Part shown: piece by piece, positions 1 through 64,000 of the stretch
Layout: the number at the start of each line of letters is the position of its first letter
Position numbering within the stretch: position 1 is the first letter of the stretch
NCBI GenBank assembly: GCA_965153285.1
Contig: OZ229117.1
DNA from: Podarcis tiliguerta
Lineage: Eukaryota
Direction: 5' to 3' (one strand)
DNA: 64,000 bases
Program-made: the position numbers and the translations under genes
Notes under the pieces: generated by a model
Told to the model about the DNA's origin: nothing
Database searches by the model: none
What the model saw: the letters and a program-made list of their open reading frames with translations, nothing else

Positions 1-3000
1 CTACAGTACAGGGTCTGGTCTCTCTGTCATCCTTCCCTCTCTCCCGCCACAGCTCACCTCCATCAGTCAGGCTGCCTCTGCTCAGGGTGAGAGCCTGAGG
101 CAGCTGCTCATCTCACTGTGGTGGTGCAGTAGCAGCCAGTGACATCCTGCTCTCTTTTCCCACCCCAGATTTTCCTGCCCCGGGTTGTGCCTTCAGCCCC
201 TGCCGAGCCAGATGCCCTCCTCTCTCTGGGGGAGGCCCTCCTTCTGACTGCAAACGTGACATGGACAGGGGGATCCCTGATGATCCACGCTCACCTGGAA
301 CCTGTGGGGCCTCTGGAGCTCTTCCTGCAGCCGAGCGAACAGCTCTGGGAGCCCATTGAGCCCAACGTCGGCCTGGGTATAGCAAGGGGACAGAAGAGCT
401 GGCTTCTGCTTCCACTTTCGACCTGGGGAGGGTGAGGACCTCTTCCTAAAATGGTTTCCCTTTTGTGTCCCCCCCCCCGCCCCCATCTCCTGCAGATGGC
501 TACACTTGGCTAGTGAAGGAGGAAGTTCTTCGTGACCTGAGAGGAGCCCTTCAGTTCCTGGTGGTGCCACTGAACCTCTCTGCTAGCCAGGGTCCTGCCA
601 CCTTACATGTCAGCACCTATGGGATCCAGTGCGTCTCCCGGCACCTGCCTGATGCCCAGTGGCAAGAGGCAGGCTGCAAGGTGAGTCTTGGCGTTCAAGA
701 AACAAAGGGAATCTGGGTACCTTGCGCCCCCTACTGCCGGAGGCAGGGAAGAATCAGAATCTGGTCCTTAAAAACACTTCTATCCCATTTCAAGACCAGA
801 CTGCCTGCTTCTTTATTTAAAGCATCTGGATCTCTGTTTTGTGAGAAATATCCAAGGTGATCTGCTGCCCAGAAGCGCCCTTAATCCCCACCCTGTTTGC
901 AGGTAGGAGAGAGCAGCAGCCTGGCGGAAGGCCACTGCCTCTGCACCCACCTCTCCTTCTTTGGCAGCAGCTTCTGGGTGGTGCCAGTCCAGCTGGATGT
1001 GGTGCGCACAGCAGAGTACTTTAGCCAGGTGAACAAGAACCCAGTTCTGGTCGTGGTCCTGGGAGTCGTCTATGCCCTCTACTTGGTGGGGGTGGCCTGG
1101 GCCCGCTGGTTGGATACACGCCCCCTGCACCAGGTAAGTTGCTGGGGGGTGAGAGGGCCAGAGGTAAGGGGGGGGGGTCTGGCAGCAAGCAGCACAAACT
1201 CACAGGCCCTTGGCAGCTCTCAGGTGGTGATGCTCCCAGAAGGGCAGGTCATGCAGCAACAGCCGCCATTTGGAGACTGAACCCTTGGAGGGTCTCCAGC
1301 TGCTCTCCCACGTCATGTGGAGAGGAAAGGACTCTGATCTCCTCACCCTCCACCCCAAAAGAGTGTGGCTGGCTAGGGACGGGGAAGGCTTCCTATTTGC
1401 TACAAATGGTCATGACTGCATTGTGCTCTCTATAAACATACAGCTGAGTGAGATGCAGCTAACTCTGTTCTGTCTAATGATTCCATGTGGATTTAAGGTT
1501 TGCATATCTTTTTGCCAGCAAAAGAGATCCCCTTATTCTGGTCTTCACTGGGGCCAAGTGGGAAGGACAACTGTATGTATGGGGCTTCAGCACTCTCTGC
1601 TCTCCTGCGCTGCTCCGTGGCAGAGCATGACCCTAGAAACGCCACCCCTCACACCCGTTCTCCCTCTCCCAGGCAGGGCCAGCCCTCCTGTCCGATGATG
1701 ATCCCTGTGCCCAGTACGGCTACCTGCTCCAGATCTGCCTGCATGGCCAGCAGAAGGCCCCCGGAGGCAGCCCCTGTGTGAGTGGTCTGCCCTGAGTGAT
1801 GGAGGGGGTGGGGTGCCTGGTCTTTGCCCCAGAGCTCACCCAGCCCTGTCATCTCCAGCAGGTCTGCATCTGCCTGCAGGGATCGTCTGGTGTCAGCAAG
1901 CCTCGGCGCCTGCCCCTGGAAGCCAGCCTCTTCCTCCTACGGGAGCCATACCCACTGGGAGAGCTCCAGAGTATTTGGTTGTGGCAGGAGCCCCACTCCG
2001 CCCCACAGCTGCCCTGGTCAGTCTGCCGAGAAGTAGGGTGGGTGGGTGACATCCCACTTGGAGACATTGTGCTGGCATGCGGACACTGCCCACCTCCCAT
2101 GGGGTGCCAGCCTGCCTCTGCTGGACATGCCACAATTCTCCCTCTCTCTGAATGGGGCAGAGGTGGTTATTGTGTCAGGGTGACCATCCTCAGGCATCCG
2201 AGAGGAGGCGGGGCTGGGGGGGGGTCAGCACACCTGGCACTTATCCAGCAGGGAGGCCTCTTGCCTCTGCCTGGCAGGACTTTCTTCCAAGTGGGGCACT
2301 AGGAGCACCAGCCTCCTGCCTGGCACTCACTACCCATCCCCTTCCCTCAGGCAAAGCGCCCACATCACAGTGCGAGACCTGCAGCAAAGTAGGAGGTTCC
2401 ATTTCTCTTGCCAGCCGTGGCACGTCCCAGCAGCAGGGGCCCCACACAGCACCGCCCAGCATTTCCTAGCAGCTCCACAGCACCAGCTAACAGCATTCTG
2501 GTAGGCTTACCAAGAGACGGGGGAGTCTGTTTGGGTGTCCTCAGCCCCCACCTGCCCACTGTGCATGAACTTAGCAGGGATCTCCGAACCGCCTCCTCCC
2601 AGGCAGAGCTGGAGACTCCATCTGTCTTCCTCCTCTGGCTCTCCCATAGCCTGGCCTTGGGTCCTGCTCCCACCCATCTATCTACCACTCTCTCTGCAGG
2701 CCCATCTTCCGGCAAAGGACTCTGAGCGGTCTTCGGGAGGAGCACACAGTGCTGACAGTGCTGCTGACCCGGACAGGCCACGGGCGGCCCGTCACGCGGG
2801 TCCAGGGCCTCTCCTGCGGCTTCTGCCTCCTCCTCTGCTCTGCACTTGTCAGCCTCATGTTCTGGGAGGTGCCCCATGATTCACCCGAGCTCCTGAATGT
2901 TGGTAAGGGTTGTGCCACACGGGATATCTCCCAAGGGCCACTGGCATGGAAAAGGGGGCTGTGCAACTCCTCTGCTCCAACTTCTGCCAGTGGAGGAAAG

Positions 3001-5702
3001 TCCCTCCTGCCACAACTGGAGGGACAAACGCAGTCATACCCTTTGGGCCGGCAGGAGGGACGTTCATGTATTAGGACTTCAGAAGAGCCTGGGTGCAGCT
3101 GGATCAGGCCAACTGCAGGTGGGATCTTCTCACACAATGGCCACCCGATGCCTCCTGGGAAGCCCTGATCCCCCACCCCCTGAATCTAGAGGTATCCTGC
3201 CTCTGATTGTGCAGGTAGCAGTTGGTGCCTCCTTCCAGCTTCCTTGGGGCACGAAGAGTAGTGACTGGTAGGTCCACTTGCAGGCACTTTCCCCCCCTGT
3301 TGATACACAGGCAGCTGCTTCTCCCTCTCCTGGAAGGACATCATGATCAGTGTGGAGAGTGCCTTGATTACCTTCCCCGTCAACTTGCTCCTTGTATTCA
3401 TCTTCCGCCACGCTGAACCACGCAAGAGCCATGCAAAGCCCGGCCTGGCAACGGCTGTGCCCAGCGCCCCTGCCAGCCCAACAACCCTGGACACTGTGCA
3501 TGAGGTAGGGACAAGAGCTCTCCAGGACCCAGGACATTTCCCCCATTGTGCCTCCCCTTGGAATAAGGTCAAGGCTGAGCTGGCAGTGGACAACAACCCC
3601 CACCCGATCCCCAGCTACCTCTCCCCCAAGCCCGCCAGGATCCTTCTTGCACCAGTGAACTTGGTCCCAGGGAGACGTTTTTGCATTTGCAGATACAACA
3701 AGCACTGGCTTGCCAGAGATTTTTCTCTGTGGCACTTATGGGGTGGCTTTTAATAGGTAGGAGAGGATATGTTAATGGTAATTTATCCCTCCAGGTGCCC
3801 ACATTTGTGGGTTGAACATACAAGGTGATCAGCTTATCGCTTCGTTAAAAACACAGGGCTGAGCAGAGTTCAAAGTCTCATCAGCAGAAAAATAGAAAGC
3901 ATAGGAAAAGGCTGTGAAGCATTCATTAAATTCAGTCCAGCCACAAAGCAAGCTGGTTGCCCCTTAACAAATAACCAGACAGACTGAGAAGTAAGTTTAA
4001 AATATGTTTACTTACTCATAGTCATGCAATTGTTCTCAGCAGCAACAGCAGTAAAATACATGCAGGCAAAATACTTATATTTACAGTATGAACAGCTTGA
4101 GGCATGTGGCCAATGCCGGAGTGATAGGATATATGTCTGCTCCATTGCTGGTTGAAGAGAAAAGAGAGAGGGAAGGAACAGGAAATACCTTGAGTCTTCA
4201 TTCCCAAGAGAGGAGGGGAAATGACCCCACACAGAACCATCTCTACCAATTACATTTCTATGGATTGAGTCTGTCTTTCAATAATGTGACCCTATGGTCT
4301 TAACCCCTTCACATGCTAGCTCACAAAAATATGCATTGTTAGATTTGGCTGCAAATCTCCCACAGCACTTCTCCCATCTGCTACATCTTCTTGTGCCCAG
4401 CTTTGCCCACCTTACCCTCAGCCTGTTGGGTGCATTTGTGCCCCAGTCGCCTGCCACTCTCCCATCTACCCATGCTTGTCTTTCCCTCCCTAGAGCCTGC
4501 GCGGGGCAGTGGAGACGCTGAGCAAAGCCAGCAAGCAGAGCCAACAGCTGCTACATCCCGACATGGACCTTGAGGAGCTTCTGCAGTGGCTGGCTCGTTT
4601 TATCCACCCTGATCCTGGAGAGGAAGAGGAGGCAGCAGGTGAGAGCCCAGCCATGCCTGCCTGCCTTGGGCAGCCCTGCTAGACTCCCAGAGGATGGTGA
4701 CGCTGTGGCTTCTGCTTGCAGGGAGGGAGCCCAAGATCTCCAGTGTGGCACCCAGCCCTGATGCGCTGCACCAGACCTACTGCAACCGCTACCTCCTCCT
4801 GAAGCTGCGGCACATTTCCCGTCTCCTGGGGGAGCTGGAACCAGGAGTCTCGACAGCCAAGCACCCTCCGGCTCTGCAGCAGCGTGTGGAGGAGATGGCC
4901 AGGCGTCTTGAGCTAGCAAGCCCCATCCGGTCTCGCTCCATGTAGGTAGCTCAAACAGGCTCCATGAGCAGGCAGGGAAGCCTACCCTGCAGAGCCTCCT
5001 CCTCATGCCTTCCTCTTGTTCCTCCACAGCCGAAGGTGGCACTTGCCCTGGTGGGGCGCCTGGGTGGGGTGGGCCCTGCTAGTCTCCCTCAGCGCAGTGG
5101 CCACCTTCTTCTCCTTGCTCTATGGCTTCCACTATGGCAAGGAGAGCACCGAACGCTGGCTCATCTCCACTGCCATCTCCATGGGCCAGGCTCTCTTCGT
5201 CCTGCAGCCTCTCAAGGTACTTCCCAGCCAGGCTGAGCAAACCCAGCATTCCTGGGGGGGTCTTCTCACGGGAGGTCGGGTTGCCAGACCTCTTAAGTCT
5301 GATCTGAAGTCTTCAGGTTTGCCTAGTACCCTCCAGGTGGCAGGTGAAGGGCTTGAATCGCTAGATGGGTGAGAGTTCCAGTGGTGTGTGTGTGTGTGCA
5401 CAGAAGACTGTGTATAGAGCGTGCACACTTTGGACCAGCAGGAGCTGGATGCAAATTATAGCATAGACACTCTGGGGGACTACCTCCACTCTTCTCCTAA
5501 TTAACCTCTGTCTCTAGGACCCTTGTGACTATACCAGGGTCTGTGCCCCTGACGCCACCAGGGGCAGCCCCTAGGTTTGGGCCCTGAAATCTCAGGGTCT
5601 GTGATATTCCTCAACTGGCAACGCATAGGGGAGGGGACATCTCAGCAGTAGCAGAAATCACGGTGCACATACTTCTTCCTCATCTCAAGTATGTGTCTGC
5701 CG

Positions 5703-5734
<32 letters not shown>

Positions 5735-6088
5735 GGACAGGTGTCTGGCATTGGAGCACTGCAAACACCCACTGCATCTCCTCTCTTCTTCCCATGAATT
5801 TCAAGAGGGTGGGGGAGAAATTAACCAAAACACCCTCACACATACACCAGTTTGTTGTGGTGTTTTGGCACAAAGTGAGGGGCTTGGCTCATCTGGAGAA
5901 AGGGAAGCCTACAGATGCTCCCTCTGTTTTATGGATGGGGGGGGGGGGCAAAATGGCTGCGGATCCTGCCCATCCCTCTTCTCCCATGAAACCCACTGCA
6001 GGTGATAAGCTTTGCCATCTTCTGTGCCCTGATACTGAAGAAAGCAGAGGATGAAGATGAGGCAGCCCTGGACCTCGAAGACCGGTAA
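1..6088 (+). CDS. PKD1L2-like polycystin paralog, 5' end outside window, C-terminally truncated (GPS + degenerate PLAT + 5 TM, no TRP-like channel module)
   Basis: Exons: <1-86, 169-376, 496-680, 903-1133, 1673-1777, 1862-2016, 2351-2500, 2700-2902, 3311-3504, 4494-4638, 4722-4941, 5030-5216, 6002-6088 (TAA). All introns are GT-AG with compatible phases; 2070 nt from 169 to the stop. GPS motif CLCTHL/SFFG. Motifs LPWW..VGW, LYGFHYGKES..RWLIS, QPLKVISFAIFCALILKK.EDEDE match my recollection of PKD1L2 better than PKD1L3. An alternative last exon at 6277-6397 is possible. Confidence 0.8.
5278..5624. mobile_element. Possible degenerate non-autonomous DNA transposon
   Basis: Short imperfect terminal inverted repeat GGGTTGCCA ... 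TGGCAACGC (8/9); no clear TSD. Confidence 0.3.
5697..5734. repeat. (CCTG)n microsatellite
   Basis: About 8-9 near-perfect CCTG units. Confidence 0.9.
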
Positions 6089-7171
6089 AGGGAGGAAGGA
6101 GGCTTGCAGAAGTTGAAAGGCAGGATGAATTGAAGGAGGGAAAGGGAAAGGGGTTTCCCCAGAGAGGGTTGGGGCCTGGACTGCCTCCAAGTAGAGAAGG
6201 GCAAAGGTGGCACTGAGAATGCCCTGCACCCACTGCAGAAAACAAACTCAAGTTCAAAAAATTCCTTTCACGACAGTGGCCAGGCAAGAGGAAGGGTTTT
6301 CAGTACTACGTCTGTTCCCTCTTCCACCTCCCGTAAGGGAAGGTTATGCAGACAGAGAGAAGAATCACGCCTCTCCACTTTGGATTGGCATGACTAGGAG
6401 CCCACCTGAACCATTCCTCTGCTGCTTTGAGTGGCCCGGCAAGGCATGCAGGCTTGGTGGAGGAATCCAGTTGCTGGTGTGGGCACCTCTGGTTGCCAAG
6501 AGCAGGTAGCCCAGGGCCCGCTCTGGGAGACTCAGAGGATGCAGAGTGGCTACACTAGGCATCTCCTGGGCTTGCTAAACAGGAAGGAAACTCATTGAAC
6601 TGAAGCCCCTGCACGGGCAGGACTGGGACTGTCCCCTGTGGAAGGGGAGAAGATTGGGGAGGGACTAAAAGGTAGTGACTGGCATGTGCACAGTGGGGTG
6701 GAGAGGAGTCACCACCCAGTGGCAGAGCAGCTGCTTTGCAGGCCCCCTGCCTTCCTAACTCTTGACACTCCCCATTAAAAAGATCTCGAGTAGTCTCTCT
6801 TTGCTCGTGGCCTTGAAACACCACTGCCAGTCAGACTAGAGCAGACATATTAGGTTACCCGTAATTTAACCATCCTAAGGGACACTGCAGCTCCAGGACT
6901 GGGGCCAAGGGAGTAGAAAATATGCTGGGAAGCAGTCCTAGGGCCCCATCCTGACCCACGTCTTCGACCTCTGTGATTGCAGGCTGTGCTCTTTCCAGTG
7001 ATGGGAGGACAACTTTCTTCGAGGCCACCTTGGCTTTTGCCACGCCATGTGCCCAAGACCTCCAATCAGCCTCTCCAACATGATGTCACCCACACCTGTA
7101 CAAAGGCCAGGACCATCTCTCTGGAGGAACGGGAGGGCACAGCATGGGAGGGGGACAGCGAAGTCCCATTC

Positions 7172-7689
7172 TGTAACCTGCCAATGGAGCCAACCCTGAA
7201 CTCACCGAGTGTTGAAAGAGTTGGGATGCAACTCAGCTTGCTGAGGGTTTGCATGAGGTTAAAGTGGATAGAGAAGGGAACCTCCAAGATTGTCTAACTG
7301 CCCTTTGATCTCTCTGATGACCTTTCCTTTACTATTAGACTGATATTCTTAGGGTTCCTGACAGTGACCAAACTTCCTGCTTCCCCCTCTTCCTTCTGAA
7401 GCTGAAGGAGAGGACATATATGGATGTATCTCTGCCGAGAGTAAAGAGCAAGCATGACTCCCTTGTAGCTTTAAGATAAATTAGCTAAAACTAGAAACTC
7501 TTTTCTATCCAAGTATATATTTCTTATAATAAATGGAGCTTTATTATATTCCAATTTTAAGTACTCTGTGTGTGATTGCAATGAAGGCAAGCCTCCTCTC
7601 CCCAGTAAGAAGTCCATGTGTGCTGTGTGCTATCTTGCAAAGTGATTCAGCACTAGGCGCAGCCCACACCGAATAAATGGCAGGCTACA
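7172..7689 (+). mobile_element. Solo LTR (518 bp)
   Basis: TG...CA ends with inverted termini TGTAACCTGCCA / TGGCAGGCTACA (11/12); 4-bp TSD-like flanks ATTC / GTTC; internal AATAAA at 7528-7533. Confidence 0.65.
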
Positions 7690-7876
7690 GTTCAGTGGTG
7701 TCCGTGGAAGCTCTCTTTCACTCTCTGATGACTTCATGATTGGCTTCTCAGGGGCCCAGGCCCAGATCCAGACACCCATTCCCACTTCAAACGCCATGGT
7801 GGCCCCCTGGCAGTGACATGCAGTAAATTGTAAAACCTCATGTGGCTGGCTGGAGACTCGCCAGCACTTGTCCAGA

Positions 7877-8018
7877 AGAATCAGAACTGTAGTGTTGGAA
7901 GGGACTGTGAGGGTCATCTACTCCTACCTCCTGAGGAATCCCACTAGCACAACCTCCCTGGAAGGAGGGTCCCTTCGCCTCCGTTTAGAAACCTCTAATG
8001 AAGGGGAGTCTGCCACCT
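7877..8018 (-). mobile_element. CR1-like LINE 3' fragment
   Basis: AGAATC..GTTGGAAGGGAC..GGTCATCT..AAACCTC..TGAAGGGGAGTC..CCACC resembles the reverse of a CR1 3' end. Confidence 0.5.
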
Positions 8019-8362
8019 TCCTGTCTGCCCCACTCCCCAACCCCTTGAAATCCCATTTCTTGTCACCCAAACTGCTTGGTTATCATACTGTTCTTTGGAG
8101 CAAGAGGAATGGGATGTGCCACCTGGGCTCTCAACATTTGCCTGCCAGCGTGCCTTTTATGCAGCAGACAATGCAGTTGCTCCTCCTTTCTTCCTTGCAG
8201 GGGTGCAGACAATGGCACCCTCTTCTTTGCAAACAAGAGGGCCCATCTCCAGCTGGAGCGCCAGGTGCTGCACCTGTTCAGCCTCTGGGTGTGGCGCTGC
8301 TCTGCTCCTCTTTTCAGCAGCTCCCCCACCTGCTTTCTCAGCTCGTGGGCTGAGCGTGCACG

Positions 8363-8400
8363 GTGGGGGGGGGGGGAGGGCGGCGGTTTAGACTATTAAA
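8363..8400 (+). promoter_or_regulatory. Putative PKD1L3 core promoter
   Basis: G-run/GC-box-like GGGAGGGCGG followed by TATTAAA (8394-8400), about 40 nt before the ATG at 8440. Confidence 0.4.
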
Positions 8401-8439
8401 GGGTGGCCCCGGGCCAGCTTGCTCCAAAGAGGGAGCGGC

Positions 8440-11400
8440 ATGGGGCTCCCTATAGGGATGTGGCTCTGGCTCTGGGCCGCACAGGTCTCTTCGGAGGAAT
8501 CGGAGCCCGCCTGCCTGCCCGTGGCAGGAGAGGACTGCTATCGGCTGCTCCGGTGGCCACAACCCGCCTTGGGTGCAGTGATTTTGTGCAGACGATTCCA
8601 CGGCCGGCTCCTCCACACGTGGAACCAGCAGATCCAGGACGCCCTGCGCGACCGCCTGGACGACAGCAGCAAAACCTGGATCGGGGCTGCAGCAAAGGCG
8701 CTCCCAGAAGTGCGCCACCCTGGCGAAGGTGAGAGCGGAGCGGGGGCGCAGAGGCCCAACAGCAGCACCACAGAAGAGGGGCAGCAGCAGCCAATTCCAG
8801 TATACTCTCCCGGGATGTGTGTTATTCCCCACTCAGCATCTCTGACTCGCCCAGACGCCAAACCCCTCAGGGCAAGACCGCCACCCTCCCTACACAAGGT
8901 GGGACCACCGTCTCCTCGTGGGGATCGAGGCGGGGCAGCCAAGCTTCTCACTTCAAGGGCCCAGCCAGGCCCTGCAGACCCTTCCCTCCGTCGAGGGACC
9001 CCGCCCACCAGCGTTTCAAGGACACTCAGGGTGGCAACCCTCCTCCCATGCCAAGCCCCGCTGCTGATGGCTCAGCTCTGCAGTCTGTGACAGGCAGTCA
9101 AGGAGTGGGGAGGGTTAAAAATAAGAATAATGCAAGGCTGTCCGAGGGTTTGCTACCAGGCACTCACCCTATGCAAAGGCTCCCCTTAAACCACTTGCCA
9201 CCACTGGGAGACTCTAGACACTGGAGAGGGAGCGGAGCCCTACAGGGCAGCCTCAGCCGGAAAGCCTTATCCTAAGAAAATCCCTCAAAGGCAAACAACT
9301 GGCGGGCTGGTGCTGAGTGTGGGGTGGCGGGGAAGAGGGATAACCGTGTCTGACGGCGGCGCCTACTCTCCGCAGACCACTGCAAAGTCCTCGTCCGGAA
9401 TGGGGACCACTTCTATACCAGGAGGGAGGAGTGTGACCAGAAGTACTTTTTCATCTGCCAGTCTGGTGCGTGAGTCTGCCCACCCCCCGGGGTGGGAGTT
9501 CGCGGCCTCCAGCTTCAAAGAGCGAGAAGGACCTCGTGGCTGAGCCGAGGATGAGACTCTCTGGAAGCACGCCTCTGGAAGCACCCCCCACGAAGCACGC
9601 CCTTCAGAGGTGGCTGCAACCCCGGAGGCAGGGCCAGGGCCAGGCTCTCCCGAGGCGGCTGGGCTGGGCCGTCGCAGGTCCTAGAACCATCCCTGACGCC
9701 CCGGAAGCGCCGCTTCCATGAATCCTCCCGAGCTCAACCCCTTCTGCTCTCTGTCCGCTACAGGCCCCCCGAGGACGCCCCGAGAGACTTCCACGCCCTG
9801 GGTGGTAAGTTCCCGCCAAAGCAGGTGCCTGCGCAGCCGTCGAACAGGAACGGGAGAAGGCTCTCTAGGCCGCCGTCGCTGCGCAGCGCCCCCTGGGCTG
9901 ACTGCAGCGCACTACCGAGCAGCCGGCCCTGGTGACTCTCTCTCCCTGTCTCCCAGAGAACGACCTGCCAACATTTGACGTGCGGCCCGACGGAGGCGAC
10001 TCCCATTCTCACCGAAGAGCCGACGGCGACTGCTCCTCTGAGCGCCCAGCCCTCCGCCGCGACTCCTCCGCCGCCCAGTCCTCCTCCAAGAAGCAGCACA
10101 GTTCGCCAGCCGACCACCGCTGACATCCAGTCATTCCTTGGGACCAGGCCAGAACTCGGCACTCCCCGCCATCCGCCGAGCAGCCCCAAGTCGGCATCCA
10201 GCACCTGGCCAGCCGGCAACAGCAGCCAGACTCACCCCAACTCTCGGCCCTTAGCCCCAGAGCCCAGCACTCAGCCGCTGCCCACCAGCAAAACCACCTC
10301 GGGGGGTACCAAAAGCCACGAGTCCAACACCAGCCCGGACTCCTTCACCTTCAGCCCTAGAGACTTCCCCCCTGAGGACCAGGGGAAGGTAGGGAGACAT
10401 CTGGACTGGCACCTGCCCCCACCCTGGTAGCACCTTGTCCAGACAGGCTCTCCTCTCTCTCCGTCCCATACCCCACACCCTGCTCCGGAGATGCCAGGAG
10501 GTGGGGTGGTGTGTGCGTTGCAGGATTCTTCCTTTGCACCTGGAAAAAGCAACGCTGAGGTGCAGATCAAAGATGAGTGTGACTCGTATGTGATTTCCCA
10601 GGGATTCAAAGTCACTTAATGAGTGATTTCCAGACTGGTTTTGCCTACAGCAGAAAGGGGGGCAAGTGGCTCTGGGGAGGTGTGGGGGGATGTGTGGCTC
10701 CCTCCTGCCTAACTGCCTTTTCAGATCTTCCCCCTATAGGGTAGAGGAGCCTTCCTAGAATTATAGATTTAGCGATAAGCTCTACTTGCAGGCTCACTGA
10801 CAGCGTAATAGGGCAACCAGGCCCCCTTCTCCCCCAGCCCCTCTCACTCAGGGTCTGTCCCACAGGCCCTAGAGAAGGTGCTGCACCAGTTCAGCCAGGC
10901 TGTGGAGACCCCAGACCACCCTATGGCACTGGAGCAGGCAGCCCGGATGCTGGAGAATTTGACAAATTTCCATGCTCTGCTCTCAGACGATGCCCAGGTA
11001 CTGGCATGTGGCAGGGAGGGAGGGAGGGTGGGTGGGTGGCACCCCTGATCTAAGGGTCTGTCCCCTGTGGCCTATTCTCCCAGTCCTTGGTTGAACCAGG
11101 CTCTACCCAGGCTATGTACAGAGGCAAGCCTGCCCCTTGGCACAGCCAGCCTCGCCCTTGCATCCCCAAATCAGCCCCGCCAGATGACCAGCCCTGCCTT
11201 GTTCCTACAGGCCTCTGCCAGCCAGGCACTCCTCTCCCTGAGCTCTCAGCTACTGAGGGACCACCCTGCCAGCAATGCCTCCTGCCTAGACCTCACATCA
11301 CAGGCTCTTTTCCAGGCCCTCAGCAACCTCCTCCAAGCCTCAGGCAGCCAGACACCCAGCTTCGGCCCACAACAGGTGGGGGAGAAAGAGGACCTGCAGG

Positions 11401-14400
11401 GGTCGGGTGGAGGAGGCTATTCTGACCTGCTCCTTCCTCCTTCACTCTTTCCCAGGCCAGCAGAAGGATGGGGTTGCCAGCTCAGGCCTGCTGCATGGCT
11501 GGGTCTCATTCTGAAGGCACCCCCTTTTGTCCAGGCCTTCCCATTGCTCTGAGCCCATGGGAAGGGAGCTGAGCTTCCCGGCTCCCCACCCTGGCTCTGC
11601 CCAGCTCTTGACCACACCTGGCCTTTCTGCAGCAGGAACGAACAGTCCTGGAAACAGCATTGGAAGCCCTTCCTCTGATCCAGATGGGGCTCCTGTTGGG
11701 AAGCTCCACCATGGAGGAATCCACAGTAACTGTGGTGTCTCCTGTGCTCAGCACCACCCTCAGCAGGTACCAGTCTCCTCTCTCCTAGGCACTGAAGAAG
11801 GGGGGGGGGCTTGCTCAGGGCAGCTGGGGAACTGAATGAATTGTTTGGTTGCCAATTACCTATTGGAATCCTTTTGGTACGCAGAGTAAGACATTGTTCA
11901 GAGAATGCATTTTGGTTAGGGGACAGACTTTTATGAGTTACAATCTCACACACAGGGATGTTTGTAGTTAAGATAAATAATAAAGGAGTCTATTACATTA
12001 TTTTTAAAATTATTACTACATTTATAACCCACTTTTTCTCCAAAAAGCTCAGGATAGCTCACATTCTCCTTTTTTCCATCTTATTCTCATAACAACCCTG
12101 CGAGGTAGGTTGGGGCTGAGAGATAGTGACTGGCCCAAAGTCACCCATTGGGTTTCATGGCTGAGAGGGGATTTGAACCCTGGTCTCCCACGTCCATGTC
12201 TCACACTCTAACCACATAGTTGGATAGAAAAGTTCTAGCCTAACAAGTCTAGCCTAACAAGTCTGTACTAGAGCATGGTAGCCATGCTGGCTCCTGTCTT
12301 ATCTGAGAGGATAATTCTTCTTGGAGAGAGAAATGTGAGAAGGAGCAGGAAGTTGTGAAACAGAGTGCAGCCTGAGAATATCAAAAGAGAAAGAGAGGTG
12401 AGCTGAAGAGGTTAATGACACAAAGGTAGTCTGGGAATCTGGAGGTCTCGAACTCTGTTCTATCTGTCCTAACCTACGCAAGACCCCTCTTCTGAAAATG
12501 GAGTTGCACTCAAACTTTCAACAGTAACCCCTCTCCCCACTCCCTACCAGGTGTGACAAAGCCTCCCTGCCCCATGCCTCCTTCCACCTGCTTCAGCCAA
12601 GGGGCCTGAACGTAACCTTCCCATCCAGCTCTGCTCTGGAGCCAGTTCTGAGCCAGCACCCTCAAGTACAAGTCCAGGTAAGGTGGTAGTGGCTTGCTGT
12701 CCGCTGGGTCCTTGTAGGGGGACATAGTGCAGGGCTGGCAGGGCGTGGAGGTGGGGCAGAGGGCACCCCCACAGCTTGCTCTTGCTCTCATCTTCACTCT
12801 AGGTGGCCTCCTTTGCATTCAATCCTTTCCGGCACCTGGATGGGAAGCCGATCAAAAGGATGGCAAGTATCGCTCTCATGGCCAGCGAAGAGTCCATCGG
12901 TGTCCACAATCTTGCAGAGGAAATAGAGGTGAGAATGGATACTGTACTGGAAAGTTCTCTCATCAGGGGGACTCTTCTCTCAGCACCCAAGTGGCATGGA
13001 GAAGCAGCGCTGTCCAAGGTCCAGCTCTGGATCAGAGATAAGCACTTTGTGCTGTATGGCCTGATGGGAGACAATATGTGCTCAAGGACCAGTGGGGGGA
13101 CGGACGGACTGCAGGGCTGACCATAGGCATTCTGTCTACTTCCAGATTGGGCTCAGTGCTGAGGCTAGTGCTGAGGCCCCTCACACTCACTTGACTGGCA
13201 ACGTCAGGAACTTTGACATTGTGGTAAACATCACATCAGTAGAGGATGCCTTGCTAGTATCGGTGGAATCCAGCACAGTGGTCCAGATCACCTTGCACCT
13301 GGGCCTCCAACCTGAGCCCAACAAGAACAGCAGCCTCCTCAACACCACCCTGCCCAGCAGTGGATGGCAAGAGGGTGAGGACTTGTTAGAAGGAAGCTAG
13401 AGGGCAGGTGCTGCTTTGGGACTTCCTATTGGAGCACCTGACTGACCTCTAGGAGAATAGTGCTGGACTAGAATGGCCATTGGCCTGATGCAGCAGGTTC
13501 TTCTTATGCTCGTACATACAACACAATGCTGCATGTATCCCCTTAAAAGTAAGTCTCATTGGAGTTCAGTGAAGTAACTCTCAGGTAAGTGGGCATAGCT
13601 TTGAGGTGTTAACTTCACCGGCTGTTCTGGGTTTCAGCCATAAGACATGACCTGTATGGCAGACTTCCTCAAGCTCGACCCTCCAGATGTTTTGAGACTA
13701 CAATTCCCATCATCCCTGACCACTGGTCCTGCTAGCTAGGGATCATGGGAGTTGTAGGCCAAAAACATCTGGAGGGCTGAGTTTAAGGAAGCCTGCTATA
13801 TGGGAACAATTTACCTCTATAAATAGGGAAAGTTGCAAAAGTATACAGATTGAATCAGCTGTGTTTCAATTATTTAATTGCCCATTAAATTCATTTAATT
13901 GCAAATTAACATGGTGTAGTGGTCAGATTTGCACTGTGGGAAACATCCACGGGAAATTTGATTTAAATCGCTTAGTTAAATCAGCCCGTTTCTTCATGTA
14001 CATAATTGACCAAACCACTTTGATTTAAATCTGTGCACCTGGGAGTAGGCACAGAGGGAGGGGCTTGAGGAGGTGGGGCCAGGCAGGACTGTGTCCCCAG
14101 TGGGGGAAGGTGTGGGTGAGGTCAGTGGGTGTGGTCCCTCTCTGCTCTCTTTGACTCACTGCTCTTGCTTCAGAGGGTACCTACACATGGGTGATTCCTC
14201 CAGAGGAGCTGCAGCATCATGGCCTGGGCACCTACTACATCTCTGCAGAGGTGGCTCCCCTCTCTCAGGGCCCCTGGAACCTCTCCATTCACACCATCAT
14301 CTCTGGATGCTACTACTGGTCCAGCCAGCATCAGGCCTGGAGAAGTGATGGATGCCGGGTATGCAGTAGGGTCAACCAGGCCAGAGGGCTGCAGGGCAGG

Positions 14401-17400
14401 CAAGCAAACCTTTGCTTCCATGCTGGGAGAAAAAAAACGTAGGGCGGAATGTCATGGGGAACCAAATGGAGCAGAACTATTGGGACCTCATCCTCCTGTG
14501 TTGGTTTCTAATGCATCAGTGCTTCCCTCCCAGGTGGGCTCCCAAAGCACCCTCCACAGCACCCAGTGCTTGTGCAACCACCTCACCTTCTTTGGGTGCG
14601 TCGCCTTGGTCCTGCCACACCTGATTGACCTTCACAACACTGCAAAGCTCCTGAGCACCGTGGGCCAGAACCCTTCTGGGCTGGCCTTGCTAAGCAGCTT
14701 GTTGCTGGGCTATGGAGCTGCCCTCGTTTGGGCTCGATGGAGACAGAGAACGGATGTTAAGAAGGTGAGGGGAAAGGGCAAGCAAAAGATTTATGATGGT
14801 GGTTTGGGGTTATTAGCATTTGCAGGCCAGAGACACCCACCCCCCATCTGCCCTCATTCAGGCCCTTCTTGTCTGATGTGCTGAAATGAGGAACAATGAA
14901 AGTTTTTCATTGGAAATGCAAACGGGTCATGAGAGAAGACATTTTACACCGTCTTTTTAGGGTATGAGATATTTATCCAGCAAACAGCTGAGAGCCAGAC
15001 ACCCTGGAAAAGCCGACTTGCTGAAGTGGGGCTTGGCCATTTCTAGGACCACCCACCCCATGTGTGTCTCTCCCCCCTCCAGGTGAAGGTCACAATCCTA
15101 GCAGATAATGAGGCCACCGCCTGCTTCCCTTACCTGGTGCAAGTCTTCACAGGCTACCGCCGAGGGGCTGGGACCTCTGCTAAGGTAGGGGAGGGTCTTA
15201 CTTCCCTGCAGGCCCACTTTGTATTGTTGATGGTACAAGTGCTGCCCATCAAGTTCCATGACCTTGGGCACCTGCCCACAGAATCTGGGCCGAGTCTGGC
15301 AGATCTCTCCCTATCGGGGAGTGGGTGTGTGGGGTGCAGGCTTCTGTGTGACTGGCTGCATGCAAAAGCCTGTCTTTGATGACATCCTTCATGTGCTCCC
15401 TGCTTGGGCAAGGAACTGAGGAAAGGAAGCAATCCATGAACCCCACCCAGCATCCGCCCTCTTTTCCCTTTCCTTGATTGACCCCTTCTCCCTCCTTGGC
15501 TTGAGGTTATCCTGACCCTCTATGGGGCAGAGGGCCGGAGTGAGCCACACCTGCTACAGCACCCCCAGGGGCCCTCCTTTGAGCGAGGTGGGCGGGATGC
15601 CTTCCTCCTTGCCACTCAGAAGTCCCTGGGCAACCTCCACGCCATCCGCCTCTGGCACGACAACACTGGGCCCAACCCCAGCTGGTAAGTCCATGGCCCA
15701 GAGAGGGCTGAGGGTGGGGGCCAAGAGGGTGGGGTTAGAGCGAACCAGACAGCAACTGGGATGCCAGGCAAGGAGGAGGTTGGAAGCACACGACTGGCGT
15801 GGGAGAGTCCGTTGGCAGCACCAGACCTTATCAGATGCTAGTAGGTGAAGGGACACTGCAGCTGGCATACCTAGTCCTCCCATGCCATGGGGTTGTGCTG
15901 CCAGGGCCTGGACACATGCAGAATTCCCAGGTCCTCAAAGATACCTCCTTTCGAGCCTATGCTGAAGAAATTCACAAGATCCCTGTCCAACTGTAGCAAA
16001 ACTAGCATCAGGTCAGTTGGACATTCCAGGGGGACGATGGAACTGTGGCATGGCTTGTCCCACCCAAGGTTCATGCTCACCATGTTAAAGGCCAGCTTTG
16101 GCTCCAGAGGCCACATTGTCATGTCAAATAATGCATATGACCCACCTTTGGTCTGAACCCCCAAACATAAAGGATACATCAGGGAGGGAATACGCTTCCA
16201 TCTCCAGTCTTTTCCCAAAGCTACTGGGCAAAGAATGCTTTATGTATAGGTTAACTTGGAGCAAAGCTTTCCTTGTGCTTGAAGGAAGCCACATGCAGCT
16301 CTCTGCTTTGGCAAGGTAATGAGGGCAGAAGGAAAAGATCCCCACTGCTTCCCTTTAACCTGCAGCTCTTGAGTGATGGGGGAGTGGGGGCAGATCCCTT
16401 GGCTGCAGCTAATGGGCACCACATGACTGCTTGGCAGTGCCACCCATGTGTGGGCAAACGACTGAAAGGCCTGAGCCTCCTGCAGGTTTGTGAGGCGGCT
16501 GGTTGTCTGTGACCTGTCTGCCAAGAAGAAGTGGCATTTCCTGTGTGACTCTTGGCTGGCAGCTGACCTGGATGACGGCCATGTGGATAAAGTCTTTGCT
16601 GCTGCCTCCGAGAGGGATCTCCTGTCCTTCAGGTAAATATGAGCCCCACCCACCCACCTCCTGCCAGTTTGTGGCATCTCTGGAATGTGTTTTTGCCCTT
16701 GGGGTTTTTCTGCCCCTGATCTACCCAACAGGTACCTTGCCTTTGACTGAATTATGCTAAGAACACCTGTGTGAAAAAGCAATATGCAGACATCAAAAAA
16801 TAAAAGTCGGAACGGCAGGCTTTGTCCCAGAATCTGCTTGGAATGACGAATCTCAGACCCAGTGAAGAAAGTTCCTTTGACTATACACAGAGAGGGCCTT
16901 TCTCTCCCACCCATCTGGGAGTTGGGTCTTCCTTCCAGGTCAGAGAGTATGATGCAGCTTCCAGCTCCTCTCCATTCAGAAATTATGTGCAGCAGGAAAG
17001 GACCCTGCTCCTGGCCCTTGACCCTCTCTGGCTCAGCCCCCACCAAATACATCCCTTATCCCACTTCACCAGGTACCAGTTCTGGTCAGGGCTGGTGGAC
17101 AAATTGACGCAGGAGCACCTGTGGCTGTCGGTGGTGACCTGCTCGCCCTGGAGCCCCTTCACCCGTGTCCAGAGGCTCTCCTGCTGCCTGGCCCTCCTCT
17201 GCTGCACCTTCCTCATCAACATCATGTTCTGGAGAAAAGAGGCAGGGTCCAGAAGCCCTGAGGCTGGTGAGTCGGCTGCCAGCTGGAGACTAGCATAGCC
17301 AGTGCCTTTCCTTGTCCCCTGCCCCAACATGATGCAGGTGGGCGCTGGGCTGGGGGCAGGTGAGTGGGTGGGGTAGGGAAGAGGCTGGCTTCCCACCACT

Positions 17401-20400
17401 TGCCGTGGCTCACAGCCCCCAAGGCAGAGCCCTGAAGGGTCCTGTATTTTTGCTCCTGTCCCCATGCTCCACCTTCCATGCATAGGGCTTGTGTGTCTCT
17501 AAGTAGCAATGAGGATTCTAAGCTTCACAATGGAGCTGGGAGTCCCCCTCTGCACCCCGCCCAGCATTTTTGGCATCAAAACTGCCTCAGCCACAGCAGT
17601 GATCCTTTCAGCCACCCCCTCCTCCTGACTGAAGGTCTCTGTCTGCCCCTCCTCTGCCCAGTGTGGTGTAGTGGTTAAGAGCGGTAGTCTCGTAATCTGG
17701 GGAACCGGGTTCGCGTCACCGCTCCTCCACATGCAGCTGCTGGGTGACCTTGGGCCAGTCACACTTCTCTGAAGTCTCTCAGCCCCACTCACCTCACAGA
17801 GTGTTTGTTGTGGGGGAGGAAGGGAAAGGAGAATGTTAGCCGCTTTGAGACTCCTTAAAGGGAGTGAAAGGCGGGATATCAAATCCAAACTCCTCCTCCT
17901 CCTCCTCCTCCCCCCCCTCGCTCCCGAGACAGGGCCTTTTATGGTGACTTGGCACGAGCTGCTGGTGAGTGTGGAAACAGCCATCTTCCTAATGCCAGTG
18001 AGCCTACTGATCAGCCACATCTTCCAGCTGGTCCAGCCCCCAGCCCCAAAGCCTCCGGCTACCAGCCCTGAACTCCTGCAGACTGTGATGCCTCCCAAGC
18101 AGGTGATGCCCATCACACGAGTCAAGCAGGTGAGACCCCCTCCTGACAAGTCCCTCCAGTCAGCAAGAGGTCCTGAGCGGTCAGTCTCCCAGCACCAGCC
18201 TCTGCCCTGATGGGTGCTTGGCACTCTTGCCCTGCTCTCTCCATTGCAGGAGCTGGAGGAGACCCTGGGCTTCCTCTACAAGAACAGCCTCTGCCAGTGC
18301 AGAGCCATGGACAAGTTCCCTGGGACTTCTGAGCAAGTACCAGAGCTTGTGTCTGCTCTGTGTGACCTCATTGAGTCCTACCTCCAGCACCAGAAGGACC
18401 TGGAAGGTCCCCCTCAGGGTAAGAGTAGCTTGTCTTGGCAACGGATGCGAACACCACTCCCTTCCTCTCAGACAGAGAGTGTGCCACCCTTCCTCATGCT
18501 CTGTGCACCAGTTTGTACCTTTGGGGGGCTGAGCAACCCTTGACTCAATTGGAAAGAGGGGGGGGAATTAAGGCTCTGTAGGGTGAGAGTGATGCCTCTT
18601 TGTACTTGTTTCCAGAGAGGCGCTTCAACCTCCACAGCTACCTGAGCCATGTGCTGAATGACTTGGGGACTCAGCTCCGCAGCCTGGATTTGTGCAGCTT
18701 TCCTAACCCCTATGACCATCTGCATGCAGTGGACCAACTACGGAGAGTCCAGCAGCACCTAGAGCAGCAGCAGGCCCAGCCCTGGCCCAGCCCTGAGGGG
18801 CCTGGCAGGTAGCCCCCATCTGGAAGCTCCCCTCATCTATCTCTTCCCCACTCTCCTGGCCCCATTTCCGGGTAACATTATGCAGAGATTGCTCCAAACC
18901 CAAAATAGTACTTGGGGAACAAGTTCCTCATTTGTAAGCTGCTGTGTGGCATCTACTGTACACACCCTACATATGTATACAAAGAAACACACCTAGCTAA
19001 GGCCAAAGTTCCTTCCATGAAATAGCTTGCAGGAAGAAACTAACCAGATGTCTTCACACTCCAGGGAATGCCTTCAGGGGCTGGGCGAGGAGGCAGGTCC
19101 TAGTTGCAGGAGATAGAAGCTGCCCCCCCCCCCAGGACTCACCAGTGAGGATGGGGGTCGCATATGCAGCAGAGTGCTCAAATGTCACCCAGAAACAGAG
19201 TGAGGCAACAGTCCAAGGTCACCACCGCAGTCGAGTTCAGGCAAGGTACAATGCAGCAAGGCAGGGCGATGAGAATCAGGAAATAAGGCACCAGAGACCT
19301 GTATTATTTCCTGCAACTAGAAGGCTCACTAGGGAGGCTTTATATGATACTCTTGTCTCCTAAACTACACTCATCCACAGCCACTGACTGCTTCCTCGCA
19401 AGCAGACTGCTGCCTCTGATTCCAGAGACTGGCAGGGGGAGCTGTTCCACCCCCTGTTCTGACAGTTCCAGGAGTTTTTCATCAGGTACTAACCTGGAGG
19501 GCCCCTGGATCTATAGGGTATCTGGTTCATCTTCAGAGGACTCTGTGTCTGGTCCCGTGTCACACTCAGACCCAAAGCCAGCCAGTTTTCCCAGCCCACC
19601 CAATAATGGTCTTTTTCTTAACTGCCTATTGCTTTTTCTGCTTGGTCTGTGGGACATTTGCCCTCCCCACTGCACAGTTCCCTCCCTCCACTGGTGTTCC
19701 CAAAAGCTGAGGTGCCATTTATTCTCCTGTCTCTGTGTCTCAGGCCCACCGGGCCCAGGAGCGAGCTCAGCAGTTTCCCACTTGAAGACCCTGAGAAGGA
19801 GAGGCCGCCGTTCTCCCACTGTCTCCCCGGGAGATTCAGCTTCGCCTGCTGGCTCACAGTGGGGAGCACCAGCTTGGTTTCGGCCTTCTTCACAGTGCTC
19901 TACAGCCTAGAAATGAGCAGGGACGAAGCTGGGCACTGGGCCATCAACATCCTGCTCTCAGTGCTACAGAACATCTTTGTAATGCAGCCCCTGAAGGTAA
20001 CTTGGTCCTACCTGGGGTGCAGTTAACCTCTCCCCACACCCTTGCCAGAGCCAGCATCTCCCCTCTTCTCCCTGCCTCTACAAATGTCTTTGGTGTTCTG
20101 TGATTCTGCAGCAACCCAGCAAGGTCAGAGGTCTGCAAGGATCCTCAGACCCCACATAAGTCCAGACTGGGTTTAATGCTTGTCCATCTCTCCCCCAATC
20201 TGCACCAGTAATGTGTGTAATGTTACTAACCATTCCATTTGTGGTGGGGCCTCTCTTGCATATTCTGCTAAGAGGGGCCCCAGACACCTGCCCTGTGGGG
20301 CCCCCCAATGGCAACCCTGTTCTCTCTCCTTCCCAGGCGTTGGCTCTGACCTTCCTCTTCTCACTGCTGCACAAGAGGGAGTTGTGGAAGGACAAGGGGC

Positions 20401-23400
20401 AGGAGCAGCAGCTCTGGTGGGCCCTGGGCCTCGTCACAGGTAATTCAAGCTCTCCAAACCCCCCTCCCCGCGCTTCCATCTGCAGTGCTCGATAGGGCAT
20501 CTGCCTGAGCGGCCTCTGACCAAAGGGGGCCTTTTTCCTCTTGCTTGGGACTTTCCTCTCCCTCTAGCAAGGGGCCTACAACTGGAAGCTTATGGGCGGA
20601 AAGACTGGGCAGACCCAGCTTACAGACCCCCTGCCCTCCAGCCAATGGTGCGGCCAAAGGAACGAGCCTTGAAAGACAAGAAGTTGTACTCCTTGATCAG
20701 AGAGATTGCAGGTGAGACCAGGCTCGAAGGCCAGCAAGGGCGTGGATGGGTTGTGCAACACTTCCTGCTCCCTCCCCGCACCAAGCAGGGGTCAAATATG
20801 CTCAGCATGCACACTCCTAAGCATCAGTGGTTAAGGAAGCAAGCAAGACAGAGAATGATACCGAGGCCAAGGCCAGAATGGTGGGAGCGGCACTCGCCTC
20901 TAGGAACATAGGAAGAAACTGCCACATACCATGTCAGAACATTGGGCTTACCTTTCATTTTCATCAAAAAATTGCTTTGCACAGGTAACTACCATAGAGT
21001 TATCAAAATTTTCAAAAGTAGGGGGCTTGGCTTTTGAAAAATAGGGGGTCCTCAGTACTGTAATTAGCTAATTGGGAACCACTGCTATAAACCACAATGT
21101 ATACATAACTCAGTGGGTGCAGAATCTGCTCAGGACAAATCTTCAGATGTAATTTGCAACCTTTAAACCACCAGCAGGGAACACCATACCGGGGCGGCAT
21201 AGAGAGCGGGGTGCGGTCCGCCCCATATGTCATCTCTGAAGGGGTGACAAAATGGCGCATGCGGGAGGGTGGCACTTACCGTGGGGCCTGGCCTGCAGCA
21301 CGCCCAAGCCAGGCGTCTTCTGAGACTGAGGTGGTGGCTTGGGGCCCTGTGCTGCCCGAAATGGCAGCGTGGGGGGGCTTGCGTCCACCAGGCGGACTCA
21401 ATGGACAGATCACTACGCTGCCGCCCCCCTGCTCCCGCCGCTCCAGGTGCCGGAGCAGCTAGCTACGCCCGGTCATACCTGCAGCGGGCGGGTTGCTTAG
21501 ACCTGGAAGGGGTTATAATTTGGCCTGTGATGTTGTTCCCCCCCACGTCTTCTGGCTGTAGGGATGCAAAATCCAAAAGGACAAACTGTTTCAATCCACT
21601 TTCCTTTTCTGACACCCAGTGCAGCTTGTGTTCCTGGCTGTGCTGATGGTCCTCAGCTATACTGAGAGAAGCCCCAATGAGTTCTACTTTAACAACGCCC
21701 TCCAGAAGACCTTCACATCCCACCTGGAAGACATCCTTACTCCAGAGGAGTTGTACAGGTGGATCAGGGTGATTCTGCTGCCTGGCCTCCATGGCGATTC
21801 TGAAGGTGAGCAGCACAAGGAGCAGAGATAAAAGAGACATCCTTCTGTATACAGGCAGCCCTCTGCTTATGGGCATTCTTCTTGTGTGTGACTGCTTTTA
21901 TGCGGGTCACCACAAAACGAATGACTGAATAAATTGAAACAGTGTGCCTTCCCTTGCTCAGGGCTGCTGCCTGGAAGTCTCTTTTTGCTGCTCACTCGCT
22001 GCAATGGGAGGGATTGTGGGGAAGGCTCAAGGCAGCAGCCTCAAGTGAGGGAAGGTGTGCCGGGCAGTGGCCCCAGCAGCACATGCTGTATAAAATATAA
22101 AAAACACGGCCTCTTTAGGCTTTTTCAGTGTTGCCAAAGCTGAAACCTGAAATTTACCCAGCTTTTCACATCTGTACAAACAGGTGTGCGTCTGTGTGTT
22201 TTGCTTCTAAGCAGCACATTTCTCCCCTCTCTCAATCTCCCAGGTTTGGCCATGGATGGAAACTCTTTCCTTGTGGGTAGCGTGCGGCTACGGCAGATCC
22301 GAGCCACAGGAGCCCCACCAAAGCCAGGGCTAGCTTTTCTCCCACTCCAAGAGGGAAAGCAGGGTCCCACGGCCAGCTGGGGGCCTCCTGCTGCAGGTGG
22401 GAGAGGTCAGGCGAGTGCCTGGGTCTTCCAGAATGAGAGCACCCTGCAAGAGTACCCCATCTGGGGGAAATTTGCTCTCTATCCGGGAAGCGGCTACCTG
22501 GCAAACCTTGGCAGAAACAAAAGCTACGCCTGGAGGTATGTGGACTGAGGGAGCTGCAGAACAGGCATCAGGTACTGAAAGCTCCAGGGGCTCTTTCTGG
22601 GCAGGTGTATCTCAGTCTCTGCCCACTATCTCCTGATCTGGTGAAGCTGTGGGAGAGGGTAGGTGAAAGCTAAAGACCCACAGTCCTGGCTAACAGTAGT
22701 GAATATGGCATTGCTAGCTGAAGTCTGGCAGGTGGTACTTGGGGGAGAACTGATCAACTGGGCAGGGCATGCAATAGTAAACTAGAGTTGTGTTTCTCTT
22801 CCCCTGCCGCCAGTAGATTTAGGTACAGCCCTTAGAATTCTCTCCCACTGCAAGGTGGATACACAATACAACTTTTTCTGCACCATTTCCACCAGAACCC
22901 TTCGCTATCTGGAACGGAACAACTGGCTGGACAAAAGCACACGAGTCGTCTTCATTGAGTTTGTTGTCTACAATGCAAATGTCAACCTCTTCTGCGCAGT
23001 CACGCTGATCTTGGAGGCCAATGGGATAGGCAAGAGCGTGTGGTAGAGACAAAGGGGGCCTAGCCCTGCAATGGGCCTCAGAGGCAGGATGGCTGTCCTG
23101 GGGCTGTTGGGGAGGGAGAAGGAGAAAAGGTGTTCCCTCTCCCTGGGAGCCAGCCTTGCTTGCAGCCTCCATGCTTGACCCTGTGCCTGTTTCTGTGGCA
23201 GGGGCCTTGTTCAGCAAATCGGAGCTGCAAATTCTGCGCCTCTATCCAGACCTCCAGCTCGTCCTCCAATTTATCTGTGCCCAGATCACCTTTCTCCTGC
23301 TCATACTATATTACATCTTTGTGCAGGTGAGCAGGGCCTCTGTGAGGCAGCTTAGTTTCCTTAGCCTAGCACCCTCCGGATATTGCTGGACTACAACTTC

Positions 23401-25243
23401 CATCAGCTTTAGCCAGCACTTTCAAGGTGCCTACGGTTAGTGGGAGGTATCAGCCAGCACCAGCTCAGGGGAGCTGAGATGTGGAACCTGCGGGGGCCCT
23501 CTGGGTGCTGCTAGGCTCCCATCATTCCTGACCACTGGCCATTGGCTGCCTAGAGCAGTTGGGCATTTGGATTCCAGCAACACCTGGAGTGCCGCAGGAG
23601 TGTCATCCCACCCTTGTTTTAGGGCAGTGTTTCTCAAACTTGGGTCCCCAGATGTTGTTGGACTACAACTCCCATCATCCCTGAGCCTTGCTAGCTAGGG
23701 ATGGGAGTTGTAGACCAAAAACAAATGGGGACCCAAGGTTGAGAAAAAGGCTGTTTTAGGGGGGGGTGGTGTGTGGAGATTGCTGTATTGCCAGAGAAAA
23801 AGCATCACACCACCACTGCTCCTTCCACTTGCATTCCCCCCCCCCCAACATGTGGCTGCCTGAGTCAAGCCTGCTTCTTCCATGGGGCCAGCAGGGCCGG
23901 CAGTTGAAGCAGCAGAAGTGGAAGTACTTCAGCAGCAAGAGAAACCTGCTGGATGCCAGCACCATCCTCATAAGTGTGGCAGCTATTGGCCTTTATGTGA
24001 AGAGGCGTGTGCTGGCAGAAGGCATCCTGAAGCAGCATCGCCAAGACCGCAACAAGTGAGTGTCTACCATCCGAAACAAGGGGCAGGGGCAGACCTCCAC
24101 TCAGCAGAGGCAACTTTCACACACCCTAAAGCAAAACTCCCTCCATACCTCTGGCAGGTTCATCAGCTTCTATGAGATGGTGGAAGTTGACTCTGCGCTG
24201 ACATACCTCATTGCTTTTCTGGTGGCCTTGACAACCATCAAGCTGTGGAACCTCCTGCGCCTAAATCCCAGAATGCACCTCATCACACAGACACTGCAGA
24301 AAGCCTGGGATGAGGTCCTGGGCTTCCTGCTCACACTTCTGGTGCTGCTTGTGGGTTATGCCATTGTGGTAAGAAGAGACCTGTCAACTGCAGGGAAACC
24401 AACCAAGGGCGGAGAGAAGACCCCTCCCCCTTCCTGTGTCCTTATACCCCTCCCCCTACATCACCTTCACTCTCTTGCCATCAGTGCAACCTCATGTTTG
24501 GATGGAGCGTAGATGACTACAAGACCTTCTTTAACTCAGCTGTGACCATCGTAGGGCTTCTCATTGGAATCTTTAATTATGAAGAGGTGAGTGCCATGCA
24601 GCCCCACTTTAGGCCGAGGCACACTGCCAGGCTGCCCTTCCAGGACACCACAGATCACAGCAGACCCCCAGCCCCATTCAGCTCCCAGCTCAGCACCCAG
24701 AGAGACCTGCATGGATTTCAGCTTTCTGGGTCTAGAATGCCAATGCTTCCCTGTGCCCTGCAAAGCACAGCACGGCCAACAGCTCTCTGCTATGTGCATA
24801 TGTAGACACAGGGGACATAACTGTGCTCTTCATGCTTAGGTCATTGCTGTGGACCCCGTGTTTGGCGCTGTGCTGATTGTAACCAGCGTCATCTCCATGG
24901 TGTTCGTGATCATCAACCTGTTTGTCTCTGCCCTTTTGACGACCTTCAGTCGGGAGATGAAGGCTGCCAAGGTAGGTGTAAGCCCAAGCGGCTGGTGCTG
25001 CTCATCACCCGCCACCAGCCAAGCTTCAAGCAATTAAGCCTTCATGAGAAGCTGCTTATGCCGCAGCCACCCCTCAGGATCTGAGTTCACATATAAGGCA
25101 TCTCTCTCTCTCCCGGTTCATCACAACAGGCCAGCAAGGAGGAATCCATGTTGCAGCTGATTCAACTGAAGATTTCCACCTTGTTTGGAATCAAGAAACA
25201 GCCGCCCTTCCCAGCAGCTTCCCGAAAGGAGCCACAGGACTGA
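8440..25243 (+). CDS. PKD1L3: Polycystin-1-like 3, full length, about 1772 aa, 31 coding exons
   Basis: Exons: 8440-8728, 9376-9465, 9764-9804, 9957-10388, 10866-10997, 11211-11375, 11633-11766, 12551-12677, 12803-12928, 13146-13374, 14174-14358, 14534-14764, 15083-15184, 15506-15684, 16486-16632, 17073-17266, 17933-18129, 18250-18418, 18616-18808, 19744-19996, 20337-20439, 20568-20711, 21620-21805, 22244-22535, 22896-23029, 23202-23326, 23895-24055, 24158-24368, 24485-24586, 24840-24971, 25130-25243; total 5319 nt, in frame. Domains: signal peptide, C-type lectin, S/T/P stalk, GPS (CLCNHL/TFFG), PLAT (FERG, WHDN.G.NPSW), TM1-5, TOP domain (RLRQIR, WLDKSTR..FIEF..YNANVNLF) and channel TMs. 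Sits next to IST1 as in mammals. Confidence 0.9.
12017..12215 (-). mobile_element. tRNA-derived SINE (Squam3/MIR-like), reverse orientation
   Basis: CAACCCTGCGAGGTAGG..GACTGGCCCAAAGTCACCCA..GATTTGAACCC (reverse B box)..TCTAACCAC (reverse A box). Confidence 0.65.
13660..13795. mobile_element. hAT-type MITE, near-palindromic
   Basis: Long TIRs CAGACTTCCTCAAGCTCGACCCTCCAGATGTTTT ... AAAACATCTGGAGGGCTGAGTTTAAGGAAGCCTG; 8-bp TSD CTGTATGG / CTATATGG (7/8). Confidence 0.85.
17656..17910 (+). mobile_element. Young tRNA-derived SINE (Squam3-like) with (CCT)n tail
   Basis: A box GGTGTAGTGG, B box GGGTTCG, L2-type 3' end (TAGCCGCTTTGAG..AAAGGCGGGATATC) and CTC repeats; CpGs retained. Confidence 0.8.
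19183..19564 (-). mobile_element. Possible degenerate LTR-like insertion in a PKD1L3 intron
   Basis: TGTCA...TGTCACA ends and a minus-strand ATATAAAG near 19340; no convincing TSD. Confidence 0.3.
21191..21471. mobile_element. CpG-rich non-autonomous DNA-transposon-like insertion
   Basis: GC/CpG-rich island in an AT-richer intron; ends GGGGCGGC ... GCTACGCCCG; flanks ACCATACC / GTCATACC (6/8). Confidence 0.45.
23625..23753. mobile_element. hAT-type MITE
   Basis: TIRs CAGTGTTTCTCAAACTTGGGTCCCCA ... TGGGGACCCAAGGTTGAGAAAAAGGCTG; perfect 8-bp TSD TTTTAGGG on both sides. Confidence 0.9.
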
Positions 25244-27548
25244 AGTGGCATCATCCCACCTCCCCATTTGGACAGCTCTTTTCTATTCTAAAATGGGAAG
25301 GATCACCATTTTCCAAGTATCACTAATGTACATGCTATCTTTAAGAATATCAGAGGTCAGCTGGGCTGGCAAGAAAATCTGTATGGCTTTTCTCCCACTT
25401 TTAAGCTGCCCCTCCTGCTCTTCAGCTAATTTACCATGTGATCTTGACTCAACATTACCTCATGCTACATCCTACTTCCTTTATCCTCAACAACGCCTTT
25501 GAGTTGTTGGGACTAACCAAGGCAGAACAAATCTGACGGCCCAGAAATCCCCTGCTGCTGCCCTGCAGGTTGAAGAGCAAAACCGATCTTACTGGCTTCC
25601 AGCCCAAAGGCCGGTCAAGTCCCTAAACAGCAGGAGCCAGTTTCTTCTCTGCCGAAAGAGGCAGAGCAAAGGAGGGCTGTTCTTATTTATAGCCAATCCC
25701 AAATACTCAGTGGTGCACATCAATTAAGCCTTACAAATCAAGTTATTTTTCATGTCGCTGAGGAACTCTTTACCTATTGCAGGGCTTAACCTCTGAGGAG
25801 ACAAACAGGGAATTGTAGATTACACTCCCCTACCCAGCCACAGATTTGAAGAACTTATATGACAAAGGGGGGTCTGTTGAGATGCACAAAGGATACACTG
25901 TTTCAAGGTGAACCAGAGGGAGGAGATAGAAGGGCGGGTGGGGAAGAAGAGTGACTATTGCCCCTCCCCACCCAGAGAGCTCAGTTTGCCCAATGGGAGA
26001 GATCAAATCCATGACAGGAATCCAATCCTGCCTTTCCTTAAAGGCAGCCAACCTCCAAGATGCAAGGATCCTTAAGCAGCCCTTACCTTAATCCAGAGGG
26101 GACCCTTCAGCCTGGTCCAAGCAGAAAGCACTCATCCCCCTACTCCAAACTGTAAATGTCAGCATAAATCCGACAAGGGCTAATTTCTCAAGAATGATGG
26201 CTTGACAGTTCTATCACATCACGGCAGTGAAGGACAACTGCTTCAGCACCCAGGCACTTCCCCGTGGCCTGCAGGACAGGTGGCCCACTCTTCTGAAGCT
26301 GCCACTGCTGCCACCACCCACAACGTCTTGTGGGAAGCAAGTCTAAAGGGAGCCTCATAAATTCGCCTGTGGGTGGTGGTTGTGGGCTGCACTGCAGATC
26401 CTCAGGTGTGCGATCCAAACTGATAGGACTTGTTCCAAAATATAACTGTGAACCCAAAGGCAACACATTTGCATGCTTCTTTTTGCCAATATTTCCCCTT
26501 CCCTCAATAAATAGTTTGACTGGAAGTGTGACTGTCAGTCTGAAGGAACAGCCATGATAAGAACTGGTGGCAGCTGCCCCTCCGTGTTGTAAACATACCA
26601 TGCCTCCTTTGCTTCCCCTCCACAACTGCCAGAAGCCAGGAAATATTATGTTTTACTTGAGACAGACCCAGTCAAGGCTATTCCTCAACTTTATTTAGAA
26701 TTAATAGAGAAGATACAAACCAATCAAATTGTCCCAGAAAAGCCACATGAAAGAGTTACATACAGAGTGTTACATGGGAGAGCTGAGGTTGGCTGCTGGC
26801 ACTGCAGCTGGTCTGTAAGAGCAGCAGAAGTTGCTGGATGTGTTGCTGCTGCTGTCACCACCACCACCCATGGCTTTGCCCTATAGGCAAGGGAAGAGGC
26901 TAGAGAACCAGGAGTGATGGCACATGTCAAGCAATGGCCCTGAACCCAGCCTGATGCAGAGCCACGTTAAGGCAGAACTGGGCTCACTCAAAGCTAGGAA
27001 AATGTGCCTGCTGCTCTGCAAGCCAGAGGCAGGAGGACCACTGAGCCACGAGGAGTGTAGACTGGTCAACTCCTGTGCCCCACAGCATCCCTCCCCAAAG
27101 GAAAGTCATAATGGCCCCGGAGGGCTCCCTGAGAACGCGGCAGGCAAAACAAAGCTATCAGGGGCCCAGAGCAGCTCCCCTTCCACAGCACATGCCTGGA
27201 GGGGGGGGGCGCGCTTCTGTCCAACTACGTTGCCCAGAATCTTCAGGTTGGTGTCCCTACACCACTGTCTGTCCAAATGAGAGGCCACCTACATCACTCC
27301 CTTTCCCCTCTAATGCCTGGCTGCAGACTGCAGAGCAATGCATTCGGAGGGATTGTTCCTGCTCCCATCTCAAAGAGGCTGTGCAGTCCCCCACTCCTGG
27401 AGCAGAATGTCAGAAAAGCAGTGGCATTTGGTGTAAGTACAGAAGGAAGAAAGGCCAAGCGGAAGAAGAGGAACGAGCACTTGGCCGTGCTAAGAGGGAA
27501 GGAGGAGGCAGCAATCAGGCCCATCGGCCCCCTGTTCAGGGGCTCTTT

Positions 27549-30500
27549 TTAAGTTTTCTTCTTCAGTTCCTCAAACCTTCGAGAGAGGTCATCGAAGTCA
27601 ATGTCTTCTGAGGCGGAAGTGTTGGCACCAGCAGAAGCGGCAGGCAGCGTGTCTGGCACAGATGGCAACTCTGGCAGCACAAAATTATCGCCCGTACTAG
27701 GAACTGCAGCTGGTGGCCTCCCCCTCGGCTGTGGCTTTGGGGCTGGTCCTGCAGCAGACAAGAGTGACTGGTTACAAGCAGTGGGCAGGCTCAAGGCAGT
27801 GAAAACAGTAGTCTACCTAACAGGAGTAGGGGCAGGGGTAGGACCATTCTTCTTTTTGCTGGACTACCGTTAGTATATGTCCTGTAGAAGCAAGCACTTG
27901 CTGCACTTCAGTTGAGCCTTGCAGCTCCTACCAGTTACTACATGGGTCCAAGCTTGAAGAGACCCAGTCTCTGCCCCCAAAACACACACACACACTCTCT
28001 TACCTCAGCAACTCAAGAGCAAACACAAGTGAAGGGGACCAACAATAAACACAAGCACCAGCTTTCCCCTGACATCACCACCTCCCTCCCTCCCTCCTCA
28101 CTGCCTTGCCAGCTCCAGAGCCTCTCCCTCCGGCCCTGCACTCACCGGTCACCTGTGGCGATGGCAATTCCTTGTCAGCACCCATGTCATCAATCTGAAA
28201 CAAAAAAAAAGCTGGCTTTGCATGGAGCGCCCCACATAGAACCACCACCTGACAACTCCCTAGAGGCCTACATGCACAGCAGAAGCACCATATCTGGTGT
28301 TCCCATCTTCTTCATGCAGCCTGGCCAGACAGCAGAAGGAAGGATGAAATGAGGGATCTGGAGGAGGAGGAAGCAGTGGTGGTGAGCCTGGCCTGGTGGC
28401 ACCATAGGTGAGGGAGAGCCATTCAGCATGGCTGCCTACCTGAATAGGAAGCGGCCCTGGCTATGTCCCCTAAGGATGGCCTGACGGTGCAGTAGCTCTT
28501 CACCATCGCTGGTGGTCTCACCTTCAACCTGACATGAACCACCACCACCAGCAACCACAGAAGTCTGGAGAGCAGCAGCTGAACAAGCGCAAGTGCATGA
28601 AGGTGGACACATCCCCATTTCCACACTCTCTAGCTGCTCAACCCACCCCCACATCTCGTCCTCTGCTCATGCCTCCCATGGGCAGCAGCCTGGACTCTGA
28701 GACCAAGGTGACCTCTGAGTCACTGCCTGCAAGCTCATCCAGGCTGCTGAGATCATGCTGAGGCTCCCTCAGTATCATTATCACAGCCCCTCCCTCCTGC
28801 CTGGTAGACTCAAGTAGCTGCCCTGCTCGCTCCCCTCAGTGGCTGCCTCCTCCACCACCACATCGTCAACCAAGGTGCGGCTGAAGAAGCTGGAGCAGCT
28901 CCTGGTGGACAGGCTGCAGGGCTACTGCTGGACCTCCTGGTCGGCCTCTATACCAAGTGTAGTTTCCACTCACTGCTTCAGAGGGACAGGCTTGTCTTGG
29001 ACTTCCTCAAGTGGGAATGGGACTCCTGATTATTGAAAGTGACCTGGGCAAGTTTCTCCTCAACAATGCCTAGGCAGGCAACATCCACCTTACCACTGGC
29101 GGTAGGCCTAAGGCCTAAGAGCCCCATCATCTCCACCATCTCTACTCAAGGACCCCAGCCAGTGCAACATCTGGCATTATGTGCATATATGTGTATTATA
29201 AGGAACTGAACAGAGTGAAAAATTATGAGTCATGGGGGTACAGAGACATGACTTGCCGTAATAGTGAGGTTTAGCTTATTTTTTAGTTGCTGTTTTCTTA
29301 AGATTTTTATAGATTGCCACTGTTTTATTGATGTTTTATTGATAATTTGTTGATTATTTTATATGATGTATGCTGTATTTGCGACATGCTAGTATGTTTT
29401 ATTATGTTATGGCTATTTATTGTTTGTAAGCTGCTTTGAGATGAAAAGCAACATAGAATGAATGAATGAAAAGCCAACATAGAAATGCAATAAATCAAAA
29501 TCATATCAAAGGTGCATGAAGTTTGCTGCAAGCTCAATCCAGTGGATGGCAACTCCTCAGTCAGTCCAAGTGGGGAGGCCTGCCAATACCCAGCACTAGA
29601 CTAGGGACAGCAACAGTCCCAGCAGAGAGGACTTGCCCTCCCAGCAATTCAGCTTTTGTTTTTCATCAGCAGTACTTACAGACTCATATGTTGGAGGTGT
29701 TGCTGGAATCTGAGGTGGATGAAGGCTGGTGAAAGGCTGGTAGGTGCCCACTGGTAGCCCGTTGAAGTGCTCCTAAAGGGAGAAATTGTTAAGTCAGACC
29801 AGCACCCCTTTCTAATGGCAGAATCAGATAGGAAATACCTGCCAGAACAGCTGGAAAACCTTGTTCACACAGCAGGTAGTGAGGTGTGCTCAGATGCTAA
29901 CTCACCACAGTAGACTGCTATCCTTTCCTCCCCCCACTACCACCCCCAATCCCAACTTTACAGACTCCCCTCCTGTTTCAAGCAAGACATAGGACTTACT
30001 GGTCCCTTTGGAGGTGGGTATGCAAAAGGGGGAGCTGGAGACGGCATGGGCATGGGCATTGGCATTGGCACAACTCCATCAGGACCAGCCATTGGGGTCA
30101 TGAAGCCGCCGCCGCCACCACCTCCACGGCCACCTTTCTTTGTATCATCCACGAATCCCACATCAATCAGGTCAGCTTCCACGCCTGCGGGAGCCTCAGC
30201 CTGGGAAGAGGAAGAAGCTGATGTCACATGTGGGAAAGGGAGCTGCTACTGAGGGAATTGAGAGTGGAACCGCCTCCCAGTCACTCACCATGACAACAGA
30301 GTCTGGCTCATAGGGCACGTTGTAGTTCTTTGCGATCTCAATCAGGTACCGCTCCACTAGGATTTTGGGAGGTGCCTCTACGCTCAACTTGTGCATCAGC
30401 TGGAAGGGAGGGAGGGAAGAGTGAGCCCTTCACCTAGCTAAGAGATATCCAAGCCAGAAAAAAGATAAGTTTCTACCTTGCCTGGTGAAGCACCACAGGC

Positions 30501-32341
30501 AGGACCACCTGCTGCAAGCAACTCATCTTTATGAAGCACTGATATCGTTCCCTCCCATAAGAACAGCCTGCTGGATCAGCCTGTCTAGCCCAGCATCCTG
30601 TCCTCACACTGGCCAAACAGATGCCCCAACAAGAAGCCCCTGAGTGGAGCAGCAGCAGTGCTCTCCTTCACCTGCGATTCCCAACAACTGACATCAGGAG
30701 CAGATCACTTCTGACAGCAGAGGAAGACGTAGCCATTGTGGTTAGTAGCTCCTGAGAGCCTTACCGCCATCTCACCCCCATGATGCCCTTCCCATTCCAC
30801 TCACCCTGTCATTGACGGTCCCAATCTGGTTGCTCCGGCACAACTTGCCATACTCTTTGCTGTACTTGGCACAGAGCTGGTCAGCAACCTAGTATGGAAA
30901 TGGCACACTCAAAACAGAGTCCAGGCACCACTGGCTCCCCTCTATTTAAGACAGGGCACAGCAACTATCGCAGCACCCCTGGACAAAAGGTTCAGGAGTT
31001 TGGAGACTGGAGCCAACCTAAACTCCCAGATCAAACAAGAAAGTCACCAAGTTCTCTGAGCATCCTGTGAGGATAGATCAAAGTGTTTTCCCAACTGCTG
31101 CCCCCAGATGTCCAGGAAGGCTGAGCAGCCTGCCAAGACACAACTGGCACTACTCACCATTTTCAGCTCAGCCACCTCCGCTTGCAGTCGGGGGGCAGCC
31201 CAGATGAGTGTGGAGACAGCTTCTGCCAGGCCGGAGTCCAGCTCCCTGAAGGGACACAAAGTAAGGCAAGAGTGAGCAAGTAGTTGAAAGACAAGGAGGA
31301 CAAAGAGGTCCCAGACCTAGCAGACCGAGGGGAGGGGACACGTGGCAGGCACCCAGCACCCTCTTCCCCATAGGCCAAGACCTTACTTCATAGATTGTAT
31401 GAGGCCAAAGCGTGCCAGAAGCAAGTCACAGTAGAGCTCCAGGATCTCCATTGCCTCCACCAAGTAGTCCTCCCGGATGATGTGCTCCACACGGATGCGA
31501 GCCCGCTCATCTTTGCCAGCAGACAGGTAGTCAGCAATTTCCTTCCGTGCCTTCTGGGCTAGCTCAGCTGCAAGAAAAGGGTTCATCATGGGGCAGCAGG
31601 GGAGGCCCAGAAGCCTGCCCTGGCCCTGCCTGGGGTGTTTGTGTATGCAAAGAGAGGGGCTCCACCAAGAAGGACTGTGGGTTGTCTCCAACTAAGTTAT
31701 ACTTAGGCATATTGAAATTAAGTAACCATGTCCATTCAATGAGTATAGTGGGGCTAGAACTGGACACAAGTCCACAAACCTGAGAACTCTTCACAGAATC
31801 CACACCCCCATCCCAATGACCACAATTCTCAGCATCTTTGAAATACAGTACACACACACACACACACACACAAGCAATTCCACACTTACACTCTGACATG
31901 TCAAAATAAATTTAAACAATTCTTTTAAAAGATAGTTAAAAATACTCTTCTTAAAAACCTAAAAACTCCCTTTAAAAAATCAAGTCTTCAAAAAAGTTAT
32001 ACGATCTAAGAAAGTCTTGAAGAGAATCCTTCCAAAAGAATTTAAAAATTATAATGTAGCACCTTAGAGACCAACTGAGTAGTATAAGCTTTCGTGTGCA
32101 TGCACACTTCTTCAGATACACTGAAACAACATGTGCAGGCTATAAATTAAGCATCTCTTAATTTATAGCCTGCACATGGTGTTGTGGGACACCATGACTA
32201 CCATCACTACTCTGGTGATGAGGTCAAGGAATTAGGTAGAAAAGTCCACTCACTTTTCTTTTTCTCCAACAGTTTGAGGCGATTGATGACAAGACGTAGG
32301 TTGACTCGCAAGCGCTCGGCCTTGAACCCAGAGCCTAACAT
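27549..32341 (-). CDS. IST1: IST1 ESCRT-III-associated factor, 364 aa, 9 coding exons
   Basis: Exons (minus): 32341-32254, 31567-31387, 31245-31158, 30888-30805, 30399-30289, 30200-30000, 29772-29680, 28194-28146, 27748-27549; total 1095 nt. Starts MLGSGFKAERLRVNLRL; contains ELYC, PMPMPMP, MIM2 LPELPSVP and the terminal MIM1 DFDDLSRRFEELKKKT. Confidence 0.97.
28428..28527 (+). pseudogene. Decayed copy of the IMPDH1 (or IMPDH2) start-codon exon
   Basis: Reads MAAYL/IGSGPGYVP/KDGLTVQ*LFTIAGGLTF-AA (two +1 frameshifts, one stop), versus recalled IMPDH1 [33 protein letters not shown]. Preceded by CAGC; stops after the AA of the Asn codon. Confidence 0.85.
28528..28609 (+). pseudogene. Decayed copy of USP7 exon 1
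   Basis: CCTGAC-ATG, then MNHHHQQPQKSGEQQLNKRKCMKVD+1 nt, versus recalled USP7 [26 protein letters not shown](A). Confidence 0.85.
28665..28772 (+). pseudogene. Decayed copy of the 3' part of cyclin L (CCNL2-like) exon 1
   Basis: Reads MPPMGSSLDSETK/DL*VTACKLIQAAEIMLRLPQ, versus recalled CCNL2 [35 protein letters not shown]. Confidence 0.85.
28862..29015 (+). pseudogene. Decayed copy of CDC42BPB (MRCK-beta) exon 1 coding part
   Basis: Reads STKVRLKKLEQLLVD../LLDLLVGLYTKCSFHSLLQRDRLVLDFLKW+G, versus recalled MSAKVRLKKLEQLLLDG...[30 protein letters not shown](A). Confidence 0.88.
29270..29470 (+). mobile_element. LINE-like (L2-type) AT-rich 3' tail ending in (AATG)n
   Basis: T-rich stretch, then TGTAAGCTGCTTTGAG..AAAAGC, then GAATGAATGAATGAA; similar to the 3' motif of the SINE at 17.8 kb. 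Confidence 0.5.
32056..32128. mobile_element. Penelope-like element fragment
   Basis: GTAGCACCTTAGAGACCAACT..ATAAGCTTTCGTGTGCATGCACACTTCTTCAGATAC; shares sequence with 32672-32884. Confidence 0.55.
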
Positions 32342-32671
32342 GGTGTAGAATTCCTGCCAAGAACACAAGAGAGAAAAAGCCTACTGTCATGTGTGTTAAA
32401 GGCAGAGAGCTAGCAGTTTCCTGTGTAGATATATTCTACTTGTAATATTTATATATTGTTTTGCACATTCAGAGCCATTCCAGAGTTATTTAGAATAAAA
32501 TACAAAATACATTTAAAATTCAAAAAAGTGATACAAATATAAAACACCAAAAGTGCTCAAAAATTAATCTAAACAGAATATTCCCTGCTCTACACAAGCA
32601 GGACACCAGTATTCTCAAAAATCTCAATCATCAGCACTGTCCAAATGCTGAGAATAACTTTTTTGCATGGT

Positions 32672-32884
32672 TCTAGATTCGGGTAGGTAGCTGTGTTGGT
32701 CTGACGCAGTCGAAATAAAATAAAAAAATTGTCCAGGAGCACCTTAGAGACCAGCTAAGTTTGTTCTGGGTATAAGGTTTCGTAGGTATCTGAAGAAGTG
32801 TGCATGTGTACGAAAGCTTATACCCAGAACAAACTTAGGTAGCCTCTAAAGTGCTACTGGACATTTTTTAAATTAATCAAATTA
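32672..32884. mobile_element. Penelope-like inverted-repeat insertion
   Basis: Inverted arms 32731-32784 / 32809-32862, flanked by the direct repeat TTTTTTGCATGGT (32659-32671 and 32885-32897). Confidence 0.7.
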
Positions 32885-33238
32885 TTTTTTGCATGGTGCT
32901 GGAGCATTTCACAACTGGAGCGGGGGGGGGGATCTGTTCTCTTGTTGCTACCTGCTGAACATCTTTTGGAGACGCAGACAGTGAATGGTCTCAGATCTCA
33001 GGATCTGGATTGGTTTGAATGTGGAAAGGTTGCAAGCTGTAATGTTTTATCTCCGCTGCAAATATATAATAAAGCAAACAAGCAAATATAAGTAATTTTA
33101 ATGTGAATTTTTGTATACAGCAAGAATAAATGTTTGAATAGACTATAAATGCCAGCCATTTTTAAACAGAGTCCATACAGACTCAAGTGTGTGTAATAGT
33201 ACAGTATGCCAAAACCTATTTATCTACTTAAGAAATGC

Positions 33239-33240
<2 letters not shown>

Positions 33241-33272
<32 letters not shown>
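33241..33272. repeat. (TG)n microsatellite
   Basis: About 16 TG units. Confidence 0.95.
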
Positions 33273-33276
<4 letters not shown>

Positions 33277-33599
33277 TCTGTATGTATGTGTAGAGCACTT
33301 TCATCTGTGCAAGCAACAGATTTCTGTCCCCCCCCCCCCTTTTGTACATGATTTGATCAGCCAGGCCCAACCATATACAGCACAAGGGGCAGCTCACAAC
33401 CTTGGATCTCTTTAACCAGTTTCAATCCCTGGAGGACAAACCTGCCCCGCTTTTCAGCACTGGAAGCGGTAGAGAGCTCAGCTCCCACCTATGTGGGAGC
33501 TGGTGGAGGATTTGCTCCAAGAGGGTGGGGGAGTTTGCAGGTAGTTGAACTACAGAGGCACGAAGGCAATTCCCAACTCTTCTTCCGGCAACGGCTTCG

Positions 33600-35330
33600 C
33601 TTTCGGCTAGACACAGGCAGCTGCCCGCTCCGGGTTCAGAGACCCCAAAGGCGAAACACCAGCGCCGCCCGACCCGTAGCCTGCCAGTTTCGATGTGCTA
33701 CAGGCCCCAAGGAGGAGCCATTCCAGGCCAGCGGCAGGAGCAAGAGCCGGAAGGGAAGGCGAGCGACCAGGCTGGGCAGAGGCCAAGCCCTCCAGCCGCG
33801 GACCAGGAAGCGCCGCTTCTTCGCCCGCGCCTCTCGCCACCGGCTGGCCGAAGGCAGCTTCAGGCGGCGGCCCCTCCGGGCCTCTCTCGCCTTTCCCGGG
33901 GCCCTTCCCTGCCTCGGTCCGTTCCTCGGGCGAAAGGCGACCGGGAAGGCGGGGGAGGCTTGTGAGGGCGGCGGGAAGCAGGACCTCGAGTCGTCCAAGG
34001 AGGGCAACGGCCCCGCTCCCCGGAAAACGCAGAGCCGAGCGAGGGCGGTCAGCCGGGGCGGCCTTACCCGGGGGCGGTCTTTTTGTCTCCGTCTGTCCCG
34101 GCAGGCAGCGAAGGTGGCGTCGGCGGCGTCACGGATCCAGCCTCAGCTGGGCAGGCGGAGGGATACGTCTCTTCTCTGCTTTTCAGGAGGAGGTGCGCGA
34201 CAGCGACAGTAGCAAAAGCAATAGTCGTAGTTCTTAGCAGCGTCCGGCCCTCTGTCTGCGACGCGGCTTCTCCAAGATACAGTGCAGCGACGCACGGGGC
34301 GCTTTGTGTTTGTACGGAACTACTTTACGGGCGGAGGGATCTTTCGCCGGAGAAAGAGGGACCTCAATAAAAGTCGTACTTCCTAAAACAAGCGTTACCT
34401 TCATTGAGGTCCCTCCATAGCCCTCAACCGCGGCTGGAGAGTTCCGGCCTCGTCGGGTACGACGTCGGAGAAGGAGGAGGAAGAGGTGGCGGCCCCGCCC
34501 ACTGCCCCCCTCCCTCCGAGCTGCTTCCCATCCCCGGGGGCGTCGCGCGGCAGACTGGAGCCCTCCCGCTGTAGGGGCGCTCGCGTGAATGGCCGGGCGC
34601 CTTGCAGGACATGGCGGGGGCGTCAATCGAGTCCCCCTGCTCGTGGCTTGAAAAGAGGCGGGGACGGCGGCAGCCCTGCCACTAGCACCGCGGCGGCGCC
34701 GCTCCGACAAGAGGAGAAGCGTCCCCGTGGAAGGAGGCGACTCGGGGCAAGGGAGGCGGGTTGCAGCAGCAGCAGTTGCTCCTGCTCCTCCTCCTCCTCG
34801 GTAGCCGGGCCCGTGGAGAGCGCCGAAGGACACAACTCTGGCCCTGCTGGCTGGTCTGGGTGCGTGAAGCCCCCGGAGGCGCCGGCCTGATGGCTGCGGG
34901 ACCGCCTCCCGGCTGAGCGCCTGCGCCGGCCTCGGGATCGGCGCCCCTGCTGCCAGGCAGGAGGCGCGCTCCGCTCAGAGGGGAGGGCTCCAGCGCCGCG
35001 CGCCCCCGTCCGCCTGTCTGTCCGTCGGTCCCGCCGTGCACGAGCCGGGCGCTCCCGCCGTGCCGCCATCTTCCTCTGTCTGTCTGTCTGCCAGCCCGGG
35101 CGGCCCTTTGTCCTCCTGCAGCGCTGCTGGGCGAGCCCAGGCCGGGCGACGGAGTCAGGTAAGGGCCGAGGCGGCGGCAGCCTCCTTTCGAGCGCGGGGT
35201 GGGGGCTGATCTCTAAATGCCCCCCGCTCGCCTACCCTGGTCATCCCCCGCATGGTGACAGGGCTCTTCTTTCCGCAGGTGCGCCCCCCCCGGGGGGGGA
35301 ACCATGTCCCGTCGGAAACAGACCACCCCC
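33600..35330. promoter_or_regulatory. CpG island; divergent promoter of IST1 and ZNF821
   Basis: Very high GC and CpG content. Minus-strand donor at 34398 (putative IST1 5' UTR exon) and plus-strand donor CAG|GTAAGG at 35158 (ZNF821 5' UTR exon). Confidence 0.85.
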
Positions 35331-38300
35331 AATAAAGTCCACTGTGAGTAATAAGGGGAGGGGGGATGTTGTCACTTCCACCTTCACCCCCTTCCCCCGC
35401 TCAAGCGAGGCATCCTCATCCGCAAAATGATGGGGGGGACAGCCCTCCCCTCCACTATTTGCTGCATTCTTCTCCCATAGCCCTCCCTGCCCAGCATCGA
35501 GGATTTGTTGGCTGAGCTGAGACATGTCCACGTATCACCTCTTGTAGCCTAAGGGCTCCTTAGGTAGTCTGGGGGCTCAGAACCCCTCTCTGCCATTCTA
35601 GTGGCATTCTGTCTCTCATTGGGCCACCTTACCCACTGATGTTTTTTCTGCAAATGAACAGCTTTTCAGCACTAGTTGGGAATGGCTGGCTAGTCTCCCT
35701 TGCACAATGAGGAACAGGGGACTTCCAGGCACCATGATAGCTTTAGGATCAGAATTGAAATAGCAAAGGCCCAGGAAAGAGTCTGGCAATTTCAGGCAAG
35801 CACTGCCCACTTTGCACAACTTAAGAGAAAACGTATCAAGGAGGAACTAAAGCAGATAACTAAACCTGGACCACAAAATCCACAGAAGACGTCTCCCACC
35901 ACAAATTTGGTTTGGAAAAGTAGATAAATAGGTTTGCTATTGCCTACACTAAAGCATCTTTTACACACATGTAACAGCTTTACCCCTGGAGGAGAACCTG
36001 TATGGCAGGACAAGCTCTTCCAAAATATGGGCCCCGGGGGTGGGGGAGCACATGCAAATTCTAGGGCGGAGCCAGGGCAGGCAAGAGCCCTCCCTGTGTG
36101 CTTAATGCTGCTGAAGACATTTGTATTTCCAGGTCATGTTGGAAAGGATGCGAAGGGACGGATTGGTCAGGCCACCGTTGCTTTGCAGGAAGGGTTTGGG
36201 GAAAGCTGTTTTGGGGAATGGAGCCCAGGCATTAGTCCCATTCTGGGCCATCTTCAGGTAGGGGAGACCATCACTGGACATCTGAGGAGGGGGCAAGGAA
36301 TGATTGGGCTTGGGAAGGGCAATGGGCTAATGCGGCTTCTTCCTCCCCCATTGTACTTCCAGGGGAGCAAGTCTTTGCTGGGTTAGAAGAGCACACACGT
36401 CAGGCCATGATGCGAAGAGACTTCCCTGGGCTGCTTGGAGCCCAGTCACCACTCATGCAGCAGCTGCCACCTCCGCCACAAGAAAAGGACTCCAGCAGCA
36501 GCAGTAGCAGCAGCAGCAACAGTGAGTTTCCCCATCTGGTACTGGAGGGCAGCTCTGGGACACCTGGGAGAGACCAAACACCTGCATGCTGCTTTGGAAT
36601 CCTGTCAGCTGGTCTGTGGCAGAGGCCTAAAGCTGTTCTGTATTCCAGGTGATAGCGAGGGGGATGAGACAACACAAGATGAGGTCTCCTCCCATGCTTC
36701 TGAGGAGGACGGAGCATCAGCGACAGTGAAAAAGGAACTGGAACTTACTGAGCAGCTGGGCTGCAGCAAGCAGGTCGCTCGAGGCCATGAGGCAAGTGCA
36801 TCACATTGGCCGTAGTCAACATATACTAAAGCAAAAGTGCAACGCTGCTGTGGTTACTCGGTGGAAGGGAGGATAGCAATAGCAGACTCTTGGATGGCCC
36901 TAGCATGGAGAAAGAGGACTGTATAGCCCACTCTGGGATTCCTGGGACTGGTCCATTGATGTGTCCAAGTGATCACTACAGCAGGCTCAAGTGATTGGGT
37001 CTGGGCTTTTTGGCATTAGAGTTCCCTAATGGTAATGGGGGCAAGGGAAGTGATAGGGCTGTTGTCATCTCATTCTGGGCTTCCCAGAAGAGGTATTTGG
37101 TTTGGCTCCTGTGTGTTAGACAATACACAACTAGGTAGACCCTCAATCTGATTGCGCAGGGCTAATCTTACATTGTAGAGAATCTGTCAACATGGTCTTA
37201 AAGGGTCTGGTGCAGCATCAGTTGGGGGGAGGGGTATGTGTATGCATGTGGCAGAATACCAGGCATGGGTTTTGTCCTCTGCTCTTTCCTTAGCCTGCTT
37301 TTCCTTGCTTGCAGATGGGTTTAAATGCCAGCCCAGATACCCTGATGGGACTCTCTCGTTGTCCCCTCTGCCAGCTAGAGTGTGGAAGCAGGGAGCAGCT
37401 TGTCACTCACGTCTATCAGGTACTTAGAGGGGGCTTTGATGAGACCATCACGCAAGGCTAAACCATCCCTGCCCTGGCTCCCCCTTTCCTTCCAGGCTGA
37501 AATTAGTAATCCTGGACTGGGAAAGGGTGGGGATGGGGGCAGGGGTTGTTGGCATTGGATGCAATTTGAATCATCCCCCCTGGTGGGTTTGCACCACATC
37601 CCAGGGAAGGCCTTGCGGGTCTCTCTCCTTCTTTCCCTAACAGAAGAGGGAGCTCTTCCGTGGCATGGCCTTGGCTGCCAGCCCTCATAGGGACAGCTGA
37701 GAGGGGGACAGGGCGGCGGAGCCCTTGCCTCACAGCCCGGCCTCGTTTGCAGCATACGGCAGCTGTGGTCAGTGCCAAGAGCTACCTGTGTCCCGTCTGT
37801 GGCCGAGCACTCAGCTCCCCGGGCTCCTTGGGCAGGCACCTCCTCATCCACTCCGAGGACCAACTGTCCAACTGTGCGGTGTGTGGGGCTCGCTTCACCA
37901 GCCATGCTACTTTCAACAGGTGAGAAGTGGGCATCTCTGATGGTGGGACTGGGACAATGTGGCCCAGGCTGCATTTTGGAAGTCCTGGAGGGGCCCTGTT
38001 CAGTGGAAGCAATGGAAGTTATACCTGGCAATTTCTGGAGGCAGCTGGAATAGGTGACCCCAGCCCGGAGCATTCTGCAGGCCAGCATTCATGTGGGTGG
38101 GGTGGCTTGTAAGCATGGCCAGAGGGAGGGGGAGGGTTACAGCTAAGGCAGTAGCTTGCAAGCCTACACAATGGCTTCTTAAGATCTGTGCCGACCACCC
38201 GTCATTTCTACTCTTCGACTTTCACAGTGAGAAGGTGTCAGAGGTGCTGTGTGGAGATGCCCTGCCCATTCCCCTCCCTGAGGCTTCTTCTGGTGCCGAG

Positions 38301-38897
38301 GAAAAAGCAGGTGGTGGCGCTGCTGCTGCTGTCAGCCCCACAGTGTATCCTGCTGGCATCCTCCTGGTGTGCAACAGCTGCGTGGCCTACCGCAAGCTTC
38401 TGGAAGCTCAAGCTCCAGGGGTTCGCAAGTGGGCCTTGCGAAGGCAGAACGAGCCCCTGGAGGTGCGGCTGCAGCGCCTGGAGCGAGAGCGCACAGCTAA
38501 GAAGAGCCGTCGAGACAACGAGACGCCGGAGGAGCGGGAGGTGAGGCGCATGAGGGATCGAGAGGCCAAGCGGCTGCAGCGCATGCAGGAGACGGACGAG
38601 CAGCGTGCACGCCGCCTGCAGCGGGACCGTGAAGCGATGCGCCTCAAGCGGGCCAGTGAGACCCCTGAGAAGCGGCAGGCTCGGCTCATCCGGGAGCGTG
38701 AAGCCAAGAGGCTAAAGCGGCGGCTGGAGAAAATGGACATGATGCTGCGGGCACAGTTTGGCCAGGACCCCTCGGCCATGGCTGCATTGGCAGCCGAGAT
38801 GAACTTCTTCCCACTGCCAGTGGGTGGGCTAGAGCTTGAGGGGCAGCTGCTTGGTAAAATGGCCTTTGAGGAGCCGAGTCCCAGTGCCCTGCACTGA
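35304..38897 (+). CDS. ZNF821: Zinc finger protein 821, about 427 aa
   Basis: Exons 35304-35343, 36363-36521, 36649-36791, 37315-37419, 37753-37919, 38228-38897; total 1284 nt. Starts MSRRKQTTPNKVHW; C2H2 finger CPVCGRALSSPGSLGRHLLIH; STPR repeats (ETPEEREVRR, ETDEQRARR, ETPEKRQAR); AATAAA at 39035-39040. Confidence 0.96.
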
Positions 38898-41800
38898 GGA
38901 GGGTAAAAAGGAGGACCTGCTCTTGTCTGCTGAGGCCCCACTTGCTCCGCCAGTGAAGCATGGAACTGGAGTGTGACAACGGTCTGAGAGGGGCAGGGAG
39001 GGAGGAAGGGGCGGGCGCACTGGCTGTGATCAGAAATAAATTAATTGTACATGTCCTCAGTCTGTGCCTCGTGGGCGTGGCCAATTCACTGCAGCAGCTT
39101 GAGAGGCAGCTGCTGCTGCTGCCTTGCCTAGCTTGCTTCCTTGCTGGGCAAGATCCAGCTGGAACTTTGCAGTTCTGTAGCCTGTCCCTTACTATATCAC
39201 GCTGGAGCTCTTAAGTGGGGACTAGCAAAGAAGGGGGAGTCCTGAAGAGGGAGGTGTATAATACGGCTTGGAGCCTCACAAGTTACCCACAGGGGTGTAT
39301 TAGGCCTAATCATAGTAGCTGCTAGACTTAGGTACAGCAGCACCAAATGGGAGGTTTGTGGAAGAATTTTACATTCTGGGGGGGCGGGTACGTGTTGGGG
39401 AGGGAGAAAGCAGCTAGATTTGAGTGCTGCTGCTCTTGCCTTTGTGCTTAGAGAGATGGTGGTAGAAGGGAGGCAGTTTCTCCCAGGGAGCACCAGTGAA
39501 AGGCAGACTTCTAAACAAAGGCTAGAGGAACACCCTACTGAGGGGTATATTTATTTTCTTGGTCAGCAGCCTGTGTCGTCTCTTGCCCAACTTCCAAACT
39601 AGGTAAAAGGGAGAGACTTGGCTGCACAAGCGAGGAGAAGTTATCTCTGACTTGTTAGCCAGGTCTGTTCTGTCCTATTAATCTTAAATCATAAAACCTA
39701 TGTGCAGCCTGTTAAATTTTTTACACAACAGAACAGAGCTAATTGCACCAGTGTGAAGATTGCTAATTGGGGCTTTAGTGACCACTGTATGAATTTAAGG
39801 AAGTTTCCTTTATGAGCTTTGGTGTTTCTGCCAAAATTTTCTCCAGGAGACAAGTAAGACACAGACACATCAAAGGAAAAGCTATTGGCTTATAATTATA
39901 TAGATATATATATAGATATAGATATATGTATATATACTGTTTACATAAGAACAAGTTAAATGCAGTATTCATAAGAGCATTAACAATAAAAATACAATCT
40001 GTGTGTACAGAGACTTTAAATGGTAAAACAGGAAAAAGGATCTCACCCAAAATACAAATATACAGTACAAATTGATTTATTTAAAACAGGTACAAAAAAA
40101 GCACAACAAAATAGATTATCCTCCTTAGATTGGTAATGCTTCATTAAAGATCAGGTAGGAGAAAAGGGGCTGGGCACTCAGCTAGTCCTAAGGCTTTAGA
40201 GATACGATGCAGTGGGTTTCGGAGTGAAGATGACTGGTGTTGGTTGCAGGGCTGCTACACACTTGCCCCTTGCCAGCTGCATACAGGAAGGTGACCCACC
40301 CCAACTAAGGTGCTATGCAAGGGATTGAAGGGTGGCAGGCTGACTCTGTTTGCTGTCTTCCTCGGTGCATCTTGAGATATAGCAAAGGAACTTTCTCTGC
40401 AACAAGCCACTGGGTCAGGCCATCGCTCAGTGTTTCTGGGCAGAGGTGGGACTTAATATAAGCGGATGTTTGCTCTTGCAGGTCAGGGCTACAGAAACAG
40501 CTGGCAAGAAGGGACGGGAAACCTTTTAGCTGGAAAGGGTATCTGGTTGGTGCCCTTCTGAAAAGCAGGACCCCAGTTCATCACCCCCTAGTTTGGCACC
40601 CCACACTGAAACGTGTCTCTTTTAGCAGCCCCCATCCTACCCCATGGAATGGCCAAATGGACACAGCTGTGCAGCTGCCAGTCCCACAGTATTGCATATT
40701 AGGGAGCCCTTCCCAAATATTTACTAGGGCTTGGAAAGGGGTCGTGCTGTAGTGTCACAAGAGAGAAATAGCTTATTGCTCTAGGAAGCTGGTTCTCCCA
40801 ACCCTCCAGCGGCCCCAGATGGAGTAGTGCCCAAAGACACTTCCATATTTTGTAGCTCTATTCCTAACTCGGTCCTGGGCCCTAAGGGCTGTGCAGCAAG
40901 CTATCCTGAAACAGCACTGGACCAGGGTGGCAGTAGTGTTGGGCGGTCCAGATGAACTGAGGGGAACTGACCCTCAATAGCCATGGAGGGCCAGAGTTGG
41001 TGCCAATGAAAGTTGGTGCCAATCAGGCTCTTCTGCTGTGATGCTGTGCAAGTGATCCATCTCCCATGAAGCCCTGGGAGTAGAAGGGCACTCTGCCCTA
41101 ATGCCATGAAGCAGACATCTCCTCCCTGGTGGCAGGGGAGCTGAAGGACAAAGGAGAAACCTAGGCCAGCATTTACATGGAAATGAGCGTTGGTCTAGTA
41201 AGCACACAATCCAGGGGAGCCCAAGAGCAAGGAAGGAAGGCAGAGGGTGGTTTGCGGGGAAACCTGGCTCGGAATAGTGCAAAGTGCCGGGCCTTCCAGA
41301 GGAGAACAGCAAAGTCTTCCACCTTTCATATAGAGAGGGCTTGGAGTGGATGAGGTGGCTGGTCAGACAGGAAAGCAGTTCCCGTTGTGAGCCAGGAATG
41401 CCTGTAGGCAATGGCCTAAAAGCAACAACTGTAGACAAAACATCCAAGGGAAACAAGCCAAGGCTGCCCATTTGGAGCAGTGGGAGGAGCTTCCTGGCTG
41501 CTATTCTGGAGTGGGACTTGGATGGCACTGATGCAGAGTCACGGCTATGATTCAGAGCCCTAGAGCTCACCCCTGCCGACTTGAGGGCACAAGTGCAGGA
41601 GAGGGTACTCAGCCAGCGTCTTGAACCCAAGCAGTTCTACAGCTTTCTCGGCTCAAAAACTGTTAACTAGTTGCACATTGTATCTTCTTTCATTCTGTTT
41701 GAGTCACCAGTGCACACAGAAGAGCAATTTTCATCTTTATCAGAAGAACCTGAATACATTTTTCTAATATCCAAAGAAATCTTACACATGTAGTAGGGGC

Positions 41801-42678
41801 CATTCAAGCTGGTTACAGTGGCCAGAATGCCCCCTCTCCAAACTCTCAATAGGAAATGCTTTAATCACCCCAAGGAAAAGCAGGAGCTGGCTGTAATTTG
41901 AGGCATCCACCACTGTGACAAGCCTTAGTCAGCCCAGGCCATTCAGACCTGGCTTAGCTGTGAACATCTAAGGCATCTGCAACAGAAGTGGATGCAGCCT
42001 TTCTAGAAGATGGAGGTGGGGACTTAAGAGCAGGATGGAGATAGCTGAAGAAGCCAGAGCTAGAACATCCTCTCACACGTACACCTACACCATTCCCACC
42101 TATGGGATTCGAGTTCTACCTGGCTGCAGAGCTGTGAGGCAACACATTGCCAGGTTTGCAATTTAACAGACCATTAACCATTTCCTTTCAATCTAACACA
42201 TGTGAGGAAATTGCATACAAATACTACCTCCCTGAGGAGAAATCCAGGCTCCCTTGACTCGGTGCCTGGAGAGGGGCTGCTGGGAGGCCCAGACAAAAAT
42301 CCTTAACTTGGGACCCGAGCAGAAGAAACCTGGCAAACTCCCTCACTGCTCCCTTGCCCTGGTAAAAGCACCCTCCTGCTATGTGTGAGCAAGTGTCCAA
42401 TAAAGTGCTTGAGTGAGGTGGGGGGGGGGATGTTGAGCCCTTGCTCCTCTCCTCACAGAAGCAGCGCAGTCACTGCTTCCTTCAGAGTCTCCCCTTGGCT
42501 GACCCCAATCTACCCTACCCAGGCTCAGACCTCCCCTACAGGGGGTGGAGAGAAGGAGCCTCTGTCAGTGGAATGATTCTAGGCACACAACTGGGGGAAG
42601 GGCCGAGCATCTCAGCAGTGGCCAAACTGGAAGGAACCCAGTTAAGCGTGGCACACAAGTTCGCCCACCACTGGGGCT

Positions 42679-44664
42679 TCACTTCCCTGCATTTGAACGG
42701 CCCTCGATGGACAACTTGACCTCCTGGGGAATGAATGAAGGGCGGAGGAGTGGTGGCCGGGGCTCCTCCCCAGACCTTTGGAAGCTGGGGCCTGCCCAAC
42801 CATGCAGAGAAACAGGATCGTGGTGGGTGGATTCCTGGGGGGAGCCCACTGCCACCCCACCCTTCTCTAATGGGTTTTTCTGCAGCTCCTGGAGACTCTC
42901 CCCAGCCCGCCCAGGTCTCTCTCGGGTAGCACTCTGGGGGCTTGCCTGGGGCACAAGCCTCCCATTCAGACTCTGTAAACTGATGGAGATGCAAACATCT
43001 CCCACCTGCAGCCTGTGGCAGGAGAGTGAGAAGAGCCGATTCGTCCTCTCTGGACTGCATGAGGACCAGCCCTGTCCATACACAAAGAAAGGGTGCTCAG
43101 GGGGCACATCAATGCTCACTTTGCTCTGCTGCTCCCCCACCACAAAATGCAGTGTGACGAAACCCTGCCAGGGACTCTCTTGGATGTCCACCACAGTGCT
43201 GGAGTCAATCTTGAGGCCACCACTCACCTCTGCACTGCGCACAAAGTCCTGGGTCTGCAGGTCCTCCACCCTCTTTAGCTCTCCTGTGGCCAGCTGGATG
43301 ATGGCTCCTTTCATGAAGTGGGAGGGTAAGTGGCTCTGGGAATGGGCACATTCCGTGTCAGGTAGTCCCTCATGGGCTGTTCCCTCAGGACTTGCACCTC
43401 CCAGGCCATCCTGAGCCCCAGGATGGAGGGACCCTGAGACTGGCCGACCATTGGCCATTGTAATGCCTTTCAGTATTTGCCGATGGCGGAGCTGCTCCTC
43501 AGGGGACTTTGCTGACAGTCTCCGAAAGTGGCTTTTCTCAGCAGTAGCAGCCACCACAAGTTCCACTGGGTTCCTCATTGACTCTGCCTTCTGCTCAGGG
43601 GGATTACGATGGGAAAGGTTTAGAGGGCTCAAGCCATCCTTCTGCTGAGCAGAACATACAGGGTAGTCCTGGGAAGCAAGCACTCCAACCACCCTCTGCA
43701 CCTCCAGGTCTGTATCTGGGGTGCTCCGCTGAGATGGCACAGAGATCTCTGTTCTCAAAATCTGACTGCTTGTCAAGAAGGTACCTTCAGTGCTGCACTC
43801 TACCGTTGTCCTTGGCCACTGCCCTTCAGCCTCACTTTCCTTCGCCCCCATGGCAGACCTTTGCACCCCGTTTGCTGTGACTTTAGGATCTAGCTGATTC
43901 TCCTGCAGAGACTGCTCAGTGTTTGGGCCAGCAACAGAAGCTTCATATGATGAATAGCCTGCTGGCAGACGGGACATCTGATAATAGACTGGAATTCGGC
44001 CCTGTGTAACATCCAGTGGCTGACCTCCAACATGGGGCTGCAGAGAGCCTGAAGGCAAAACTGAGGCACTGGTCTTGCCAAAGCTGTGGGCTGCCTGTGG
44101 AGAAGGAGCAGAGTCTTCAGCCAGGAGAGGTGCATAGGGCACAAAGTGTGGGATATGAGAGGCAGCAAGGCTGGCTGAAGAGGACAGAAGGTGGCTGGGC
44201 AGGAAGCCAGGAGGCACAGCAGCGGCATAGGGTACAGAGTAGTGTGATCCCACAAACTGCAAGGGAGCAGGAGGAAGTTGAGTGTAATGGATAGGCGAGT
44301 AGGGGATACCAGGGTGCGGGATCAGCTGCGAGGTCATACTGAAGGCTGGAGGCAGCGGGCTGACATTCACCACGGGTGAGAAGGTGGCCGGGGGCATCGC
44401 CACTTTGTACAATAAGCCGTACTGGTCCACGGTAAGACTGGTCACTGTGTCGGAGCTGCCACCAGCCTCCGTGTAACGTGAAGGTGTCTGGCTCTGCCTG
44501 CCTGTTGCTGAGCCCCGGGACCATTCCACAGAGGTCTCGCTGCCGCCACCGCCCACCAGACCCGACTCAGCCGCCCGCCCCGGCTCTTCGTTGTTGGCAG
44601 CCACCGGCAGGTCGCGCTTCTTGGGGGGGAGGAATTCCTGGCCCCGCTCCTGAGCCGCTCTCAT
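42679..44664 (-). CDS. ATXN1L: Ataxin-1-like, 661 aa, single coding exon
   Basis: Starts MRAAQERGQEFLPPKKRDLP; contains STPDTDLEVQ and the AXH domain (HFMKGAIIQLATGELKRVEDL...EHPFFVYGQGWSSC); ends PSFIPQEVKLSIEGRSNAGK. 5' UTR intron at 44756-44862. Confidence 0.97.
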   Translation of the reverse strand: MRAAQERGQEFLPPKKRDLPVAANNEEPGRAAESGLVGGGGSETSVEWSRGSATGRQSQTPSRYTEAGGSSDTVTSLTVDQYGLLYKVAMPPATFSPVVNVSPLPPAFSMTSQLIPHPGIPYSPIHYTQLPPAPLQFVGSHYSVPYAAAVPPGFLPSHLLSSSASLAASHIPHFVPYAPLLAEDSAPSPQAAHSFGKTSASVLPSGSLQPHVGGQPLDVTQGRIPVYYQMSRLPAGYSSYEASVAGPNTEQSLQENQLDPKVTANGVQRSAMGAKESEAEGQWPRTTVECSTEGTFLTSSQILRTEISVPSQRSTPDTDLEVQRVVGVLASQDYPVCSAQQKDGLSPLNLSHRNPPEQKAESMRNPVELVVAATAEKSHFRRLSAKSPEEQLRHRQILKGITMANGRPVSGSLHPGAQDGLGGASPEGTAHEGLPDTECAHSQSHLPSHFMKGAIIQLATGELKRVEDLQTQDFVRSAEVSGGLKIDSSTVVDIQESPWQGFVTLHFVVGEQQSKVSIDVPPEHPFFVYGQGWSSCSPERTNRLFSLSCHRLQVGDVCISISLQSLNGRLVPQASPQSATRERPGRAGESLQELQKNPLEKGGVAVGSPQESTHHDPVSLHGWAGPSFQRSGEEPRPPLLRPSFIPQEVKLSIEGRSNAGK

Positions 44665-44859
44665 GGCGCTCGTTTCGGGAAGCTGCAAGGTGGGCTGCTG
44701 CTGCTGTCGCCGCCTCCTCCTCCTCCTGCTCAAGGGGGTCTCCGGGCGGGATCACCTGCAAAGACACAGAGAAGAGCACAGGGGTCAGCCGGGTGGGGGG
44801 GGGCAGGCGGGCGGCTTCCGCCCGGCGGGGGGAAGGGAGCCCCGGACACTCCTGTCGCT

Positions 44860-45190
44860 TACCCGCCGCCACCGCCGCCGCCTCCACGGCTGAGTGCCAT
44901 CCCTCTGCCCGCCGACTCCGCAGCCACCCCGGGCCTGACCCCGCCCTCTTTCTTCTCCGCCGCCGCCGCTGCCGCCGCCTTGCACGGCGCGCCGGAACTG
45001 CCGAGGCTCATGACGTTAGGACGGCGCGCGCACAGCGCACAGCGATGACGTGTCGCCGCCTGCGGTTGCCATAACGACAGCCGAGGAAGCGGCGGCGGCA
45101 TCGCTATAGCGACAAACGCACCTGCCCTTCCCCTCTGCACGTGACGTCGCGCCCCGGCATCCCCGCGAGCTCTACTCCGTCGAGCCATAA
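44860..45190 (-). promoter_or_regulatory. ATXN1L CpG-island promoter with CRE half-sites, E-box and RFX X-box-like motifs
   Basis: TGACG(T) at about 45011, 45046 and 45142; CACGTG at 45138; GTTGCCATAACGAC at 45065-45078; palindrome TCGCTATAGCGA at 45101-45112. Confidence 0.6.
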
Positions 45191-46689
45191 CTGGTCTACC
45201 TGTAGGGTTGTTGTAAGGACTGCTGAGGTCTGGCTTGAGAAATAATAAGCGATGCTTGTGCACTTGAAGCGGTCTCTCCACTGTGTGATGTGCGTCTTTA
45301 TTAAGATGATGAAGCCGCCAGCCTCGTGCCTTTGCGGCAGGAAAACCGAAGCGCTCCCACGGGGTTTGCTGGTATCAAACTGGGATTGGAAAGGAACGAG
45401 TAAACTGGCGCTGCTTCTCGGTTGGCTATTCCAGGCCTTAAACCAGGAAGATGCGTAAATTATGGCCACAGTCAAATTCACGCTAAGCAAATCAAGGAAG
45501 GGGAAGCAGAGAGGAGAGACCTTTAATAGGAGCCTTACGCTATCCTGGCAAGGAACCGGTCTCTGTGCGGGTAGGCAGCCAGTAAGTGTTTCCAAAACCG
45601 CAAAGAGCCAGGCGGCTTCAGTCACAGACTCTGCACGGCACGAGTTCCTTTTACAAGGGCAACAATTCTCGAAGCACTTTCCAACCTTCAAGCATAAAAG
45701 TGGCCTTGGCTTTTTACTGGCCAGGACAGGAACAGCTTGCTGGTGCTATGTAGATGGGATGGGATAGAGCTGTCACTCGATGTTGAGTTGATTATTTATT
45801 TTTCCTTTGTGTCTGTGAGAAAGAGAGGAATGCTCTCAGTGGGGCTTCTGTCGCCCATCGATTTGCAACTAAAAAAAAAAAAAGCCGCTGTCTGGCGAGA
45901 TCCTAGGAAGAGCTCTGCTTGTCCGTTAGATCAAACTAAGTGGAGGAGGGAAGGGCTGCATGTGCTTTTGCGTGCAGACAGGACCAGACTTAAACTCCTG
46001 GCAGGCACTTTCAGGTAGGCCAGAGTGAGGAATCCTACCTAAAACTGTGAAAAGCTGTTGACCACCAGTGTAAGCAATACTGAGCTAGGTGGACCAAGAG
46101 ACTGACTCAATTTAAGACAGCTTCCTACAGTATCCCCATCTGTTTCCCAGCGATTAGCCAGATGTCCTAATGGAAGGCGGAAGCAGTGCAAAAAGCCGCC
46201 GACGTTGACTATCAGAGATAACGATTGAAGTGACCAATATATATTCCGTGGCGAGGCTTTCTAGCCCCCAAACCTTAATACTAGCCGCGGAACTGTAGAA
46301 CCCTAAGAGAGGCCAGAGCTGAAATGGATGTATCGGACACATTAGCGAAAACTGTTTCACGCAAATCAGAGGAGGTTGAGCCGGGAGGCTCTCCACGTTC
46401 AAACAAGGCGCTTGCCAGCAAGCTTCTTCGTCTCTCTGCGGCCTCAGAAACGGGACACTGGAGCTCCGTGCAAAGCCTGCAGTCCTGTGTATGTCCAAAG
46501 CACTGGGATATATTTCCGAGTAAACTTGCTTAAGATTGAGCTTGCTAGGAAAGCACGTGCTCTGTACGGACTTGGCCCCGCTACTGTCAGGCTAGCCCCC
46601 GGCAATTCGCAATTGGCGAAGACGCTTCAGTCGCCCTGACAGCTGGTTTTTTCCTCGAAGGACGGGCAGGCGCTTCGCTTCTTGGGCTG

Positions 46690-47760
46690 TGGGCAAGTTC
46701 CGTATCCAGAACGGAACTTTAAAGTTCGCTAATACGACCCGGCCGGACGCATGTCGTGAGCACAGCCGCAGCGGTGACTAGGCAGGCGTCTGACGTCATC
46801 ACTACCTGCCACGGCGCAGTCTCACCGCTAATCGTGTGACACCGCTACAGATACTTCCGCGGAGGAAACGAGTTCTGGGGCCAGTTACCGCGGTTCCAAG
46901 CGCCGAGCATTCTGTCTGGCCACGAAACGCGCCGGCCGGCGGCGACGGAGGACGCAGCAACGTTAATGGATGCAGCAGGCTATCGCCGCGCCGTGCTCTG
47001 AGAGAGGGCAGTCAGTGAGTCCCGGTCTCCAGATTCCTCCGCCTGCGGTATCGGTGCTGAGGCCGCGCCGCCGCCATTTTGGATGCCAGGCTCTAGCTAC
47101 TGCCGCCGCCGCCTTCGCCGTAGGGATCCGGCCCGGTGAGTGCCGCGCGGGGAGAGAGGAGGGGCGCTGCCAGGCAGGGTAGGTGTTGCTGCTGCTGCTT
47201 CTACTTCGGCAGTAGGATCCTAGGCCCGCCGCCGCTGCCCGGGGCAAGGCCCAGCCGCCGCCGCCTCCCACCCCGCCTCCCGGGACTGACTGAGCCTTGG
47301 CCGCCGAGGGCCCGGCCGCTTTCCGGTCGGTGGGTGGGTCGGCTGGCTAAGGGGAGAGGCGCCGGTTCCTAGAGCAAGAAGGGAGCGCGCTGCCGTGTTC
47401 CGCGAGGGTTGCTGCCGTCTGACTCGCCAGCTGGCTCGTGAGGCCTGGCGGGGCTGCTGCCCCTGCCGGAGCGGCCCTTCGCCCTCCCGGGCAAGAGGTG
47501 GCTGTTCCTCCGTCCGCTTCCCTTCTCCGCGCCGCCGCGTCCCGAGCAAAGGCCAGCCTAGGCGGTGCTCCTTAGCCCATGACTTCCCTCCCTCTATTCG
47601 AGGCGTTTTTCTCTTCGCCCGGCCAGTTCTGTCTCTGCTGTCGGCGGAAGTGCCTGTGGCCTCTTCTGTTATAGACGAGGAGAGTCTTCTCCGCGCGCCG
47701 CGCCGGAGTTCACCCCCGTACAGCTCGCCCGGGCTTCCGACGATCGGATCGGCTCCTATC
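46690..47760 (+). promoter_or_regulatory. AP1G1 CpG-island promoter and non-coding exon 1 (donor after 47135)
   Basis: Perfect CRE TGACGTCA at 46791-46798, ETS-like ACTTCCG near 46853, YY1-like CCGCCATTTT at 47071-47080, donor CG|GTGAGT. Confidence 0.75.
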
Positions 47761-50019
47761 TGAGGCCTGAAGGAAGAGACTCGCCTCGCCCCTTGACAGG
47801 CCTTGTGAGCAAGGGGCTTAGGAACACCTCGTCGGGGAGAGAGACTTGAGAGTCACTCCCGATTACGGCAGGGTCGACACTAGGAAAAGGCTCAAGGCTG
47901 TTGGATGTGGATTCCGACGCTTTGCAAAGAATGCCTGTTTTAGTGAGCGCTGGGGAAAGGAAAGGCCAAGACCACGGGTGGGTGCGGGGAAGTGAGAGGG
48001 CAGTCCAGCCAGCTGGCTCACCTGTCAACTTGACCTGAAGAAGCCATTGCAGTTCCTTTTTTTTTTGCCCTCCTGTCGAGAGGGAAATATTTGTTTATTT
48101 TTATTTAACGAAAGTTTTATTCCATTTCATTGGAAGAATTTCTAAGGGTCTTACAAATGAGATAAGCTGCTTTCCTGCTGCTTTCCTGCTGAGGTTAATG
48201 ATTGTGAAGGAGTTATCTAGCAGTACTCTTGTAGATGAGTAACAGTTGGAAGAGGGTTACTCAACATCTGCAGATCTTCTGAAACTTAACTTCATTTTAA
48301 TATGGATATTCCTGCCCATATCCTTAGTTGCTTCAGCTTGATTGCCCAGTTTTCTGTCCCCTAGACTGGAACTCCTTGCAGGAAACCCTTTGTGACAATC
48401 TCTTTCTCTTCTCTTCAAACACTTCCTCAAAACACATTTTCACTTTGAAGCCTGTTGTTTAATGCCTTTGGTTTCACCTTCATTGTTGCAACATGGAGTA
48501 TTTGCTCACATTTCTCCTTCATCTGCCATTTAAAATTTAGAAACTGTAAGCTCATATTGATGTGATTCTCTGCAAAGCATCATGTGGAATGATGGTGCTA
48601 CCTTATAACTAATGATTAACAGAACCTGTCTGACAGAGGGCCTCTCTTTTATAAAATGTCTAACTAGTGTATGCTGAAAATCCTCTGTGTCTCTTGAAAG
48701 AAATTGTGACAATTGGGCAGAATTGTTACATTGACTAAGTTTAGTGTAGTTCAAAGATATATCATGAGATGGAAGATTTGCTTTTAAATAGTATTGCAGA
48801 TGGAGTATGCTTGTCTTTTGTCTGAATACAGTGGTCTTTACCTTTGTTGAATTTCTGTTGGCTATGGGCAAGTGTCCAAAATTAGCCAGGTGCATTTTGC
48901 ACCTGACTATTGACCACTCGCAACCATGAGTTATATTTTATCTGCACAATCAGAATGAATTTCAGGAACCAAAATGCTTTTTCTGTGCAGCCTGAGCAAG
49001 AGCAACGTTAGTTAATTATTGTAGTTTGTCTTCACTTACCCCACCCCACTGGCCTTGTCGCAGTTGTGAAGAACATCCCTAAGTTATGAATGGTCAGTGT
49101 CACCATTAAGAAAAAGATGTAGGAATAGGCCAATATGTATGTGGACTGTCCCTGCATCAAGTGACTTTTCTTCTTTAAGTTCTCAAAGTTCTTAACCTAG
49201 TTCAAGGTAGTCATCTGAACTAGCCAGGTGTTTCACTGATAATCAATCACAATTAGTCCATCATTTGAAAAATAAGACTTTAGAGCCATCTTACCCTCAA
49301 ATGGCAACTAGATATTCCATTTTGGTGACTAACCTTGGTTTAAGGAGCCCTTTGGCACCTAACTTACATATCATAGTTTCTAACACTACTGTGAGCTTAT
49401 TCTGGATGTTTTTGTATTGGTAGTACACTTTCTTTCCAGCAGTATGGTTGAACTGTCACTGTTTTTGTTAACAATGCCTGGCTGTTAATTCAGGGTGTAC
49501 CTGCATTGAGGTGGTGAATTGCGTTCTGTGTCTCTCTTCCCAAACATAGTTAATAAACTTTACTTTGTGTGTTGGCTTGCATGTTGACCATCTTATGGCA
49601 GAGTTGGATTTTAGGAGTAGTTGCAGGTATTTTTGAACCAAAGACCTGTTTTCTTATTTTTTCTTCAGCTTGGGCATCTTCTGAGAGTTTTTTTGGGACC
49701 TGCAATCAGAAACTGTTTGTAATCTGAACAATGCTGTCTTGAGACCTCTTGCTACCTGCGGTAGATCTCAAATTTCTGTTCTGTAGGGCTAACCCTGTAC
49801 CATTCAAAGAGCAGTACAGCCTCCGTCTAGCTTTGGCCACCTCCATTATGCTGCCTGAAGTACGCTGTTTCATCCTGCTATGTATCAGGGCCCACCCTAA
49901 TTGTGAAAGTTCCGTTAAGAGTGTTGCTACTTTGAAAGAGTTCTTATATTTGGTTTATCTTGTGACTCATACCTTGGAGTACCTGAAGAGAGGTGGGGTC
50001 AACTTTAGTATAGCAAGAT

Positions 50020-50398
50020 AATAATCATAATAATAATTTATTATTTATACCCCGCCCATCTGGCTGGACCTCCCCAGCCACTCTGGGCGGCTTCCATAGA
50101 AACCAAAAATACAGTAAAATATCACACGTTAAAAACTTCCCTGAACAGGGCTGCCTTAAGATGTCTTCTGAATGTCAGGTAGTTGTTTATCGCTTTGACA
50201 TCTGCTGGAAGGGCGTTCCACAGGGTGGGCGCCACTACTGAGAAGGCCCTCTGCCTGGTTCCCTGTAGCTTTGCTTCTCGCAATGAGGGAACTGCCAGAA
50301 GACCCTTGGTGCTGGACCTCAGCGTCCGGGCAGAACGATGGGGGTGGAGACACTCCTTCAGGTATACTGGACCGAGGCCGTTTAGGGCTTTAAAGGTG
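50020..50398 (-). mobile_element. L2-type LINE 3' fragment
   Basis: (TAA)n tail followed by TTTATACCCCGCCCATCTGGCTGG..CTCTGGGCGGCTT..CAGGGCTGCCTT; a shorter related copy lies at about 52180-52282. Confidence 0.7.
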
Positions 50399-51065
50399 AG
50401 CTTTAGGACAGCCTTGCATGTAACAACTCACCTGGTAGTCATAGGCAACCAGAAATTCCATCCTGGTGAGTGAATGCCACATTAGACAGATAGCTATCAG
50501 AGCATTTCTTACTAAACATCTGTTTACCAGAGATTATTTTTAAAATGTCATAGAGGCACTTGTGGTATGTTGGCTACTCTGGAAGGTTGTGATTCACTAA
50601 GAAGCTCTTCCAAAGCGTCTTAGTAGAAGTTAGATCATGAGTACTTCTGGATTCTAGATCCTAACTGGGAGCTTTGGATGGAAACTCAAGCTGACTCATG
50701 AAACATGGAAGGAGCTGGCTCGCTGTGGGTCGTGTGCTTGCTCTGATCCACCAGGATCCTCCTGTGTAATTATGGCAACAGCTTCCTTTCCTAAGGAATC
50801 CACACAAATTTGGCAGTAAGTGGGTTGGAAGGCACGAGATGGAACAAGACTCTCTAGCAGGCATGGGTCTACCCTGGTTAGCACTTGGGAAAAGGGAAAT
50901 AATTCTGCTTCTCTGTCGCCAGAAGATCAGACCTGGAAGTCTGGTCAGTCTCCATTATCCTGCAACACCTGCAGTTTGTGCTGTGGTTTATTTTCCATAA
51001 ACCACCTTGGATACTCTGTGGAGGGACATAAATAATCTAATAACATGCATGAAGGAATAATGGCA

Positions 51066-51258
51066 TGGGGAAGGAATTCGGCTCAGTAGTGGAGCACCAG
51101 CTTTGCAAGTAGAAGGTGCCAGGGTCAATCTCCAGGTAGGGCTGGGGGAGAGCCCCTACCTGAAAGCCTGGAGAACAACTGCTAGTCAGTGTGGACCGTT
51201 CTGAGCTTGATGGACCAGTGGACTGACACAAACAGAAGGCAACTTACTATGTCCCTAT
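51066..51258 (+). mobile_element. tRNA-derived SINE with CR1-like tail
   Basis: A box GGCTCAGTAGTGG, degenerate B box, tail GAGCTTGATGGACCA..AAGGCAACTT..CCTATG; related fragment at about 46000-46128. Confidence 0.6.
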
Positions 51259-53595
51259 GTTGGTGGCAAATGTAAATTGTGGAATGAAAGAATATATAAC
51301 CGTAAATATTCCCTTAATGAGAAGCCTCCAGTTTGGAGACTGGTGGCTGTAGAGAGCTCTGATGAGATCTCTCTGCCTGAACAGAGTCCTCTGCTTTCAA
51401 CCAGCACATGGACCCATCTGTGAAGGGAGGCTGCAGACTTCTTGTCAACTTCATATTGTGTTGCGGGGGGCAGTGTTAGAGGAGTGTCTTGGGAAGCATG
51501 TTTGTTCTCGGTAGCAGAAAGGGAGGCTTTTGAAGAAGGGGAATCGTTTTTGCATGTTGATTTGGAAGCAAAGTACAGAAATATAGTTAATAGAATGAGG
51601 TTGGTTGGATAAATGTAAAATCACCCAGTAAACAGGACCGGGATAGGGGAACTATTTCTGCTAGCAGGAATGAAAACAGCCATTTGATCCCAAGAATGGG
51701 CTTGAGAGCACATTATTAGAGTTCAAGAAAACTTGACCGAGACTCAGTCCCTACCTGGATGGTTTGGAACTCCATGGAATCAGTTCATCTGTAGGTGACT
51801 GCCTGCTTGCTGCAGATGCTGCTGAAGGGAAGCCCTGCTCTGGGCCCCACCTATGGCATGTGGACATATGCAGTTAGGCTTTCTTGGTGATGGTGGAGGC
51901 TCCCTGGTTATGAGACTCTTCTCCATGGACTTAGCCGATGGCCTCCTTTTTCTCTTCAGGCAACAGGTCAGAACAGTATGGCTTGAGCCATGCATTTTTC
52001 AGATGTTTTTCCTCTGTGTGCGCCTTGGATTTTTATATTGCTGCTGCATTAGAGTGAGTTGTGCTGTTTTATTGTTATTAGGATTTATGATGGTGGTTCA
52101 GTGGTTTGAACATTTTGTTTTGGGATGGAAAAGTGGGAAATCAATGTTAAAGGAAAAAAATTAATGCTGAAGTTTTCAAATAATAATAATAATAATGCCC
52201 CACCCATCCGGCTGGGTTTCCAGCGCATATAAAACCATAAGATGTCAAGCATTAAAAACTTCACGATACAGGGCTGCCTTCATAAGTGAAAGGTTCATCA
52301 GAGACCATGTCTTTTACCCACCTGTTGACTGTAGTTTCCTTGACAGGTAGGACTGTTCAGCCTACCAAAGAGAGGCAGTTCAGAATACCTTGGAAGATGG
52401 TGGCCATCCAGCTTCTGCTTTAAAACCTTCCGAGGCTGGTGTGTGTAGTAATAGGTCTCCTCCATCCATCTGCAAGGTTGTACTAGGATGATTTGTGAGG
52501 TCCCCTTCCAGCTCTGTAGCTAGCAGCAGCAGCAGCAGCAGCATGACCTGAAAGTCATGTGTCCTTCTTTTGTTTCTCCTACTTGACAGCCACCTTCTTT
52601 TGAAGGTGGATGTGAGGAGGCCCTTACAAAATCAGCTTGGGAAACCAATGGGCTGGCACAAGTGGATTTCACAAGTAATAAGAGAGAACTTACAGTGGTT
52701 TCTGTAGCTTGTTGAACATCTAACCACATTTTGTAGTTTTTATGAAATGCATCAGTCAAAAATGTAGGCATCTACAGATGCTGAGTGCTCAGTCTAGAGC
52801 TGCGTAGTTTAGAATTTCTGTCCGTTATTTATTGCACAACCCTTAACAAGTGTAATCTCTGAATGGATTGGTGTAGTCACAGTTTGAATGCTCAACTAAA
52901 AGAGAGCCACAGCCCACTGTAATGTGACTTGTACTGATGAAGCAGCTTTAGAAGAGGCCTTGAGTTGGGCTACCTAGCTTCTTCCCATGGGTTTAAATAA
53001 TAGCATAGACTTTTCCTGGGTTTCATCGTTTGGGCTCAGGGGCTACCTGTTGGGCCTGCAAGTGCATTTGGAATCAGCTCTGGGTTCGGTCACATGTGAG
53101 AAGCAGCAGCAGTGCTGGTGTCCATTGAATGTTGGGCTCAGTTTTTAGTCAACCACTGGGCTGGGAGTATACTGAAGTAGTCTGCTTAAGGCTGTACTGG
53201 GAAAGTGGGGGAGGGGATGTCCCACCCTTCTGGAACTGTCCCACTCAGGCTCTGCTGTCCTTGCTTTGAAAAGGCCTCAGAAACAGCCATACTGAAGAGC
53301 CTGAAAGGGGCAGAGCTGTCTGGACGAAAAGGACTTGAATGAAACCCTGATTTGTCTCAATCAGGTACTCAGGAGTAAGATGTCACTTCGGCATGAAAAT
53401 TGTCTTCACAATGTTAATGATGCTTTATTGCTCATGTTCAGCTGGGCTAATTGAAACTTAGGTTTGCGTGTTTGGTCTAAAAATGTGTTCACTCTGTAAG
53501 TATTATTACATCATGGTAACAGTAAACTTAGATATGATTTACTGTGTATGAGATGTATTTACAGACACATGCATTTTATATTCCAAAGAACAATA

Positions 53596-53840
53596 CAGTT
53601 GTACCTTGGTTCTCGAACAGAATCCATTCCGGAAGTCCGTTTGACTTCCAGAAATGTTCAAAAACCAAGGTACAGCTTCTGATTGGCTTCAGGAGCTTCC
53701 TGCACTCAGTTGGAAGCTGTGTAAGCCGCATTGGATGTTTGGCTTCCAAAAAAGTTTGTAAATTGGAACACTTCTGTATTTGCGCGTTCGGGAGCCAAAA
53801 CATTCGAGTCACAAAGCATTTGAGAACCAAGATACAACTG
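53596..53840. mobile_element. Tc1/mariner-pogo-type MITE
   Basis: TIRs CAGTTGTACCTTGGTTCTCG / TGAGAACCAAGATACAACTG with TA target duplication on both sides. Confidence 0.85.
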
Positions 53841-54768
53841 TACAATATCATAATGACCATTCTCATTCGTAAAAGTAATGTACGTATTAGTATTATGCAG
53901 TAGTGTATGCTGGGCCTTGAAAATAATACTTTTTCCTCCTAACTTGTGGATAATTTATTTCAGTTTGTTTGGCAGATAAACAGACCAGGGTAGCAGAGAG
54001 TGACCCATGCATTGGGGCCAAAGGCTGCTTTGAAATATAATGGGAGTTTCCTTTATTTGAAAAGCAAATCCAGAGTGAAGTAGAATATTTGGGTTTGAGC
54101 CAGAGGTGTTCCTGTGGTTTGCTAGATCCTGTAAATAAGCCTTCACCTTGGGGCAGGCATAATTTGGTTTGCTTCAACTGCATAATTTGGTTTGCTTCAA
54201 CCTCAGGTTTGTTTTCACAAGCAGGGCTTAATCCAAGGCTCAGGAAGGTTGTGCAGGGTTGCTGATTAATCTAGGACTTTTGCCTTATTTGGGGATGGCA
54301 GAAGGAGGGAGGAGGCTCCTATCTGTGCTAGTATGCAAATTTAGGCAGAAATTCCTGGTGATTAGGGACAGCCACAGGAAGAAAGAAACCGGTTCTTGGG
54401 TTTGCCATGAGAGGTGAGCTGTGTGTGTTGTAAAGAGCACATGCAGTCAGTTTATCACCAGCCTTAGTCTGCCACCCATTCCGCCATGCAGTAGTGGAGA
54501 CGGAGCTGCAGCGAATACATCATGACATACCTTGGCAACAGAGCCATATCTCTTTCCTTACTACAGCTATCTTAAGCCACTTGGCAGGGAAGACAGACTT
54601 TTTGAGGCTGAAGTATTCTGGAGTCCCAGCTGTGGCAGAGACGGCTGACTTGGGATAAACACCGTGGATTGAACCATAGCGAGTTCTGTCAGTATAACCA
54701 ATGCCAGCTAGGAGACCCTACCAGCCTCTCTCTACAGTTTCTCATGGGGTACTGTTTTAAAGACTTAA

Positions 54769-64000
<9,232 letters not shown>

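Follow-up and report, generated by a model that had tools for sequence, protein, structure and literature searches.

Members of the polycystin-1-like family typically carry eleven transmembrane (TM) helices and end in a six-TM, TRP-like polycystin cation-channel domain (PF08016), and polycystin-1 proteins are usually defined by pairing with PKD2-type channels via these last six helices. Near the start of the 64,000-nucleotide stretch of Podarcis tiliguerta DNA analysed here (the window), an earlier note had described a gene next to PKD1L3 that encodes only the half in front of the channel. The locus raises the question of whether such a half-polycystin is a gene in its own right, a decaying copy or a piece of something longer. 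We find that 169-7001 (+ strand) is the 3' two-thirds of a gene for a channel-less polycystin-1-like membrane protein, which does not show the combination of eleven TM helices and PF08016 that marks the polycystin-1 family. We favor the reading, with a probability of about 80%, that this is a functional gene and the lacertid orthologue within an ancient lineage of the PKD1L2/PKD1L3 branch that lacks the channel, likely serving as a pore-independent receptor or scaffold. As an extra gene peculiar to this genome it loses its novelty: for this lizard alone the finding is ordinary, since RefSeq already lists the gene in related species, and a fish orthologue was published in 2017 as 'partial pkd1l3'.

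Gene model, 3' end and the neighbouring PKD1L3

Twelve exons between 169 and 6084, with AG/GT borders throughout, chain into one continuous open frame in the window; for roughly 695 codons without a stop the chance probability is 1.4e-10, given an intron stop-codon frequency of 0.032. Ten of the 12 junction peptides occur exactly in the P. muralis protein XP_077787783, including the one across 376|377, the weak donor on which the earlier model had depended, while the other two involve a NAGNAG acceptor (1859/1862) in one case and substitutions in the other. The junctions likewise match RefSeq/ENA lacertid proteins, at 97-98% identity. A thirteenth exon had been proposed at 53-86 (+); this open AG...GT stretch is probably no exon, none of its three frames being present in annotated lacertid proteins. 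The true upstream exon (...ISVSNLSTPVQ) precedes the window start, and its peptide is absent from 1-168. Database entries (RefSeq among them) for the gene in Podarcis, Lacerta and Zootoca, 936-1209 aa long, are named 'polycystin-1-like protein 2'; the annotated lacertid N-termini are inconsistent and a signal peptide-like start is seen in Zootoca's alone. Whole-protein analyses were run on near-identical database proteins (P0001 and P0155), and the window sequence itself was analysed per exon.

All exons lie on the + strand. The beta part of the GAIN domain is encoded by 169-376, the most variable exon in lacertids, which ends at the weak donor GG|GTATAG and whose junction (NVGL-D-GYTW) is found in P. 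muralis and L. agilis. The first half of the GPS motif (C...W...GC) lies in 496-680 and the cleavage motif HCLCTHL|SFFG, together with TM1, in 903-1133, an exon 99% identical to P. lilfordi CAI5782254. Three exons span the PLAT region: an eroded start (1673-1777), a middle (1859-2016, with its acceptor at 1859 or 1862) and an end (2351-2500, placed by the in-frame exon chain); the predicted PLAT beta-sandwich corresponds to residues 468-581 of P0001. TM2 (2700-2902) and TM3 (3311-3504, also placed by the in-frame chain) are followed by two exons for a cytosolic helical loop, 4494-4638, for which the exon chain and junction peptides agree, and 4722-4941. Reading through the donor of the latter adds M and a TAG (4943-4945), the end of short P. 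lilfordi isoforms. TM4 and the start of TM5 (LPWW...QPLK) occupy 5030-5216, 58% identical to the bichir orthologue block, and 6002-6084 supplies the end of TM5 and an acidic tail (KKAEDEDEAALDLED).

The donor of this exon, CG|GTAAAG at 6084|6085, was correctly recognised in the earlier note, but the acceptor proposed there, 6277 with a TAG at 6395-6397, is supported by no orthologue. Splicing proceeds instead to 6982|6983, yielding R-LCSFQ and the stop TGA 6999-7001 in a last coding exon (6983-7001) that is identical to P. muralis C-termini. TAA 6086-6088 is reached only if the last intron is retained, in which case the protein is five residues shorter. The 3' UTR probably extends to AATAAA at 7528 or 7672. 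A conserved stop position had been suggested as a check on the gene, and the position is indeed kept across bony vertebrates, 13-34 residues after TM5: the window protein stops 19 residues past TM5, and among well-annotated members the distance is 13-23 residues in squamates and 18-34 in amphibians and fishes. Most retrieved relatives (104 of 122) terminate within 80 residues after TM5. The same stop and an intact frame are found in Podarcis (four species including that of the window), Lacerta, Zootoca, Sceloporus, Anolis and Pogona, a ...S[FLH]Q terminus being common to the last three. A partial Lerista model is without the last residues. In each of seven Logan contigs (2.7-5.3 kb), an ORF runs without interruption for 670-1112 codons (1035-1112 in six of them) and ends 27-29 residues after TM5; frames of this length identify the contigs as spliced mRNAs (one frog and teleosts).

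The downstream neighbour is a full-length PKD1L3 (8440-25100, +), which has an ATG and a signal peptide of its own at 8440 and best matches to squamate PKD1L3; its GPS-to-TM5 exons lie at 14174-20441 and its channel exons at 21613-25034. As had been noticed before, the two genes have common intron phases, which agree over the seven exon pairs that we compared, and two identical exon lengths: 496-680 has the length (185 nt) and phase of PKD1L3 exon 14174-14358, and 903-1133 (231 nt) equals exon 14534-14764 in length and phase at 39% identity. The PKD1L3 counterpart of 1859-2016 is 24 nt longer, and all exon length differences are multiples of three. The strong divergence described earlier is also real, with paralogous exons 27-41% identical (34% for 5030-5216 against 19823-19996). 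Strand, intron phases, two exon lengths and a collinear series of GPS-TM1-PLAT-TM2-5 exons are therefore what the genes have in common; the difference is that PKD1L3 goes on to a linker, TM6, the polycystin domain and pore exons, which the window gene does not have.

Domain content and predicted fold

As modelled, the protein would run from an extracellular GAIN domain with an intact GPS through TM1, a cytosolic PLAT-type beta-sandwich and TM2-TM5 to a short acidic cytosolic tail. The GPS signature C...W...C...C-x-C-x-H-L|S is present across exons 496-680 and 903-1133 and reads C-L-C-T-H-L|S-F-F in the window, in agreement with the HL/S site reported before; in an alignment of 40 proteins, none of its cysteines, Trp or H-L|S residues varies. 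Pfam scored the GPS at 17-23.6 bits in lacertids (cut-off 22.5) and at 35-42 in fish and frog orthologues, and it recognised PLAT in the orthologues of fish and amphibians (E 1e-23 to 2e-10) and not in lacertid proteins or single window exons. Ten single window exons gave nothing meaningful in Pfam, and exons 903-1133 and 5031-5216 had no phmmer match among PDB sequences, both methods being unsuited to isolated exons this short and diverged. Pfam also found Lectin_C in tarpon and several teleost orthologues and in none of the Zootoca (1209 aa), Pogona and P. raffonei models; the window lacks the part coding for the N-terminus.

For the P. lilfordi protein, the AlphaFold prediction (mean pLDDT 67), whose fold relies on an alignment containing better-conserved orthologues, combines a GAIN-like ectodomain of helices and beta strands with a PLAT sandwich and a set of five long helices. 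In Foldseek, the PDB structures that match the model best are adhesion-GPCR GAIN domains (E 3e-7, TM 0.53), and the modelled beta-sandwich (pLDDT 75-87) matches the PLAT domains of lipoxygenase, lipase and RAB6IP1 (E 4e-5, rmsd 3.4-4.6 A). For the TM part, the PC1/PC2 and PKD1L3/PKD2L1 cryo-EM chains were not among the best matches listed.

Age, constraint and competing explanations

In a careful IQ-TREE analysis of GPS-to-TM5 cores (quick versions were run as well), all 16 sampled channel-less genes form one clade (100/100) whose internal branching follows the species tree. Its members come from bichir, sturgeon, teleosts (plaice, Labeo, tarpon), frog, newt, caecilian and squamates including lacertids, together with the core of an Amia model; gar protein W5MAE3 is among the matches to the family. 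PKD1L3 of mammals (goat, jerboa, kangaroo rat), squamates and amphibians forms a clade at 100/100 that the downstream window gene matches and from which the channel-less gene is absent, sturgeon and tetrapod PKD1L3 together form a clade at 96/96, and the PKD1L2 clade (Peromyscus, Triplophysa, Gouania; 95/91) stands apart from the channel-less one. The tree separates the family from both PKD1L2 and PKD1L3 and, with the exon model, bears out the earlier note's claim of a distinct GPS-TM1-PLAT-TM2-5 gene upstream of PKD1L3. Both paralogs are present in sturgeon, newt, frogs and squamates, their linkage in other species resting on fused models and equal lengths of the carrying contigs. Word-based database searches, a weak negative, did not find the channel-less gene in turtles, birds, crocodilians, snakes, geckos or mammals. 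The family is more than 400 million years old, and the paralog that had been called old is far older than was implied because it predates the ray-finned fish/tetrapod split.

It could be argued that an assembly gap conceals the channel exons or that they are located elsewhere, and that the true protein has eleven TM helices. The Amia calva model P0024, which joins a channel-less-type core to a Polycystin_dom and PKD_channel half, would fit this idea and might be taken as a sign of a once-kept channel, but we reject that interpretation: the channel half groups with sturgeon PKD1L3-type sequences (100) and the core with the channel-less clade (99), a discordance that identifies P0024 as a chimera of two neighbouring genes. 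Furthermore, (i) eight PKD1L2/L3-type channel halves gave zero tblastn matches at E<=1 in 1-8440, in keeping with the earlier statement that no channel exons precede PKD1L3; (ii) the same eight gave 6-10 matches each within 20.0-25.4 kb, the channel exons of PKD1L3, and nothing channel-like was found in 25.3-64 kb either, in a window that contains zero N; (iii) one PKD1L3 channel exon alone was recognised by Pfam (PKD_channel, E 1.4e-16), so the search is sensitive at the exon level; and (iv) PF08016 is absent from more than 100 annotated orthologues, comprising all the well-annotated ones. A hidden channel is therefore largely refuted. Somewhat less remote, yet still very improbable, is that transcription of this gene continues into PKD1L3, making it the 5' portion of a single long unit with a fusion or read-through product. 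The two lie on the same strand with about 1.4 kb between the stop at 7001 and the ATG at 8440, and fused database models exist for Phrynocephalus forsythii (2765 aa) and Pelobates cultripes (2401 aa). However, the fused models have a signal peptide in their interior and the GPS-PLAT unit twice and, like the Amia model, are chimeras of two neighbouring genes; the one from Phrynocephalus, which passes from the acidic tail directly into the PKD1L3 signal peptide, documents the tandem order elsewhere. The genes are separate in RefSeq for Pelobates fuscus, Podarcis, Lacerta and Pogona, the short last exon and stop are conserved, AATAAA at 7528 and 7672 precedes a TATA-like box and then the PKD1L3 start, and the mRNA-like Logan contigs stop after TM5.

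The alternative that deserves most attention, although we consider it unlikely, is that the lacertid gene is a decaying relic, its function lost on the squamate stem and its frame open by chance or recent history. PLAT is undetectable and GPS borderline in lacertids by Pfam (fish 73-85 bits, frogs 42-54, Sceloporus 33, Pogona 22), the ancestral residue has been replaced in lacertids at 50 of 155 deeply invariant sites, and the branch leading to squamates is long, at 0.92 changes per site; this erosion is compatible with partial loss of ancestral function. In addition, the lacertid copies change rapidly, and 2-3% of residues differ between congeneric Podarcis species. Decay is, however, hard to reconcile with an intact frame and the same stop across lacertids, Sceloporus, Anolis and Pogona, or with exon lengths that differ from those of PKD1L3 in multiples of three, and divergence is just slightly above that of the neighbouring gene (lacertid-iguanian identity of 56-59%, versus 63-68% for the matching PKD1L3 exons). 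Moreover, among five lacertids only 1 of the 155 columns that are invariant in fish and frogs varies, versus 52 of 494 others (Fisher p 7e-6), so that substitutions avoid anciently invariant sites 18-fold; of the 65 columns scored in the TM2 exon, 33 do not vary in fish and frogs, and lacertids show no variation at these 33. By this indirect site test, site-specific constraint on the lacertid copies persists, as the earlier note had proposed.

Returning to the functional gene that we favor, domain content suggests that its most likely role would be that of a pore-independent surface receptor or scaffold. The ectodomain, with a C-type lectin domain in fishes plus GAIN, would be cut at HL|S, and PLAT with TM1-5 would handle membrane targeting or signalling. 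Because S1-S6 and the C-terminal coiled coil are missing, the protein presumably could not serve as a protomer of a TRPP (PKD2-type) tetramer; it may instead modulate the product of the adjoining PKD1L3. In squamates, and in lacertids most, a burst of change may have eroded the PLAT signature before the protein was held constant again. On a broader scale, it is reasonably probable that bony vertebrates have an unnamed fourth member of the PKD1L2/PKD1L3 group, a channel-less receptor since before the ray-finned/tetrapod split that has stood beside PKD1L3 for more than 400 million years, has its own mRNA and, in the searches made here, did not turn up in mammals, birds, turtles or crocodilians.

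The GAIN-TM1-PLAT-TM2-5 half on its own is a question in polycystic kidney disease research, with regard to cleavage, tethered-agonist signalling and PLAT-dependent trafficking. For more than 400 million years this gene has encoded that half and nothing else, which makes it a natural experiment, and one for which zebrafish and Xenopus genetics are possible. If the broader reading is true, the TM1-5/PLAT half of polycystins has its own pore-independent function and the fish 'partial pkd1l3' is a working gene.

Relation to known channel-less and GAIN-containing proteins

Channel-less members of the PKD1 family have been seen before, in sea urchin: SpREJ1 and SpREJ2 combine lectin, GPS and PLAT modules with one or two TM helices and no channel domain, and only 4 of 10 SpREJs have a channel domain (PMC1934368). 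These serve as precedent from independent invertebrate lineages, with other TM numbers and no orthology implied. The best structural matches of the modelled ectodomain are the GAIN domains of adhesion GPCRs (BAI3 4DLO, BAI2 8OEK, latrophilin 4DLQ), with which it shares the GPS cysteines, Trp and H-L|S; in adhesion GPCRs, however, GAIN is followed by seven TM helices, whereas the window gene has a five-TM, polycystin-type bundle with an inserted PLAT.

Within the vertebrate polycystins, the TM4-5 block is 57-59% identical to that of true PKD1L2, above the roughly 35% to PKD1L3; the genes are part of one subfamily that leaves lamprey outside. The true PKD1L2 found in mammals and teleosts differs in having eleven TM helices and a channel domain and in forming its own clade, and the name 'PKD1L2' that databases give to hundreds of channel-less proteins is a misnomer.

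The closest known counterpart is the 'partial pkd1l3' reported in zebrafish, other teleosts and spotted gar (England et al. 2017, PMC5318412), which was called a remnant and taken as PKD1L3 loss in ray-finned fishes, with no further analysis. It belongs to the same clade and size class and has the same domains, GPS and PLAT with no polycystin cation-channel domain (GPS 491-529 and PLAT 602-716 in plaice; 493-531 and 604-713 in the 1083-aa zebrafish 'partial pkd1l3'). The lizard gene shows the same traits, namely GPS, no channel domain, a length of about 1000-1100 aa and a stop shortly past TM5, and a putative PLAT that in lacertids is suggested by the predicted fold and not detected by Pfam. 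Position next to dhodh is a further mark of the 'partial pkd1l3' group, and the flank in which it would show for the lizard gene lies before the window start. It differs in that it adjoins an intact PKD1L3, that the lacertid copy is much more diverged and that the C-type lectin domain was not detected in squamate models. Since the gene coexists with PKD1L3 in lizard, sturgeon, newt and frogs, the fish 'partial pkd1l3' is a separate paralog and not a remnant.

Structure and end point of the channel-less gene

The window, in which there are no N bases, opens inside the channel-less polycystin-1-like gene (169-7001, plus strand). With the frame read per exon and bases carried across junctions, twelve exons with canonical AG/GT borders form a chain that stays open from 169 to 6084, in line with the in-frame splicing described in the earlier note: 169-376, 496-680, 903-1133, 1673-1777, 1859/1862-2016 (with a NAGNAG acceptor), 2351-2500, 2700-2902, 3311-3504, 4494-4638, 4722-4941, 5030-5216 and 6002-6084. 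The chance of ~695 stop-free codons is 1.4e-10 (intron stop frequency 0.032 per codon), and exon GC is 0.62 and GC3 0.73 versus 0.54 in introns. Ten of the 12 junction peptides are exact in P. muralis isoform X1, including the one across the weak donor at 376|377 that the first reading had to assume; the remaining two differ from X1 through the NAGNAG acceptor (1859/1862) and two substitutions. Isoforms of P. muralis vary by one glutamine at this acceptor (1856-1864, ccag|cag|GTC), so 1859 and 1862 apparently both serve. No annotated lacertid protein matches, in any frame, the exon formerly placed at 53-86, and 1-168 lacks the real upstream exon (...ISVSNLSTPVQ).

The last coding exon measures only 19 nt (6983-7001, plus strand; TGA stop at 6999-7001), and AATAAA signals follow at 7528 and 7672. 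The CG|GTAAAG donor at 6084|6085 had been correctly picked out, but its acceptor is 6982|6983 and not 6277; the ending at TAG 6395-6397 is unsupported, as lacertid proteins end in ...LEDR-LCS[FL]Q via 6982|6983, and the alternative stop, TAA 6086-6088, is read only if the last intron is retained. Reading through donor 4941|4942 adds Met and TAG 4943-4945 (region 4939-4948), which equals the '...SRSM' C-terminus of two P. lilfordi isoforms (799 and 841 aa) that are short and would be without TM4-5. Intron 12 contains a (CTGC)n microsatellite (5700-5735).

The encoded product crosses the membrane with five TM helices; it carries a GAIN/GPS ectodomain, a PLAT-type insert that separates TM1 from TM2, and a cytosolic tail that is short and acidic. 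The exon peptides give the GPS motif HCLCTHL|SFFG, TM1 (NPVLVVVLGVVYALYLVGVAWA), a weakly conserved PLAT-like stretch, four more hydrophobic helices and the tail KKAEDEDEAALDLEDR; S1-S6 are absent, as is any coiled coil at the C-terminus. Single exons of this gene matched nothing in Pfam and nothing among PDB sequences. The P. lilfordi protein, modelled with AlphaFold from an alignment of 40 orthologues (mean pLDDT 67, pTM 0.45), has a helical N-terminal part (residues 20-139), a beta part that closes with the GPS strands (146-401), TM1 (423-448), a beta-sandwich (468-581, pLDDT mostly 75-87) and four more long helices. The model's best Foldseek matches in the PDB are adhesion-GPCR GAIN domains (BAI3 4DLO, BAI2 8OEK and latrophilin 4DLQ; E 3e-7 to 1e-6, TM ~0.5 on target), followed by the PLAT domains of RAB6IP1, 5-lipoxygenase, and pancreatic and lipoprotein lipases (E 4e-5 to 8e-4), with an rmsd of 3.4-4.6 A over ~120 residues for RAB6IP1 and the lipases. 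This predicted fold relies on aligned orthologues that are better conserved.

Relatives, neighbour and age

Searches with the window were run one exon at a time, and database proteins were used for whole-protein analyses. In an exhaustive protein search with exon 903-1133, the best match was a 940-aa Podarcis lilfordi protein (99% identity). It shares a 90% cluster with isoforms from P. muralis (936-938 aa) and with proteins from P. raffonei (1107 aa) and Lacerta agilis (975 aa), each annotated as polycystin-1-like protein 2. Identity over the window's exon peptides is 97.9% for P. muralis, 97.2% for P. lilfordi, 96.9% for P. raffonei and 93.7% for L. agilis, so the window derives from a near relative of these four species and not from any one of them. 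Annotated N-termini (P0001, P0151-P0159, P0304) disagree among species and isoforms, and only the 1209-aa Zootoca model opens with what looks like a signal peptide; most lacertid models are thus probably incomplete at the 5' end.

The same search returned bichir (956 and 962 aa), frog (1031 and 1123 aa), bonefish and plaice proteins that stop 18-57 residues past the TM4-TM5 block, where usual family members have 470-900 further residues. Word searches added more than 100 annotated orthologues, from many anurans, a newt and a caecilian, from sturgeons, gar, tarpon, eels and dozens of teleosts, and from the squamates Zootoca, Sceloporus, Anolis, Pogona and Lerista; such word-based searches found no orthologue in other amniotes, a weak negative. 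The stop position is conserved: of the 122 proteins retrieved that have the TM4-5 block, 104 end at most 80 residues past it, and all 17 with more than 400 residues beyond it carry PF08016, those named being mostly PKD1L2a. Pfam detects GPS and PLAT in the channel-less relatives, and Lectin_C in several fishes, but never PKD_channel. In each of seven Logan contigs (2.7-5.3 kb) an ORF of 670-1112 codons (1035-1112 in six) runs without interruption and ends 27-29 residues past TM5; as the gene is intron-rich, these must be spliced mRNAs of a frog relative and of teleosts. Squamates share the tail ...S[FLH]Q, which indicates that the 19-nt last exon is conserved between lacertids and iguanians. 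Most amphibian C-termini read [ST]-x-[LFI] (ETAL, ETMF, ETIL, ESIL, ESNL; proteins P0008, P0162, P0198, P0202, P0203, P0189), resembling a class I PDZ-binding motif, and those of teleosts vary.

PKD1L3 begins at 8440 with its own ATG and signal peptide, and its exons best match squamate PKD1L3 proteins (55-87% identity). Using tblastn of the exon peptides against the rest of the window, we found collinear counterparts of the channel-less exons at 14182-19996 (27-41% identity). The kinship suggested earlier from intron phases and exon lengths was borne out on mapped borders: phases are identical in seven exon pairs, two lengths (185 and 231 nt) are the same, and the other differences (3, 24, 3, 9 and 24 nt) are all multiples of three. 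Beyond TM5, PKD1L3 continues with a linker, TM6, and polycystin-domain and pore exons at 20.3-25.0 kb, one channel exon alone giving PKD_channel at E 1.4e-16. Its post-TM5 open stretches have no significant match in 1-8440 or 25.3-64 kb. A stronger test took the part beyond TM5 from eight proteins (rodent and fish PKD1L2, sturgeon, sawfish, lamprey, the Amia model, agamid and cordylid PKD1L3): every one matched 6-10 exons in 20.0-25.4 kb and none matched 1-8440 even at E<=1; channel exons are indeed missing ahead of PKD1L3. Further along are a GC-rich island (34-35.5 kb), an STPR (ZNF821-like) ORF (38091-38897, plus), an ATXN1L-like gene (42679-44733, minus; AXH domain E 7e-40) and an adaptin-N (AP1G1-like) exon (57934-58419, plus), the same order as beside human PKD1L3.

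In a careful IQ-TREE analysis of 42 GPS-to-TM5 cores (LG+C20+F+G4 by PMSF; quick versions were also run), the channel-less genes form one clade (ultrafast bootstrap 100, SH-aLRT 100) apart from both PKD1L2 and PKD1L3, within which ray-finned fishes and tetrapods fall into reciprocal groups, with squamates as the sister of amphibians. A second clade joins sturgeon with amphibian, squamate and mammalian PKD1L3 (96/96), and the 11-TM genes of skate and sawfish add a third branch to this group (95/91), to which true PKD1L2 does not belong; lamprey lies outside all of these. Both paralogs are present in sturgeon, newt, Leptodactylus, Pelobates and squamates, so the duplication predates the common ancestor of bony vertebrates, and the description of an old paralog holds. 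Table entries list a 1.22-Mb contig size for both paralogs' proteins in sturgeon, and equal contig sizes in newt and Leptodactylus.

Three seemingly longer models are annotation artefacts, chimeras or fusions with a neighbouring PKD1L3-type gene, as judged by two GPS-PLAT units or by halves with discordant phylogeny. The core of Amia calva MBN3299417, a would-be 11-TM member, is of the channel-less type (99) and its channel half groups with sturgeon PKD1L3-type (100). In Phrynocephalus forsythii KAJ7311801 (2765 aa) the acidic tail runs into a PKD1L3 signal peptide (MEPPLGMWLALLLG versus MGLPIGMWLWLW at 8440), and Pelobates cultripes CAH2324014 omits the short last exon used by P. fuscus. By these two fusions, the genes of an agamid and a frog follow each other in the order seen here, on the same strand.

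Constraint and change in squamates

Had the gene been decaying neutrally, anciently conserved sites would not have been spared. Over the window-covered alignment columns, only 1 of the 155 that are invariant across eight fish and frog orthologues varies among five lacertids, versus 52 of 494 others (odds ratio 18, Fisher p 7e-6), which argues against such decay. Full-length models from eight squamate species, spanning two families plus the iguanian lineage, likewise keep the frame and the stop. The persisting selection proposed earlier fits these indirect results, but full conservation does not: at 50 of the 155 columns lacertids have a residue other than the one that is invariant elsewhere, the squamate stem carries 0.92 changes per site versus 0.17 for the amphibian stem (IQ-TREE), and the Pfam PLAT score falls from 73-85 bits in fishes through 69 in the newt, 42-54 in frogs, 33 in Sceloporus and 22 in Pogona to no match in lacertid proteins. 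Lacertid-iguanian identity over matched exons is 56-59% versus 63-68% for PKD1L3; on these sequence comparisons the rate is fast, yet in the same class as that of PKD1L3. We read the pattern as change that came in a burst on the squamate stem and the lacertid stem, after which constraint would have been renewed.

Proposed role and known systems

Coexistence with an intact PKD1L3, an old clade of its own and a kept end point together make this gene a distinct conserved paralog, and we put the probability of this identity and conservation at roughly 80-85%. Databases misname it PKD1L2. In polycystin-1 and PKD1L3 the last six helices form one protomer position among three PKD2-type subunits; a protein without these helices would, by that comparison, be unable to serve as a pore subunit. 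Its likeliest role would instead be that of a receptor or scaffold that works without a pore and undergoes cleavage at HL|S, with an ectodomain that would be lectin-bearing in fishes and a PLAT plus TM1-5 unit that could mediate membrane targeting or signalling. We offer this mechanism as a whole tentatively, at somewhat less than even odds. The protein might also act on PKD1L3/PKD2L1 complexes.

That the gene is annotated in this lizard's close relatives was already known. England et al. 2017 (PMC5318412) described the same gene in zebrafish (1083 aa, with lectin, GPS and PLAT, beside dhodh), in other teleosts and in gar, and we found no later treatment of this fish 'partial pkd1l3' in the literature. 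New are the gene's presence alongside an intact PKD1L3, its separate clade, older than the fish-tetrapod split, and the kept end point. Precedent for PKD1-family proteins without a channel comes from SpREJ1 and SpREJ2 of the sea urchin (PMC1934368).

Follow-up and report, generated by a model that had tools for sequence, protein, structure and literature searches.

We report that an intron of IST1 in Podarcis tiliguerta contains a chimera of 5′ exon pieces from several genes. It was found in a window of 64,000 nucleotides (the whole stretch of DNA that was analysed, hereafter the 64 kb window), and its presence goes beyond chance. We tentatively favour the explanation that it is one old, dead copy of a chimeric RNA, inserted by retroposition, in which exons had been united at their splice donors; repeated exon trapping would be the most likely way in which this came about. 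A mobile element that serially gathers 5′ exons, as put forward in a preliminary description of this DNA, may exist in an RNA-based form.

Results

The host intron and the exon modules

In the window IST1 is a compact gene on the minus strand, with coding exons between an ATG near 32338 and a stop codon at 27552. The array of exon modules, plus its flanks, fills most of one intron of this correctly spliced gene model, and the modules are carried on the plus strand, antisense to IST1. The exon on the other side of this intron from the one listed below ends in ...PATPPTYES and is followed by the donor gtaagt at 29679-29674.

28195-29679, minus strand: IST1 intron hosting the insertion, 1,485 bases, the longest among the IST1 coding introns here
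28153-28194, minus strand: 14-codon IST1 exon IDDMGADKELPSPQ, with acceptor cag at 28197-28195 and donor gtgacc from 28152

The parents of the modules were sought by sequence search of the PDB (177,635 sequences) together with a three-frame translation of 28200-29260. On the plus strand the order is IMPDH, USP7, cyclin L (L2-like) and CDC42BPB (MRCK-beta), all decayed N-terminal coding pieces in a single orientation, and the module coordinates first given in the preliminary description proved correct to 1-3 bases.

28428-28528, plus strand: IMPDH N-terminal module, from the ATG to ...GGLTFN, frameshifted twice and with two in-frame stops; read by eye
28529-28611, plus strand: USP7 module, CTGAC (5 bases) and then the ATG, MNHHHQQPQKSGEQQLNKRKCMKVDT; PDB search
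28612-28772, plus strand: cyclin L (L2-like) module, from the first coding exon but only its 3′ part, start codon absent; PDB search and reading by eye
28773-28861, plus strand: spacer of 89 bases, probably CDC42BPB 5′UTR or filler
28862-29015, plus strand: CDC42BPB (MRCK-beta) N-terminal module, residues about 1-60, with one frameshift, ending in ...FLKW

The strongest identification is that of CDC42BPB, where the translation of 28868-29017 matches MRCK-beta residues 28-58 in the PDB with an E-value of 6.8e-5, better than it matches MRCK-alpha or DMPK. In the neighbouring frame of the same module, SSTKVRLKKLEQLLVD, the sole PDB matches are to MRCK-beta residues 3-18 (KVRLKKLEQLL), and the onetime ATG now reads ATC. 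The translation of 28534-28611 returned just two PDB matches, both full-length USP7 at residues 1-25 (E 2.8, weak but specific), and that of 28719-28814 likewise just two, cyclin L2 and cyclin L1 at residues 82-101, stopping at LRLPQ (E 0.1-0.2, weak but specific). The secure portion of the cyclin L module is 28722-28772, CKLIQAAEIMLRLPQ, which terminates in cag, and the portion 5′ of 28722, PPMGSSLDSETKV, comes from a reading by eye only; an 85-residue read spanning USP7 and cyclin L together gave zero PDB matches. The IMPDH module is spread across three frames as MAAYL, GSGPGYVP and KDGLTVQ*LFTIAGGLTFN, in stop-free pieces of fewer than 20 residues. We take these peptides of 28428-28528 to be a vertebrate IMPDH N-terminus carrying transition-type changes, with IMPDH1 and IMPDH2 indistinguishable from one another. 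The claim that start-codon exons of four genes lie here on the plus strand is therefore largely borne out as to the parents, by PDB matches for USP7, cyclin L and CDC42BPB and by eye for IMPDH, and has to be amended in that the cyclin L piece lacks a start codon, the CDC42BPB ATG is now ATC, and the parent named as IMPDH1 is not separable from IMPDH2.

Taken singly, the identifications of USP7, cyclin L and IMPDH are weak (E 0.1-2.8 for the first two, a reading by eye for the third), and it has to be asked whether the array is a chance resemblance, or else an artefact of assembly or of cDNA contamination. We give this hardly any credence. MRCK-beta is significant on its own, and USP7 and cyclin L are each the sole matches among all PDB sequences searched and are hit at the expected N-terminal residues. 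The stops, frameshifts and strong CpG loss in the modules are unlike contaminating cDNA and argue for decay within the genome, and the stretch lies inside the properly spliced IST1 model. The ratio of observed to expected CpG is 0.15 in the array, compared with 0.71 for the CpG island of IST1 close by, which indicates that the insertion is old. Judged by its sequence, this copy is dead, with no sign of present function.

Module ends and junctions

The modules follow one another closely. IMPDH ends at 28528 and the USP7 ATG stands five bases on, the USP7 homology extends to about 28611, and cyclin L comes next, with no poly(A) or A-runs, no repeats and no filler that could be recognised between modules. 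The homology breaks off at ...LRLPQ (cag) in cyclin L and at ...FL(E/K)W in MRCK-beta, at points where the parent proteins extend further in the PDB alignments. None of the four modules is directly followed by GT, intron-like sequence is likewise absent after their ends, and promoter or intron DNA could be detected neither before nor after the modules. A suspicion raised by eye, that the CDC42BPB homology runs past 29015 into the kinase domain, was dropped, as PDB and Pfam searches for later parts of the MRCK kinase domain 3′ of 29015 found none. Taken with vertebrate gene structures, the points at which homology stops suggest that the module ends correspond to parental splice donors, and the modules would then have been joined by splicing.

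Modules that lie downstream of a junction are trimmed at their 5′ side. The USP7 leader is down to 5 bases, and cyclin L is without about its first 60 codons, so that the piece consists of the last ~40 codons of the first coding exon. At ~80-240 bases the modules are comparable in size to internal exons, and 5′-cut modules of this size are as expected if a cryptic acceptor located 5′ of a strong donor had been used.

As the main alternative, the same truncation pattern could arise in a single event of target-primed reverse transcription, in which a LINE enzyme begins on a tail-bearing RNA and then makes at least four jumps to the 3′ ends of other RNAs. The partners would in that case be free 5′ exons released by the first splicing step, which end at the donor and would be truncated at their 5′ side wherever the enzyme left them. 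The geometry is that of U6-L1 chimeras, in which the upstream partner is 3′-complete and the downstream partner is 5′-truncated; tripartite chimeras from a double jump are documented (PMC2104539), and such an event requires no family of copies, in agreement with the lack of a second copy in the 64 kb window. What is found at the array is a truncation pattern that fits template switching, one tail and no target site duplication (TSD). We nevertheless consider this origin unlikely, as it needs at least five templates per event, beyond the documented cases, and free first-exon intermediates are rare and held by the spliceosome, whereas the partners known so far are small RNAs of high abundance. 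That all four identified partners are first exons would demand a special explanation, and neither a TSD nor poly(A) was found.

The flanks and the 3′ tail

Three further stretches complete the insertion and its surroundings.

28212-28427, plus strand: GC-rich stretch that precedes the IMPDH module, CpG observed/expected 0.06, with no PDB or Pfam match
29016-29230, plus strand: 215 bases from the array to the tail, the presumed body of the carrier element
29231-29510, plus strand: AT-rich retroposon-type 3′ tail, 30% GC, with the motif TGTAAGCTGCTTTGAG, a (GAAT)n run and a 28-base tandem duplication

The GC-rich stretch may be native intron, IMPDH 5′UTR, or one or more further non-coding modules. 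Were 28212 the start of the insertion, it would be only 17 bases from the IST1 acceptor, which is the reason to think that the 216 bases 5′ of the IMPDH ATG are perhaps partly native intron. This stretch holds an ATG-led open stretch that ends in a donor-like AG/GTGAGG at 28406-28415, and this site, just 5′ of the IMPDH ATG, could be the start of a retained intron; if so it would count against a purely spliced origin, which does not predict one. PDB and Pfam searches of the flanks 28197-28408 and 28963-29271 returned nothing.

For the presumed carrier body at 29016-29230, there was no match in the PDB, Pfam, Rfam or tRNA scans and nothing related turned up in the rest of the 64 kb window, and Rfam and tRNA scans of the intron produced nothing useful. 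The tail is more informative. The motif TGTAAGCTGCTTTGAG is common to 29231-29510 and to the SINE tails at 17834 and 50081, with 4 matches in the window as against 0.5 expected, and by these sequence features 29231-29510 is a 3′ end of SINE/LINE type that shares its strand with the exon modules. The exon modules accordingly stand in sense and 5′ of a presumed carrier, 29016-29510, that has a SINE-type tail motif, which is the orientation of the exons in SVA elements.

Several weaker resemblances around the array were set aside. A tail-like sequence at 28209-28243 is not significant, its score being equalled in 56 of 500 shuffles; a direct-repeat similarity between 28240-28328 and 29080-29162 is unconvincing, with 1.8% of control windows scoring as high; and exact matches of 10 and 11 bases to the USP7 and cyclin L modules past the tail (29512-29521 and 29526-29536) are marginal, being equalled in 4-6% of control windows.

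Searches for the hallmarks of mobile elements

Helitrons and Pack-MULEs had at the outset been named as known vehicles of multi-gene fragment capture, and Helitron ends, terminal inverted repeats (TIRs) or long terminal repeats had been suggested as marks to look for. At this locus none of them frames the array. No long terminal repeats were found around it, and a scan of 28100-29750 on both strands gave no Helitron ends (5′-TC, 3′ hairpin-CTRR) that frame it; a CTAG/T with a weak hairpin of 7 bp occurs once, beyond the array at 29596-29625 on the minus strand. No TIR pair frames it either, the sole terminal inverted repeat, 28195-28214 with 29650-29669, being an A/T run at the splice regions of the host intron itself. 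Between the left edge and the sequence beyond the tail there is no common word of at least 9 bases, so that no TSD is apparent, and decay may have erased one; the only 8-mer common to the left edge and the right side falls inside the tail. No clear 5′ boundary of the insertion was found, and the 64 kb window contains no second copy of any part of the array.

These results bear on the capture of promoter and first-exon fragments at the DNA level by a Pack-type hAT, another TIR element or a Helitron, with the array being either the element itself or a retrocopy of its spliced read-through transcript. Such an origin has precedents, as Helitrons are present in Anolis (PMC2997563), bat Helitrons take up promoters and first exons (PMC4224331), and in plants captured fragments are spliced into new exon combinations (PMC1947982). 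Against it stand the lack of framing TIRs or of a hairpin-CTRR end, the lack of intron or promoter DNA beside the modules and a tail of retroposon type, and we regard DNA-level capture as improbable. The proposed Helitron or Pack-MULE vehicle thus finds no support, there being no Helitron end, no convincing TIRs or TSDs and no GT or intron after the modules, and the retroposon-type tail and the donor-like module ends speak for a route through RNA. The accompanying view that the array is no ordinary processed pseudogene stands, since there are four parents, only 5′ pieces are represented, and poly(A) is found neither between nor after the modules.

Discussion

A model of serial exon trapping

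We propose a model for the assembly of the array in which an RNA acting as carrier, its 3′ tail of SINE/LINE type, would gain at its 5′ end first coding exons from genes that are unlinked and broadly expressed. A copy of the element would insert in sense within the first intron of a gene, and the host exon 1 would be spliced onto a cryptic acceptor in the 5′ part of the element, so that the exon trapped in the round before loses its start. Reverse transcription and insertion of the resulting chimeric RNA would be the work of a LINE enzyme, after which the cycle could recur. CDC42BPB, which adjoins the carrier, would on this model be the oldest capture and IMPDH, at the 5′ end, the newest. The captures would accordingly have been serial, and a family of copies may exist.

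Serial exon trapping is favoured here on account of the exon-like ends of the modules, the lack of intron and promoter DNA, the 5′ truncation, the internal-exon sizes and the orientation shared with the retroposon tail, together with the precedents offered by SVA and L1. Against serial trapping stand the lack of a second copy in the 64 kb window, of a TSD and of a clear 5′ boundary, and also that at least four successive captures would exceed the number that we found documented for SVA. A broader form of the model, which we put forward with more doubt than conviction, is that squamates harbour a non-LTR retroposon lineage that has trapped, by splicing and in series, at least four CpG-island first exons of germline-expressed genes, each of them a portable promoter. 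Such a lineage would be a reptilian counterpart of SVA_F1 and pt_SVA_D6, with copies that carry nested subsets of the modules throughout the genome.

If serial exon trapping is true, the gain of first exons through splicing would be a general promoter route for non-autonomous retroposons and not a peculiarity of ape SVAs, and the order of the modules would be a record of the past landing sites of the element. A squamate lineage of this kind would have made more serial captures than we found reported for SVA, and would have done so independently of the hominid SVAs. Were a single event with several jumps the true origin, the array would instead be rare genomic evidence of a LINE reverse transcriptase sampling spliceosomal intermediates. 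Under either reading this is a clear reptile case of 5′-biased retro-chimerism with multiple parents.

Comparison with known systems

In the literature searched, no paper ties IMPDH, USP7, cyclin L or CDC42BPB to a mobile element or reports such arrays in squamates. The earlier statement that no such system is described in lizards therefore holds for that literature, and close analogues exist in apes.

The array resembles capture by Helitrons and by Pack-TIR elements (Pack-MULE, Pack-hAT) in that fragments of several unlinked genes, often their 5′ ends, are collected in one mobile unit (PMC4224331, PMC8277862). The cargo of those elements consists of DNA copies with introns or promoters, and their termini are TIRs with a TSD or TC...hairpin-CTRR, none of which was found in the lizard array. 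With the U6-L1, U3-L1 and 5S-L1 chimeras and the tripartite chimeras (PMC4476161, PMC2104539) it has in common that unrelated RNAs are arranged head-to-tail, complete at the 3′ end in the upstream partner and cut at the 5′ end in the downstream one. Those chimeras draw on abundant small RNAs and have at most about three parts, whereas the lizard array has at least four mRNA first exons.

Human L1 chimeras offer another parallel, as one or more first exons in sense are found upstream of L1, with junctions precisely at splice donors, and trans- or cis-splicing before retrotransposition has been proposed for them (TiMEstamp study, bioRxiv 10.1101/2025.02.02.635956). Each of those insertions derives from a single parent gene, the L1 is often nearly full-length, and TSDs and poly(A) are clear, whereas in the lizard array several parents are concatenated and the presumed carrier is short.

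There is also a close likeness to SVA_F1, with exon 1 of MAST2, and to the chimpanzee pt_SVA_D6, with exon 1 of STK40, in which a GC-rich first exon is spliced onto the element (PMC6139936; Hancks et al. 2009 and Damert et al. 2009 as cited there). Many pt_SVA_D6 copies bear additional exons from 8 other genes (PMC6139936). As in these elements, first-exon sequence in the lizard is placed in sense ahead of a presumed non-LTR retroposon of the non-autonomous kind, and in some SVA copies exons have been added upstream; in both systems the exon is GC-rich and stems from a housekeeping or kinase gene, and the piece in SVA_F1 and pt_SVA_D6 ends at the 3′ end of exon 1, as the lizard modules may do. 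The lizard array is unlike SVA in its host, in the lack of a detectable TSD, in its tail of SINE/LINE type rather than of poly-A/L1 type, and in its four identified exon pieces placed consecutively. First-exon trapping is thus known from apes, in SVA and in L1, and what is new here is that a lizard has four pieces in a row, and on another carrier.

Composition of the array

Immediately 5′ of the IMPDH module, which opens the array of fused, decayed 5′ exon modules in the IST1 intron, lies an open stretch that begins with ATG, MRDLEEEEAVVVSLAWWHH (28349-28415, plus strand). It is closed by a near-consensus donor, AG/GTGAGG, located 13-22 bases upstream of the IMPDH ATG, and searches of PDB and Pfam with the stretch returned no match. 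This stretch could represent a fifth first-exon module that has retained the start of its intron; alternatively, it could be IMPDH 5′UTR. When the modules (28428-29015, plus strand) are compared with their parent proteins, many of the differences are E-to-K or other sense-strand G-to-A changes; the pieces of USP7, IMPDH and MRCK-beta together show no fewer than six E-to-K replacements. Changes of this type could reflect either plain GC-to-AT decay or deamination of a cDNA.

Repeats and termini around the array

Directly past the AT-rich, retroposon-type tail, exact plus-strand matches to the USP7 module (10 bases, 28593-28602 at 29512-29521) and the cyclin L module (11 bases, 28727-28737 at 29526-29536) keep the module order, but are marginal, as approximately 4-6% of control windows equal them. 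Similarly, the weak direct similarity on the plus strand between 28240-28328, upstream of the array, and 29080-29162, downstream, is not convincing because 1.8% of control windows reach its score. The two ends of the intron carry a 20-base inverted repeat (28195-28214 and 29650-29669, 80% complementary), which is probably due to chance, as it is an A/T run that overlaps the polypyrimidine tract. A weak Helitron-like 3′ end (29596-29625, minus strand), comprising a 7-bp hairpin with one mismatch followed by CTAG/T, faces away from the array and is likewise probably fortuitous.

Other elements in the window

The exon with the IST1 start codon is preceded, at a distance of approximately 1 kb, by a CpG island (33400-34000, 65-70% GC, CpG o/e 0.71) that presumably corresponds to the gene's promoter together with its non-coding first exon. 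Mobile-element-like features are as follows.

MITE-like and SINE-type elements in the window
13655-13800, MITE-like hairpin-shaped element
23630-23746, MITE-like hairpin-shaped element
32719-32874, MITE-like hairpin-shaped element
17655-17900, plus strand, ordinary squamate SINE-type retroposon
50030-50400, minus strand, ordinary squamate SINE-type retroposon

The MITE-like elements have arms of 47-66 bases, and two of the three share the core GGACTACAA(C/T)TCCCATCATCCCTGA. Both SINE-type retroposons have in common with the tail, at their 3′ ends, the motif AGCCGC..TGAG / GGCGG..ATA..AA.
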